Source of the DNA: Prorocentrum cordatum
Lineage: Eukaryota
NCBI GenBank assembly: GCA_963575745.1
Contig: CAUYUJ010000145.1
Location: forward strand, 62,001-117,650
DNA length: 55,650 nucleotides
Direction of reading: 5' to 3'
Part shown: one piece after another, positions 1-55,650 of the stretch
Layout: every line of letters starts with the position of its first letter
How positions within the stretch are numbered: the stretch's first letter is position 1
Position numbers and translations under genes: made by a program
Notes under the pieces: model-generated
What the model was told of the DNA's origin: nothing
What the model saw: only the letters and a program-made list of their open reading frames with translations
The model's database searches: none

Positions 1-599
1 ACCCTCGAGGTTTTGCGTTGGCCTTCCTCTTCGGAACCCTACGCCCCTGGGCAACAAGTCTGCGCGCGGCCCCCTCGAGACCTTCAACAAGGGCCTGGCT
101 CCCCGAGGAGGGTCCCATGGGCACGTGGGGGGGAGGCCCGGGAGCAGAGGAGGAGGCAGCAGCAGCAGCTTCAACGAGGACGAAGGAGGAGAGAGGACCC
201 CCCTAGGCCCTAGCCGAAGGGTCCCTACAGTCATCGGCCTGACCTAACGAACGATGCATATGGAACCAAGCCCCTTGCCTTGAACGCATAAGGAGCGATA
301 GATAATGCATAACGCATCGGGAACGAGAAATAACGCAGGCAAGCCTGCGGAACGACCGAGCCCCTTTTGAAAAGCAAGTTTCTTCGCACTCACGCCGCTC
401 GCTGTGAGCCGAACCGATCCTGCGAGCACGGGGGCACGCGAGACCCCTGACGCCACCTGGGCCACGGCGCGGGCACGTGCAGTGTAGCCTGGGCTCCGCG
501 CTCAAAGGCGCCCAGCCCCTCCCCCTCCCCGCCCACCGTCCGAGCCCCCCCCCCCCACTTCCGCCGCTCTGCGCGGCACGTCTGCCCCACACACTGCTT

Positions 600-1560
600 G
601 GAGACCCTCCCCGGCAACTGGGCCGCGCCCCTCTCCGAGGCCCCCCCAGAGGGGCCGCACCGGCCTTCTCCTCTCCGCCCTCCGCCGCCAGATGTCGAGT
701 CGGGGCCCGCTCGAGCTGCAAGAGCTTCGCGTCGACCGCGCACGCGAAACGACACTTCTCCGGCTTCGACTCCTGCCTGCGAGCCCCTCGGACACGCCGT
801 GCCCGGACCTCCCGCGCAAGGGCTCGAGCGAGCGGCGCGGCCGAGAACGACGGCATTCCAGTGCTGCTCGAGACACCGCTTGCAGTCCTCGGGGCACGCT
901 GGATCCGCCGCGGCCGCACGGATGAGTGCCGCCTGCTCCTGTAGGAACGGCGGCCTTAGATTCTCCGTCGACTCGTCCGCCTCTTTGCGGCGCTGCGCCC
1001 CGTCGCGATGCGCAGCGCCTGCCTTCGTGGCCGCGGCCGCAGCCACCTGCTCAGGGAATGAAGAAGCGCACGGAAGACTACGCCGCAGATGCCCCATCAG
1101 CTCGGTCGCATTCGTGAGCGAGAGCTCCGTTAGACGAATCACGAATCACGAGCCGACGAAGAACGCCCCCTCCCCCCTTGCCCTGTGCCGCCCGCTGCGC
1201 CTGCTCCACCGCACCCCCCTGTTTCGCCCCACGCCCCCCCCTGGGCTCCTGCAGCTGCCGGCGGGGCGAGTATCCGAGCGGGGCGCCTGTCCGCGGCTGC
1301 CGTGGAGACGGAGCCAGGGCGGACGTGGCTAAGGGCAAGGATCAGGGTGAGCACGCAAGTGGGCGTGGACCTGCAAAGCCTCGAAGCTGCTACCACGGAA
1401 AGCCCATAGCGGACATCGATACGAACTGGGCCCCGCGGCCTCAGATCCGCCATCGCGCAGCGGCGGGCCGTGCGGGCCGAGGAGGCCCAGCTGCCCTTGG
1501 GCCCCAAGTGCAGGGCATGGATCTCGCACGTGGACTTCATCACCCACCTCTTCCTCATCC
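600..1560 (-). mobile_element. Decayed 3' fragment of a LINE-B-type retrotransposon (C2H2 finger remnant + downstream ORF remnant)
   Basis: Minus-strand frames give YRCPL(W)-x12-H-AHLRAH (C2H2 spacing, 1345-1420), then RLTELSLTNA..., ESKPEKCRF..., GGEEKAGAAP(fs)ASERGAAQL. Order and motifs parallel CPQC-x12-H-VVSH and GAEKKVGVAPMNHMERVLQ of LINE-B. Several frameshifts. Confidence 0.55.
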
Positions 1561-1900
1561 CCCCTTCTCTCCTCCCAGTCCTTCGTACTGTGCTTCTCCT
1601 ACTGTCGATGGATCTGTTCCGCGCGAGGCATCCGCAAACGAGCGTCCGGTATCCTCATCGCGGTCGCGGCCCGAGGGCTCGGCCCGCGAGGCCGTGGATA
1701 CGGGAATGTTCCCCGCCTACGAGTCGCCGAGCCCCTCAGAACACCTCCCGCGGGCGCAAGTGGTGACGCTGCCGGGCCCCTCCCTCCCCCGGAACGGCCG
1801 TCATCGCCAGGGAACGAACAGAAGCTGGCTCTTGTGGGCGCGCAGCAGAAGCCATCAGGGGGGGGCTTGAGCAGGGACCGACCATCCCCGCATTCCTATA

Positions 1901-2035
1901 GGCCTACCACGACATGTTCTTAGAACCTAAAGTGTTGCTTAACAACAAGCACAATATTCTTAGAACATAAACCTGATGTGCTAAAACAGGACAGTCTCAG
2001 ACACACACACGTTCTAAGCACATCTCGTGCAGACC
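1901..2035. repeat. Short AT-rich element with ~25-bp imperfect terminal inverted repeats
   Basis: ggcctaccacgacatgttcttagaac (1901-1926) vs gttctaagcacatctcgtgcagacc (2011-2035). Confidence 0.5.
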
Positions 2036-2462
2036 ACAAAAGGTCTCTCGAACAACTTCCGGCGCCGCCTGTGCGCTCCAGCGCAGATCCAAGAAATCCG
2101 CGCGGAGCGCCACAAGTTTCTGATTCGGCGGTGAAGAAACCTTCCTTCAGCAAACCACCCGTTAGTGAAAACGGCCTAGGACCGAAACAGACGGACTTGG
2201 ACCCGCAACAATGACAGCCGCGACGCCCTCTCGCGAACCGAAAGCGACCAATTCGCTAATCGACGTGTCAGGGTAGAAGGTCGATCAACCTCCGAATGAT
2301 TATGGCGTTTGTTCTTCTTCGATTCGCAGGCCCTCGCCGATCTTCCACACACACACACACCCCGGCCCCCGCTGGCATGACGTCGCTCGCAGACTTCGCG
2401 CCACGGGCTCCTCGAGACTGCCGGGATTCTGCGGGGGCCTGGGAGGCTCCAAGCAGCAGTCG

Positions 2463-2621
2463 TAAGTCGGGCATGTCCCCCTACAGGCGGATGTTGGACG
2501 AAACATAAAAAAATAGTCAACGAAATACTCACAAATTGGGAAACGTGGTTCAAAAGTCGTCCCCAGACTGCTCTTGTACTATTCTTACACATTCCTTCTG
2601 TAGAGGGACAGGCCCGACTTA
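2463..2621. mobile_element. MITE-like element, GTCCCCAGACT family, copy 1
   Basis: TIRs taagtcgggcatgtccccctaca / tgtagagggacaggcccgactta (21/23), AT-rich interior; homologous copies at 46929 and 49775. Confidence 0.75.
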
Positions 2622-2940
2622 ACAGCCGTCCCCGCGCGGCACCTGCGCCAGGGAGTTCGTCGCGCACAGGTTCTCCCCGGGGTTGTCCAAGCCTGAGGGT
2701 GGGGGTCGAGCTGTTCCTCGTTCTTCAGCCTGCTAGGCTTCTCCTGCTCCTGCTCCTGCTCCGCTCTCCTCCTCGTGTGCCGCTGTCTCCTCCTCCTCGT
2801 CCTCCTCCTCCTTCTCCTCCCTCGTCCTCCTCCTCCTCAGCCATTTCCCGCCCGAGCCGCCCTGGCCTGCGGGGGCGCGCGCGGATGGTGCAACCGCCAA
2901 CTTCGAAGTGGCGTTGCGGTTGCGAGTCACCCTGTCGACG

Positions 2941-4160
2941 TCAAAAGGTCGGCATCAAAAGAGGTGGGTGCCCAACGTCATCAGCTACAATGCGGTGACG
3001 GGCATGCGCCGTGCCAGGTGCGGAGTCCGCCTCCCTCGCCCCCTCGCCTTCCCCCTCCCCCTTCTTTTCCTCCACCTACTGGCGAGCAATAGCGCCCGCC
3101 AGCCGCAGCGGCGCTGTTGCAGAGACGCAGATCAGCTACGAAGCTGGGATCGGCCTCAGCAGCGACAACGTTGCTGGAGGCAGGTCGAGCAAGTTGGTCA
3201 TCAGCTACAGCGACGGGACCAGCACGTGCGACACCAAAGCAGAGCCCGACGTCCTCACCTACAGCGCGGCAAACAGCGCATGTGAGAAAGGCGGGCAGTG
3301 GCAGCATGCCCTGGCAGGGCTCCGGAACACGGAAGCAAAGCTGGAGGCTAACGCGCTCAGCTACACGGTTGCCATCAGCGTGCGCGAGAAGAGCAAACAG
3401 CGCGCCCTCAACCACAGCGCCGCAAGCAGCGCGTGCGAGAATGGCGGGCAGTGGAAGCAGGTTTCGGCAAGTTTCCGAGAGAAGGAGGCAGAGCTGGAGC
3501 CCGACGTCCTCAGCCACAGCGTTGAAATCGGCGCGTGCTGGACAAGCGAGCAGTACACAACTCGAGGCAGCGGACCAGTGCACCCCGAGGCGGCAGCAGG
3601 CGGCAGTACAGGAGCAGATCCACCCAGCTACAGTTCTGGGATCAGCTCGTGCGCAAAGACAGGCAGTGGCAGCAGGCGCTGGCAATGCGAGAAGGGCACG
3701 CAGGGGCAGCACGCTGCTGACACGCGAGAGGCAGAAGTGCAGCGGCGGACATCCTCAGCTACGATTCTCAGATCAGCTCATGTGCGAAGAGCAGGAGCCA
3801 GCCAAGACCAGCTACAACGCTGGGAGCGGTTTGTGCGAGAAGGGTGGCAGCATGCGACAGTGTTGGAGCAAACTTCCTCAGTTACAATTCTGGGATCAGC
3901 TCGTGCACGAAGGCAGGCAATGGGAGCAGGCGCTGGCACTGCGAGAAGGGCACGCAGTGGCAGCAACTGTCACTGGGAGAAGGCGGAAATGCAGGCGCGG
4001 ACGTCCTCAAGTACAGTTCTGAGATCAGCTCGTGCACGAAGGCAGGCAGTGGGGCACGCAGGGGCAGTGGACGCTGGCGCTGCGAGAAACCGTGAGGAGT
4101 GGGAGGCGAAGGCAGAGCCCGACGTGATCAGCTACAATGCTGGACGCGAGGGAAAGGCAA
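2941..4160 (+). pseudogene. Degenerate pentatricopeptide-repeat (PPR) array
   Basis: Repeated EPDV(L/I)(T/S)YSA..SACEKGGQWQ.AL units (PNVISYNA, EPDVLTYSAANSACEKGGQWQHAL, SYNSGISSC, EPDVISYNAG) spread over three frames. Confidence 0.8.
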
Positions 4161-4209
4161 GCAACACGTGCGGCATCCTCCTCCTCCTCCTCCTCCTCCT
4201 CCTCCTCCT

Positions 4210-4309
4210 NNNNNNNNNNNNNNNNNNNNNNNNNNNNNNNNNNNNNNNNNNNNNNNNNNNNNNNNNNNNNNNNNNNNNNNNNNNNNNNNNNNNNNNNNNN
4301 NNNNNNNNN
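4210..4309. other. Assembly gap (100 N) within a (CCT)n tract
   Basis: Run of N. Confidence 1.
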
Positions 4310-5164
4310 CTCCTCCTCTTCCTCCTCCTCCTCCTTCCCTCCTCCTCCTCCTCCTCCTCCTCGCCTTTCTCCTCCTCCGCCCTCTCCTGCTCCTCCTCCA
4401 CCTCCTCCTGCTGCAATCACGACTTTGATGGGGCCCGGCGTCATGATTATTCCATGACGTCGACCTCCAGAGGCCTCGACCCATTCCCAGGGACAAGTTT
4501 TTCGTTCCGAGTCGTTTTCTGACGGTCCCGAGGCCCGGCGAGGGCCCCCCGAGGCCCGAAACGAAGAACAACTGTTTTGTCGCACTTTGATCATGAATCG
4601 ATGGGGGTCTGGGATTTCAGCTTGGCTGCAGATTAGCAGGCGAAGAGAAGGTGTAAAACAAGCTCTTCCCCCGCTGGGGGGCGCCTGCCCCAGGGCGGCG
4701 GGAAAGCTTCTGCCCCAGGGCTGAACCTAAACGGTGTCTTTCGTTGTCGTTTTGTGCTCGTTGTCCCTCGCTTTTGTCTCGCATCGCTTGTTTTCCCGCG
4801 CTTTTGTCCCCCCCTCCCTCTCGCTGGAAAGAGGAGAGAGGAGGAATCGGCGTGGTGGTGGTGTATATTCTTTGGACCCCCAAATCGGCCTTTATCGCAA
4901 AACGAAGTCGAAACGAAAACGGCCCACGAAAGTGCCAAAAACACCGTTTAGGTCCAGCTCTGTTATACCCTTACGGTGGCACGTCGGGGCATTAACTGTC
5001 CAGCCGCCGCGGGGCAGGTGTCCCCAACGGCGGAACAATGTATGTCATACCGTTCTTCGTCGGCTAATGTACAATAGGGTCCCGACCTCAAGAAACCGGC
5101 CACAAGAAACCCAACCCTGAGACCCCAGGACGTCCGTTGATGTTTTGTGTGGGGACGTCACTGG

Positions 5165-5360
5165 AGGCCTCCTAGATGGGGTCGGAGCAGGTGGGGTCGG
5201 AGGATCGCACCGCATCGCCAATGCATCGGCGATGCATCGCCGATGCATTGCCGATGTCGACGTGAAGCAAATCGGGCCCCACATCGAGCCGCATCGGAGA
5301 TGTATCAGCGGTGCGGCGCGATCCTCCGACCCCATCCGCTCCGACTTTCTCTAGGGGGCC
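5165..5360. repeat. Inverted-repeat element with an internal 44-bp near-perfect palindrome
   Basis: Arms 5181-5214 / 5312-5345 (31/34), extended by ggcctcctag / ctagggggcc; palindrome 5213-5256 centred on atgcat. Confidence 0.7.
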
Positions 5361-5807
5361 TGGAGCCACGCTCTCCACAGCAGAACCATCGAAACCCAAG
5401 AAACCCGGGGCACCCTGGAGGCAAGCCGGATGTGTCTTGGCACGGGTCCTCCTCCTCCTCCTCCTCATCCTCCTCCTCCTCCTCCTCCTCCTCCTCCTCC
5501 TCCTCCTCCTCCTCCTCCTCCCCTGTAATGTAGACGATGCAGCTGCTGCGCACCGCGCGGGGCCTCCCGAGGGTTTCCTCACGAGTGGGCAAACCAAAGA
5601 ATGGCATGTGCGCGTCGCTGCAGCAACGATCTGTGAAGGTACGTCGTCACTCTGAGGCGCACGCAACCGAAAGGCGAGTTCCCCTTTGTCCTCCCTCGTT
5701 TGTCCCTCCTCTCCTCCCTCGTCCCTCACTCCCTCCCTCACACCCTCCTCCTCCTTCTCGAACTTATCCTCCTCCTCCTCCTCCTCCTCCTCCTCCTCCT
5801 CCTCCTC

Positions 5808-5825
5808 TAGCCGTTCTGGCTCAGG
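5808..5825 (+). other. Relict dinoflagellate spliced-leader-like sequence at the 5' end of LINE-A
   Basis: tagccgttctggctcagg vs dinoSL ...TAGCCATTTTGGCTCAAG: 15/18, all differences are transitions, exactly at the (TCC)n/unique junction. Confidence 0.65.
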
Positions 5826-6033
5826 CATTTCGCCTGTGCTTGCAACAGCTTATCCTCAGAACGGCACACAGCTATTGCGGGCTGAATTGGCTCGTATTCC
5901 ATTTCATTCAGTTCGCGGGATCTCAACCCGCACGCTTCCATTTGTGAGCTCCTGCAGGAGCATCTCTTCACGACGTCCCCATCGGCGGCATGGCGGGTGG
6001 CTCTGCTGTCGGAGGCGGTAAAGGGCGCGTGGC

Positions 6034-9000
6034 GTGGGCGCCATGGCACTCGAAGTGGTCCAGTCCTCCTCCCTCTGGTCCTCTGGTGGTCTCCAAGGCG
6101 AAGCGCCTCGGATTGGAGCCGTCCGAGTGCCGAGGCGCCGCGACCACACCCAGTGGCCGCCGTTGGTGCCAGGCCTCCAACGTCCGCCTGCTACTCATGT
6201 GGATGCTGGTCATGGCCACGCTCCTGACAAGCGGTGGACATGCTGCTGGTGTGGATGCAAGAAAAACGAAGGCCGCTTCTACTTCTGCAAGCACTGCGGA
6301 GCGCTCAAGTCCGACTCCGCGGTGCCATCATCGACCTGGTCTTACGGTGGAGCGTTGGCCCTCTTCGAGGATGGTGCTGCAGGTGGAGGTGGCAAAGCTG
6401 GAGGTAAAGGACTTCCGGCAGGCGCTGGAGGCATCAAAGGAGGCAAGGGGCTCCCCAATGACGGTGGCAAGGGCCCCACCCTTCCGGGTGCAGGTGCCCC
6501 CGCCGCAGATGCGCCTCCGCTCACCAGCGAGGAGTACCTCCAGTTGTCGGGCCTCTGCGCAAAGATGGGCGACACGCAGGGAGCAGAGGCGTACAAAACG
6601 GCCGCTGCGGCTCTGCAGAAGCCGGCGGCTGCTCCTGAGGCCGTGCAGGTCCGTCTTCAGAAAGCGCACAGCAAGGCTCGAGGCGTCGAGAAGAGGTTGG
6701 AGGCAGCTTGCAATAAGTTCGACCAGCTCGAGTCCCAGTTGGAGTTGCAGCGTTCAGCTGTCATTCAACTTCGTGCAGAACTGGTCGCGGCGGAATCAGA
6801 GCATGGTGATCTCGTACGCAAGCTTCATGCTGAGTTGCCCCCTGCCACGCCAGCGGCCGGTGGCAACAAGCTCTCCATGGACGACCTGCTTGACGAAGAG
6901 AAGTTTGCGGCTGCCTTCGACGTCGACGTGGGTTCCGCCTTCCAGGTGGGCGTTGACGACGAGCTCTCGGCCGAGGACCAGACTGAGCTCCAGAACCGCA
7001 TCGAGCAGTTCAAGACTGGCATCTCCTCCATGGCAAAGAGCCTCTTCTCGGAGGCTAAGTCCAAGGTCGACGGCCTCAAGGCGGAGCACTCTGCGCTGGC
7101 GGCTCGGATGGCGGCGAAGAAGCGTCGCACTGGAGCTGACGGAGAAGGAGTGGCCGCTGGTGACACAGCGGGCGCTGCCCCCCCAACTGCTGGCGATGGC
7201 CAGGGCGCCCAGGCCGCGGCAGCTTCGGCCCGTCCGGAACCCCAGGCGCCCCCAGCAGGCGGCGCCGCTCCCGGCCCTCCCGCGGCTGCTGAACCGCCAG
7301 CGCCTTCTGCATCCGCGCGTTCTCGCGCTGACCGCATCGCAGGCAAGGGTCACTCTTCTGAGCCACCCCCCCTGGAGGCACCTAATAATCCTTCGGTCCT
7401 GGCCCGTCTCCCGGTCGTCTCGGGGTGCCGTGTCCCTGCTTCTTTGGGACTTCAGGTTCTGGGCTCAAGGGAAGGCTCTTATGGGCAAGCGCTCCAGGGG
7501 GGATCTGAACTTGCTTTTCAACAGCTGCCTGGAGCGCGATCTCTGGCGCAGCTCGCTCTTTGGCGCAGGAGGGGGATGCCCCCTTTGCTTGCCCAGTGTG
7601 TAGGGGAGCCTGCACAGCAGCGTCTGTCTCGCCCTCGATGGTCAGCGTTGCTTGCTCGCTCTCTTGCTGTGCTCAATGGCGACAGCTCCACCTCGTCCAT
7701 TGCCCGCGCTAGTTTGCAGCATGCTTCTTCGTTTGCGTTCAGTTGCACTTCGTTTGCTCGCCAGCAGGCGCCCGGCAATTTCGCCGCCCCTGCTCGTGCA
7801 TATCCAGTGCTCTCTGTGGCGAAGTTTGCTGTTCACCGCGTCTCTTGTGTGAAGCTGCCACTGGAGATGCCCTTGATTTCCAGTCAGCGCGAGGCTTCTC
7901 TCGCCGTCTCGTCTGGTGAGCGCCCTTATGATGGTGCTGCCCCGTTCGCTCTCTCCCCTCTCGCTCCTCCTCCCCCTCCTCCTCCTTCGCCTCCGGCGGC
8001 AGAGGCAATTGCGACCGAGGGGCAAGCTAACATCTTTAATGTTTTCTTGCCCTGCTTTACTGAACGCGGCGGAGCCGACGCTCTTGGGCCCCTCGCCTGC
8101 CGTTCCAGTTTCCTTGGGCCTGAAGCTTCGTTGTTTTCCCCCGGCCTCGCCGCCCAGGGCAAAGTGGGAGAGTTGCTCTCGCAGAGTCCTGGAGGTGCGA
8201 GTGCAGGCCAGGGGAGCCACGGCGAGCAGTCACCAGAGAATATCGATGCGGTGGCCCTCAAGGTTCAGACCATCAACTGCAATTCTTGGGGCAGGATGAA
8301 GTCCATGTTGGAAGGCGCTAACACGCATGTGGTGCTGTGTCAAGAACACAGGTTGCTGACTCAGGAAGCGATCGATCAGGCCAGCTCCTGGTGCATTCGC
8401 CGCGGATGGAAGTCGATCTGGTCGCCTGCGGTTGCGACGGATTCGGGGGATACCAGCTCCGGAGTCGCCATTTTCGTGCGCAGCTGGCTGGGGTGTCGTC
8501 CCCTTCCGGGGGGTCCCATTTGTCCTGGACGAGCCGTCGGGTGTTTCGTGGAGCTGCCAGGGACCCCCCCTCTTGTGATGCTGTCGGCCTACCTTCATCA
8601 TTCGGAGGGCCTGTCCGACAACAATCGCGAGATTCTGGCCAGGATCGGCGAGAGTGTTGATTGTCTGCACTTGCCGTGGCTTCTGGGTGCTGACTTCAAT
8701 TTCGAGCCCAAAGAGCTCGAGGACGCTCAGTTCATCAGCGAGCTCAGAGGGTCTCTTGTTTTCCCCAGCGTATGCACTCATTACCCTGCGGGCCCGCCGA
8801 CCACCTTCGACTATTTTGTGTGCTCGGGCGGCTTAGGCAAAGCTGTCGCGAAGGTCGAAACGCTGTTGGACACGGAGCTCTCACCCCATCGCCCGGTGGA
8901 GCTTTCGTTTCACCCCCGTTTGGCCGTCCTTCAAGCCTTGACTTTTCGCAAGCCTCCCCCTCTTCCGAGTGCCAGGGTTGTGGGTCCTGCTCCTCGTGAC

Positions 9001-11319
9001 TCGTCCTGGGCTGGAGAGCAAGCCCTGGCCGATTTGGCCCTTGAGAGGCTCGAGGTAGGAGACTTTTGGGGTGCGTATCGTCTGCTCGGCCCTCTCTATA
9101 AGGCTTGGGCTGACCACGCCGAGCGTGACCTTGTGCCTCTGGTCGGCCAGGCCCCCTTCAAGTACGGCACGAGAGGGCTCGGACCTCAGCTGGTCTGGCG
9201 CTCGGTCCTCGCCAGAGATACCCAGGTGCGCTACCCAGCTCACCGTGCGATCAAGTGGTTAGGCCAGCAGCTTCGGGCCTTCATTCACACGTGCAGGGAT
9301 TCTCACTTGTCCTCTTCTGCTGTGCATTTGCGCTCTGTCCTGGTGCACCCTCCTGTCGTCATTTTTGATGCTCGTGCTGACTATGCTCCGCTTTTCGAGC
9401 AGGTGTCGACCGCAGTTGGAGATTCGAGCGACGGCCAGGACCTTGGCGACGTGTATTCCCGTGTGTTTGAGGCCGTCCAGGCCGCCGATGTCAAGTATGC
9501 TGCCAAGAGTCGGAGTGATTGGTCTTCCTGGTTGCATGTGGGGGTGAACTCGGGGGCCAAACGTGTGCATCAGCTTCTCCGGGACCCTTCCCCATGGGCC
9601 CCCAGCAGCACGCTCTCAGCGGAAGGATGTGTCGTTGCTGACCCCCTCTCGCTTCTCAAAGCCGAGGGTTCGAGATTCGCCGACCTCTGGGGGGTGGGGG
9701 AGGGTGCGTTTCCCTCCGGCGAGATTTTGGAGCCGTTACCCCGTTTGACGGTGGATGAAATCCGTGATGTCTCCCGCAGCTATAGGGACTCCTCTGCTGT
9801 GTCTGTTGACGGCTTCCATTGTAAGCACTTCTCCTACTTATCTGATGCTGCTCTCACTTGCCTCAGCAGCATTTGGGCCATCATGGAGGCGACTGGATCT
9901 TTGCCTCCGCAGATCTCTGTCGTTATGCTCGCGTTGCTTCCGAAGCCTGTCGGAGGCTACCGGCAGATTGGGGTGTTCTGCTCCTGGTTCAGAGTCTGGG
10001 GCCGCTGTCGGCGCCCTGTGGCCTTGGACTGGGAGTTGGCACACCCCAGGCGGTACTGGGCAGCCGGCCAGCATCGTGGAGCAGCGGACGTCGTGTGGCG
10101 TCAGTCGCTCATGGCCGAGAGCGGTTTGGCCAAAGGGGAGTCATCTTGCAGCGTTTTCTTTGATCTTCGGAAATTCTATGAACACATTTCCTTAAGCAAG
10201 CTTGAAGAGAGATGTCGTCGTCACGGGTTCCCGCTGGTCATAGCTCGTTTGTGCCTCTTCGCTTATCGATGCGGAAGGTTCCTGTGTTTGGGAGGCTGGC
10301 TGGAGGGGCCCCACTTTGTCTTGAATGGTGTCATTGCTGGGTGTTCGATGGCCACGACGTTCATTCGAGTCTTTTGCTTGGATGGATACGATAGCCTTCC
10401 CACTCGTTCTCGACTCGACCTCGACGTGTACATAGACGACCAGGGGTTGTCGTGCACGGGGAGGGCTCGTGATGTTATCGATTCTATCGTCCAGGGATCT
10501 CGTGACTTGCAGCACGTGGTTGAACATGCGTTTGGGTGCTCCTTCGCCCTGGATAAGACGGCGGTTGTTGCCAGTTCGAAGACGATCGGCACTCAGGTGG
10601 CGGATGAATTACAGAAGCTTGGAGGAGCGTTCTGCAATTCTGCAGTGAATCTTGGTATAGATTATACGGCAGGGCGATCAGTCCGCGTGTCTGGCCGGTG
10701 TGCCAAGCTCAAGGAGAGGCTTGCCAAGGCGAGTCGTGCTGCTAGGCGGCTCAAGCGACAGACCAAGGTCCTGAAGCGCTCGGTGGTGCTCAAGGTGTTC
10801 TCTGCGGGGCCTCTTGCGGGAGCCTCCTATGGGTCGGAGATCACAGGTATCAGCGACCATGACCTTCACCAGCTGCGCCGCGCAGTGTTCTCCGTTGTTC
10901 GGCCCGTGAGCCAACTGAGGTCGCTCACCACGGCCGCTATCTTGGATGGCGACCCCACTTGGCGGACGGCCACGGCACCAATTCTCAGGTGGAGCAAAGA
11001 GGTTTGGTTGAATCAGACGAGCGCGTTTCGTTGGACCATTGGGCTCCCCCAGCTCCGCGAAGCCTGGTCGTCTGTTTTCTCCAGGGCCTCGTGTTCTTGG
11101 AGGTCCGTCAGCGGACCCATTTCGGCTTTGAGGATGTCCCTTGTTCGCCTCGGCTGGACTATGAAAAACTTCATGACGCTTCGCGACGACAGAGGTATGT
11201 CCATCCCCCTCGGCATTGTGTCGTCTGCCCTCATTAGGTCCCTCCTCAAAGATGGTTATCTTCGGATGCTCGAGCGGGAGTCCGGGGACAAAAGGGGTAT
11301 GCGTCCCCGCCTCTGCTAA
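6034..11319 (+). CDS. LINE-A polyprotein: RanBP2-type Zn finger, coiled coil, APE endonuclease, reverse transcriptase (first in-frame ATG 6043)
   Basis: WTCCWCGCKKNEGRFYFCKHC; APE motifs TINCNSW, LCQEH, SAYL, GADFN, TFDYF, SPHRPV; RT motifs LLPKP..GYRQI, FFDLRKFYE, GVIAGC, YIDD. Confidence 0.9.
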   Translation: MGAMALEVVQSSSLWSSGGLQGEAPRIGAVRVPRRRDHTQWPPLVPGLQRPPATHVDAGHGHAPDKRWTCCWCGCKKNEGRFYFCKHCGALKSDSAVPSSTWSYGGALALFEDGAAGGGGKAGGKGLPAGAGGIKGGKGLPNDGGKGPTLPGAGAPAADAPPLTSEEYLQLSGLCAKMGDTQGAEAYKTAAAALQKPAAAPEAVQVRLQKAHSKARGVEKRLEAACNKFDQLESQLELQRSAVIQLRAELVAAESEHGDLVRKLHAELPPATPAAGGNKLSMDDLLDEEKFAAAFDVDVGSAFQVGVDDELSAEDQTELQNRIEQFKTGISSMAKSLFSEAKSKVDGLKAEHSALAARMAAKKRRTGADGEGVAAGDTAGAAPPTAGDGQGAQAAAASARPEPQAPPAGGAAPGPPAAAEPPAPSASARSRADRIAGKGHSSEPPPLEAPNNPSVLARLPVVSGCRVPASLGLQVLGSREGSYGQALQGGSELAFQQLPGARSLAQLALWRRRGMPPLLAQCVGEPAQQRLSRPRWSALLARSLAVLNGDSSTSSIARASLQHASSFAFSCTSFARQQAPGNFAAPARAYPVLSVAKFAVHRVSCVKLPLEMPLISSQREASLAVSSGERPYDGAAPFALSPLAPPPPPPPSPPAAEAIATEGQANIFNVFLPCFTERGGADALGPLACRSSFLGPEASLFSPGLAAQGKVGELLSQSPGGASAGQGSHGEQSPENIDAVALKVQTINCNSWGRMKSMLEGANTHVVLCQEHRLLTQEAIDQASSWCIRRGWKSIWSPAVATDSGDTSSGVAIFVRSWLGCRPLPGGPICPGRAVGCFVELPGTPPLVMLSAYLHHSEGLSDNNREILARIGESVDCLHLPWLLGADFNFEPKELEDAQFISELRGSLVFPSVCTHYPAGPPTTFDYFVCSGGLGKAVAKVETLLDTELSPHRPVELSFHPRLAVLQALTFRKPPPLPSARVVGPAPRDSSWAGEQALADLALERLEVGDFWGAYRLLGPLYKAWADHAERDLVPLVGQAPFKYGTRGLGPQLVWRSVLARDTQVRYPAHRAIKWLGQQLRAFIHTCRDSHLSSSAVHLRSVLVHPPVVIFDARADYAPLFEQVSTAVGDSSDGQDLGDVYSRVFEAVQAADVKYAAKSRSDWSSWLHVGVNSGAKRVHQLLRDPSPWAPSSTLSAEGCVVADPLSLLKAEGSRFADLWGVGEGAFPSGEILEPLPRLTVDEIRDVSRSYRDSSAVSVDGFHCKHFSYLSDAALTCLSSIWAIMEATGSLPPQISVVMLALLPKPVGGYRQIGVFCSWFRVWGRCRRPVALDWELAHPRRYWAAGQHRGAADVVWRQSLMAESGLAKGESSCSVFFDLRKFYEHISLSKLEERCRRHGFPLVIARLCLFAYRCGRFLCLGGWLEGPHFVLNGVIAGCSMATTFIRVFCLDGYDSLPTRSRLDLDVYIDDQGLSCTGRARDVIDSIVQGSRDLQHVVEHAFGCSFALDKTAVVASSKTIGTQVADELQKLGGAFCNSAVNLGIDYTAGRSVRVSGRCAKLKERLAKASRAARRLKRQTKVLKRSVVLKVFSAGPLAGASYGSEITGISDHDLHQLRRAVFSVVRPVSQLRSLTTAAILDGDPTWRTATAPILRWSKEVWLNQTSAFRWTIGLPQLREAWSSVFSRASCSWRSVSGPISALRMSLVRLGWTMKNFMTLRDDRGMSIPLGIVSSALIRSLLKDGYLRMLERESGDKRGMRPRLC

Positions 11320-12205
11320 GATGTCGTCAAAGAAGCCCTGGCCAGTTCCAAATTTACCAGCCTCGACAAAGCGAGAATCCGAGCGTTCGCCACGGAAGCG
11401 TTTTTCACGGGATACCGTGCCGTTGCCCTCGGTTATCTTGTGTCCTCGGTCTGCCCCTTCTGCGGCTGTGAGGATACAATCTTCCACAGGCTGTGGGAGT
11501 GTCAGCACGGCCCGGTCGCCGAGGCGCGCGCCTCGCTAGTCGATCAGAATATGATTGACGCTGCTGTTGCCGCTAAGGCTTCGGACGAGCACGATGACTT
11601 GTTCGTCTTCACTTCTGGAGCCTTTCGGCATCCCGCCGACGTGTATCCCCGAGCTCTCACTGAGGCTGATGATGGTCCGTTTCTTGTCTGGCACGATGAC
11701 ACTCTCGAGCCTCCTGACGGAGGCGAGCGTGGCACCAGCATGTGGGGATCACTCTTTGTTGACGGATCGTGCTCTCGACACGTGGTGCGGGAGCTCTCGC
11801 GTGCTGCCAGTAGTGTGTGCATGGTAGGCCCCGATGGACAACTTCTAGCTGAGTTCAGGGCCCCCGTCTGGAGTCCTCTCCCCCAGACGCCTCAGGGGGC
11901 CGAGTTCAGTGCGTTCACGTGGGCCACGGTTCTTGCAAGGCAGCCTCCGGAGTCCACTGTGTATTCGGATTGCTCGAATGTGGTCAAGACTGCCAACAGG
12001 TCCAAGGCAGAACAGCTTTCTGCCAAGCTTATGTACTCGGGTGCGTTCATTCAGTGCTATGCCCAACAACCGTCCATTTGTCCATGTGTCAAGGTGGCGG
12101 CGCACCGTAGATGCGCTGCGCCTGGTTCGTGACGCATTAGCGGCTGAAGATGATGAGGCCCCGCTCGTGCCTCAGCCTGCTGACGATCTAGTCGAATCCG
12201 ATTAG
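11320..12205 (+). pseudogene. In-frame continuation of the LINE-A ORF after one TAA: zf-RVT and RNase H, with an apparent deletion/frameshift near 12110
   Basis: CPFCGCEDTIFHRLWEC; LFVDGS, QTPQGAEF, VYSDC, KVAAH. The final RNase H GN..AD motif is missing and an acidic tail lies in another frame ending at 12205. Confidence 0.85.
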
Positions 12206-12857
12206 TTCTCGATATTTTACGGCACCTGCACCTCCCTCCGTTGCAGGTGCTCTGTCAGGGCCGACCCCTGATTTGGAGGCGTGGGCGTGGAGCTCAAAAA
12301 AATCCTCCTCCTCCTCCTCCTCCCCCTCCCCTCCCCTTCCTCCTCCTCCTCCTCCTCCTCCTCCTCCTCCTCCTCCTCCTCCTCTTTCTTCTCCTCCCTC
12401 CTCCTCCTCCTCCTCCTCCTCCTCCTCCACCTCCTGCTCCTCCTCCTCCCCCCACCCCCTCACCCTCCTCCTACTCCTCATCCTTATCATCGTCTTCCTC
12501 CTCGTAAGCACCCCCAGACCCGCGATGCACATCACAAAAACCTCGATGCACATCAAAGTTGCTAGCGCTTATGAGTGGGAACGCCTTTTTGCGGACCCCC
12601 GCTGGCCGGGTCAATAATCTCTTGGGGGCTCCCTGAAGCCGTCCGGAGGCGTCTTGGAGGCCTTTTGGGCAGTCTTGGTGCCATCTACAGCCGTCCTGGA
12701 ACGCCCTGGGGCCGTGTCGGACCCCCCTTGGGCCGCCCTGACGGCGTCCTGGAGCCAATGTGGACGGTCACGGGAGCATCCTGGCGCCTGCTGCGGGGCT
12801 CCTCGACCAACGCCGCTCGGCTAGTTCGCCCCTCCCGGGCCAGGACCCCGTCCGATC

Positions 12858-12890
<33 letters not shown>

Positions 12891-13544
12891 TATATATAAT
12901 ATATATATATATAGGTGTGTGTTGTGTATGTGAGTGAGTGTGGTGTGTGTGTGCATTGAGTCTCTGACCGTCGCCGTACTAATCCAGGGGGCCCAAGAGG
13001 CTTGCAGGGTGCTTTTCGGAAGCAGGTTTGACCCCTCGAGGGCGCTGCTTGGAGGCCTTCTTTGGGCCTCTTGGGGAGCTGGGGCCTGCTGGGGGCCTTT
13101 GTGGGGGACGTTGGTGCCCCTCGGGGGCCGTTCTGGGGCCCCTCGTGCCGTCTAGAGCGCCTCTTGGGCCGTCTTTGGGCCCTCTTGGGCCGTCGTGGGG
13201 GCCTCTTGAGTGCCTCTTGGGCCGTCTTGGGGCGATCTGGGGGGGCGCCTTGGGCCGTCTTGATCCGTCGGGAAAGCGAGACGTTGCTGATGCTGAAAAA
13301 GGATGTTTTACCCAGGGAATTTGGCGATTTTGGCCTCTGGGGGCTCCCTTGGGACGCCTCTTGGGGTGTCTTGGGGCGAAAAGGCGGCCTCTGGGACTGT
13401 CTTGGGGCCATCGTGGGCGTCGTGTAGCTCTCTTGGCCCAGCTTGGGGCCCTCTGGAAACCATCAGGAGCCGTCTTGGGCCCTCAAGGCGCGCTCGCAAC
13501 CCAGCGGCCCCCAGCGGGACCAATGTCTGGTCAGATCAGTGTTC

Positions 13545-14139
13545 CATGTATATAGGTACGCATTGTATTAGTACAACTGTATATAGATATATGTATATAT
13601 GTATACACATACATACGTACGTACGTACGTACGTACATACATACATACATACATACACACACCCATGCATACATACACACATATACATACATATGCATAT
13701 GCATATGCATATGCATATGCATATGCATATGCATATACATATACATATACCTATACCTATACATATACATATACATATACATACATACATACATACATAC
13801 ATACATACATACATACATACATGCATACACACATACATGCATACATAACTGCATACATACAGACAGGCATATATACATACACACATAATTACTCACGTAC
13901 ATACATGCATACATACACATATACATACACACACATAAATACATACATGAATACATATATACATGCATGCATGCATGCATGCATACATACATACATTACA
14001 TCAATTACAAACATTACATGCATACATACATACATGCATGCATACATACATACAAACATCCATACGTACGTACATACATACATGCATACATCCATACATA
14101 CATACATGCATACACACATACATACATACACACATACAT

Positions 14140-14172
<33 letters not shown>

Positions 14173-14575
14173 GATATATGTACACAAACGTATGTAGGTA
14201 CGTACGTTCATACATACATACATGCATACATACACACATGCATGCATACATACATACATGCATGCATACACGCATACATACATACGTACACACATACACA
14301 TACATATACATACATGTTCATCGACTTAGATGCATACATACACACATACATGCATACATACATATATGCATACATACATACATACATACATACATTCATA
14401 CATACATTCATACATGCATACACACTTACACACATACACACACATATTTATATACATATCTATACATGCATACATGCATGCATACACGCATACATGCATA
14501 CACACATACATGCATGCACGCATGCATACATACATGAATACATACATGCATACACACATACATACATACACATGA
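13545..14575. repeat. Degenerate (CATA)n/(CATATG)n microsatellite
   Basis: Direct inspection. Confidence 0.95.
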
Positions 14576-14600
14576 TACCAGAGAAAACCCACTCACAATA

Positions 14601-14842
14601 GTGTTAGGGCTATAGGGCTATAGAGATATAGGGCTATAGGGCTATAAGGCTATTGGGTTATAGGGCTATAGGGCTATCTGACTATAGGGTTATAGGGCTA
14701 TAGGGATATAGGGCTATAGGGCTATGGCGCTATAGGGTTATAGGGCTATAGGGCTATACAGCTATGAGGCTATAGGGTTATATGGCTATAGGGCTATTGG
14801 GTTATAGGGCTATCAAGGCTGTAAGCTATAAGGCTATAGGGC
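14601..14842. repeat. (TATAGGGC)n octamer tandem repeat
   Basis: About 30 imperfect units. Confidence 0.95.
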
Positions 14843-14937
14843 GACAGAGCACCCGGGTCCCCCCCAGCACCTCCGGGCACCCCTGGGCACCTCCGGGCAC
14901 CCTTGGCCCAAGCACCCGGGCACCCCGGGCCACCCTG

Positions 14938-15196
14938 CCCTGACTCCAAATCCGCTCTACTTTGGCTTTTTTCCCAACTTAAAATTGCGTCGGAAATCCA
15001 CCTGTAAGAAGCCGAAAAAGTAGGGCGGTAATTTCTGCACCCAACATAAAGTAGGGCGGAAATCCACAGAAGTAGGGCGGAAACAGCAACAGAAAAGTAT
15101 GGCGGAAACTATCTTCAGCGGGGCTTGAAAAGTAAGGCGGAAATTCCAGGCCCTACTTACGAATTTCCCCAAAGTAGAGCGGATCCGGAGTCAGGG
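14938..15196. mobile_element. MITE-like element with 26-bp TIRs and internal aagtagggcggaaa repeats
   Basis: ccctgactccaaatccgctctacttt / aaagtagagcggatccggagtcaggg (24/26). Confidence 0.7.
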
Positions 15197-15626
15197 TGGG
15201 GCACCCGGGCACCCGGGCCCGCCGCCGAAATCGGCGGCACACCTCACCTAACCATATGAATCCGCTGGGACCCCTACAGAGGCAAGCTCTGATTGGGGAA
15301 CGTACATACATACACAGACATACATACATACAAACAAATAAACAAACAAACAAACAAACAAGGCTGCATCGGCGCTTTCCTTGAGGCTCTATTTATGTTT
15401 GTCTTTCGCGCAATCCCTAGTGGCCTGGGAAATTTGGCCCCTTGCCTGCGGTGGTTTTCGGAAGTCTTCGAAACAATCGGGCGGTCCGTGGCCCTTCCCA
15501 GGCCTCCGGGGGCTCCCGCCAAGGCGCCAGGTGGGGTGGAGGGCGAATGATAGGGAGGGAGGGGCTCTCGGGGAGCGAGGAGAGGGAACACAGGTTTGGG
15601 GGAGGACGAGTGGCGGAGCGGCGGAA

Positions 15627-15657
<31 letters not shown>

Positions 15658-16636
15658 GGAGGAGGAGGAGGAGGAGGAGGAGGAGGACCCAGAGAGGGGC
15701 AGGAGGACGGAAAGAGATGGCGCCGTCGCGGGACGGCGAGGAATCTCGTTTGCGCCGTACTGAGGACTGGCAAGCCACGCGAATCAATGCCAAGCAGACC
15801 GACGCAGTGTCAAGCAATGCCGCAAAATACAAAGCAATGCCAAGCCGAGGATGTCATGTTGCAGCGGGTCGCAACGGCGCGTGGGCCGGCTTGGACCGAT
15901 CTTGGGCCAAGTTGGGGTGCTTGGGCCCTCTAGGGATCTTACGGGGGCTCCGTGGGCCCTCCTGGTGGTCTCCCATGGCCCTTTTGGGAGGCCTCCCATC
16001 ATGGCCTTATTGGGCTTCTCTTGGGAGCCTTGTGACGGCCTGTTGAGCCTCTTTTTGGCCAATTTGGGGCTTCCTTGGGCAGTCTTGGGACCATCCAGGG
16101 TCTCTAGAGGCTCTGCTGGGGGTCTTTTGGGCCGTCTTGGGGGGATACTGGAAGCCTTTTTGGCTGTTTTGGACGCTGCTAAGACCCGAACAGCGAATAT
16201 GCTGAAAATGCACGTTCCCCTCAGGGAATGAAGCGATTTTTGCGTTCTGGGAGTCCTGTTCAAGGCTTCCTGGGCCGTCTTGGGGGCTTCTGGAGGCCAT
16301 CTGGGTCCTTCTTGGAGCGCTCCTGTGCTGTCTTGGGTCTCTCTTCGGCCTCTCTGATCACCGCTCTGATCGCTTGGGGTCTGCTGGCAAAACCCGGCTA
16401 AACGCCCTGGGAAGTCTGGGACGAACCGGAGGACCTTTGGCAAGGGTGTCCCCGGGGACCGGAAACCTCGGTTCCTGGGGGTCCGGTTGTGGAGGGGGGG
16501 TGAGGAGGTTCCCCCCCCCGCGGCTGAGCAAAAATAAGGAAGAGGAACAGACACATACACACAGACTTACACTCACACTCACACTCACACTCACACTCAC
16601 ACTCACACTCACACGCACGCACACATCGGCATTTCG

Positions 16637-17597
16637 AAAATTGTTGACGCTTCGCGAATCCCCACCAGCTATGGCCCTCTTGTCATCACCCAACACGACG
16701 GACTTGCCCATCGTGGTCCGCGTCCCCTCTGTGCGGGTTGTGCCATGGCAAGTTTGAATTCCGTGACATTTTGTCTTGTGCACGTGCCCGAGCTTGCAGA
16801 GCGCCGTTCAGTCCAGCTTCACTTCCTTCAGCCCGCAGCTGCTGTCTGAGTGGGCCGGCCGGCCTGCGCCTGTCTTAGCTAATTCGCCTAGTTCGCGTCC
16901 CGGATTTTGCTCTCGCCACCTGGCCGTCGTCTCGTGGCCGCTACCAAAAAATAATAATCCCCACCAGCCCATCCAGAAACGATGCCCAGAGGAATTGCCT
17001 CGATCTGGGAAGTGGGCAGCACACAGAGGAAGCCATTATGAGACATCTTGAGATCTTGAGCCATCTTGGAGGTCATCTTGGGCTCTTCCAGGCGCTCTTG
17101 GAGTCACCTTAGTCAGTGCCCCCCCCAGGAGGCCAACATGTGGCTAAAACCCTCGTAGAATCAATGATTTGGCATTCTCGCCGATGCCTCTTGGAGCATA
17201 TTGGGTGCCTCTGGGGGATCTCTTAGGGCCTCTTTTGCGGTCTCTTGGGAGCCTCTTGGGGGCATCCTGGGCGCCTTTGGGGGCTTCCTGGCCACCTCTT
17301 GGGGCCCTCTTGGGGCACCCTTGGGAGCCTTGGGGCCCATCTTTGAGTCAGATCGATCACAGGAGGGGGGGGTGTTCAATTAGCGTCCCCCCCCCCAGGA
17401 GGCCAAAATGGGGCCAAAACACAAATGATTGTGGCTTCCTCGCCGAGGCCGTTGGACGCTCCGGCGACTCGCGGAACCCCCTGTCCAGGTCCAGGGGAGG
17501 GGGTAGGGGAGGGGCAAACCCCTCCCCGAAGGGGAAAAAGGAGGGGTGGAAGAGGAGACTCTCTAAACCACCTACGCCCAGAGTGCTGGTGGGATTT
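16637..17597 (-). mobile_element. Helentron/HINE-like non-autonomous element, copy A
   Basis: 5' end aatcccaccagc (reverse complement at 17585-17596), internal subTIR at 16956-16972, terminal subTIR + CGCGAAGCG hairpin + AATTT (reverse complement at 16637-16669); body homologous to copies B and C. Confidence 0.6.
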
Positions 17598-17722
17598 GAG
17601 CCGCTTCGTGCTTCGTCTTAGGCGGGATCGCCAGTGCGAATTCGAACCGGAAGCGTGTCGCCTTCTATTTTCGAGGAAGTCCTGGGCGGGAGCGCTGTTT
17701 CGAAATGCAACCAGAAGGTGTC

Positions 17723-18117
17723 GAATCCCACCAGCCCTCTGGGCGTCGGTGGTTTAGAGCGTTTCCTCTTCCACCCCTCCTTTTTCCCCTTCGGGGAGGG
17801 GTTTCTCTTCCCTATGAATGCACACACCCTCCCCCAGGCGACTGGGAGCCAACCCAAGTCCATGCGGGCCCCCACCATCCCTTGCAAAAAGCAATACAAA
17901 ACACACTTTGCCCCCACCATTCTTTGTAAACAACAATACAAAACACACTGTGTCTCCAAATTCGGAGCACGCGCAGCGAACCCGATGCGGCCTCCCCCCA
18001 CCATCCCTGTCAAAAAACAAAACAGAGTACACTTGGCGGCGGCGGCGGCTGCGGCACGGGTAGCGGTTGCGGCGGTTGCGGCGGTGGCGGCGGCGGGGGC
18101 GGAGGCGGCGGCGGGGG

Positions 18118-18148
<31 letters not shown>

Positions 18149-19569
18149 GGCAGCGGTGGCGGCAGCGGCTGCGGCGGCAACGGCTGCTGCGGCGGCGGCG
18201 ATTTGGCAACTGGGGCGGCGGCGGCGGCGGCGGCGGGCGGCGGCGGCGGCGGCGGCGGATTGGCCCCCAGTAGCTGGCCATCCAAAGACGACTGTTGCAT
18301 ATGCTGCGGCTTGGGCCAGGCTCGAGTGCTACGCATGTGTCGGGAGGGCAGGTGGGAGTGAGCGAGACGGCTTGCGGGCGCGGAGGGAAAGTCTTGACCC
18401 CTCCCCAGACCCCCTCCCCTGGACGTGGACGGGGGGGGGGTCGCGAGTCGTCGGAGCGTCCAAAACGGCCTCGGCGAGGAAAGCAAAATCATAAATCTTA
18501 ATACGGTTGTGTCCCCATTTTGGCCCCTTGTGGGGGGACGCTGATTGAACACCCCCCTCCTGTGATCGCTCTCACCCAAGATGATCCAAAGGTGGCCCTC
18601 AAGGCTCCCAAGGGTGCCCCAAGAGGGCCCCAAGAGGTGGCCAGGAAGCCCCACGAGGCACCCAGGAGGCCCCCAGGATGCCCCCAAGAGGCTCTCAAGA
18701 GACCTCCGAGAGACCTCCAAAAGCCCCCCAGACGCACCCAAGACGCTCCAAGAGGCCTCGGCGACAATGCCCAAATCGCTGATGTTACTTAGGTTTTGGT
18801 CACATGTTGGCCTCCTGGGGGGGCACTGCTTCAGATGACTCCAAGAGCGCCTGGGGGAGCCCAAGATGATCTCCAAGATGGATCAAGGCTTCCCAAGATA
18901 CCTCAAGATGGCGCCCACGATGCTCCCAGAGGCCCCAAGACCGCTCCAAGATGGCTCCAAGTGGCCAAAGAGCTCCCCCAGGAGGCCCCGAAGAGGCCAA
19001 ATCCTTCCACAACTTTTTGGGAAAACCGTGTTTTTGGCTTTCTCGCCGAGGCTTCAAGATATCTCCAAAATGGCCCAAGAGGGCTGCAAGAGCGCTCCCA
19101 AGGGCGCTTCAAAAGGGCCCCAAGAGGCGTCCAGGAGGCCCCAACAGGCGCCCAAGAGGCCTCCAAGAGGCTCCCAAGAGACCCCCAAGAGGCCCCAAGA
19201 AACTCTCCGAGGCACCCGAGGCGCTCTAAGAGGCGCCCGGGACCGCCAAGAGGCCCCCAAGACGCTCCAAGAAGCCCCCACTGGGGGACCATTCCTCTGT
19301 GCCCTGCCCGCTTCCCTGATCGAGACAATTCCTCTGGGCATCGTTTCTGGATGGGCTGGTGGGGTTTTTTTTGGGTCGCGGGCGCAACCGAGAGTGCAGG
19401 CGCCGTCCAAGTAAGTCCGGGTTGCGGTACCTACTAATTTACACCGAAAGCAAGCGGCGGGCGCGGGCTACCGGCCGAGGGCCGAACTTACTACCTACCA
19501 CGGCTGCTCGGGCTGCGGCTGCACTGGACCAGGCACAGCTGGTGGGGATTCGCGAAGCGTCAACAATTT
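17723..19569 (+). mobile_element. Helentron/HINE-like non-autonomous element, copy B (internal (GCG)n and ccaagaggc repeats)
   Basis: gaatcccaccagccc ... atgggctggtgggg (19351) ... gctggtggggattcgcgaagcgtcaacaattt (19538-19569). Confidence 0.6.
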
Positions 19570-19960
19570 CAGTTGCCATAACGTCATGGGCGGGAGCGCC
19601 ATGTCGAAATCGATCCCGAAAGGCTCCGAATTAGTCTCGGGGGAAGTCCTGGACAGGAGCGGCATTTCGAAACCGAGCCAAAAAACAGTTTCGAATTATA
19701 GCTTGGACAAATATTGCGCAGGAGCGCCATTTCGAAATCGATCCCGAAAATTTCGAAATCGTTCGAATGTTCTGTTTTCGGAGGTATCAAGCAAAACCGT
19801 CGTTTCGAAATGGTCGCACCCTCTGGCTTTCAAAATCTGAACTTCTGCCTCGCGAAATTGTGGTTTTCGCTTCTCGACTGGATTTCGAGACCATCGTACT
19901 CGATTTCGAAAAAGGACGGTTCCGCCCAAGACTCGAGCAAAACAGTGCTTGAACAAACAA
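19570..19960. repeat. TTCGAAA-motif-rich repeat; related piece at 17600-17720
   Basis: Many tttcgaaa/tcgaaat motifs; gggcgggagcgc..tcgaaat is shared with 17683-17706. Confidence 0.55.
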
Positions 19961-20244
19961 TTGCACTGGGGCCCCGCGGCCTAACGTGTCCCTTTGACGT
20001 CTCCCCTCTTGTCGCGGGCTCAACGCCACTGATAACGCTGTACCGGGCCCCCCCTTCGCCTAACTGGAGACGCTGCATTTTGGCAGACTTCTCGCACCGA
20101 CGACGTAACTACACACAATTGGAAGAACGAAGAAAAAAGGAAGAGGCTCTTGGAACGTAGTATCCTCTCTATTCACAGAGATGTATATATGTAAGTTTGT
20201 AATTGCACACGCATGTCAGACATATGTGCGCACGTCTCTTTAAG

Positions 20245-20376
20245 TGTAGCTAGATTGATGATGCTGCGCTCATCTCTTGAGCCAAGAGGACCTGTCAGTG
20301 ATGCTCCAATCATGCCATGCCAAGCTGACTCTTGCACAGGGGGGGTCTCCGACCCCAGCAAATACAATGCGCAACG
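20245..20376 (-). repeat. Copia 3' LTR (132 bp)
   Basis: Direct repeat of 25943-26073 with 6 transitions and a 1-nt indel; followed on + by cgccccctt (PPT AAGGGGGCG on the minus strand). Confidence 0.95.
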
Positions 20377-20629
20377 CGCCCCCTTGGAAGCTCGGCGTGT
20401 GACTAGAGTCGAGCTTTCAACCGACTCCAGAAAAGGTAAGCTAGGCCGGGGCGCCCCCCCAGGCAAAATAAGCATGGCCATCAGCGCGCTATACCACAAA
20501 GGGTCTGAGCATATCAGGAGAAAATGACTGATGTCAAGCATGGCAAATGGAACGTGAGCTCAGCAAATCTCGCACTGTTCCTTTTTTCACAGTGCAACGC
20601 GTAGCCGCTCAAAGCCCTCACCCTGCGCC

Positions 20630-21210
20630 TCAGTGCAGAAAAAGTCCTCGAGCCTCGGTTGCACTCCCAGCATGCACCTCAAAGAAGGCACCGTGCATGC
20701 TGATCGACAATTGCTGGAAACGTGGAGTAGCCCATCTCCCCTTGTACGTTGTCTGCGATTGAGTGCCAACCGTCCTCATCATGCGGTTGCTCTGATCCAC
20801 CGTCGACCTGGTCGACGTGGATGACATGCAGCCAATGCCTGAGTCGATCCTCTTGTCCTTCGCGCGTTCGAGTCACCGGGCTCGTTCTGGACGAGGGGCC
20901 ACTCCTGCCCCCCCCCCCCCCAGCTGGCGTAGCGGAACCCCGCGTAGCCGAAGACGGCGGCCACGACCAGCGCCCAGACGACCAGCATCTGCCAGTAGTT
21001 CGTCCAGTCGCTCGCGACCGCGCCGCCCTTGGAGCAAACCTCTGTGTCGTAGTGGCCGTCGTACTCGGTGGCGGGTCCTTCGCACCCTTGAAGAAGCGCC
21101 ACCGCCGCCGTGATCATCGCCAGGGCCGCTGAGCGGGTCGCACTCGGTGAAGCGGCCACGCCTGGGGCGCGCCGAACCCGAGCCGCCGCCCCCCACGTCG
21201 AAGTCCACAT
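20630..21210 (-). pseudogene. Copia post-RNase H tail with two hydrophobic helices and a TQSQTTY...PRF motif
   Basis: ALAMITAAVALLQGC and YWQMLVVWALVVAAVFGYAGF, then RTVGTQSQTTYKGRWATPRF in another frame. Confidence 0.5.
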
Positions 21211-21244
21211 CCTCCGACTGGCGGTCGCTCTCCGCGACCTGGCC

Positions 21245-23135
21245 CATGTCCGTGTAGATGCCGCTCATCGCCCTGAGCTTGACGAAGCGCCCGTGCCCGA
21301 GGATCTCCGTGCCCAGGTCGGCCTTGTTGTCGTCGGTGCCGACGGCCCCAAGGTCCATCAGCTTGCTCTCGATCGCCTGCTGGAGCCAAAACACGCGCGC
21401 CTCCAGGCCCCTGGCCTTGCCAACTCCCTCGCTTTTGGCAATCCCTCGGGCCGCCGACGAATCCGTCAGAAGAGTGGTCGCCACCGTGAAGCCCATGAAC
21501 TCCAGAAACGACTTGAAGTAAAAGAGATCCTCGGCGACTGCCGTCGCCGCGTAGTACTCTGCCACTCCCGAGCTGGTCGCCACGATCCCCTGGCGCCTGC
21601 TGAAGGAGTGCATGGGAACGTTGTAAATCTCGATATTGCCGCTCGGCTGCGACCTCCTCGTCTGCAGGTCGCCTGCCCAGTCGCTGTCGCCATGGCCCAC
21701 CAGCTCCACGTTCGTGCCTTCCGCCGGCCTCGGAAGCCAGTTCACCGCGCCCCTCGTGCCCATCAGGTACCTGGCCAGCCTCTGAGTGCGGTGAAGGCGC
21801 CGAATGTGGGGCCCGACAACACCCGTCCTAGCAAGCTCACCTCATACTGGCAATCCGCCCTGTCCTGGGCGCAGTACATCAGCACCCCCACGCACGATCG
21901 GTTGATGCCAGCCTGAACGGAAGATAGGGCAGAAATGCTCCCCATGAGCGCCTTGTGAGCTGGCACTCCCGGCGTGGGCGCCGTGCTCGCTCTCCCGAGG
22001 CCGAGGGTCTCCACCACATAGTCCAGGTACTTCGGGTTCGCCTTCAGCTCCGTCCCGTGCTCGAACCGCGTCCTCAGCCTCTTCAGGTGCTCGCGGGTGG
22101 TGCCGTACTCGTGGATATCGCCGCCGCTGAAGGTCACGTGCTGGCCCAGCTCGTCGCGGGAGCTCTCCAGCGCGCCCCGTGGTCCTGCCATGTGCAGGTC
22201 GTCCATGTGGAGCTCGACCACCACCTCAGTCTCCGAGTTGTAGAAGAACTGCGGGGCCATCTCGCACCTCGCCGTGCGCATCTCGCCCATGAGGACGCCC
22301 GCCATGTGCCCCACCCAGCCAGGCGCCGCCGTGCGCCTGCCAGGCAGCTGCCTCTTCAGCTTCCAGTAGATGTCCGTGCTCTTGCCCTCTGCCTGCAGCC
22401 TGTCCAGGTACTCCTGCGGTGGATCCACCACCGCGTCCTCGTGCTCGGGCGCCTGGTAGGAGGCGTCCGTCGCGTCCAGCGGCATCACCTCGAAGCCGCG
22501 CTTGATGGCCACGAAGTCGATGAGCCTGTTGGAGATCGGAGCCGATCCTGGCGCGAAGAGGTCGTCGCGCCACTCCTGCCAGCGGAACTCGCGGCAGACA
22601 AATCTCACCTTGCGCTGCCACTCCTGTCGCGCAGGCTTCCACCTCCACTGCTTATCCCAGCGGGTGGCGATGTGCTTCATCCCCCTCGCCTCCGACTTTG
22701 GGGCGTCCTCGCCGGCGCCGTGGTCCAGGAGGCTCTGCAGGTGCTCAAGCGTGAGCTTCTTGTCCAACTCGTCCTGCGCGTCCACGTCGAACATGACCTC
22801 GGTCGGGTCCTCGACCTCATCCGAGATCTCCTCCCAGAACGCGTCGGGCGGGTCGCCCATGTTGCCGACGTCCAGCTCGTGGACCGCTGCAACCCGCGCT
22901 CGCTTGCTCTCTGAGGCCTCCGCCTCAGGCGGCAGCCCGCTCCTCTCTGCCTGTGGGGGCGGCGCCCCCATGGCCACATCTCCTGGCGCTGGCTGCGCTG
23001 GCTGCACTGGCTGTTGGGGCTGCGGCTGCGGCTGTGGCTGTCCTGCCGCCACCGCTGGGCCTGGGGCCTGCGGTGGGGCCTGGGGGTGAGCAGGGTCCGT
23101 TCGGCATTCGGGTGGCCCTGCCGACGGTTGTGCAA

Positions 23136-23166
<31 letters not shown>

Positions 23167-25866
23167 ATCCGCCCTAGGGATCTCTGTCGCCACGGGCGGG
23201 GCCGCCCGCGGTCGCCTCGACCGCTCGGGCGCCGTCCTCGTCGCCCAAGGGAGGCCCGTCGCCGACAGCGGGAGATCCTTGTCGGTCTGTCTGCCCTCAG
23301 GTAGTCGTCGCACGGTCCGAGCTCGATCGACCCCTTGAGGCGTCATCATCAGATGCTCCTGAGACTCGCCGGATCTGCCGACCCTGATCCCGCGGCTCCA
23401 CTGCGCCCCCCCGCGGTGTAGCCGCCGTCCTCCACCAAGTCCTCGATGCTTCGGTCGAGCTATTCGATGCGACACTTGTAGAGCGTGCCCGTCGCTATCT
23501 CATATGGGGCATGCACTCCAGCTCGTCGCGAATACCGTTCGTGTAGCCACCCAGCGTGACGCGTCATCCAGGCCCAGATCGGCATCGCCGCCGTGATCTT
23601 GGTGCCGTAGCGCTTCTCAGGATCCAACCTGGGGGCCCGCGTCTGGCCCTCGGCGATCTTCACCGCCGCCTCCGCTGGGTTGGACTGGCTGCTGTGCTTG
23701 GGCGCCAGTTCTGGAATGACCTTACCCGTGAGCTCTGCGACTGCCCCGTCAAGGATCGCCTTCGTTGCAGGCTCAGAGTCGGTCCTGAGTCTACACTTGC
23801 CCGTCTCGAGCCGCTGCGCGAACTGCTTGATGCCTGCAATCGCGTGCGGTGGTGCCGACTTCGATGGGCATGGAGTGGCCTTTACTACTCCAGCGTCCGA
23901 GCTGAACGCCACGAGCATCGTCGCGTAGGTGTCCTCAACCTTCGTCAAGTCCCCGCCCTCATCAGCCGCGTTGCAAAACCCAAAGTCGTAGCTGATGAGC
24001 GGCGCTTGCCGCTCGGAGTCCTCGAGCGCGACCTGAGCGCGGGGGGCGTCGGGTGCCTTGCCGCGGATGCACTCCTCGCACCAGGGCGCGGTTGGCAGAT
24101 GCGTGAGGCGATGCTGCCTCTCCCCCTGAGCGCTCGGAGCCTTCGGTACGGGTAGCTCCCTAGCATCGACTGGGTCGTGCTGGATCCCGAGATGCTCCTT
24201 GACTGCCTGTTTGTGCGCCCTCTCAGCCTCCGATCGCCTGACCGCGGCCTCCGCCGCAATGAGCCTGTCCCAAAGCTCCGCCTTGGCACCGTAGATGGGC
24301 ATGCACAGCTCCCTCAGCCTGGCCCTCATCGCGCCGGCCGAGCTGTCCGCGTTGAGCACAGGAGCCGTCGCCGCATCCTGCCGCTCTGCCGCGCCGCGGC
24401 AGTGGTGGGCCTCAGCTGCGGGGCCCGCCGCGACAATCGGGAGCCTGAGGCTGTTCCTCTCCAGCGTGAGCTGCACGCTGCGATGGCCCTTCGTCATGTA
24501 GAGCCCGTCCTCCAGGCTGAGGTTGGACCTGGGGCCCTGCCTGAGCAGCTTCCCCATGCTCAGCAGATCATCGTGCACGTCGGCGACAAGGAAGTCCGCC
24601 GCCGCCGTGATGCCCTCCTTCATGGTCATCTCTACTCCCCTCGGGCCTGCCGTCGGTAGTGGGCGCTGCTGCACGTCGAAGAGCCTCGGCGCGTCCACCG
24701 CAGCGCTGATGGGGGACTCTGGGACAAATCTGTGCCTGCAGAGATGGTCGTCGCTGCCGCTGTCGATCAAGATGGAGCCCCCAACCTTCGCCACCTTGCT
24801 GCCCGCCTGCGCCGTGACCACAAACACCCAGCCATCGGGCTTGCCGTCGTAGTGGCCCGACGCCGCCTTCACCGCGCCATCCGATGGCTGCTGGCCTGAT
24901 GACGGGGCTGCGTCGCCCTGAACCGCCCGCGTGTGACCTGGCTCCTTCTTCGAGTCGTCGGCCTTCTTCTTCCTGCAGCCCGCCCGCTTGTGGTCCCACT
25001 TGCCGCAGTAGCCGCGCTCGCCGTCAAAGTACTCCGTCTGGTTCTTGCCGTGCTTGCCGCCGTCACGACCCTTAGACTTGGTCTTCGAGTCCTTACCCTT
25101 CTGGTGTCTTCCCGCCCGACTTGTCCGACTTGTGTGTCTTGCCCTTGCCGCTAGCCTTGCCATTGGGAAGCTGGACACGGACTGCACCCACCTGCATCGG
25201 GACGAGCCCACCGACGTCTGGGACGTGAGTGAACGTCCTTCCCTGATTGTAGCGGCCCCTGATGTGACTGCGAGCTGCACTAAACGTGAGCTTCACCTCC
25301 TCTGGGGCCTGTCGCAGCACTTCACGATATGGATCTGGCGCGTGCTCTAGCAGCACGCTCGCCCTGACATTGTCAGAGACGGCTTCGCCGCTCTGACCCA
25401 CGTACTCGGCCACGATCGCCTCCCAGGCTGTGAACGACTGACAGAAGTCGATGCCCGCCTCGCGATCCTTAGCCCACTTGTCCTGCGGGTTCAGGATGAA
25501 CCGCAGCATCGCCGCCCAGCGATTCCCTGCACGACTCTCGTACTCATTCTTGAGCTGGCGCCACGCCTCGAGACCGTTCTTGCGCGAGAGCTTGACCACT
25601 CCCATCGCCTTACCCTCACAGTACATGATCAGCAGGTGCCACAACCGTTGGCTGACCTGCCTCGCGCGCTCGTCGAGCTGGTCGTTCAGCAGCGGGTCCT
25701 GCCTCTGGCCCGCCGCGGTCATGAACTCCTCGAAGCCGAGCAGCGCGGTGTAGGCCTCGAACCTGAGACTGCCGTCTCCCCACTTCTCGTCCGTGCCGTC
25801 GAACCGCTGCAACCGCATGTCAGTCCGCACGTCGACCACCTCGATCGCCGCCATCGCTGCTGACAA
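21245..25866 (-). pseudogene. Copia gag-pol, frameshifted
   Basis: gag (RFDG..EKW), knuckle (R)GYCGKWDHKRAGC, protease LIDSGS, integrase HRLTH..WCEEC / SYDFGF / RTDSEP / SQSNPAE, RT RFVCREF / LHMDDL, RNase H DSDWAGD / SSGVAEYYA / TDSSAA / NKADLGT. Confidence 0.93.
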
Positions 25867-25922
25867 GCAGCCCTCTCGGGCGGGGAGGTCGCGTGGCGCG
25901 CGAGCTCAGCTCCCGTGGCGTG

Positions 25923-25942
25923 GGAACCGCTCTCCGCTACCA
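25923..25942 (-). promoter_or_regulatory. Primer-binding site, initiator tRNA-Met type
   Basis: Minus strand TGGTAGCGGAGAGCGGTTCC directly after the 5' LTR, resembling the complement of the eukaryotic tRNA-iMet 3' end. Confidence 0.8.
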
Positions 25943-26073
25943 TGTAGCTAGATTGATGACGTTGCGCTCATCTCCTGAGCCAAGAGGACCTGTCAGTGAT
26001 GCTCCAATCATGCCATGCCAAGCTGACTCCTGCACAGGGGGGTCTCCGACCCCAGCAAATACAATGCACAACA
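25943..26073 (-). repeat. Copia 5' LTR (131 bp, TG...CA)
   Basis: TG/CA termini, adjacent to the PBS and TSD. Confidence 0.95.
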
Positions 26074-26084
26074 TTAAGTGTCTA

Positions 26085-26540
26085 TGCGTATGCCATACAT
26101 ATACCTATCATACATCCATACACACGTACGCATATATACACATACATACATACATACATACCTACCTACATACATGCATCCATACAAACATACATACACA
26201 CAGACACACATACAGGCACACGTACACACATACACACATACATACACACATACATACATACATACAGGCATGCATACATACGTACATGCATACATGCATA
26301 CGTGCGTACGTACATATATACATACATACACACATGCATAAGTACATGCATGCATACAAACATGCATACACGCATGCATGCATGCATACCTACATACCTA
26401 CATACCTACAAACCTACATACATGCATACATGCACACATACACATACACACCTATATACTTACGTACTCACTGACATGCACACACAAACATACATACGCA
26501 CAAACACGCACATAAACACGTACGTCAACTGTGCATACAT
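26085..26540. repeat. Degenerate (CATA)n microsatellite
   Basis: Direct inspection. Confidence 0.9.
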
Positions 26541-27857
26541 GCGCGGGCCTTGGGCCTGGGGCCCGCCACCTCCAGCCGGTCGGCCAACCTGTTTGATACT
26601 CCCGCTTCGGGGCCTCCGGGAGACCTTCAAAAGCCTCCCGGGCAGCCTGGGAGGCCCCCGAGGAGCCTGGCCCGAAAGAGAGGCCCGAGAGGAACCAGGA
26701 ACGATCCACGGCTCAACCACGTTGGGGCGAGCGTCCTGTGGCTGCCTCATTACCCGAATCTCCTCTCGCCCAGAACCTCCCCCGGGGGGGGGGGGGGGCG
26801 GGCCGGGGGGAGGCGTTTCCCAAGCCCGGCAGCGGCCTGGCACAGGCGGCCCGACAGCACACCCAGTGGTGTTTTGGCTCGACGCCAAGCCCTTCGGAGA
26901 AACCCTCCAGCAATGGCTCGACGTCCTCACGCCCGCATCTCCACATGGGTGTCCGGGGGGAGGCGTCACACTGGCCCGGCGGCTGTTCGTAATCGACTCA
27001 CTACGGTGTTCTGGCTTGATTTCAGCTCTTGCAAATCCAGAACTGGGACTCACTCGGGTGATATGGCTCGATTCCGTCCTGAAGCGAAGCTCACTGTGGT
27101 GTTCTCTCTCAGATCCTGAAATCGAAGTCACTGTTCCGTTTGGGCTCGATTTGGTCGAGAACTGAGGCTCAATGTGGTGTCTGGGTCCATTTCACTTGAA
27201 TGATTCTTATCACCAGGATCTCCACAGGGGGGGTCGAATGTTTTGGTTCGATATCAGCTCTCGCAGATCCAAACATTAGCCTCATTATGGCGTTGCGGTT
27301 CGGTTTCCGCCGTCGCAAATCCAGAACTTGTGGCAGGGGCATCCGGTTCTCAACATTCCAGCTGTCCTAGGTCCAGGAAGTGTGGTTGGGCCATCGGTTT
27401 CTCACCATTCCAGCTGCCAGGAGTGGGGTCGTTCGGCCCCTAATGCTGTTCCAAGCGCGTTCATATAACCATGTCGACATCACATCACGAACGTCGCCCC
27501 CCATCAGCAAGCTGAACTCCGCAGCCGTATCGACAATATGATGAGGCCGTTCTCGCAAGCGGACATTTCAGGCGCCCATCCGCCTCCACTCCTCAGCTGC
27601 AATTTGGGTGCTTTGCGGGGGCAATACGTAGGTACAGAGAAATGTTTATCGTTGCCGCCTTCGCTAGCTTCCGACGGCCAGAGACAGCCCGAGACGCCTC
27701 CCCGGAGACCCCCAAGAGAGCGCCAAAGCGGCCCCAGAAGGCCCCCATACCGCTCAAGAGGGCCCCAAGACGGCCCAAAACATTCACGATGGCACCGACA
27801 CTGCGAGTCCTCCGCCCCGGGATGACCTCCTCCTCCGCCTCCGCCTCCTCCTCCTCC

Positions 27858-28410
27858 TCCACAATTACTCAATACGAATACTACTCTCCCTCTTCCCCTG
27901 ATGACGTGCTGGGAGTGTTGCCCCCCCCCCCCCGCGTCCTGTTTTTTTACACACAGGTTTCCCGGGAGATGGGTTTTCGCTTGCATTTTTTTTTCAAAAT
28001 GCTGCTCTCGCTGAGGCGCCGGCCTCATTTTCGGACCCCGCTCGTTCCGAATCGTGCTCCCGCTGCAGCGCTGGCCTCATTTCCGCGCTTCCGCTCGTTC
28101 CGAATCGTGCTCCCGCTGCAACGCTGGCCTCATTTCCGCGCTTCCGCTTGCTTCGACTCGTGCTCCCGCTGCAGCGCTGGCGTCATTTCCCGTGCCATGC
28201 CACGGCGTGCAATGCAATGCTAGGTTGATACTACGCTTTGCGGTGCTCTTCTACGCCATGCCATGCCGTGCTCTACAATGCATCGCGTACCCTTTCGGGA
28301 TCCTTGCCCTGCTCGACATCCGACTGTGCGAGTAGAGAGGGGATCTGCGCCATGGTAAGGGATGGGAGGGAGGGGTAGGATGTCAGATATGACGCGTTCG
28401 CACCTAGCTT
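27858..28410 (+). mobile_element. Dispersed non-autonomous element D, copy 1 (~53-bp internal tandem repeats, 3' hairpin)
   Basis: Both ends and the internal repeats are shared with 45400-46238; (CCT)n on both flanks. Confidence 0.65.
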
Positions 28411-28735
28411 GTCCTCCCCCCTCTTCTCCTCCTCCTCCTCCTCCTCCTCGTCCTCCTCCTCCTCCTCCTCCTCCTCCTCCTCGTCCTCCTCCTCCTCCTC
28501 CTCCTCCTCCTCCTCCTCCTTGAAGATGCCCCAACAGGCCCCCGAGAGGCTTCCCACGGACAGCGACGAGGAGCAGCATCGGGCGCGCAGCACGGGCACG
28601 CCGAAGGCGTGCCTTCCCCCGTCTGGCCAGGCACGATTCTGTTTCGAACAGGTCCCTGGGCCTGCTCAGAGAGGATCCCGCCAAGAGCTTCCAAGCAGAT
28701 CTGAGGACCTGTTCTCAGTCGTCTCCACTGTGTAC

Positions 28736-30385
28736 TGGCCATCGCTCGGACGTCCATTCCCTGTGCTTTTTTCGGTTTCGTGCGTGGTTTTGTCGCCAAA
28801 TGTGAAGGGGCCCCAGGACACACAAATAAACACACACACAGATAAAAAGATTCCCCATATGTTCCCATATTCCCTGGGTTTCTGTCTTCCCCCCCACTTC
28901 CCATATTTTCCCATATTTTCCTGGGCGTCGACGATTAATTGTGTCTGTGTGTTTTTGTTCCCTTCTGAAAATGATCAAGGATGCTCCTCGAGGGTCCTCG
29001 CCGAAGGAAAAATGCACGTCCGAGCGATGCCAAGATCTTGGGTCCTTCCAAGGGCCCTCCAGTGACTGTGTGGGCCGTCTTGGGCGCCTCTGGGACCGTT
29101 TTGGGACAATTTGGTGCCTCTTGAGCAGCTCTGGGGGGCTTGTGAAAGGCCTGATCGGACTTTGGGGCCGTCTTGGGGCTCTCTTGGGGCTCCTCGGGCA
29201 GCTCTGGGGAGCTTTCTGGGGACCTTTTCGGGCCTCCTGGAGTCACTTGTGGCCTCTTGGAGACTACTGTATGGGCCATCGGATTACTCCAGATTTCGTA
29301 ATAAAAGGGAGGGGGTCTGGACCCTCCAAGACAAGCCATTTCAGACCCCCCCTCGTGGGAGAACCTCCAAAACATCGTCCCCAGACCCCCCCAGGCCCTC
29401 CAAGATGGCCTGGAAGAGACCCCCCCCGAAATGAGACCCCCCTCCCTTTTATTACGAAATCTGGAGTACTGTATGGGCCATCGGTCGGAAGAAGTAGGTA
29501 GAAACATGAAGTAGGAAGGCGTTGGAAATAGATTGGGTTTCCGCCCCGCCTCCTGAGGAGGAGGGGAGAGGGAAAGCCACTCGACTCTTGAAGAAGGAAG
29601 GCGCTGAAAGTAGATTGGGATCTGGGAGTCCAAAAATACCTACTTTCAACGACCGATGGGTACTGTATGGGCCATCGGATTACACGTTCCGTGGGCCACG
29701 TCGGGGTCACGCCAGGACCCCGTCGGGGTCACGTCAAGATGGCCTGGAAGAGGCCCCCCCCGAAATGAGACCCCCTCCCTTTTACTACGAAATCTGGAGT
29801 ACTGTCTGGGCCATCGGATTACTGTATGGGCCTCTTGGAGACTACTGTACCCATCGGTCGGAAGAAGTAGGTAGAAACATGAAGTAGGAAGGCGTTGGAA
29901 ATAGATTGGGTTTCCGCCCGCCTCCTGAGGAGGAGGGAAGAGGGAAAGCCACTCGACTCTTGAGGTAGGAAGGCGCTGAAAGTAGATTGGGATCTGGGAG
30001 TCCAAACATACCTACTTTCAACGACCGATGGGTACTGTATGGGCCATCGGATTACACGCTCCGTGGGCCACGTCGGGGTCACGCCAGGACCCCGTCGGGG
30101 TCACGTCAAGATGGCCTGGAAGAGACCCCCCCCGAAGTGAGACCCCCCTCCCTTTTACTACGAAATCTGGAGTGCTGTATGGGCCATCGGACTACACCTT
30201 CCGTGGGCCGCGTCGGGGCCACGTCAGGACCCCACGGCAAGGGGGGCCTCCAAAAGGGCCCCCGGGCCCGGTTCCTCGTTGCATGTGGTTCCATCCCTTC
30301 TTCGGGCTTCTTGTAACCTACTGTATGGGCCATCGGAGTACACGCTCCGTGGGCCGCGTCGGGGCCACGTCAGGACCCCACGGCA
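28736..30385. repeat. Composite repeat: block shared with 32526-32890, then ~370-bp tandem units (tactgtatgggccatcgg); a further fragment at 49455-49620
   Basis: Direct sequence identity between blocks. Confidence 0.8.
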
Positions 30386-30399
30386 TGGGGGGCGTGTTG

Positions 30400-30441
30400 G
30401 GAGGAGGAGGAGGAGGAGGAGGAGGAGGAGGAGGAGGAGGA

Positions 30442-30472
<31 letters not shown>

Positions 30473-30985
30473 AGGAGGGAGGAGGAGGAAGGAGGAGGAG
30501 CGAGGAGGAGGAGGAGGAGGAGGAGGAGAGGAGGGAGGAGAGGGGAGGAGGAGGAGGGGGAGGAGGAGGGGTCGTGGGCCGCGTCGGGGCCACGCCAGGA
30601 CCCCACGGCACGGGGGGCCTCCAAAAAAAGGGGGGGCCGCGGCAGGCTCGGGAGCGCCCCGGGCGGGCGCGGCAGGGCGGCCGGAGGTCGGAGGTGCCGG
30701 AGGCGCGGCCGCACGCGCACACGGGGGGCCTCTGCCTGGTCGGGCCCTCTTGGGCGGGTTGGGAGGAGGAGGAGGAGGAGGAGGAGGAGGAGGGGGAGGA
30801 GGGGGAGGAGGAGGAGGAGGAGGGGGAGGGGGAGGAGGAGCGAGGAGGAAGAGGAGGAGGAGGGGGAGGGGAGGAGGAGGAGGAGGAGGAGGGGAGGAGG
30901 AGCGGAGGAGGAGGGGGAGGAGGAGGAGGGGGAGGAGGACAAGGAGGAGGAGGAGGAGGAGGAGGAGGAGGAGGAGGAGGAGGAG
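30400..30985. repeat. (GGA)n tracts
   Basis: Direct inspection. Confidence 0.9.
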
Positions 30986-33367
30986 GCTTCTTGGCGCCGC
31001 ACCTCGGCCTCGCAAGAATCTGCCGGCGGTCTCGGCGGCATTCCTGGGGCTCCGCCGCCGCCACTGAGCCGTGCATCCGCGTGGACGCGCGGGCAAAGCC
31101 ACGCCAAACGCGCGCCTGTGCCAGGAGAACATACATACGCACGCCCAACGAGTCCGCGATTCCGTCTGCCAAGCGCGCGGTCTCGGCGGCATTCTTCGGG
31201 CTCCACCGCCACCACTAAGCCGTGCATCCGCGTGGTCGCGTGGGCAAGCCACGCCAAACGCGCGCCTGTGCCAGGAGAGCATACATACGCACGCCAAACG
31301 AGTCCGCGATTCCGTCTGCCAGGCGCGAAACCATTAAGCTATTGCGGCGCCGGCGACGAAGGTGTCAATTCGAGCTCCTGCGCTCGGGTTCCTCTTGGGG
31401 CCCTCTTGGTGCTCTCTTTGGCTGTCTGTTGGGCCGTCTTGGGACTCGCCTGGGCCGTCTTGGGGCCTCTATGGGGGCCTCGTTTGCTTTTCGGGGGCAA
31501 GTTTTTGGGGGCCCTCCGCGCCATGTTGGACGCGGCTAAAACAAGACAGCGAAAATGCAAAATATGCACGATCCCCAAAACAGGAATGGGGCGATTTCAG
31601 CCTCTTGCGACCTCCTTGAAGGACCTCTTGGGGCAGTCTTGCGCTTTGTGGGGAGCTCTGGGTCTGGCCGGTCTTGAAGCTATATTGGGCGGTCTTGAAA
31701 CGATCTTGGGGCGCTCTCGGGTCGTCTTGAAGGCCTCTCGGGTAATCTGAAGCCATCGTGGGTGCTCTTGGAGCTCTCTCGGTGCCCAAAACGGGCCCCG
31801 GGCCCGGGGGGCTTAGGGGGGTGGACCCTTTGCCATTGTGTACAGGGGGCGGCCGGGGGACCGAGAGCATGACAGGCTTCACATAGCGTCCCTCTGCCAA
31901 GCTCGGCACGGTCCTCACACGGACCGTGCCCCCCCGTGAGCTCTACGCTTGGGTCCAGGATCAAAAATGGCATGGCGTCCCTCCCCCCGTCTCGGCACAT
32001 CTTTCACACGGATCGTGCCCAAGAGGGATGTAGCTTCACGTGGGTCCGAACAGGGAGGAATCGCATAACATCACGTCCTCCTGTGTATGTTGACTGTCTC
32101 CTCGCACGGATCGTATCCCACAAGGAGCTCCACCGACAGCCCCAGAGCCAATGTTCGCATCCCTCCGCCCCGCCCATGTCGGCACACCCCTGACCTGGAC
32201 TCTGAGTTCGGGGCGGGGCCTCGCGGCAAGTTTCTCAGGGGCCTCTTGAAGCCATGAGTTGGATCGTCAGTTTGGGGCCTTTTGAGGCTTCTCTAGGAAT
32301 GGAGTGCAGGATGCAGACGCGAGGCGTCCCATACGCTTCTGGGGGCCTATCGGGAGGCCTCATGGGAGCCTCTTGGAAGCATCGAGGGGGCCTCTTCTTG
32401 GAGCCTCCTGTGGGCCTTTTCGAGGCTTGCTGGAGCTCCTGGGCGACCCATTGGAAGCCCGGTGGCGGCCTCGGGAGCTTCGTGGAGGCGGAGGGCTCAA
32501 AATGCCAGTTGGAATTCCCCATCTCTGGCCATCGCTCGGACGTCCATTCTCTGTGTTTTTGTTCGGTTTCGTGCGTGGCTTTTTCGCCAAATGATCAGGG
32601 AATGCTCCTCGATGGCCCTCGCCGAAGGAAACGTGCACACGTCCGAGCGATGCCAAGATCTTGGGTCCCTCCAAGGGCCCTCCAGTGACTGTGTGGGCCG
32701 TCTTGGGCGCCTCTGGGACCGTTCTGGGACAAGTTGGTGCCTCTTGAGCAGCTCTGGGGGGCTTGTGAAAGGCCTGATCGGACTTTGGGGCCGTCTTGGG
32801 GCTCTCTTGGGGCTTCTCGGGCAGCTCTGGGGAGTTTTCTGGGGACCTTTTCGGGCCTCTTGGAGTCACTTGTGGCCTCTTGGAGACTACTGGGGGCGTC
32901 CTGGAAGCCTGTTGGGGATTCTTGGAGGCCTCGGGGGACGTTTGTGAGGCCTCCTGAGAGCCTCTTGGGGGCCTCTTGGAGGCCGCTTGGGGCGTCCTGG
33001 GGGGCCTCTGGGGGGTTTCTTCGGGCTTCTCGTAACCTCCTGGGACCCTTTTGAAGGCGTCCCCCGGCCCTCTGGGCCTCCTGGTGGCCTCGCGGAAGCG
33101 CGAACAGCCCACCGAAAGCGGAAAGGCGAGAAGGCCAAAATCACTGCTTGTCCTTAGGTTTTGAAGGTTTTGAGCTTCTGGGATGCGCTCTAGAGGGTCT
33201 CCTGGAGGTCTCCGGGGCTGTCCTGGGCGCCCCTGGAGGCCAGGCTCGTGGTGACCGTGAGAGGCCCCGGGAGGCCGTCTCGAGGGTGGTTCCGAGCTGT
33301 CGCGGGGCCGCCGGGATGGCGCTCCCTGACGATCTGGGGCGGCCCAAAGGCGGTCCCAGGCCTTGCC

Positions 33368-33590
33368 TGGGCCCCGGGCCACACATTTGTCGTACACCCT
33401 GCGAAATGCTTAAGAAATCATGGGTTAAGAAATTCATAGTCTCAGAACTTGAATAAAACCCCAAAAATTCTATTCAAATCTTAGGGTTTACATTGAAACA
33501 TTAAGAATAAACGAGACTCTGGCCGAAAATCTAAGTTTTCTTAAGCATCGCCTAAGGTGTAGGGGTCGCGGCCCCCTGGCCCCCGGGCCC
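33368..33590. repeat. AT-rich island bounded by inverted repeats (MITE-like)
   Basis: atgcttaagaaa / tttcttaagcat, tacacc / ggtgta, gggccccgggcc / ggcccccgggccc. Confidence 0.5.
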
Positions 33591-34090
33591 GGTTCGTCGT
33601 TGCGTGTGGTTCAATCCCTTCGGGCACGGGGCAGCGCAGAGGGCGGGGCACTTGCGTGGCGGTACAGGAGGCGGGAGCACGTCGCGCGGCCGCGCGGGGG
33701 GGGGGGTCCGAGGGGGTGCGAAGCGCCTCGTGCCTTTGGCTGCTCGCCACGTGCGCCGAAAGCGGGAAGGGCTCGCAAACAAGGCCAACGACGACGACGA
33801 CGATGGGCAAGGATGACGACGGCGTCGAGGTCGAGGCGGACGGCGACGGAGGTGACGACGACGGCGCCGCCGACGACGAGGACGGCGACAACGGCGTCGG
33901 CGACCACGACGGCGGCGAGGGCTGCGGCACAGCGGCCCTCACGGGCGGGGCCGGGCGGACGCGCCCCGAGGGGCAGGGCGGCGGGCCGGGCCGGGCGGGG
34001 CATGGGAGTGCAGTCGGGCTCGAGTGGGCAGGACGCGCGTGAGCGCACAAGACGAAAAAGAAACATCACCCCGACAAAAATCAAAGTTAT

Positions 34091-37080
<2,990 letters not shown>

Positions 37081-37279
37081 GAAATTTTTATTTTTCGTCG
37101 AAAATCCCCCTGTAGGGAGACAGGCCCGACTTAACACAAGACCCTTCCGAGGGCTACATTGCCAAAGGAGTGTCGGAGGCATGGGTCGCGAGACGCAGGA
37201 CATAAGGATACCCTTGGTTTGGCAGGGTCGACCTACCGATCTGGGCCGCCTGTAGTGTGCACACCATCCAACAGGATAC

Positions 37280-38063
37280 CCACGAGGGCGACGACGGCGA
37301 AGAGAGCGACGGCAGCGACGACGACGAGGGCGACGGCAGCGACAGCGACGGCGTCGACCACGACGGGGGCGACGAGAATGACGATGACGACGACAGAACG
37401 AACGACGACGACGACGACGATGAGGCCAACAACAGTAAAGACTACAAGGGCGACGACGACGAGGGCGACGGCAACGACGACGACGCCGACGAACACTACG
37501 AGGACGACGACGAGGACGACGAGAACGACGAACATGGCGATGATGACGGCAGCAACAGCGACAACGACGACGACGAGCCGTAGATGACACGGGCAATGAC
37601 ATGGACGACGAAGCTGGGGACGACCAGCCCGCGGACAAGGACGAAGCCGACGCCGACGAACACGACGGCGACGACATCGTGACCGACACCGACGATGACG
37701 ACGACGACGACGAGGACGCTGCCGACCATGACGATGACAACGACGACCGAGGTGGCAACGACGTCGACGACGAGGACGACGACGACGACGCCGCCGAGGG
37801 GTGCGACGACGACGGCGGCGACGAGGGCGACGACAAGGCAATCTGGGTCGGGCGTGGCCTTAGGACGTCTACGAGGGAGCCGGCGGCAAGGAGCGGCAGC
37901 GACGAGAACGAGGGCGACGACGACGACCACGGCGGTGTCCACCACGACGAGGGCGACGACGACGGCGGAGCCAGCTACGACGATGAGAGCGACGACGAGA
38001 ACGACGAGAGCGACGCAGTCGACGACGACGACGACGGGGACGAAAACGACTACGAGGGCGACA

Positions 38064-38094
<31 letters not shown>

Positions 38095-38705
38095 GCGCGA
38101 CGACGGGCGCGACAGCAACGACGTCGACGCCGACGAACCCGACGAGGACGACGAGGAGGGCCATGACTACAACAGCAACGACGACAACAACCACAATGAC
38201 GACGATTACGACGCCGAGGTATAAATGACACGGGCAATGACATGGACGTCGACAACGACAACGACGGCGACGACGACGAGAACGACGAGAGGACGACGAC
38301 TACTAACACGACGGCGGCGACGAAGTGACCGACAACGGCGACGACGACGACGACAAGGACGACGACGATCAGGATGACAGCGACGACCACGAGGACGACG
38401 ACAAGACGACGACGACAACGAAAGTGACGACGACGATATCGAAAATAACGACGAACACGACGACGATGAAGAGGATGGCAACGACGAAGACAACGACGGA
38501 AACGAGGACGACGACGACAGCGCCGAAACCAGTGACGACGATGATGGCAACGACGGGGACGACGAAGAGGACGGGGAAGCTGACGAGGAGGACGACGACG
38601 ATGACGACGAGAGTGATGACCAGGACAACGATGACGACGCCGACGAGAATGACAACACCAGCGATATCTACAGCAATGCGACGAGGGGGAAGACGAGGAG
38701 GACAA
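37280..38705. repeat. Degenerate (GAC)n low-complexity array
   Basis: The marker atgacacgggcaatgacatggacg recurs at ~37584 and ~38225; similar tract at 33785-33920. Confidence 0.85.
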
Positions 38706-39510
38706 GTAGGACCATACTCCGACAGATGTTCTTAACATCCTAAGAGATATCAACACATGCCCGAAATATTCCGAATGCATTCCATGGGTTTCGTAAGTAT
38801 TTCTTAACGATGCATGCGGATGGCTTCCGATGGCTGTTGTAGCATCTCCTGGCCCCAGCCTGTATTTTCTCTCAGTGCCCGTCATTTGGCTTCAACATCC
38901 TCCCTTATTTGTTTTAGATCCTTACTTACTTATACTATCCCGCACCTACCCCTCAACCCTCCATATTTGACGTTCTTGGCCTCTCATATGGAGCCTCCTG
39001 GCAACCGCTCCGCCACCTTCGCGTATGCTTCTGTTGGGTATCCGCTACTTCCTTGCAGTATACCTAATTCCGCTCACCGCCCATCTTACAATTTCTCGAA
39101 TCATCCTTACTTCTGTTCGTACCCCCCCCGGGGGGGTAGTGAACCAACTGCACGCAGCTGGTTTTCTTGGCGCCTCCCGGCGCTGGAGGCACCAGTGCGT
39201 CGTGAGATGTGCTCGGCGCGGCGGAGCCGATACCGGCTGTGCGCAGCGGACCTCGCAAGCCCTCCTTTCCCAGTCCCCCACTTCGTCAGATCCCCCCCTG
39301 CACCCCCCGAAGAATTACCTGGAAGGCTCCAAGGAGGGCCCTGAGACTGCCCAAGAGGAACCCAGGACGGCCCAAGAGAGCCCCGAGACAGCCCAAGAGG
39401 TCATCAAAGGCGGCCCAGGAAGATCACAAGAAGGTCCGACGAGACCGACATTGCTCCCAGGCTGGACTCGTCGTGACAATCGATTTTTCCTTTGCGAGAG
39501 CAGTGGGTCA

Positions 39511-39573
<63 letters not shown>

Positions 39574-39659
39574 CTGCGCAACATCTAGCCAGTGCAACGC
39601 GCGCAAATGTCGGCTGGTTGGTAATCCGTGCTCCTCGGAATCTCGCAACACCAGCCAGC

Positions 39660-40590
39660 TCAGACTTCCGTGACCCGCTTGCAGTCGGCCCTCGGAGTCG
39701 CATCCTGAGAGTGGTCGTCCTCGCCGAGCAGACCCCCGATGGGGTACCTGGCGTGGCTCAGGTTTTTCACGAGCAGGTTCAAATACTGTATCCCAGACGC
39801 AGTGCTGCCCCAGACTACCTTCATGTGCACGGACCCGTACTTCCTCCAGCCCGACAGCCGGCCATCCCGTTTCCGGGCGTAGTATTGCACGCCCCTGCCG
39901 TTGAGATACTGCCTGGCCGCCCATCTGCCAGCGACGCCCAACATGTCGATGTACATGTCCGCGCACGCCCCACCGTGCTGCTCCACGTGCGCCTCCACGT
40001 GGAGCAGCGCCCTCCGTGGCGTCACGCCTCGCGGGATTGCGAGCATCGTGTGGTTGCCCGGCCTCACGAGGTCGAAGCGCTCGCCGTACACGTTGACGAG
40101 GTGCGGGTCCCCGGCGGCCGACACGGCGACGAGACTGGGAGCCGGTGTCCCGGCCCCTCCCGCCGCGGGCGGCGCCGTGGGAGCCGGCGTCGCCGCGGTT
40201 GGCGTCGGCGTTGGCACGGGCGTCGGGGCTGGCGTGGGGGCCGCCGTCGGGGCTGGCGTCGGGGCCGCCGTCGGGGCCGCCGTCGGGGCTGGCGTCGGGG
40301 CTGGCGTCGGGGCTGGCGTCGGGGCTGGCGTCGGGGCAGGCGTCGGGTATATCTTCAAGTGGCACCCGCTTGCAGTTCCCGAAAACCCGGGCGATATGAC
40401 CGCGCCCACTTCCGCGCTGCAGGTGGTCGTCAGAGCAACATCATCCACCCACATGCCCGCTCCTGGATTTTGAATGACCTGGCTTTCACTCTCATAACTG
40501 GCGAACCCGGCCTCTCCAAAAGGGATCGTATTCTTGGCGCCAACTTGATAGTAGAGATAGCACGTGCTCTTCTCTGTCAGAACAACTGGA
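39660..40590 (-). CDS. 3' exon of a probable secreted/surface protein: Cys-containing segment, (PTPA)n stalk, GDPH/VWD-like C-terminal domain
   Basis: Open frame with STCYLYY, PTPA repeats and AAGDPHLVNVYGERFDLVRPGNH...GGLLGEDDH; GC3-rich codons. The 5' boundary is uncertain. Confidence 0.75.
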
Positions 40591-40854
40591 AAGACCATCG
40601 GATCAAAACGGAAGAAATCCGCCGGCCTCCTTGCGGGGCCACCAGGCTGTAGGCCGAAGCTTCGCAGTTTCCTGTACCAGTTGCAGCTTCCAGTTTCCAC
40701 TGTTACAGTTCTGCTTCTTGCTGTTTACTGTTCATTGTTGACTTGTTGTTGCTTACTGTTCCTTGTTGATGGACCGCGCGAGGGGGGAAACCCCAAACGG
40801 GCATGTAAACCACGCCCTGAGCGTGTCGTCTGAATTGTTGGCGGGTAACAGTTG

Positions 40855-42492
40855 ACACCCCTTGCAGATCGGCGGGGTCAGGGTCCAAAAACACATGGGA
40901 TTTGCCACATTTCGGACTTTCGGTGGCACCCCTCACGCAAATCGGCGGGTTCAGGGTCCAAAAACATATTTTTGAATCGCGGGTCGAGAGCGAGCCTCTT
41001 CCGATCGAAGCTAAGCGGGCAGCGCAGAGCTAATTAACAGAGAAGGAAAATAGAAGGCGGGGCCTGAGGCCAAGAGAGGACAAAGCCCCGGGAACAGGCG
41101 GTGCCGAAAGCGAAGTGCATGCAAAAGAACGCCTTGAGCATGAACCCGGAGGCGAAGTGCCGGGAGGTAAAAAGCTGGCGGTGGTGCCGTCAGCGGCGCA
41201 TCATGTACACCAGCCCCATAAGCTGCGGGAGAGGACGCGCCACGCATCCAGGGCGACGCCCGAGAGGATGAGGAGCGCCGCTGGGCCGGAGTGCAACGTT
41301 GCGCCACCGAGCAGGATGCAGGAGAGGCCCAGGCCGTGGTAGTCCAAGGTGCCACGTACAGGGACAAATAGCCGCAGTCTGAGGCGCGGCTGCCGGGCGG
41401 AGCCGGTAACGTGCCGCCCAGGACCGGCAGGGTGCCGGTGTGCTGCAGGGAGGACGCCTGCCCCGCAGTGGCAAGCGCGTGGGAAAGGGCTGGAGCCGCA
41501 CACGTTGCGCTGCCGCTCCGCAGTTCCAAGGGCCAGGCCGAAGCCGCGCAGCGCCAAGGACCGCGGGGCCGCCGAGGCGGCAAGGTGCAAGCGCCAGGCA
41601 CCGGGCCGAAGCCGCGCTGTGCAGGGCACTGCCGCCATGGGAGGGAGGGTAGCGAGCGGGTGGGAAGAAGCAGGCAAGGGTCCAAAAACGCATAGGATTT
41701 GCCACATTTCTGAAATTCGGCGGCACCCCTCACGCAGATCGGCGGGGTCAGGGTGCAAAAACACAATGGATTTGCCACATTTCTGAAATTCTGCGGCACC
41801 CCTCATGCAGATCGGCGGGGTCAGGGTGCAAAACGAAAATTGGATTTGCCACATTTCTGACATTCGGTGGCAACCCTCACGCAGATCGGCAGGGTCCAAC
41901 AACATAAGGGATTTGCCACATTTCTGAAATTCGACGGCACCCCGCACGCAAATCGGCAGGGTCAGGGTCCAAAAACACAGCGGATTTGCCACATTTCTGA
42001 AATTCGGCGGCACCCCTCATGCAGATCCGTAGGGTCAGGGTCCAAACACAAAGGGGATTTGCCACATTTCTGACATTCGATGGCACCCCTCATGCAAATC
42101 TGCGGGGTCAGGGGGCAAAAACACAATAGATTTTTGTCACATTTTGAATTTCGGCGGCACCCCTCACGCAGATCGGCGGATTAGGGTCAAAAAGCACAAG
42201 GGATTTGCCACATTTCTTAAATTCGGCGGCCCCCCTCACGCAGATCGGCAGGGTCAGGGTCCAAAAACATAGGGGATTTTTGCCATATTTCTGAGATTCG
42301 GCGGGCGGCCCCCCTCACGCAGATCGGCAGGGTCGGGGTCCCCAAACACATGGGATTTGCCACATTTCTGAAATTTGGCGGCACCCCTCGCGCAGATCGG
42401 CGGGGTCAGGGTCCAAAAACACGAGGGATTTGCCACATTTCTGAAATTCGGCGGCACCCCTCACGCAGATCTGTGGGGTCAGGGTCGAAAAA
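40855..42492. repeat. ~73-bp satellite (11 units at 41677-42492, ~1.5 units at 40855-40965) enclosing a 700-bp unique segment
   Basis: ggatttgccacatttctgaaattcggcggcacccctcacgcagatcggcggggtcagggtccaaaaacac units. Confidence 0.95.
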
Positions 42493-42601
42493 CAATCAGG
42501 TCCCGACACTGCTTCACGGCGGCGCCCAGACCTCTTGATTTAGCTTTTGCATCTTCCATTGTCCGAAACAGGGGGCCGGCGGCATGGGGCGAAGCCCTTA
42601 C

Positions 42602-42915
42602 GGATAACCTACGCATTCGTACCACTCGGTGCAAAGATCCTCACAATCTGTCTGATTAGCGCTATTGTCTAAAGACAGTACAGTCCATGTCTGTGTGGCG
42701 GTATTGCTTCTGGGCGCATTGCACTTGCACTCTCCAGTGCCATTCTTCTCATACGTAATCGGATATCCGATCTGATATTGGAGCAAATAGGCGTCTTCGA
42801 CGGCTTTCGTCCGCACGCCACTCGTGCAACTGCTCCCGTGCAGTGCGACGCCGGCGTCGATTGCATAGGCCGAAAGCAACCCGACAAAGGCAACTGCCAT
42901 GTAGATCGCCGGCAT
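42602..42915 (-). CDS. Probable first exon (signal peptide + first half of a PAN/apple-like motif) of the 39660 gene
   Basis: MPAIYMAVAFVGLLSAYA..., CEDLCTEWYECVGY followed by a GTAAG donor-like site; same strand and upstream of STCYLYY. Confidence 0.55.
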
Positions 42916-42959
42916 GTTGGCAATGACAGGGAATGTGCGATTTCGGAATGACAAGCTTC

Positions 42960-44535
42960 TACCCGAACGAGCCAAACTGGTCCTCAAAGCTCTTCAGATT
43001 GTCCAAAAGGGTTATCCTGGAGGTCCATCGCAACCCAGGGGGGCAGGTGCACGCTGAACGGGCTTCGGCTCCAGCATGGGGGAGCAGAACAGCTCAGGGC
43101 TACAAGAGGTGACGTCCAGAGGGCCCCATAAAGTTGTAAGACAGCCTGGAATGGCTCCAGGAGCAGACAAAAACGCCCCACGAGAGCCCCGAGCACCACA
43201 AAGACAGCCCAACGGGGCGTCCAGAGCGACCCAGGACAGCCCAAGGAAACCGCAAGAAGGCCCAAAAGGCCGCCAAGACAGCCCAGCATGGCCCCGATTG
43301 CTGCCCACACCGCGGTAAATGGTGCCCAAGGCGCTCAAGATTGCCAAGGAGGGCTTGCAGGGACGGGGGGCAAGGTGCACGCTATACGGGCCCCAGCTCC
43401 ATCCAGCAGGGAGGCAGGGCTCCAAGAGGTGACGTCGATAGGGCCCCGTAGAGTTAGTTGTTAAGACCGCTAAGGACGGCCCCAGGAACAGCCCAGAACG
43501 GCCCACGAGAGCCCCGAAGACCTCAGAGACAGCCCAACAGAGCTTCCAGAGAGGCCCAGGACGGCCCAAGGGAACCCCCAAGAAGGCCCCAGAGGCCGCC
43601 AAGACAGCCAAGCATGGCCCCGATTGCTACCCCAAACGAGCCAAAATGATCTCCAAATCGCCTAGGATTGCCCAAGAGGGTTTTTGCTCAGGGAGGCCCA
43701 GTGCGACCCCCCGGGGGGGGGGCGGCGGGAGGGGCGGGGGGCAGGTGCACGCGATGAGGGCTCCGGCTCAAGAATTGGGGGCAGGACGGCTCAGGGCTCC
43801 AAGAGGTGACGTCCAGAGGGCCCCATAGAGTTGTAAGACAGCTTGGGATGGCTCCAGGTGCAGCCCAGAACGGCCAACGAGTGCCCCGAGCGCCACAGAG
43901 ACAGCCCAACAGGGCTTCCAGAGAGGCCCAGGACGGCCCAAGGGAGCCCCAAGAAGGCCAAAAAGGCCGCCCAGACGGCCCAGCGTGGCCCCGATTGCTG
44001 CCTCAAGCTGTCAATATGGCCCCCCCAGGCGCCCAAGATTGCCCAAGACGGCCTGCAGGGATGCCCAGCGCGACGCGACGGGGACAGGAGGGGCGGGGGG
44101 CAAGGTGCACGCTACACGGGCCCCAGTTCCAGCAGACTGAGTTGCAAGGCAGCCTGGGATGGCTCCATGAGCAGCCCAGAACGGCCCACAAGAGCCCCGA
44201 GAACCACAGAGACAGCCCAGCAGGGCCCCCGGAGAGGCCCAGGACGGCCCACGGGAGCCCCGAGAGGGCGCAAAAGGCCGCCAAGACAGCCCAGCATGGC
44301 CCCGACCCCAGGGAAAGCGGGAGGGGCAGGGGACACGCTACACGGGCCCCGGCTCCAGAAGGGGGGACAGGACGGTTCAGGGCTCCAAGAGGTGACGTCC
44401 AGAGGGCCCCATAGAGTTGTAAAACAGCTTGGGATGGCTCCAGGAGCAGCCCAGAACGGCCCAGGAGGGCCCCGAGCGCCACAAAGACAGCCCAACAGGG
44501 CTTCCAGAGAAGTCCAGGGCAGCCCAAGGGACTGC
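42960..44535. repeat. Degenerate ~320-370-bp tandem repeat
   Basis: gggctccaagaggtgacgtccagagggccccatagagttgtaagacagc recurs at ~43097, 43417, 43793 and 44380. Confidence 0.85.
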
Positions 44536-45399
44536 TGAGCCAGATCGACAGTCTGAAAACACAGGTACACTCGATGCGCTCTAAACGTTGTTTTGTCTCA
44601 CGTCGGACGTGCCCCTACGTACCGAGGAGGAGGAGGAGGAGGAGGAGGAGGAGGAGGAGGAGCAGGAGGAGGAGGAGGAGGAGCAGGAGGAGGAGGAGGA
44701 AGAAGGAGGGGGAGGTAGGAGGAGGAGGAGAAGAGGAGAGGAAGGAGGAGGAGACGGAGTGGAATGGCGAGCTGGAGGTGGAGGACACGCACAGCATGCA
44801 CCCCCCGATGGGGCGCCGCACGAGCATGTCGCTCGGAAGAGGAGGGGCACGTGGGGCTCCAGGGTCGGGCCCGGCCGACGTATAGATTGCACGTGCGCTC
44901 CGAGGCAACGCAGACGTATAGCGTGCAAGAACGACTCTCGATGTTTGGGACATTTCTATCGGAATGGCGTATGGCGTGCACGCGTTTGAGTGTTTCTGTT
45001 GTCCCTGGAGGGGGGGCCGTGCACGCTGTGTGTGGCAACTTGACCGTACACATGTGCCTGCACGTATGGAACCACCACTCCGCAGCCTCGCGTGCCCGTT
45101 GCTGGGCATGCTAATGGCCCTTCCCCCCTCCCATCCTGGCGGCGCGACCGAGGGGCTGCTCCTTACAAGGCGCTGGACCCTCGGCCATCACCCCCCCCCC
45201 TCTTGTCGGGTGCTGCTAGAAGCACCCCTGGCCCAAGGTACCCCCAGGATTCTCGGGGTGGCCCAGACGGCCTCCAGGGCACCCCTCACGAGGCCCGGAG
45301 GGCCCCCTCCTCCTCCTCCTCCTCCTCCTCCTCCTCCTCCTCCTCCTCTCCACCTCCTCCTCCTCCTCCTCCTCGTCCTCCTTCTCCTCCTCCTCCTCC

Positions 45400-46238
45400 T
45401 CCACAATGACTCAATACGAATACTACTATCCCTCTTCCCCCGATGGCGGCCTGAAAGTAGCCGCCCCCCCCCCGCGTCCTGCTTTTTTACACACAGGATT
45501 CCCGGGAGTTGGGTTTTCGCCTGCATTTGTTTTCAAAATGCTGCTCTCGCTGAGGCGCCGGCCTCATTTTCGGGCCCCGCTCGTTCCGAATCGTGCTCCC
45601 GCTGCAGCGCTGGCCCCATTTCCGTGCTTCCGCTCGTTCCGAATCGTGCTCCCGCTGCAGCGCTGCCTCATTTCCGCGCTTCCGCTCGTTCCGACTCGCG
45701 CTCCCGCTGCAGCGCTGGCTCATGTCCCGCGCTTCCGCCCGTTTCGACTCCTGCTCCCCTCTGCAAGCGCTATTCGTCGTCACCGCCACCATGCCACAGC
45801 AACCATCACGCGCACTACGCGCACACAAATCGTGAAAAAAAAAACCACACTAAACACCACCACCACCACCACCACCAAGACCAACCAAAGCACCAGCCCC
45901 ACACCAAACCAGCACCACACCAGCACCACACCAGCACCAGCACAGCACCAGCACCAACACCACCACCACCAGCACCACCACCACCACCACCAGCACCACC
46001 ACCACCACCATCACCACCACCACCACCACCACCACCACCACCACTACCACCACCACCACCACGACAACCACGCACACACGCACGCACGCACGCACGTGCA
46101 CCACCACCCACTACGCACGCGCGCGCGGAGCCACAGGTCCGCTACGACACGCGTCCGCGGATAGAGAAAATCAGCGCCATGGTAAAGGATGGGAGGGAGG
46201 GGTAGGACGTCAGATATGACGCGAGCGCACATAGCTTT
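45400..46238 (+). mobile_element. Dispersed element D, copy 2 (with an internal (CAC)n expansion)
   Basis: Homologous to 27858-28410. Confidence 0.65.
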
Positions 46239-46928
46239 GGAAATCGTGGTCTCCTCTCTCCTCTCCTCTCTCCTCTCTCCTCTCTCATCTCTCCTCTCTC
46301 CTCTCTCCTCTCCCCTCCTCCTCCTCCTCCTCCTCCTCCTCCTCCTCCTCCTCCCCCTCGCCCTCCTCCTTCTCCTTCTCCTCCTCCTCCTCCTCCTGCT
46401 CCTCCTCCCCCGCTTCCTCCTTCTCCTCCTGCTCCTCCTTCTCCTCCTCCTCTTTCTCCTCCTCCGCCTCCTCCCCCTCCTCCTCATCCTCGTCCTCTCG
46501 CCTCCAACTTCTCAGCTTTTCTTCCTCTAATCGGTCGCCTTCCACCTCCTCCTACCTCATCATCGCTCCTCCGTGTCATCATCCTCCGAGCCTCGTCGTT
46601 CTCCTTCTGCCTCGTTGCTCCTCCTTCTCCTCCTCCAACCAAGTCCAAACCCACCTTCCCCTACAGCGTCCGCCCGACGAGGGGCTGGGATACAGACTAC
46701 TCGATTGTTACCCCACCCCAAGCACCGACAGCACCGCGCGGGTTCGCGCCCTCTCTTCGCTGGGATGGCTTGGCAGGCGGCAGGTCAGGGGGTACATCAT
46801 ACCCCCGCTTGGCCGCAACCTCAGTGCGGACGAAGAATCATTGCAAACGCAACTGTCCACCGTGGGGAACGACAATCAATCCACAGGCGCGGGAGGGACC
46901 TTCATGCCCATATGCCCCGCCACTAGGG

Positions 46929-47086
46929 TTAGGTCGGGCGTGTCCCCCTGCAGGCGGACTCTGAACGAAAAAAAACAAATACGAGAAACATACTCCAAAA
47001 TATTCAGAAGTAGTCAAAAATCGTCCCCAGACTATTCATTGACTATTTTTGAATACTCCTCCTGTAGAGGGACACGCCCGACTCAA
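46929..47086. mobile_element. MITE-like element, GTCCCCAGACT family, copy 2
   Basis: ttaggtcgggcgtgtccccctgcagg / cctgtagagggacacgcccgactcaa. Confidence 0.75.
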
Positions 47087-48201
47087 CACTGCGGGTATGA
47101 AGTCCACGGCCACCCTCTGGCGCGGGCGCCCCCCACGGTGGAAACCTGCACGCCGCGCCGATTCTCGTCCGCCCCAACCCTGCGGAAGAAATCCTCCAGG
47201 GCTCCGCGCTTCTCCTCAGGGGGCGTCCAAGAGAGGGGCTCGCAGATCATGGCCAGAGGCACGTGCGAGGACCGGGGGGGCACCGGGAGGCGTGTTGAAA
47301 GGAGAAGAGGGGGCCACCCACACCCGGGTGGTGTCCACCCCCTTCCCCAGACATTCCCCCGCTCTTGGAGGCCCCCGATCTCCTCGATGGCGTTGTCGAG
47401 GGTCCTCCCCGGGAAGAGCAGCTGGAGCGGAGCGTCGGCCCTCTTGCACTGCAGCCTGAGGAGCGACACGCCCCTCAGGGGCCCGCCCGGCTGGTTGCAG
47501 GCGGTCTCAAAGAGGTACTCCTCCGTCCCCCGGTGCCAGATGGCCCAGTGCAGGTTCAGGAACTCCAGGGCTGCGGCGTCGGTCTTGATGTCCGTTGTGC
47601 ACAGTCTCAGGCCCGCAAGGCCGCCGCGGAGCTCAAGGTTGTTGTACACCTTTTTCTGGTTCTCCACGCAGGCCCGCAGATCGCTCCAGGACGACTCCTC
47701 CTGCGAGCATCGTTTGGTCGATCCCCATCCCTGCTGGCATCGCCTTGGCCCTGCTGGTCAGCCCTACCCCCCAGGAGGGATGGTTGGGCTGTGATACCAA
47801 GGCCCAGTGGGGATGGGGATCGGTTGGACGATGCTGATCCTGGGACGGCTCGACGCCCAGGCCGCAGATCAGCGACCGCAGGGAGTCCATCGACTCCTGG
47901 TACTGCCTGTACTGCGCGTTGAGCCCACCGACGCAGCAGAGCCCAACCGCGTCCAGCTCGAGCGCCTCAAGCGAGGCAGCGGGGACACGGCTCGGCACCA
48001 AAGGAAACCGGGGTCCTGGTGGAAGCCAGGTCCTGAGGAACGGGCTTTCAATCGCACGACCCACCAATGCCGAATCGCCTTTTGGCCTTCCCCGGGCCAT
48101 GTCCGGGCAGCGAAAGAACGGCATGACTCCATTCCTGCAGGGCCCACGTTCTTCACATGGCTAGGGAAGGCACGACGCCGACGAGGACATGGATGACGAT
48201 A

Positions 48202-49444
48202 GAATCCCACCAGCCCTTTGGGCGTGAGTGGTTTAGCGAGCTCTCTGTCCTCAAAACCCCTTCTTCCCCTTCGGGGAGGGGTTTACCCCTCCCCCTACCC
48301 CCTCCCCCTGGGCCTGGAGAGGGGGGGCCGCGGGTCGTCAGGGGGTCAATTTCGACTCCTGGGAGGGCTAAAAAACGACACCTCTCACGAGGATTCTGGC
48401 CCCGACGGGGGCGGGCAGAAAAAATGATCTCCTCTTCTTTGAAACCAAAATCATTGATTTTACTACGGTTTCGGCCCCATTTTGGCCTTCTGAGGGGGCA
48501 GCGCTCCTCTTCCTTCATAGCAAAATCATTGATTTTACGAAGGTTTTGGGCTCATTTTCTCCTTCTCAGGGGGCAGCGCTCATTTGCGCTTCTGGGGAGG
48601 TCGCAAGAGGCCCCAATATGGCCCCAAGAGGCCCCCAGGAGGCTCCCAAGAGGCCTCCAAGAGGCCCCCAAGAGTCCCCCAAGAGGCCCCAAGAGGCCCC
48701 CAAGAGGCCCCCAAGAGGCCCCAAGAGGCCCCAAGAGGCGCCAAGAGGCCCCCAAGAGGCCCCCAAGAGGCCCCCAAGAGGCCCCCAAGAGGCCCCAAGA
48801 GCATCCAAGAGGCCCCCAAGAGGCCCCATGAGGAGCCCGAACGACTCACACCAGGACGAGGGGGCCGAACGACTCGCACCACGAAGAGCCCGAACGACTC
48901 ACACCAGAAGGAGGGGCCCGAACGACTCACACCAGGACGAGGCGCCCGAACGACTCACACCACGAGGAGCCCGAACGTCTCACACCAGGACGAGGGCCCC
49001 GAACGACTCACACCACGAGGAGCCCGAACGACTCACACCAGGAGGAGGAGCCCGAACGACTCACACCAGGACGAAGGGCCTTGTCCGAAGACAACTCCAA
49101 CCACTGAGAAGCCCCGAACGCTCACTCCAGGGTCGAAGAGCCGAAGACACACACCACGAGAGCCGAACGACTCACACCAGAAGATGGGCCCGAACGACTC
49201 ACACCAGGACGAGAAACCCCAAACGACTCAAACCACGAGGAGCGCTTTCTCTCCTCCTCCTCCGCCTCGTCCTTCTCCCGCTCCCACCACAAGGAGGATG
49301 TACAAGGAGGCGGGAGGAAGGAGGAACAGGGGAGATATGCGGGGCCAAGCGGACACACGCCTGAAAAACACGACTGTCGGCATGCTTCGCGAGAGTTGCT
49401 GCTGTGAGATGGGCTGGTGGGGATACGCGAAGCGTAAAGAATTT
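48202..49444 (+). mobile_element. Helentron/HINE-like non-autonomous element, copy C (internal ccccaagagg and ~30-bp cccgaacgactcacacca tandem repeats)
   Basis: gaatcccaccagccc ... atgggctggtggggatacgcgaagcgtaaagaattt. Confidence 0.65.
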
Positions 49445-49774
49445 CTCATCCGTCGGTCGGAAGAAGTAGGCAGAAACATAAAGTAGGAAGGCGTTGAAGG
49501 AGATTGGGCGTCCGCCCGCCCCCCTGAAGAGGAGGCAAGAGGTAAAACCGATCGACTCTTGAAGTAGGACGGCGGCCAACGTAGATTGGGATCCGAAAAT
49601 CCAAAAGAAACTAAAATCACCGACCGGCGGGTAAACTGTCGGGGGTCCGCGCGGAGTTCTTGGGTCGGCGCTGGGCCCACGAGATCCGCGCGGACCTCCG
49701 AACGTTGACGCCAGTGTAGCCGGCGCTCCTCGAGACGAGGACGGGGGGGTGCTAGTTAGTAGAGGTGCCCCTGG

Positions 49775-50109
49775 CCTAGGATGAGGTGGGGCATGTCCCC
49801 CTTCAGGCGGGTTTTGGACGATAATTCAAAAATGCCCTAAAAATATTCGCGAAAGTGGCCAAACATAGTCGATAAATCGTCCCCAGACTATGTTTGTACT
49901 ATTTTTGAATAAGGTGGAGACTTTAAGATAAGGATGCCTTCGATAAGGAACCCAAAGTCTCGCGACCGATGGGCGGCCGAACGTGGGCCACCCACCTCGC
50001 CTTGGAACAATAAAGAATGCAACAGGGTCTGGGCCCCAGGAAGACATTCCTTATCCAATGCCGCGACCGTATTCCTCCTGTTGAGGGAGAGGCCCGACTT
50101 AAGCCTAGG
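49775..50109. mobile_element. MITE-like element, GTCCCCAGACT family, copy 3, with a ~160-bp nested insertion (49911-50070)
   Basis: Same TIRs and core; the insert has its own IR gataaggatgccttc / gaagacattccttatc. Confidence 0.7.
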
Positions 50110-50647
50110 ATATCCTAAGCCTGCCGCTCAATTTTTTTAAGCCCCCCAGGGCCCTCCTTGCCTCGCGAGGGGTGCCCTGGAGGCTACGAGGGGGTCTCCT
50201 CCTCCTCCTCCTCTTCCTCCTCCTCCTCCTCCTCATCCTCATCCTCACCCTCATCCTCATCCTCCTCCTCCTCCTCCTCCTCATAGCCGCGCGGCCCAGG
50301 TGGACATGCACCAGCGGCCGCTCGGCAGGCGGGGGAGGCCTCGGGAACCCCGACTTCGAGGCTGGCCCCCACCCGCCCCGATATCGCACTCACCCTTCAC
50401 TCCACATTTCTGCTTCACATCATTCTTGTTTCTTCTCGCGCTGCTCGTCTGGGCCCTCACGTCGGCCTGCTTCGTGGGCCAGGACCTCAGCGAGCCAGAC
50501 TGGATCGTCTGCTGCACAGAGGCGGCGCTCGGCAACTCTGGTCTGCTCGTCAGCATTACAGAGAGAGCGTCGGCTGTCAGCGGAGCGAGATTACATCAGC
50601 AGACGGCGTGTCAGGCTGTCAGCGGAGCGATTACATCAGCAGACGTG

Positions 50648-53600
50648 ATGCGAATCTTGGTGTGGAATCCACTTTCCGTTTCTGATCGAGATCGTGAGTT
50701 AGAGATTCTGTATGCCTTCAAATCTTTTGACGTACTTGTGCTCATCGGGACTCAACGCAAGTGTTCCCCGAGCGCTCCGTATCATGTGGAAGATCTCCCT
50801 GGGTTCAAAGTGGTCCATTGTGGGTGGTCTGCTAAAGGAGCGCTGACTAACTGTTCTTGTGGCATTGCTTTTTACTTGAACAAAAACACTGTACGTGCAC
50901 GTGATGTAGTTCGCATCTGGACTGCACCGCCTGACATTCGTGGACGCGCAGCAGCAATACGAGTAAAATCGTTATATGGTGATCTTTCGGTGGTGGCGTT
51001 GTACTACCCTCCTCGGTCTCGAGATCCACGCGAGCAGCAGCAGTTATCGACGACGATTTCACGTGTGACGGACTTTGGGCATCATGTGCTGTCATCTCTT
51101 CCGTGTCGTACGTTTCCTGTTGTGGCTACTGATCTTAATGACGGTATCGGGCTCGTGGGTGGTAAGCACGGTCACGTGATGGTCGAGAGCAAGGCCCTGG
51201 GGCCTTACGGAAGGGGAGTCGAACACCAGGCTGGGGGACTCATGAGAGAACTGGCTGAGACGTACGAGCTGTCGGTTTTAGATACTGTTTTCAGTGGAGG
51301 GCCTAGTTATTATGGGGTACCTACGAAGTCGACGACGACGGATCGGACTCCCTCGACTTCCCCACCTTCGGCGACGGCGGCTCGTCTGTTTGCAGCGTCA
51401 GGGAAAGCTAAGCAGCAGAGTTGTTCATGGATCGATCATGTTCTGATACCGTCGTCACACGTGCCGAGTGTACGACGATTCACCCAACCTTTTCGGACGG
51501 CACGCCGACTTCAGGCCATTCCTGACAGCCGGCCTCGAGATCATGTACCATTCATTCTTGAGATTGATTTACGTCCGTGTCATGTCGATCGTGAGGAGCG
51601 GAAAAGGTGGGACTTCGTGGGGCTCGGACAGGCACTTCGTAGTGAGTTCCATGCTGATGCCTTTCGCCAGTCAGTGGAACGCGCGATCGGCGAGGTTCTT
51701 GAGGCAAAGGGATGTGTCTCAGTTGAGCAGCTTGTCCAAGATGCTGAGTCTCTAGAGGCTGCTTGGCACGAACTAGTCGACCTCCTTCAGCGTCAGGGTT
51801 TAAGCATGTTCGAAGCAAGTCCCAGGGCCCTTCCTGCTGCTTATCAGGAGCTAGCTCGTGAGCGCGTTCGGCTTCTTAGGTTGCGTGGACAGGCTCGGGC
51901 TGCGGTTACGGACAATTTAGAAGATGTTCTAGCTCTGTCGCGTCTGACCCGTCTGTGTCGTGGGCTGCGGAGGCGTCTTCGTCAGCAGCGTGAGGCTCAG
52001 CTTGCAGAAGAACTTGCAGATGCTCACGCACGGGGCCTCATGTCTGAGGAGTGGCGGATCTGTCGACTCATGGCTGGAGCTGGGGTAGGTCCGAGACGGC
52101 GTAGGTTTGGACACATAGCTGCCTATACCCCGAGCATGCAGGAGTGGGTGGAGGATTTGGCGATGCCGTCGAGCAGTGGGGGAATGTCTGCGAAGCCGAT
52201 CGACGGGGATAAGTTTTTGGAGCTTGCGTCGAAATACGACACGGCGGATTTTCCGACGACCGAGGAGGTGGAGTGGGGGAGGGCTGATCTGGACAGAATT
52301 TCCAAGGGGTTCCGCACTGCTCGTCGTCGTCGCGCCGCGGTACCGTGGAGCGTGCCGAACGAGGTATGGTCGTTACTTCTTTCTCAGCGCCCTGAGGGGC
52401 CAGATCGTGTTGCTGGACTCGGGGCCCCCCAACCTCGAGGACGGGGTGAGCTAGTTGCGCGGTGGGTAGCAGCCATACTAACTAAAGTTCGACAGCATGG
52501 CCGTTTAGTGGCCCAGTGGAATCAGTCATTCACGTACCAACTGCCCAAGGACAATGGGAAACTGCGGACCCTGGGAACCCGCCTTCTACATGGGTTATGT
52601 TCTTTTGGTAAAATGTGGGTGAAGACGGCCTCCAGACGGGCCAGGGACATCCCCTACCACGACTACGGATATTTACCTCGGCGATCGCGTACGGGAGCTG
52701 TGAGGGCCACTGCCGCCCTAACCTGGAGGGCCCAACGGGGCCGACTGTCTACGGTGGATACCAAACATGATATGCGAAATGCGTTCGGGTCTGTTCAACA
52801 CAATACACTGGATGCTGCTGTTGCTCGTATATATGATCCTGCTGATGCTGACATCCTTCGTCAGCGCCATCGTGCTGCTTGCTTCATGGTGTGTGCTGAG
52901 GGGGAATCGAAGGTCTTTCAGAACTCTGAGGGGAACTACATGGGGGACTCAAATGCGGCCACCGTTTTCCAGGAGGCGTTCGCGCCGCCGATCCGTGCCT
53001 GGCAGGAGGCGCACCACAGCGACCAGGCCAGCCAGCTGCAGGGAGTGTGTACCATCTCGGGGACACGCTGCGATTTGTCTCTGAGAATTTTCGCTGACGA
53101 CGTCAATAAGACCCACGTCGTCCAGGATCTTACCAGTGCACGTCGTATCATTTACAAGTCTGACAGACTGTTGAACTCTCAGCTGTCGCCTCACGGGATC
53201 TACCAGAGTGATGGGAAAAAGCAAGTTCTGCCACACTACGTCGGGCATGGTGCCAACCGCTTCACACGAGCAGCGTTTCAGGCTGGGGATAATCTACCAG
53301 GGCTCGTCCTGCCTGTGGTGCCGTTCCTGGGTACTTTGTTCGAGTCTTCGGGTTCCTGGAGCTCCGAGGTGTCTGCTCGCTGTGCCGCTGTTGTCAGAGG
53401 GTGGGCCCACATGAGACGCTTCTGGACGGAATGTACGGCCTGGCGTTCGAAGAAAATGGCTTTTCGTAGCAACGTGATCGGGGCGGCGGTGTCTGGACTC
53501 ACGGCCGTGGTGCTCTCAGAGTCTCAAGAGGCCCGATTGGACTCCATCGTTCTTAAGTACCTGAAGGTGTTGCTGGGGGGCGTTGCTGTTAAGGTTCCGA

Positions 53601-54184
53601 TGGTCGCGGCTGACGGGTCCGAGCATGTTGTGATCCGAACCCCTCCGGCCATCCAGATCTGGAAACGTGCGGGTCTTGTTCCGATTCCCTTGGAGCTACG
53701 GGTTCAGAGACTTAAGGAGTGGCAGAAGGTGGCGAGGTCCCCCGTCTGGCACGTCCAGCAGCTCACTGCGGTCTTTGGGAAGCTCGACTTTGAGGCCCCG
53801 ACGCCGTCGCCCTTCGAGTGGTTTCCCTCGGCTCAGGTTCACCTCCAGGACACGTCGAAGACCAATCCGTGGGCCCGTCAGTTTTTTCGGGACCTCGAGT
53901 ACCTCGGGCACACGGAGGAGGGGAGGAATGTCTTGGAGTTGACGGGCGGGGACTACCTAAACGTGTTCAGAAATGACCAGGATGCGTTTCATGCGTTTCA
54001 GAAGTTCGATGTCCAGCAGCTGAGGGCCGAATGGCTCCTTCGTGAGGTTCCTGTTGCCGAGGCCCCTCCTGACCCAGGTGAGCTCGCTGCGGGCGATCAC
54101 GTCTGCACCCTGCTTACGGGAGACGGGCTTTCATGCGATCGTCGCTTTCAAACTCGTCGTGCGCTTCTTGCTCACCAGCGCTAG
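50648..54184 (+). CDS. LINE-B APE endonuclease + reverse transcriptase; continues in frame past a TAG into C2H2 fingers (to ~54450)
   Basis: APE: LVWNP, LIGTQ, LYYP, TDLN, WIDHV, DHVP; RT: LPKDNGK, HDMRNAFGSV, GNYMGD, FADD; fingers C..C.RRF..RRALLAHQR, CIAC..F..H, CPQC..F..LQRHVVSH. Confidence 0.9.
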   Translation: MRILVWNPLSVSDRDRELEILYAFKSFDVLVLIGTQRKCSPSAPYHVEDLPGFKVVHCGWSAKGALTNCSCGIAFYLNKNTVRARDVVRIWTAPPDIRGRAAAIRVKSLYGDLSVVALYYPPRSRDPREQQQLSTTISRVTDFGHHVLSSLPCRTFPVVATDLNDGIGLVGGKHGHVMVESKALGPYGRGVEHQAGGLMRELAETYELSVLDTVFSGGPSYYGVPTKSTTTDRTPSTSPPSATAARLFAASGKAKQQSCSWIDHVLIPSSHVPSVRRFTQPFRTARRLQAIPDSRPRDHVPFILEIDLRPCHVDREERKRWDFVGLGQALRSEFHADAFRQSVERAIGEVLEAKGCVSVEQLVQDAESLEAAWHELVDLLQRQGLSMFEASPRALPAAYQELARERVRLLRLRGQARAAVTDNLEDVLALSRLTRLCRGLRRRLRQQREAQLAEELADAHARGLMSEEWRICRLMAGAGVGPRRRRFGHIAAYTPSMQEWVEDLAMPSSSGGMSAKPIDGDKFLELASKYDTADFPTTEEVEWGRADLDRISKGFRTARRRRAAVPWSVPNEVWSLLLSQRPEGPDRVAGLGAPQPRGRGELVARWVAAILTKVRQHGRLVAQWNQSFTYQLPKDNGKLRTLGTRLLHGLCSFGKMWVKTASRRARDIPYHDYGYLPRRSRTGAVRATAALTWRAQRGRLSTVDTKHDMRNAFGSVQHNTLDAAVARIYDPADADILRQRHRAACFMVCAEGESKVFQNSEGNYMGDSNAATVFQEAFAPPIRAWQEAHHSDQASQLQGVCTISGTRCDLSLRIFADDVNKTHVVQDLTSARRIIYKSDRLLNSQLSPHGIYQSDGKKQVLPHYVGHGANRFTRAAFQAGDNLPGLVLPVVPFLGTLFESSGSWSSEVSARCAAVVRGWAHMRRFWTECTAWRSKKMAFRSNVIGAAVSGLTAVVLSESQEARLDSIVLKYLKVLLGGVAVKVPMVAADGSEHVVIRTPPAIQIWKRAGLVPIPLELRVQRLKEWQKVARSPVWHVQQLTAVFGKLDFEAPTPSPFEWFPSAQVHLQDTSKTNPWARQFFRDLEYLGHTEEGRNVLELTGGDYLNVFRNDQDAFHAFQKFDVQQLRAEWLLREVPVAEAPPDPGELAAGDHVCTLLTGDGLSCDRRFQTRRALLAHQR

Positions 54185-54473
54185 GCCTCGGGTGGCCAAC
54201 ACGGGGTCCCTTCGCTGGTCTCTAAGCTCGTGGTTACGAATCAATGTATCGCTTGTTCGTCGACCTTTCGATGCCGTGACACCGCTGTTCGACACCTCGT
54301 GAATGCGTACCAGTATGGGCGTTGCCGCGTGGACTCTTCGAAGTATGATCCTCCGATTGTGGGCCCAGATATCAGGATATGTCCCCAATGTCAGGAGCCG
54401 TTTGAGTCTCTCGAGCAGTTGCAGAGGCACGTAGTCTCACACTTGCCACTTCCACTACCAGAGTTTGTGTGGT

Positions 54474-55196
54474 ATGTTCTCGGCGGTCCCTGCTGCGAGC
54501 TCGTCCGTCGTGAGCGAGTCCAGCAGGCGTCGGCCTCCACCTGCGTCCGAGGGACGAGGAGACCGCGTGGCGAAGAAGGGCGCGCAGCGGCAGGGGAAGC
54601 AGCGCGTGCCCAAGGAAGAGCTCGAACAGCTGGAGACGCTAGAGTTGGAGCAGATCAAGCGTATCGTTCCAGTGGTCATGAAATTGTTGCTAAATGTGAC
54701 GATGAGGCAGCGGCAGTCAGAAGCAGTCTTGCTGGTCACGCTGGTGATGCCAGAGAATGCGATCCCCGTTCAGAGGAGCAGGGCACGCGTCAAGGCGTGG
54801 GTGGAGTCCGCTCAAGACCTTCGCGCCCGACAGAAGGAAGAAGACATCGCCCAGACGGGCACCATCTCCCTCGCGTGCTTGGTCGGCCTGACGGAGGGGT
54901 GCACAGAGGCGGGCCAGTCGGTAGGCGCCGCCAATGCAGGCAAGCTCGCAGCGTGGCGCCAGGAGGTGTCAGCGCTGAGCCTGCCCGAGGTCTCGCAGAA
55001 GTACCCGTTCGCCAAGGTGCAGACAGCCCACAAGAGCGACACCGTCAAGATCTTGATGACAGCGGATCCTTCCTTGCACGTGTTAATCGACTGCTTGGTG
55101 CAGCTGGGGGCGGAGAAAAAGGTCGGGGTGGCGCCGATGAACCATATGGAGCGGGTGCTACAATCGTTTCTGATGGACGGCGAGATGGACGCATAA
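54474..55196 (+). CDS. Uncharacterised 240-aa helical protein encoded downstream of RT in LINE-B
   Basis: Intact ATG-TAA ORF with GC3-rich codons, basic N-terminus, C-terminal GVAPMNHMERVLQ; decayed homologue at 600-1140 (-). Confidence 0.75.
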   Translation: MFSAVPAASSSVVSESSRRRPPPASEGRGDRVAKKGAQRQGKQRVPKEELEQLETLELEQIKRIVPVVMKLLLNVTMRQRQSEAVLLVTLVMPENAIPVQRSRARVKAWVESAQDLRARQKEEDIAQTGTISLACLVGLTEGCTEAGQSVGAANAGKLAAWRQEVSALSLPEVSQKYPFAKVQTAHKSDTVKILMTADPSLHVLIDCLVQLGAEKKVGVAPMNHMERVLQSFLMDGEMDA

Positions 55197-55650
55197 ATGT
55201 TCATGGTGAGAAGTTCGATTGCAGCCGCAGGACACGAACATTTGCTTCCCGCCGAAATTTGCCCCGCCAGATTTTGCCTCCCGCGCGGCTGCCGCCATCG
55301 CCATCATTATCATCAGCATTCGACTCGAATGATGAAGCTTCTGCGACGGCATCTGCTCGTCCTCCCTTGTCACGATGTACTGCGACGTCCAGCGACGTGA
55401 GGGTGCGTGCATCGTGTGCTTCGAGGGCGTCGGGAACTCAGACTTCGGGGTCCTTGAGGGCGAGGCGTGAGGCTCGCCCGCCTGCCGCCGCTGAGGCCGC
55501 CGTTTCTTCCTCTCCTCCTCCTCCTCCTCCTCCTTCTAAACGGGCTAGGAAGCACCAGGACGCTGTTCGGGTTTTTCGGAGTGCGGGCTTCGGCGAGAGC
55601 CTGTCGGGGTCCGCGGCCCGTCTCCTGGGGTACAGTGTGTAGTGCGTGTT

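Follow-up and report, generated by a model that had tools for sequence, protein, structure and literature searches.

The window analysed here, a continuous stretch of 55,650 nucleotides from the dinoflagellate Prorocentrum cordatum, contains a LINE (E1; 5808-12302, plus strand) whose first 18 bases resemble the spliced leader (SL) of dinoflagellate mRNAs. These bases are best read as an SL relict, a chance origin being very unlikely from the sequence comparisons. On balance, it seems probable that the SL was trans-spliced onto an ancestral RNA of the E1 family, that reverse transcription of this RNA ran nearly to its cap, and that the element has since inherited the leader copy as a 5' module. 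The first-pass annotation had gone further and let trans-splicing define the 5' end of the element. That interpretation is partly supported, about half of it being right: the 18-mer is a fossil SL that testifies to trans-splicing in the past, not to 5'-end definition in every cycle.

The element starts directly behind a (TCC)n tract (5744-5807, plus strand) that ends ...TCCTC. Its first bases, at 5808-5825 on the plus strand (unit 1), read tagccgttctggctcagg and are identical at 15 of 18 positions to nt 5-22 of the SL (TAGCCATTTTGGCTCAAG), which confirms the earlier observation that an SL-like 18-mer forms the first unique bases after the microsatellite. The reference was the DinoSL DCCGTAGCCATTTTGGCTCAAG as printed in passages of PMC7245778, taken from the literature and not from SL genes of the host. 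All three mismatches (A>G at 5813, T>C at 5816 and A>G at 5824) are transitions. When both strands of the window were searched, the 18-mer was the sole SL match with three or fewer mismatches, and the chance rate, estimated by dinucleotide shuffling, was 0.02 matches per window (two of 100 shuffles gave one match). In an alignment anchored to the SL, none of about 20,000 random 18-mers from the window reached the score of the E1 18-mer. By these sequence statistics, chance would be excluded as the source of the SL likeness of E1. The 18-mer also stops precisely at nt 22 of the SL exon (...CTCAGG), at the 5' terminus of a retro-insert. Relict-like 15-mers were found five times against 1.47 expected, and the remaining four, which have no preceding TAG, were rejected as they look like chance. 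No SL RNA gene was found within the window by the scan for SL matches or by Rfam.

The first four nucleotides of the SL (DCCG) are absent, and the junction reads TCCTC|TAGCC. It had been suggested that the SL start, TCCG, is microhomologous to the (TCC)n target and could have primed second-strand synthesis; such microhomology is not visible at the junction, which lacks the G that TCCG would leave. The motif had also been placed about 200 nt before the ORF. It does lie 5' of the ORF, and the distance to the ATG at 6043 is 235 nt.

By its sequence, E1 is a 6.5-kb APE/RT/RNase H LINE inside a TCC microsatellite: APE and RT lie in one ORF, there is an A7 tail, and no terminal repeats (LTRs) were found when 5601-12500 was compared with the window by BLASTN. 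All of its parts are on the plus strand. Behind a 5' UTR of 235 nt (5808-6042), in which SL-like fragments are enriched, the main ORF runs from the ATG at 6043 to an in-frame TAA (6043-11319, TAA at 11317-11319) within a stop-to-stop frame of 6022-11319. It begins with a part that appears by eye to be Cys-rich and coiled-coil-like (from 6043), followed by APE (about 8296-8862) and RT (about 10126-10572), which were matched by Pfam as Exo_endo_phos (2.6e-4) and RVT_1 (1.1e-5), both under the curated cut-offs. The same frame continues past the TAA (11320-12132, stop TGA at 12130-12132) with a Cys/His knuckle, seen by eye, and RNase H (about 11752-12000, Pfam 3.2e-4). A profile of the E1 family searched against the PDB gave Exo III (1.5e-7), human L1 ORF2p (4e-7) and RNase H (1.5e-5). 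The ORF is uninterrupted across the TAA site in nine aligned relatives; therefore, the TAA is probably a mutation of the E1 copy. At the 3' end, the A7 tail (12296-12302) closes the sequence ...GAGCTCAAAAAAA, and (TCC)n follows directly (12303-12503, plus strand). A target-site duplication is indistinguishable within the TCC repeat. Just 5' of the tracts that precede E1 there is an imperfect palindrome (5148-5379, 71% over 232 nt, with a core at 5213-5256 at 95%), which is built of gcatcg/cgatgc-like units.

The window contains no second copy of E1, as BLASTN with 5601-12500 returned only TCC repeats and tblastn returned nothing. The APE-RT part has 23 homologues, the best of them 40% identical, and the two that are named come from dinoflagellates, Amphidinium carterae and Prorocentrum cordatum. 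The stretch was also found in a sequencing run of one organism (X1) and in marine metagenome runs. Contigs of four runs, including X1 and a further run, X6, were aligned to it. Of the 189 aligned pieces from X1, 16 were at least 99% identical, 21 were 95-99%, 43 were 90-95% and 109 were less than 90% identical, the last figure indicating that the E1 family is old and multicopy. The depth of X1 contigs was 172 at 9919-10135 and 4-30 elsewhere along E1, with many loose ends at 9941-10035; the LINE copies or families that share this short, most conserved stretch of the RT are far more numerous than those sharing the rest of the element.

Evidence on the 5' junction of other copies comes from a 156-nt contig of X6, which matches 5811-5849 with four differences, remains recognisably related to E1 beyond 5849 and is preceded by a TCC-like tract ending ...CTCCTCCTCA. 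This diverged copy adjoins its tract within 3 nt of the E1 junction and is without the TAG, which suggests that the exact 5' end varies between copies. Among the 40 listed of 339 differences, with changes near contig ends filtered out, none fell in 5808-5830. A metagenome scan anchored 3' of the motif gave two matches, both unrelated, and none in viral contigs, and protein-guided locus scans for relatives of E1 found nothing in genome contigs or viral contigs. The microsatellite is thus seen on both sides of one full copy, E1, and before one diverged contig at the same place; together with the two other inserts described below, these make up the case for (TCC)n targeting.

SL-like sequence is not confined to unit 1. 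Directly behind it lies unit 2 (CATTTCGCCT, 5826-5835, plus strand), which matches SL nt 9-18 at 8 of 10 positions. This unit is weak on its own; the order of the two units, though, matches the layout of a DinoSL followed by a truncated relict. Passages of PMC7245778 describe how such a layout arises, as re-trans-splicing of a relict-bearing precursor at an internal AG leaves the SL and then a relict from about nt 8. Further SL-like fragments are at 5870-5886, 5887-5892, 5893-5904, 5938-5951 and 5998-6003 (plus strand). In the whole of 5826-6042 there are six local SL matches with a score of at least 6 and a summed score of 39, against means of 2.5 matches and 16.3 in 300 dinucleotide shuffles of the same segment (P 0.007) and a mean summed SL score of 10.8 in 507 other blocks of the window (P 0.014). 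These P values are modest and post hoc, unit 2 and the fragments having been sought after unit 1 was known. The sequences give moderate support to repeated rounds of SL addition in the E1 lineage.

Two other inserts in the window lie at (TCC)n tracts. The first of them, E3 (2839-4175, plus strand), has (TCC)n on both sides and starts ...TCCTC|AGCCATTT, the bases at 2839-2846 being exactly nt 6-13 of the SL, with the canonical A10 and T11-13. The probability of this start is 0.0011 in an anchored comparison and 0.0084 free of offset, the latter value becoming about 0.12 when corrected for the 15 other tract ends. The longest frame of E3 gave 2677 protein matches in a full HMMER search (best 1e-65), and PPR domains were present in all eight of the top matches scanned; no PPR match was returned by Pfam on pieces of E3 and nothing by the word-indexed search. 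As its three frames carry stops and frameshifts, these matches make E3 a decayed PPR-repeat pseudogene. Its 3' end is without an A tail, and a run of N (an assembly gap, 4209-4309) lies inside the downstream tract.

The window has 16 (TCC)n tracts of at least 21 nt in 55.6 kb, 12 of them on the plus strand, and E1, E3 and the remaining insert, E2, are all in the TCC-sense orientation. The motif AGCC, which was chosen post hoc, occurs within 5 nt of the tract end in 3 of these 16 tracts, where 0.37 would be expected (binomial P 0.0056). Another repeat family is found right after (TCC)n at 27861-28140 and 45403-45640; it starts ACAATKACTCAATACGAATACTACT, is not SL-like, and continues with a C-run, a T-run and repeated CTCATTTTCGG-like units. 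There is also a dispersed repeat with aggcccgacttaa at 2463-2624, 46930-47088, 49776-49911 and 50070-50102. The tracts with E3 and E2 have it about 100-190 nt on their 5' side, one further occurrence is elsewhere, and the landing sites of these two inserts may themselves be part of a repeat unit.

E2 (50284-55650, plus strand) is a second RT-encoding element and is cut by the end of the window. Its ATG is at 50648 and an in-frame TAG at 54182-54184. It follows a (TCC)n tract (50197-50283, plus strand) with the junction ...TCCTCA|TAGCCGCGCGGCCCAGG, so that its sequence begins TAGCCG. The RT was assigned from a weak Pfam match (RVT_1, E 0.0089) and a weak hhalign alignment over the LPK..G..R..G, D..N.F and FADD motifs; no homologues were found in the word-indexed search and none in the PDB. 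The UTR of E2 is 364 nt long and has, by eye, an internal tandem duplication of about 45 nt at 50560-50647, and the downstream part encodes C2H2 zinc fingers. E1 and E2 have exactly one in-frame stop each (11317-11319 and 54182-54184), between the RT and the zinc-finger/RNase H part, and programmed read-through at the TAG of E2 is possible.

E1 and E2 are not alike as a whole: their proteins gave no significant BLASTP match and a weak one by hhalign, their UTR DNA is similar at noise level, and the same level applies to any likeness among E1, E2 and E3 beyond the junction. The first 18 nt of E2, in contrast, match those of E1 at 14 of 18 positions (P 1.5e-4), with the pattern TAGCCG..C.GGC.CAGG. 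Compared with the SL, the E2 head is identical at 11 of 18 positions (P 0.037 anchored, 0.16 free of offset), which is not significant alone, and all three deviations of E1 from the SL are common to E2. This likeness of the two heads fits a shared LINE-specific signature as well as it fits the independent decay of two relicts. The bases G10, C13 and G21, common to both elements, were considered as proof of common descent and rejected, as the chance of the overlap is about 0.3 if changes mainly hit the 10 A/T sites.

The head of E1 is also predicted to fold. The predicted 5'-terminal structure (5810-5865, plus strand) consists of an outer 9-bp stem (5810-5818/5857-5865) and an inner hairpin (5822-5826/5832-5836), and RNA of 5808-5880 has a folding energy of -28.2 kcal/mol compared with a shuffle mean of -18.6 (z -3.2; none of 200 shuffles equals it). 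In this prediction, the three bases that deviate from the SL are all G-C paired. Restoring the SL letters changes the energy to -18.2 kcal/mol, and the observed sequence is not surpassed in folding by any of the 816 possible transition triples in its first 18 nt. No Rfam ribozyme was found in 5600-6200 at E values up to 10 or window-wide at the gathering score, and no Rfam family at all, those for ribozymes and SL RNA included, had a match at the E1 head or elsewhere in the window. The predicted fold is simply nested, and no self-cleaving head of the HDV-like kind known from R2 or L1Tc was recognised. An undescribed ribozyme at the 5' end of E1 is possible. According to the modelled fold, the relict is the 5' arm of a hairpin that may have gained a function of its own.

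These observations bear on the main rival to the SL-relict reading, namely that the head is a LINE-specific 5' signature or hairpin, acting as a promoter, processing signal or protein-binding site in the manner of the trypanosomatid Pr77, and that its SL likeness is coincidence or mimicry. We consider this unlikely. It would account well for two elements that are unrelated in protein and UTR DNA having such similar heads, for the predicted terminal hairpin of E2 (z -2.7) starting from nt 3 as that of E1 does, and for the SL deviations of E1 all being needed for the predicted stem; Pr77, as described in passages of the sources cited further below, provides a precedent in a trans-splicing organism. 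However, the agreement of the E1 terminus with one specific 22-mer is far beyond chance, the match ends exactly at SL nt 22 with a relict-like unit next to it, and E3, which is not a LINE and has no significant terminal fold (z -0.29), starts in the same SL register. The signature could itself be derived from the SL, and the two explanations would then merge.

Returning to the SL relict, its age relative to this copy of E1 can be estimated from the coding sequence. Over its roughly 2030 codons, the frame at 6043-12132 is interrupted by a single stop. Divergence was simulated with transitions favoured 2:1, and the probability of at most one new stop came to 0.76 for a divergence of 0.5%, 0.10 for 2% and 0.005 for 5%; the copy is therefore young, at most about 2% diverged since insertion. 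For 18 nt at 2% divergence, three or more changes have a probability of 0.005. As three changes after insertion are this improbable, the three SL mismatches would have pre-existed in the template RNA. There is no fresh or canonical SL upstream of the worn 18-mer either, and the two results together indicate that SL addition did not make the 5' end of this copy. The relict is called inherited on this argument from copy age and not on a family consensus; judged by the same argument, the consensus of the E1 family is probably no closer to the SL than this copy, an outcome that the first-pass annotation had itself named as refuting its claim.

This result weighs against the model of the first-pass annotation, in which a promoter is lacking, trans-splicing adds an SL to the RNA of the element in every cycle, and this SL sets the 5' end of each new copy. 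We regard this model as improbable. It has in its favour the SL-like 5' end, the order of units 1 and 2, which is expected from re-splicing of a relict-bearing precursor, and the failure to find known ribozymes at the E1 head. In addition, (TCC)n and the TAG behind it look like a polypyrimidine tract with its AG acceptor; the acceptor role is drawn from general splicing knowledge, and the literature search found no dinoflagellate data on such an acceptor. A young copy should, however, have a canonical SL, whereas E1 has three mismatches that precede its insertion and no fresh SL. Re-splicing at the AG of the relict would also stack 15-nt units endlessly, where one clear and one weak unit are seen, and neither SL nt 1-4 nor the TCCG microhomology is present. 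The part of the earlier claim that holds is that the RNA of the element was trans-spliced, as the 18-mer, unit 2 and the UTR fragments suggest for an ancestral RNA; that this happens in every cycle is not supported.

Another route to an SL at the end of a LINE is a chimeric retrocopy, in which the reverse transcriptase switched template from the 5' end of the LINE RNA to free SL RNA. U6-L1 chimeras made by template switching are known in mammals, and the SL RNA, a small nuclear RNA, is presumably abundant. The position of the SL part at the extreme 5' end of E1 would also agree with such a switch. The SL part, however, does not extend past exon nt 22, and what comes next is the relict-like CATTT unit, with no SL-intron sequence. 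This is the signature of a splice product, which argues against template switching and makes it very improbable. It is hardly credible that the 18-mer belongs to the target, either because the LINE landed beside a pre-existing relict or because E1 is an SL-gene-specific element of the SLACS/CZAR/NeSL type: LINEs specific for SL exons do exist according to passages of PMC4640811, but E1 is preceded by (TCC)n and has nothing SL-like behind its 3' end, the TCC-tract/CCGTT... arrangement recurs in the diverged copy from another sample, and the endonuclease is APE-type and not restriction-like, the TCC flanks and the nuclease both arguing against insertion into an SL gene.

The preferred explanation is thus descent from spliced RNAs, to which the stop at exon nt 22, unit 2 and the start of the non-LINE insert E3 all point. 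On at least one occasion, and probably on two or more, an ancestral RNA of the E1 family would have had the SL spliced onto it in trans, as happens to ordinary nuclear mRNAs. The SL-bearing RNA would then have been reverse-transcribed at a (TCC)n target almost to the cap, with only SL nt 1-4 lost. That E1 and E3, and possibly E2, lack the first 3-5 nt has a parallel in cDNA, as full-length reads of SL transcripts mostly begin inside the SL, at positions 2 and 8, according to passages of PMC7245778; reverse transcriptases may stall near the modified 5' end. Since then, the relict would have been inherited as part of E1, would already have been worn in the RNA that made this copy, and may now serve as the 5' arm of a stable terminal hairpin with a possible function of its own. 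The 5' end of the present RNA could be produced in several ways: by an initiator or promoter that the relict or hairpin contains, by read-through from the flanking microsatellite, with (UCC)n flanks perhaps guiding both junctions in the way of other target-specific LINEs, or by processing through an undescribed element. With regard to the first of these, passages of Song et al. 2017 (PMC5585692) propose the TTT(T/G) of SL relicts as a promoter motif. Finally, an SL-headed PPR pseudogene in the same kind of target suggests that the LINE machinery may copy SL-bearing cellular mRNAs in trans.

DinoSL relicts are an established mark of retroposition in dinoflagellate retrogenes (Slamovits and Keeling 2008, as cited, and passages of PMC5585692, PMC7245778 and PMC12014239). 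Like these relicts, the head of E1 is an SL copy encoded in the DNA that opens a retro-insert without introns, and the SL is followed by a relict from about nt 8, with identity dropping in the more internal units. It is unlike them in that its carrier is an autonomous LINE, the relict is the exact 5' terminus, lies in a predicted hairpin and would be passed on from one retrotransposition cycle to the next, and the inserts are located in (TCC)n. In passages of Song et al. 2017 (PMC5585692), the GO term 'RNA-dependent DNA replication' is reported as enriched among relict-bearing genes, which would make RT genes with relicts implicit in published lists. A preprint states, in the passages concerned, that the functions enriched in relict genes do not overlap with those of RT genes.

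With regard to its target, E1 can be likened to the microsatellite-specific APE LINEs described in passages of PMC3812793, such as Kibi in (TC)n, Koshi in (TTC)n, Dong in (TAA)n, Waldo and Mino, which are also APE-type LINEs with one microsatellite on both sides. These are animal elements with other repeat units, and the comparison concerns the flanks and not clade membership. The L1Tc/ingi elements of trypanosomatids, whose Pr77 is a 77-nt head with an HDV-like ribozyme (passages of PMC1874656, PMC3185411, PMC3383444 and PMC8190864), are likewise LINEs in organisms with SL trans-splicing and polycistronic transcription. Pr77 resembles the E1 head as a short structured 5' head common to different retroposons, and it solves the 5'-end problem of its elements. 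Its transcripts, however, are unspliced and it is a ribozyme, whereas the E1 head matches no ribozyme family and resembles the SL itself. In the SL-exon-specific LINEs SLACS/CZAR/CRE and NeSL-1, treated in passages of PMC4640811, a LINE and SL sequence are physically joined as they are in E1, but those elements insert into SL RNA genes by a restriction-like endonuclease, whereas in E1 the SL copy belongs to the element, the insertion site is (TCC)n and the endonuclease is of the APE type.

The standard marker by which retroposition is recognised in dinoflagellates is the SL relict, and passages of the literature report that about a fifth of genes carry one, state that the enzyme making SL-tagged retrocopies is unknown and, in one review, favour LTR elements. 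Our full-text search of the literature, judged from listings and matched passages, found no description of a LINE with an SL relict as its 5' terminus, and it found none of (TCC)n-specific LINEs in dinoflagellates; such genes may be included in published supplementary lists. A tentative and far-reaching possibility is that (TCC)n-specific LINEs make the thousands of SL-tagged retrogenes of dinoflagellates and exploit the RNA processing of the host. Landing in the sense orientation in a transcribed (TCC)n would put a polypyrimidine tract before the TAG of the relict; read-through RNA could be trans-spliced there and translated without a promoter, and the 5' UTR would be a growing stack of SL relicts recording past rounds.

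In this window, an SL-headed LINE, a similarly headed RT element and an SL-headed PPR pseudogene are united in the same kind of target site. Whether relict retrocopies are preferentially flanked by (TCC)n in sense orientation is testable on any dinoflagellate assembly, and the finding would be of greater interest if such a genome-wide test tied (TCC)n-flanked LINEs to the origin of SL-tagged retrogenes. For the LINEs themselves, the relict of E1 suggests that an element can carry the leader of its host as an inherited 5' module, which would give a new view of LINE 5' ends under trans-splicing.

Follow-up and report, generated by a model that had tools for sequence, protein, structure and literature searches.

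LINE accessory proteins are, by textbook rule, encoded by ORFs on the 5' side of the element. A 55,650-nt stretch of a Prorocentrum cordatum contig (CAUYUJ010000145.1, positions 62,001 to 117,650; hereafter the window) raises the question of whether such a gene can also lie downstream of the reverse transcriptase (RT). A sequence-only reading of the window had placed a 240-aa ORF (ORF3) behind an endonuclease-RT-C2H2 ORF (ORF2) and taken it for the helical accessory protein of a LINE with inverted gene order. The account towards which we lean is that ORF3 is a real accessory gene, located directly after the last finger and nested in the +1 frame of a stop-free ORF2, whose function and expression we infer.

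Organization of the element and its copies

The element and its surroundings comprise the following features:

50196-50282, upstream of the leader: (CTC)n microsatellite, found by TRF
50292..50647, + strand: 5' leader, read directly from the sequence; its start is the start of the contig from DNA run X1 at 50292
about 50574-50645: imperfect leader duplication of ~32 nt, directly before the probable ORF2 start, seen by eye
50648..54181, + strand: ORF2 core, with an endonuclease-like N-terminus, RT, a long linker and C2H2-like finger 1 at its end
about 50648-51700, + strand: endonuclease-like N-terminus of ORF2
52643-53104, + strand: Pfam match of the RT of ORF2, with FADD at the catalytic motif
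54182..54184, + strand: in-frame TAG between fingers 1 and 2 in the window assembly; CAG (Gln) in X1
54185..54442, + strand: C2H2 fingers 2 (about 54245-54307) and 3 (54377-54442), in the ORF2 frame
54428..54473, + strand: junction, with a candidate splice-acceptor-like site
54443..55642, + strand: ORF2 tail, 398 open codons past finger 3, over and beyond ORF3
54474..55196, + strand: ORF3, 240 aa from ATG to TAA, in the +1 frame relative to ORF2
55216..55437, + strand: high-depth stretch just 3' of the ORF3 stop (X1 depth 102)

The last His codon of finger 3 occupies 54440-54442 and the ATG of ORF3 lies 31 nt downstream, which confirms the earlier description of an intact 240-aa ORF about 30 nt past the last finger in the +1 frame. 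The absence of an upstream ORF1 was also borne out, as 49487-50306 contains no + strand ORF of at least 100 aa, and so was the leader with a short duplication. ORF2 homologues open with MR(I/V)V.WNP, for which the window has MRILVWNP; ORF2 therefore probably starts at the ATG at 50648 and not at 50306. The RT frame had been described as open to 55642. It is indeed stop-free from 54185 to 55642, but the TAG at 54182 breaks it in the window assembly.

In the finger region, Pfam recognizes zf-C2H2_4 (E 2.9e-7, residues 65-86) and zf-C2H2_2 (residues 11-40); in all there are two C2H2-like motifs in addition to the zf-C2H2_4 match. The RT matches RVT_1 with E values of 0.0084 and 0.0011 in the window and 4.8e-5 in the homologue P0071, all under the 29.6-bit gathering score. 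FADD and the upstream D..NAF and GD, which we take to be RT motifs, are visible in ORF2 by eye; a PDB profile search returned no RT. The N-terminus of ORF2 (residues 1-351) matched no Pfam family at E<=10. In the ESM Atlas it scored 0.95, sharing 174 features with Exo_endo_phos clusters, and 16 hits fell in PF03372/PF14529 clusters.

The window copy is single at an identity of at least 80% in run X1, with no extra contigs, and its depth of about 10.5 over 50332-55215 equals that of the flank at 55438-55650. Between them, at 55216-55437, the summed contig depth reaches 102 versus about 10 on either side, a roughly ten-fold rise; an imperfect 15-nt tandem repeat lies within this stretch (55235-55284). 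Low-depth contigs of runs X5 and X6, whose kind is not on record, cover 52973-53215 and pieces of 54431-55500. Near-identical pieces of the element also occur in one marine metagenome run.

A decayed relative with the same gene order had been reported at 600-1560. It did not reappear in the window: tblastn queries from ORF2, from the fingers and from ORF3 returned nothing but the element itself at E<=1e-3, the weaker matches (up to E 50) being noise, and ORF3 and ORF2 profile HMMs run against 998 six-frame window ORFs found only the element itself, the rest having E>0.3. Elsewhere, the family includes a 5'-truncated, frameshifted fragment (locus L002), a 25-nt duplication (metagenome locus L001), a deletion form that keeps both ends on two ~1.6-kb contigs (P0065 and P0076) and several diverged paralogues named from one species. 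The window stops at 55650, 8 nt after the ORF2 stop, so that no 3' tail or target-site duplication is definable. When both flanks were compared with the window by blastn, the matches listed included only a very common (CCT)n microsatellite, with no element ends or target-site duplications, and blastn of L001 against L002 found no 3' region in common.

The ORF3 family and its linkage to ORF2

A phmmer search of 1.84e9 representative sequences retrieved 67 relatives of ORF3 at E<=1e-3, including 21 at E<=1e-10 and 4 at E<=1e-30. All except one of the 67 are 50-310 aa long, and the members come from dinoflagellate genomes and transcriptomes and from marine metagenomes. P0001, annotated as a stand-alone protein of 239 aa, is 51% identical to ORF3 from end to end, start and C-terminus included. 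Judged by these alignments, ORF3 is a genuine conserved gene. Apparent orphan copies and 5'-truncated fragments had been foreseen by the sequence-only reading, and P0001 and L002 are examples of the two.

The AlphaFold model of ORF3, built from a 48-sequence alignment, has a pLDDT of 87.8 and a pTM of 0.80 (a 2-sequence alignment gave an unusable model with a pLDDT of 46.7). It predicts a disordered basic tail (residues 1-46, net charge +7) followed by a compact alpha/beta domain (residues 47-240). The earlier expectation of a helical protein is only partly borne out, since the model combines helices with strands. The N-terminal tail is net positive in 20 of the 26 full-length family members. 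The structure prediction and fold search that had been proposed thus yielded a confident model to which no known fold was matched. Foldseek gave a best E of 0.26 and found nothing at E<=0.001 in PDB and BFVD, and the best hit of VIA wide (Z 6.3) covers about 50-57 residues of long helix. By sequence, ORF3 matched 0 Pfam families at E<=0.1, a profile search of PDB sequences reached a best E of 0.33, and a language-model search returned no family. In these searches, ORF3 matched no Pfam family and no solved fold. Scans of viral contigs with alignments A5 and A3 found no ORF3 relative, and none of the 67 pattern matches in a metagenome scan with the close-subfamily alignment A3 was confirmed.

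Several relatives carry extensions N-terminal to the ORF3 part. In P0007 the extension matches finger 3 (E 3.7e-10), in P0025 it matches ORF2 residues 885-1061 (E 7e-16) and 1251-1275 (E 2.6e-4), and in P0065 it matches the first ~116 residues of ORF2 (E 8.6e-15). The DNA of L001 reads in the order C2H2 finger, LPFPLP, Met-Pro-Ala-Thr-Leu and ORF3-like body, and in three cases, P0007, P0025 and L001, a single frame runs through both the finger and the ORF3 Met. Three assemblies in the P0071 cluster are contigs of 5.1-5.3 kb, nearly filled by a 1609-aa ORF2 that contains an ORF3-family gene. As these contigs consist almost wholly of ORF2 with ORF3 inside, ORF3 lies within the unit and not past its 3' end, which speaks against an end of the element before 54474. 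A word-index search for fused forms, which counts as weak evidence, matched 0 of 4782 candidates. The predicted linkage of ORF3 homologues to RT/C2H2 was thus found in P0007, P0025, P0065, L001 and P0071/P0005, and as far as these alignments reach, ORF3 is tied physically to the endonuclease-RT-3xC2H2 ORF in several diverged relatives. As part of our overall reading, we consider it fairly probable that ORF3 is the accessory gene of a single-ORF, ORF1-less LINE-like lineage in dinoflagellates, probably including Prorocentrum.

Two overlapping reading frames

Across ORF3, the RT frame contains no stop, compared with 15 in the third frame, and in 55197-55639 it again has none, where the other two have 2 and 7. 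In the window, the RT frame remains open for 398 codons beyond the last finger; it continues for 363 aa in both homologues found, P0071 and P0072, whose ORF2s are 44% and 30% identical to that of the window, respectively. All three full-length ORF2s carry an ORF3-family gene in the +1 frame of the open tail. A degenerate +1-frame reading of the tails scored against the ORF3 family profile with z values of 13.6 (window), 20.5 (P0071) and 5.1 (P0072); the window's own row was left out of the profile, and in each case all 60 shuffles scored lower than the real sequence. P0005 can be aligned gap-free to the +1 frame of P0071 residues 1310-1507, with which it is compatible at 194 of 198 positions, and 102 ORF2 codons follow. 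For P0072, an ungapped search for a near-identical ORF3 partner found none, and its z value gives indirect support, as do those of P0008 (z 2.8, reached by 2 of 200 shuffles) and P0012 (z 4.2, 0 of 200). Of the two overlapping genes, gene callers annotate only one, be it the long ORF2 (as P0071) or the small ORF (as P0005).

When ORF3 was shuffled among synonymous codons with its own codon usage, the RT frame was stop-free in 3.6% of 5000 shuffles (P=0.036), whereas with ORF2 codon usage none of 5000 was stop-free and the average was 10 stops. The probability of no stops over the about 147-148 RT-frame codons after ORF3 is 0.02-0.05. The openness of the RT frame over and beyond ORF3 in the window is unlikely to be due to chance. 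Both frames are open along their common length to an extent beyond chance, and diverged relatives retain this state, as is demanded of an overlapping gene pair. The sequence-only reading had underrated this point, namely that ORF3 is fully nested in an ORF2 frame held open in all three full-length relatives.

The two frames differ in constraint. T makes up 7.1% of third codon positions in ORF3, versus 27.9% in the ORF at 50306-54181 and 29.4% in the ORF2 core, and under ORF2 codon usage the overlap scores +16.1 bits in the ORF3 frame versus -19.9 in the RT frame. The window and run X1 differ at 3 positions in the overlap, of which 2 are silent in ORF3 and all 3 alter the RT frame; in the ORF2 core, 8 differences are synonymous and 3 non-synonymous. 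The RT-frame tails of the relatives showed no protein similarity to one another (E>3). From these comparisons, ORF3 is the constrained frame, and the overlapping ORF2 tail is open and not conserved in sequence. The coding signal of the tail after ORF3 is weak under ORF2 codon usage (+1.5 bits, versus +27.7 for an ORF2 control of equal length), and a search of the ORF2 tail for a conserved C-terminal motif found only FRSA/RSAG-like tetrapeptides, which were not significant.

Nested gene pairs of this length are associated chiefly with viruses. The pair described here resembles viral overprinted pairs in having two long frames, one conserved and codon-matched, the other open, poorly conserved and skewed. 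It differs from them in belonging to a cellular retroelement, in that the loose frame is an extension of the polymerase, and in the full nesting of ~240 codons across ORF2s that are 30-44% identical. The codon-usage criterion applied here comes from PMC3744397.

Expression of ORF3, alternative explanations and significance

Spliced-leader (SL) trans-splicing is available in dinoflagellates. At the junction, the codons for LPLPLP form a stretch of ~76% pyrimidine ending in AGAG (54458-54461), 12 nt ahead of the ORF3 ATG, and a TAG in the ORF3 frame lies further upstream at 54432-54434. The counterpart in L001 reads 'cactaac tttccc ag gaccg ATG', so the acceptor-like site is represented by two DNA examples only. 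By eye, the boundary between finger and ORF3 carries a Met in the window, P0007, P0008, P0012, P0025 and L001, both where the upstream frame is shared with ORF3 and where it differs. Contigs that end in or cross 54431-54645, from runs not recorded as RNA, showed no loose SL end, and the window DNA contains no DinoSL-like relic at up to 3 mismatches. We favour initiation at the gene's own conserved AUG on a processed RNA over frameshifting.

The mechanism that we propose starts from an ORF2 frame kept stop-free, in the window's lineage, over ORF3 and about 100-150 codons further. ORF3 would be translated from its own AUG on a processed or subgenomic RNA, which would most simply arise by SL addition at the pyrimidine-rich AG just upstream. 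The product might serve as a nucleic-acid-binding RNP partner, taking the role that ORF1p or a C-terminal chaperone domain has in other LINEs. With ORF2 open, ribosomes translating the full-length RNA would not terminate until close to its 3' end, which may avoid a ~1.2-kb 3'UTR or favour cis action. A broader version, which we put forward tentatively and consider possible though doubtful, is that a LINE clade turned a downstream domain into a separately initiated gene through SL trans-splicing inside a stop-free polymerase ORF, truncated or retroposed copies of which seed orphans.

Because the finger and the Met share a frame in P0007, P0025 and L001, ORF3 may be, or have been, the C-terminal domain of ORF2. 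If it still were, the window's lineage would need a programmed +1 frameshift near UGG-UAU-GUU (54468-54476), with in-frame fusion in those three relatives. Frameshifting is common in retroelements, and a single nucleotide separates the RT-frame TGG codon from the ORF3 ATG. Nevertheless, we consider this arrangement unlikely. By eye, the junction shows none of the known +1 shift signals, which involve a slow codon or a stop in the zero frame; no zero-frame stop follows the junction, and frameshifting leaves unexplained both the retention of the boundary Met and a zero frame that remains open for 363-398 codons in three of three elements. Moreover, many family members on ~1-kb contigs start exactly at the boundary Met. 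A host locus domesticated from such an element, present in one copy and keeping the ORF2/ORF3 pair for a cellular function, would be compatible with the single-copy depth in X1 (about 10.5, as in the flank, with no further contigs at an identity of at least 80%), with the excess of synonymous over non-synonymous differences (8 versus 3) in the ORF2 core and with the near-identical pieces in the marine metagenome run. Yet the family contains mobile-element debris (the L002 truncation, the L001 duplication, the P0065/P0076 deletion form and diverged paralogues), the assembly copy carries a TAG, and a low copy number per lineage is compatible with an old, diverse LINE clade, so that domestication seems quite improbable to us.

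It is very unlikely that the window merely holds a dead copy, in which a 1-nt indel displaced an in-frame ORF3 domain and the openness of the RT frame is an accident of GC-rich DNA. The TAG at 54182 and the existence of in-frame relatives fit such a copy, and GC3-rich genes are poor in -1-frame stops (a mean of 2.6 expected). However, the probability of 0.036 over ORF3 has to be multiplied by 0.02-0.05 beyond it for the window alone, and the long open tail recurs in the two independent homologues, as well as in three members, each of 1609 aa, of a single cluster. Contigs from X1, X5 and X2 have no indel at the finger/ORF3 junction, X1 has CAG at 54182, and silent changes are in excess in the ORF2 core. 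The present results contradict the notion that the LINE is simply abutted by an unrelated host gene, or by a second downstream element of which ORF3 would be the ORF1. The stand-alone P0001 and the short proteins that make up 66 of the 67 matches might suggest it, but the linkage to ORF2 recurs in each of the relatives listed above, ORF3 lies inside ORF2 and not behind it, and the 5.1-5.3-kb contigs have no space for a second element; we would be greatly surprised if it held.

The preferred reading, an accessory ORF3 nested in ORF2, invites comparison with known LINEs. At LINE ORF1-ORF2 junctions, the UAAUG coupling of SART1 and the reinitiation of L1 involve short overlaps of a 5' ORF1 with ORF2. 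These junctions are like the case proposed here in that more than one protein comes from one LINE RNA by unconventional translation, and unlike it in that ORF3 is a downstream gene contained entirely within ORF2. LINE ORF1 proteins (coiled-coil/RRM/CTD and other types) are, as ORF3 would be by analogy, accessory and probably nucleic-acid-binding, and the predicted basic tail and compact domain of ORF3 would suit RNP formation as in ORF1p. Unlike ORF1, ORF3 is located 3' of RT and has no sequence or fold match. RIME and NARTc, short deletion derivatives of L1Tc/ingi that retain both ends, are resembled by the P0065/P0076 form. L1Tc/ingi of trypanosomatids likewise have one long ORF without ORF1, running from endonuclease through RT to C-terminal C2H2. 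The C2H2 after RT is shared by the window ORF2; this feature alone gives no clade placement, and the likeness is one of layout. The 3'-terminal part of L1Tc (C2-L1Tc) is reported to provide nucleic-acid chaperone activity (PMC2805920). The window element differs in that a folded domain of ~200 residues with its own Met follows the fingers in another frame, nested in a prolonged ORF2. Our search of a limited literature collection found no paper on how dinoflagellate LINEs are built, or on any LINE whose accessory ORF is nested or lies on the 3' side, and element architecture is not treated in the LINE, retrotransposon and reverse transcriptase passages of the review PMC11453091.

A folded, nested 3' ORF3 widens the range of known non-LTR architectures and gives a concrete case for polycistronic or overlapping expression in dinoflagellates. 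It also offers an origin for at least 67 sequence clusters of unannotated ~240-aa proteins. If the SL reading is true, no LINE before this one would have combined a nested 3' gene with a subgenomic mRNA, and termination beside the 3' end would serve cis-preference or escape from long-3'UTR decay. In that case, 5'-truncated or retroposed copies would seed widespread 'dark' orphan genes in dinoflagellates.

The coding unit and the ORF3 protein

A single long coding unit occupies 50292-55650 on the + strand. It carries the LINE-like endonuclease/RT/C2H2 frame (ORF2) and the 240-aa ORF3, and its features are as follows.

50648-54181, +, ORF2 frame from the probable start ATG to the first stop; the first C2H2-like finger lies at its end
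54182-54184, +, TAG in the ORF2 frame, in the assembly
After the TAG, +, two further fingers in the same frame as ORF2 (zf-C2H2_4 in Pfam, E 2.9e-7)
54474-55196, +, ORF3, in the +1 frame relative to ORF2

The ATG at 50648 is probably the start of ORF2, since homologous proteins start at the matching MR(I/V)V.WNP. The N-terminal domain of ORF2 matched no Pfam family; in the ESM Atlas it groups with Exo_endo_phos clusters at a score of 0.95 (16 hits, 174 shared features). The RVT_1 match at 52643-53104 is weak and below the Pfam gathering threshold (E 0.0011 to 0.0084), and a FADD motif is visible. The sequence-only reading had placed ORF3 shortly after the last finger in the +1 frame, with the RT frame open to 55642 and no ORF1 upstream. 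These points held: the ATG of ORF3 lies 31 nt past the last His codon of finger 3, reading the frame downstream of the TAG gave no stop up to 55642, and no ORF1-like ORF precedes ORF2.

By sequence comparison, ORF3 is a real, conserved protein. A word-index search returned a single relative, P0001, a 239-aa protein named from Prorocentrum cordatum that shares 51% identity with ORF3 over the whole length, first Met to C-terminus. Exhaustive phmmer searching yielded the wider family, with 67 relatives at E<=1e-3 and 21 at E<=1e-10; 66 of the 67 span 50-310 aa, and the remaining one has 750 aa. The AlphaFold model, built with a 48-sequence alignment (pLDDT 87.8, pTM 0.80), has a basic, disordered N-terminal tail (residues 1-46) followed by a compact alpha/beta domain; of 26 full-length family members, 20 carry a tail with a net positive charge. 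ORF3 matched no Pfam family, and the best profile match in the PDB had an E of only 0.33. Foldseek searches with the model gave a best E of 0.26 against the PDB (TM-scores <=0.22 among the matches listed) and of 0.084 against BFVD, and the best VIA-align match among 48,161 chains (Z 6.3) spanned just ~50-57 residues of long helix. In the ESM Atlas, ORF3 reached 0.81 with no family. The exact ORF3 and ORF2 sequences were absent from a collection of 15 billion proteins.

ORF3 as an accessory gene nested in ORF2

Two ORF2 homologues, P0071 (1609 aa, 44% identical) and P0072 (1593 aa, 30% identical), were found among 8000 scored candidates with ORF2 residues 640-1292 as the query. They extend 363 residues each past the last finger, compared with 398 in the window, and the three tails share no protein similarity (E>3). 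Since both homologues are available only as proteins, the +1 frame was reconstructed from the residue sets allowed by each neighbouring residue pair and aligned to ORF3 relatives, with shuffled tails as controls. The window tail served as positive control against P0001 (z=21.7). Against the ORF3 family profile, the +1-frame tails of the window (own row omitted), P0071, and P0072 scored z=13.6, 20.5, and 5.1, a level reached by none of 60 shuffles in each case, whereas the +2 frame gave z from -1.3 to 3.3. An ungapped fit of the family member P0005 (198 aa) to the +1 frame of P0071 residues 1310-1507 holds at 194 of 198 positions, and ORF2 continues for another 102 codons past this stretch. The three 1609-aa members of the P0071 cluster lie on contigs of 5276, 5136, and 5119 nt, giving a unit of ~5.1-5.3 kb with ORF3 inside; ORF3 thus lies within the element, as had been proposed, and not past its 3' end. 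These results show that ORF3 is a conserved accessory gene 3' of the fingers, nested in the +1 frame of an ORF2 frame that is kept stop-free. The finger/ORF3 junction is seen as DNA in two cases, the window and the metagenome locus L001, and the nesting in P0071 and P0072 is read indirectly, through proteins.

The N-terminal segments of 13 ORF3-family members were also compared with the three ORF2s. Three matched: P0007 to finger 3 (E 3.7e-10), P0025 to ORF2 residues 885-1061 (E 7e-16) and 1251-1275 (E 2.6e-4), and P0065 to the first ~116 residues (E 8.6e-15). The other ten had no ORF2 match, seven of them being long basic tails beginning with Met. The -1 frame ahead of the Met in P0008 (z 2.8, 2/200 shuffles) and P0012 (z 4.2, 0/200) shows a weak compatibility with the fingers. 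In L001, a C2H2 finger is followed by LPFPLP and, in frame, by Met-Pro-Ala-Thr-Leu, the N-terminus typical of a distant ORF3 subfamily; that copy is frameshifted by a ~25-nt imperfect tandem duplication at 411-462, within the part of the ORF3-like gene that encodes the N-terminal tail. On these sequence matches, ORF3 belongs to the retroelement.

P0065 and P0076, of identical length and from two sources (contigs of 1598 and 1561 nt), represent a short form retaining the 5' coding end of the element and the ORF3 body. In this 304-aa protein, the first ~120 endonuclease residues are fused straight to the ORF3 body and the basic tail is absent. It may come from a spliced RNA, or be a deletion derivative in which both ends of the element survive. 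Elements of the L1Tc/ingi type have short derivatives that retain both ends.

Past its duplication, L001 is stop-free in the finger frame to 807 and has at least 12 stops in the third frame. A second metagenome locus, L002, contains a 5'-truncated, frameshifted ORF3-like fragment. Downstream of it on the same contig lies a different LINE (2431-7152) in conventional ORF1-ORF2 order: a 699-aa ORF (2431-4530) immediately precedes a second one at 4531-7152, which is endonuclease-like by eye and runs off the contig.

Openness of the ORF2 frame and the copy in the window

Across ORF3, the RT frame has no stop and the third frame has 15. When synonymous codons were shuffled within ORF3 (5000 trials per codon usage), the RT frame was stop-free in 3.6% of shuffles when the codon usage was that of ORF3 itself (mean 2.6 stops) and in 0/5000 when it was that of ORF2 (mean 10). 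The third codon position of ORF3 supplies the necessary first base of any RT-frame stop, and T occupies 7.1% of third positions in ORF3, 27.9% in the 50306-54181 ORF, and 29.4% in the ORF2 core. Past ORF3 (55197-55639), the RT frame again has no stop, and the other two frames have 2 and 7 (probability of no stop 0.02 by mononucleotide shuffles, 0.05 under a first-order Markov model). Taken with the open tails of two independent homologues, these statistics point to selection on openness rather than on the protein sequence of the tail. The ORF2-codon-usage scores agree: +16.1 bits for the ORF3 frame and -19.9 for the RT frame in the overlap, and only +1.5 for the post-ORF3 tail versus +27.7 for an equal-length ORF2 control. 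No conserved C-terminal motif was found in the post-ORF3 tail.

One contig of the DNA sequencing run X1 spans 50292-55268 with 17 differences from the window and no indels. Eight silent and three residue-changing differences fall in the ORF2 core. Three fall in the overlap: each alters the RT frame and one alters ORF3, the other two being silent there. Together with the codon-usage scores and the dissimilar RT-frame tails, these differences show ORF3 to be the constrained frame of the pair. The remaining three lie in the leader (50411), the finger region (54363, one residue change), and the stop codon itself (54182). There the assembly has T and X1 has C, so the TAG is CAG in X1, which reflects an assembly error or a difference between alleles or strains. 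X1 depth over the element (~10.5) equals that of the flank 55438-55650, and no additional X1 contigs align to the element at >=80% identity, so the window copy is single at that level. A decayed relative proposed at 600-1560 was not recovered by tblastn or by ORF3 and ORF2 profile HMMs over 998 six-frame ORFs.

The least improbable alternative, which we still consider unlikely, is that +1 frameshifting or plain fusion joins ORF3 to ORF2; relatives with ORF3 in frame do exist, but this reading leaves the long open zero frame unexplained. Somewhat less likely again is a domesticated, immobile locus. A dead copy whose RT frame is open by chance is improbable in view of the stop statistics, even at the 3.6% obtained with ORF3's own codons, and mere adjacency of ORF3 to a LINE is very improbable given its place inside ORF2. 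We favour the nested accessory gene.

Several observations concern the surroundings. Directly 3' of the ORF3 stop, 55216-55437 has an X1 depth of 102 versus ~10 either side, about ten-fold; it may represent an unrelated repeat or a 3' module that is shared. It includes an imperfect 15-nt tandem repeat (55235-55284), and the X1 contig breaks within it, at 55268/55290. Upstream, 49000-50109 is an unrelated, very high-copy repeat, with summed X1 contig depth of ~96,000 at 49000-49221 and ~39,000 at 49222-49443, and high depth also in the runs X5 and X6. It overlaps a low-complexity ORF (48618-49364) with PRGPQEAPKRP-like repeats and 23-28-nt tandem repeats. A long + strand ORF at 2999-4522 has repeated ~35-residue units (…SYNA…ACEKGGQW…) and, by eye, resembles the pentatricopeptide-type repeat proteins that dinoflagellates commonly have; a 100-N gap (4210-4309) flanked by leucine-codon repeats interrupts it. 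Microsatellites of the (CCT/CTC)n type are dispersed in the window on both strands; they flank the element too and so are unusable as target-site evidence. Examples are as follows.

5447-5521, 12303-12444, 28412-28520, 30400-30986, 44624-44737, 46310-46505, 50196-50282, 55508-55534, (CCT/CTC)n

Proposed expression and relation to known LINEs

By eye, a Met stands at the finger/ORF3 boundary in the window, P0007, P0008, P0012, P0025, and L001, whatever the upstream frame, and most ORF3 relatives on ~1-kb contigs start exactly there. We infer that ORF3 is initiated at its own AUG. Its RNA may come from spliced-leader addition at a candidate AG site upstream: in both DNA examples, the stretch that encodes LP.PLP ahead of the Met is 76-80% pyrimidine and closes with AG (in L001 it is also preceded by 'cactaac'), and may be a spliced-leader acceptor. 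Among the run contigs aligned to the window, none from a run recorded as RNA, no spliced-leader junction appeared. By analogy with ORF1p and the C-terminal chaperone of L1Tc, and from its basic tail only, ORF3 probably binds nucleic acid in the element RNP. More speculatively, ORF2 may stay open so that translation of the genomic RNA terminates near its 3' end.

The closest known design is that of L1Tc/ingi, with a single ORF, C2H2 motifs at its C-terminus and a 3'-terminal part with chaperone activity (PMC2805920). In the window element, by contrast, a folded domain stands apart, with a start of its own and in a different frame, nested in a prolonged ORF2. The literature searched describes no such nested 3' accessory ORF in LINEs, and papers beyond that set could contain one. 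The likeness to L1Tc/ingi is one of layout.
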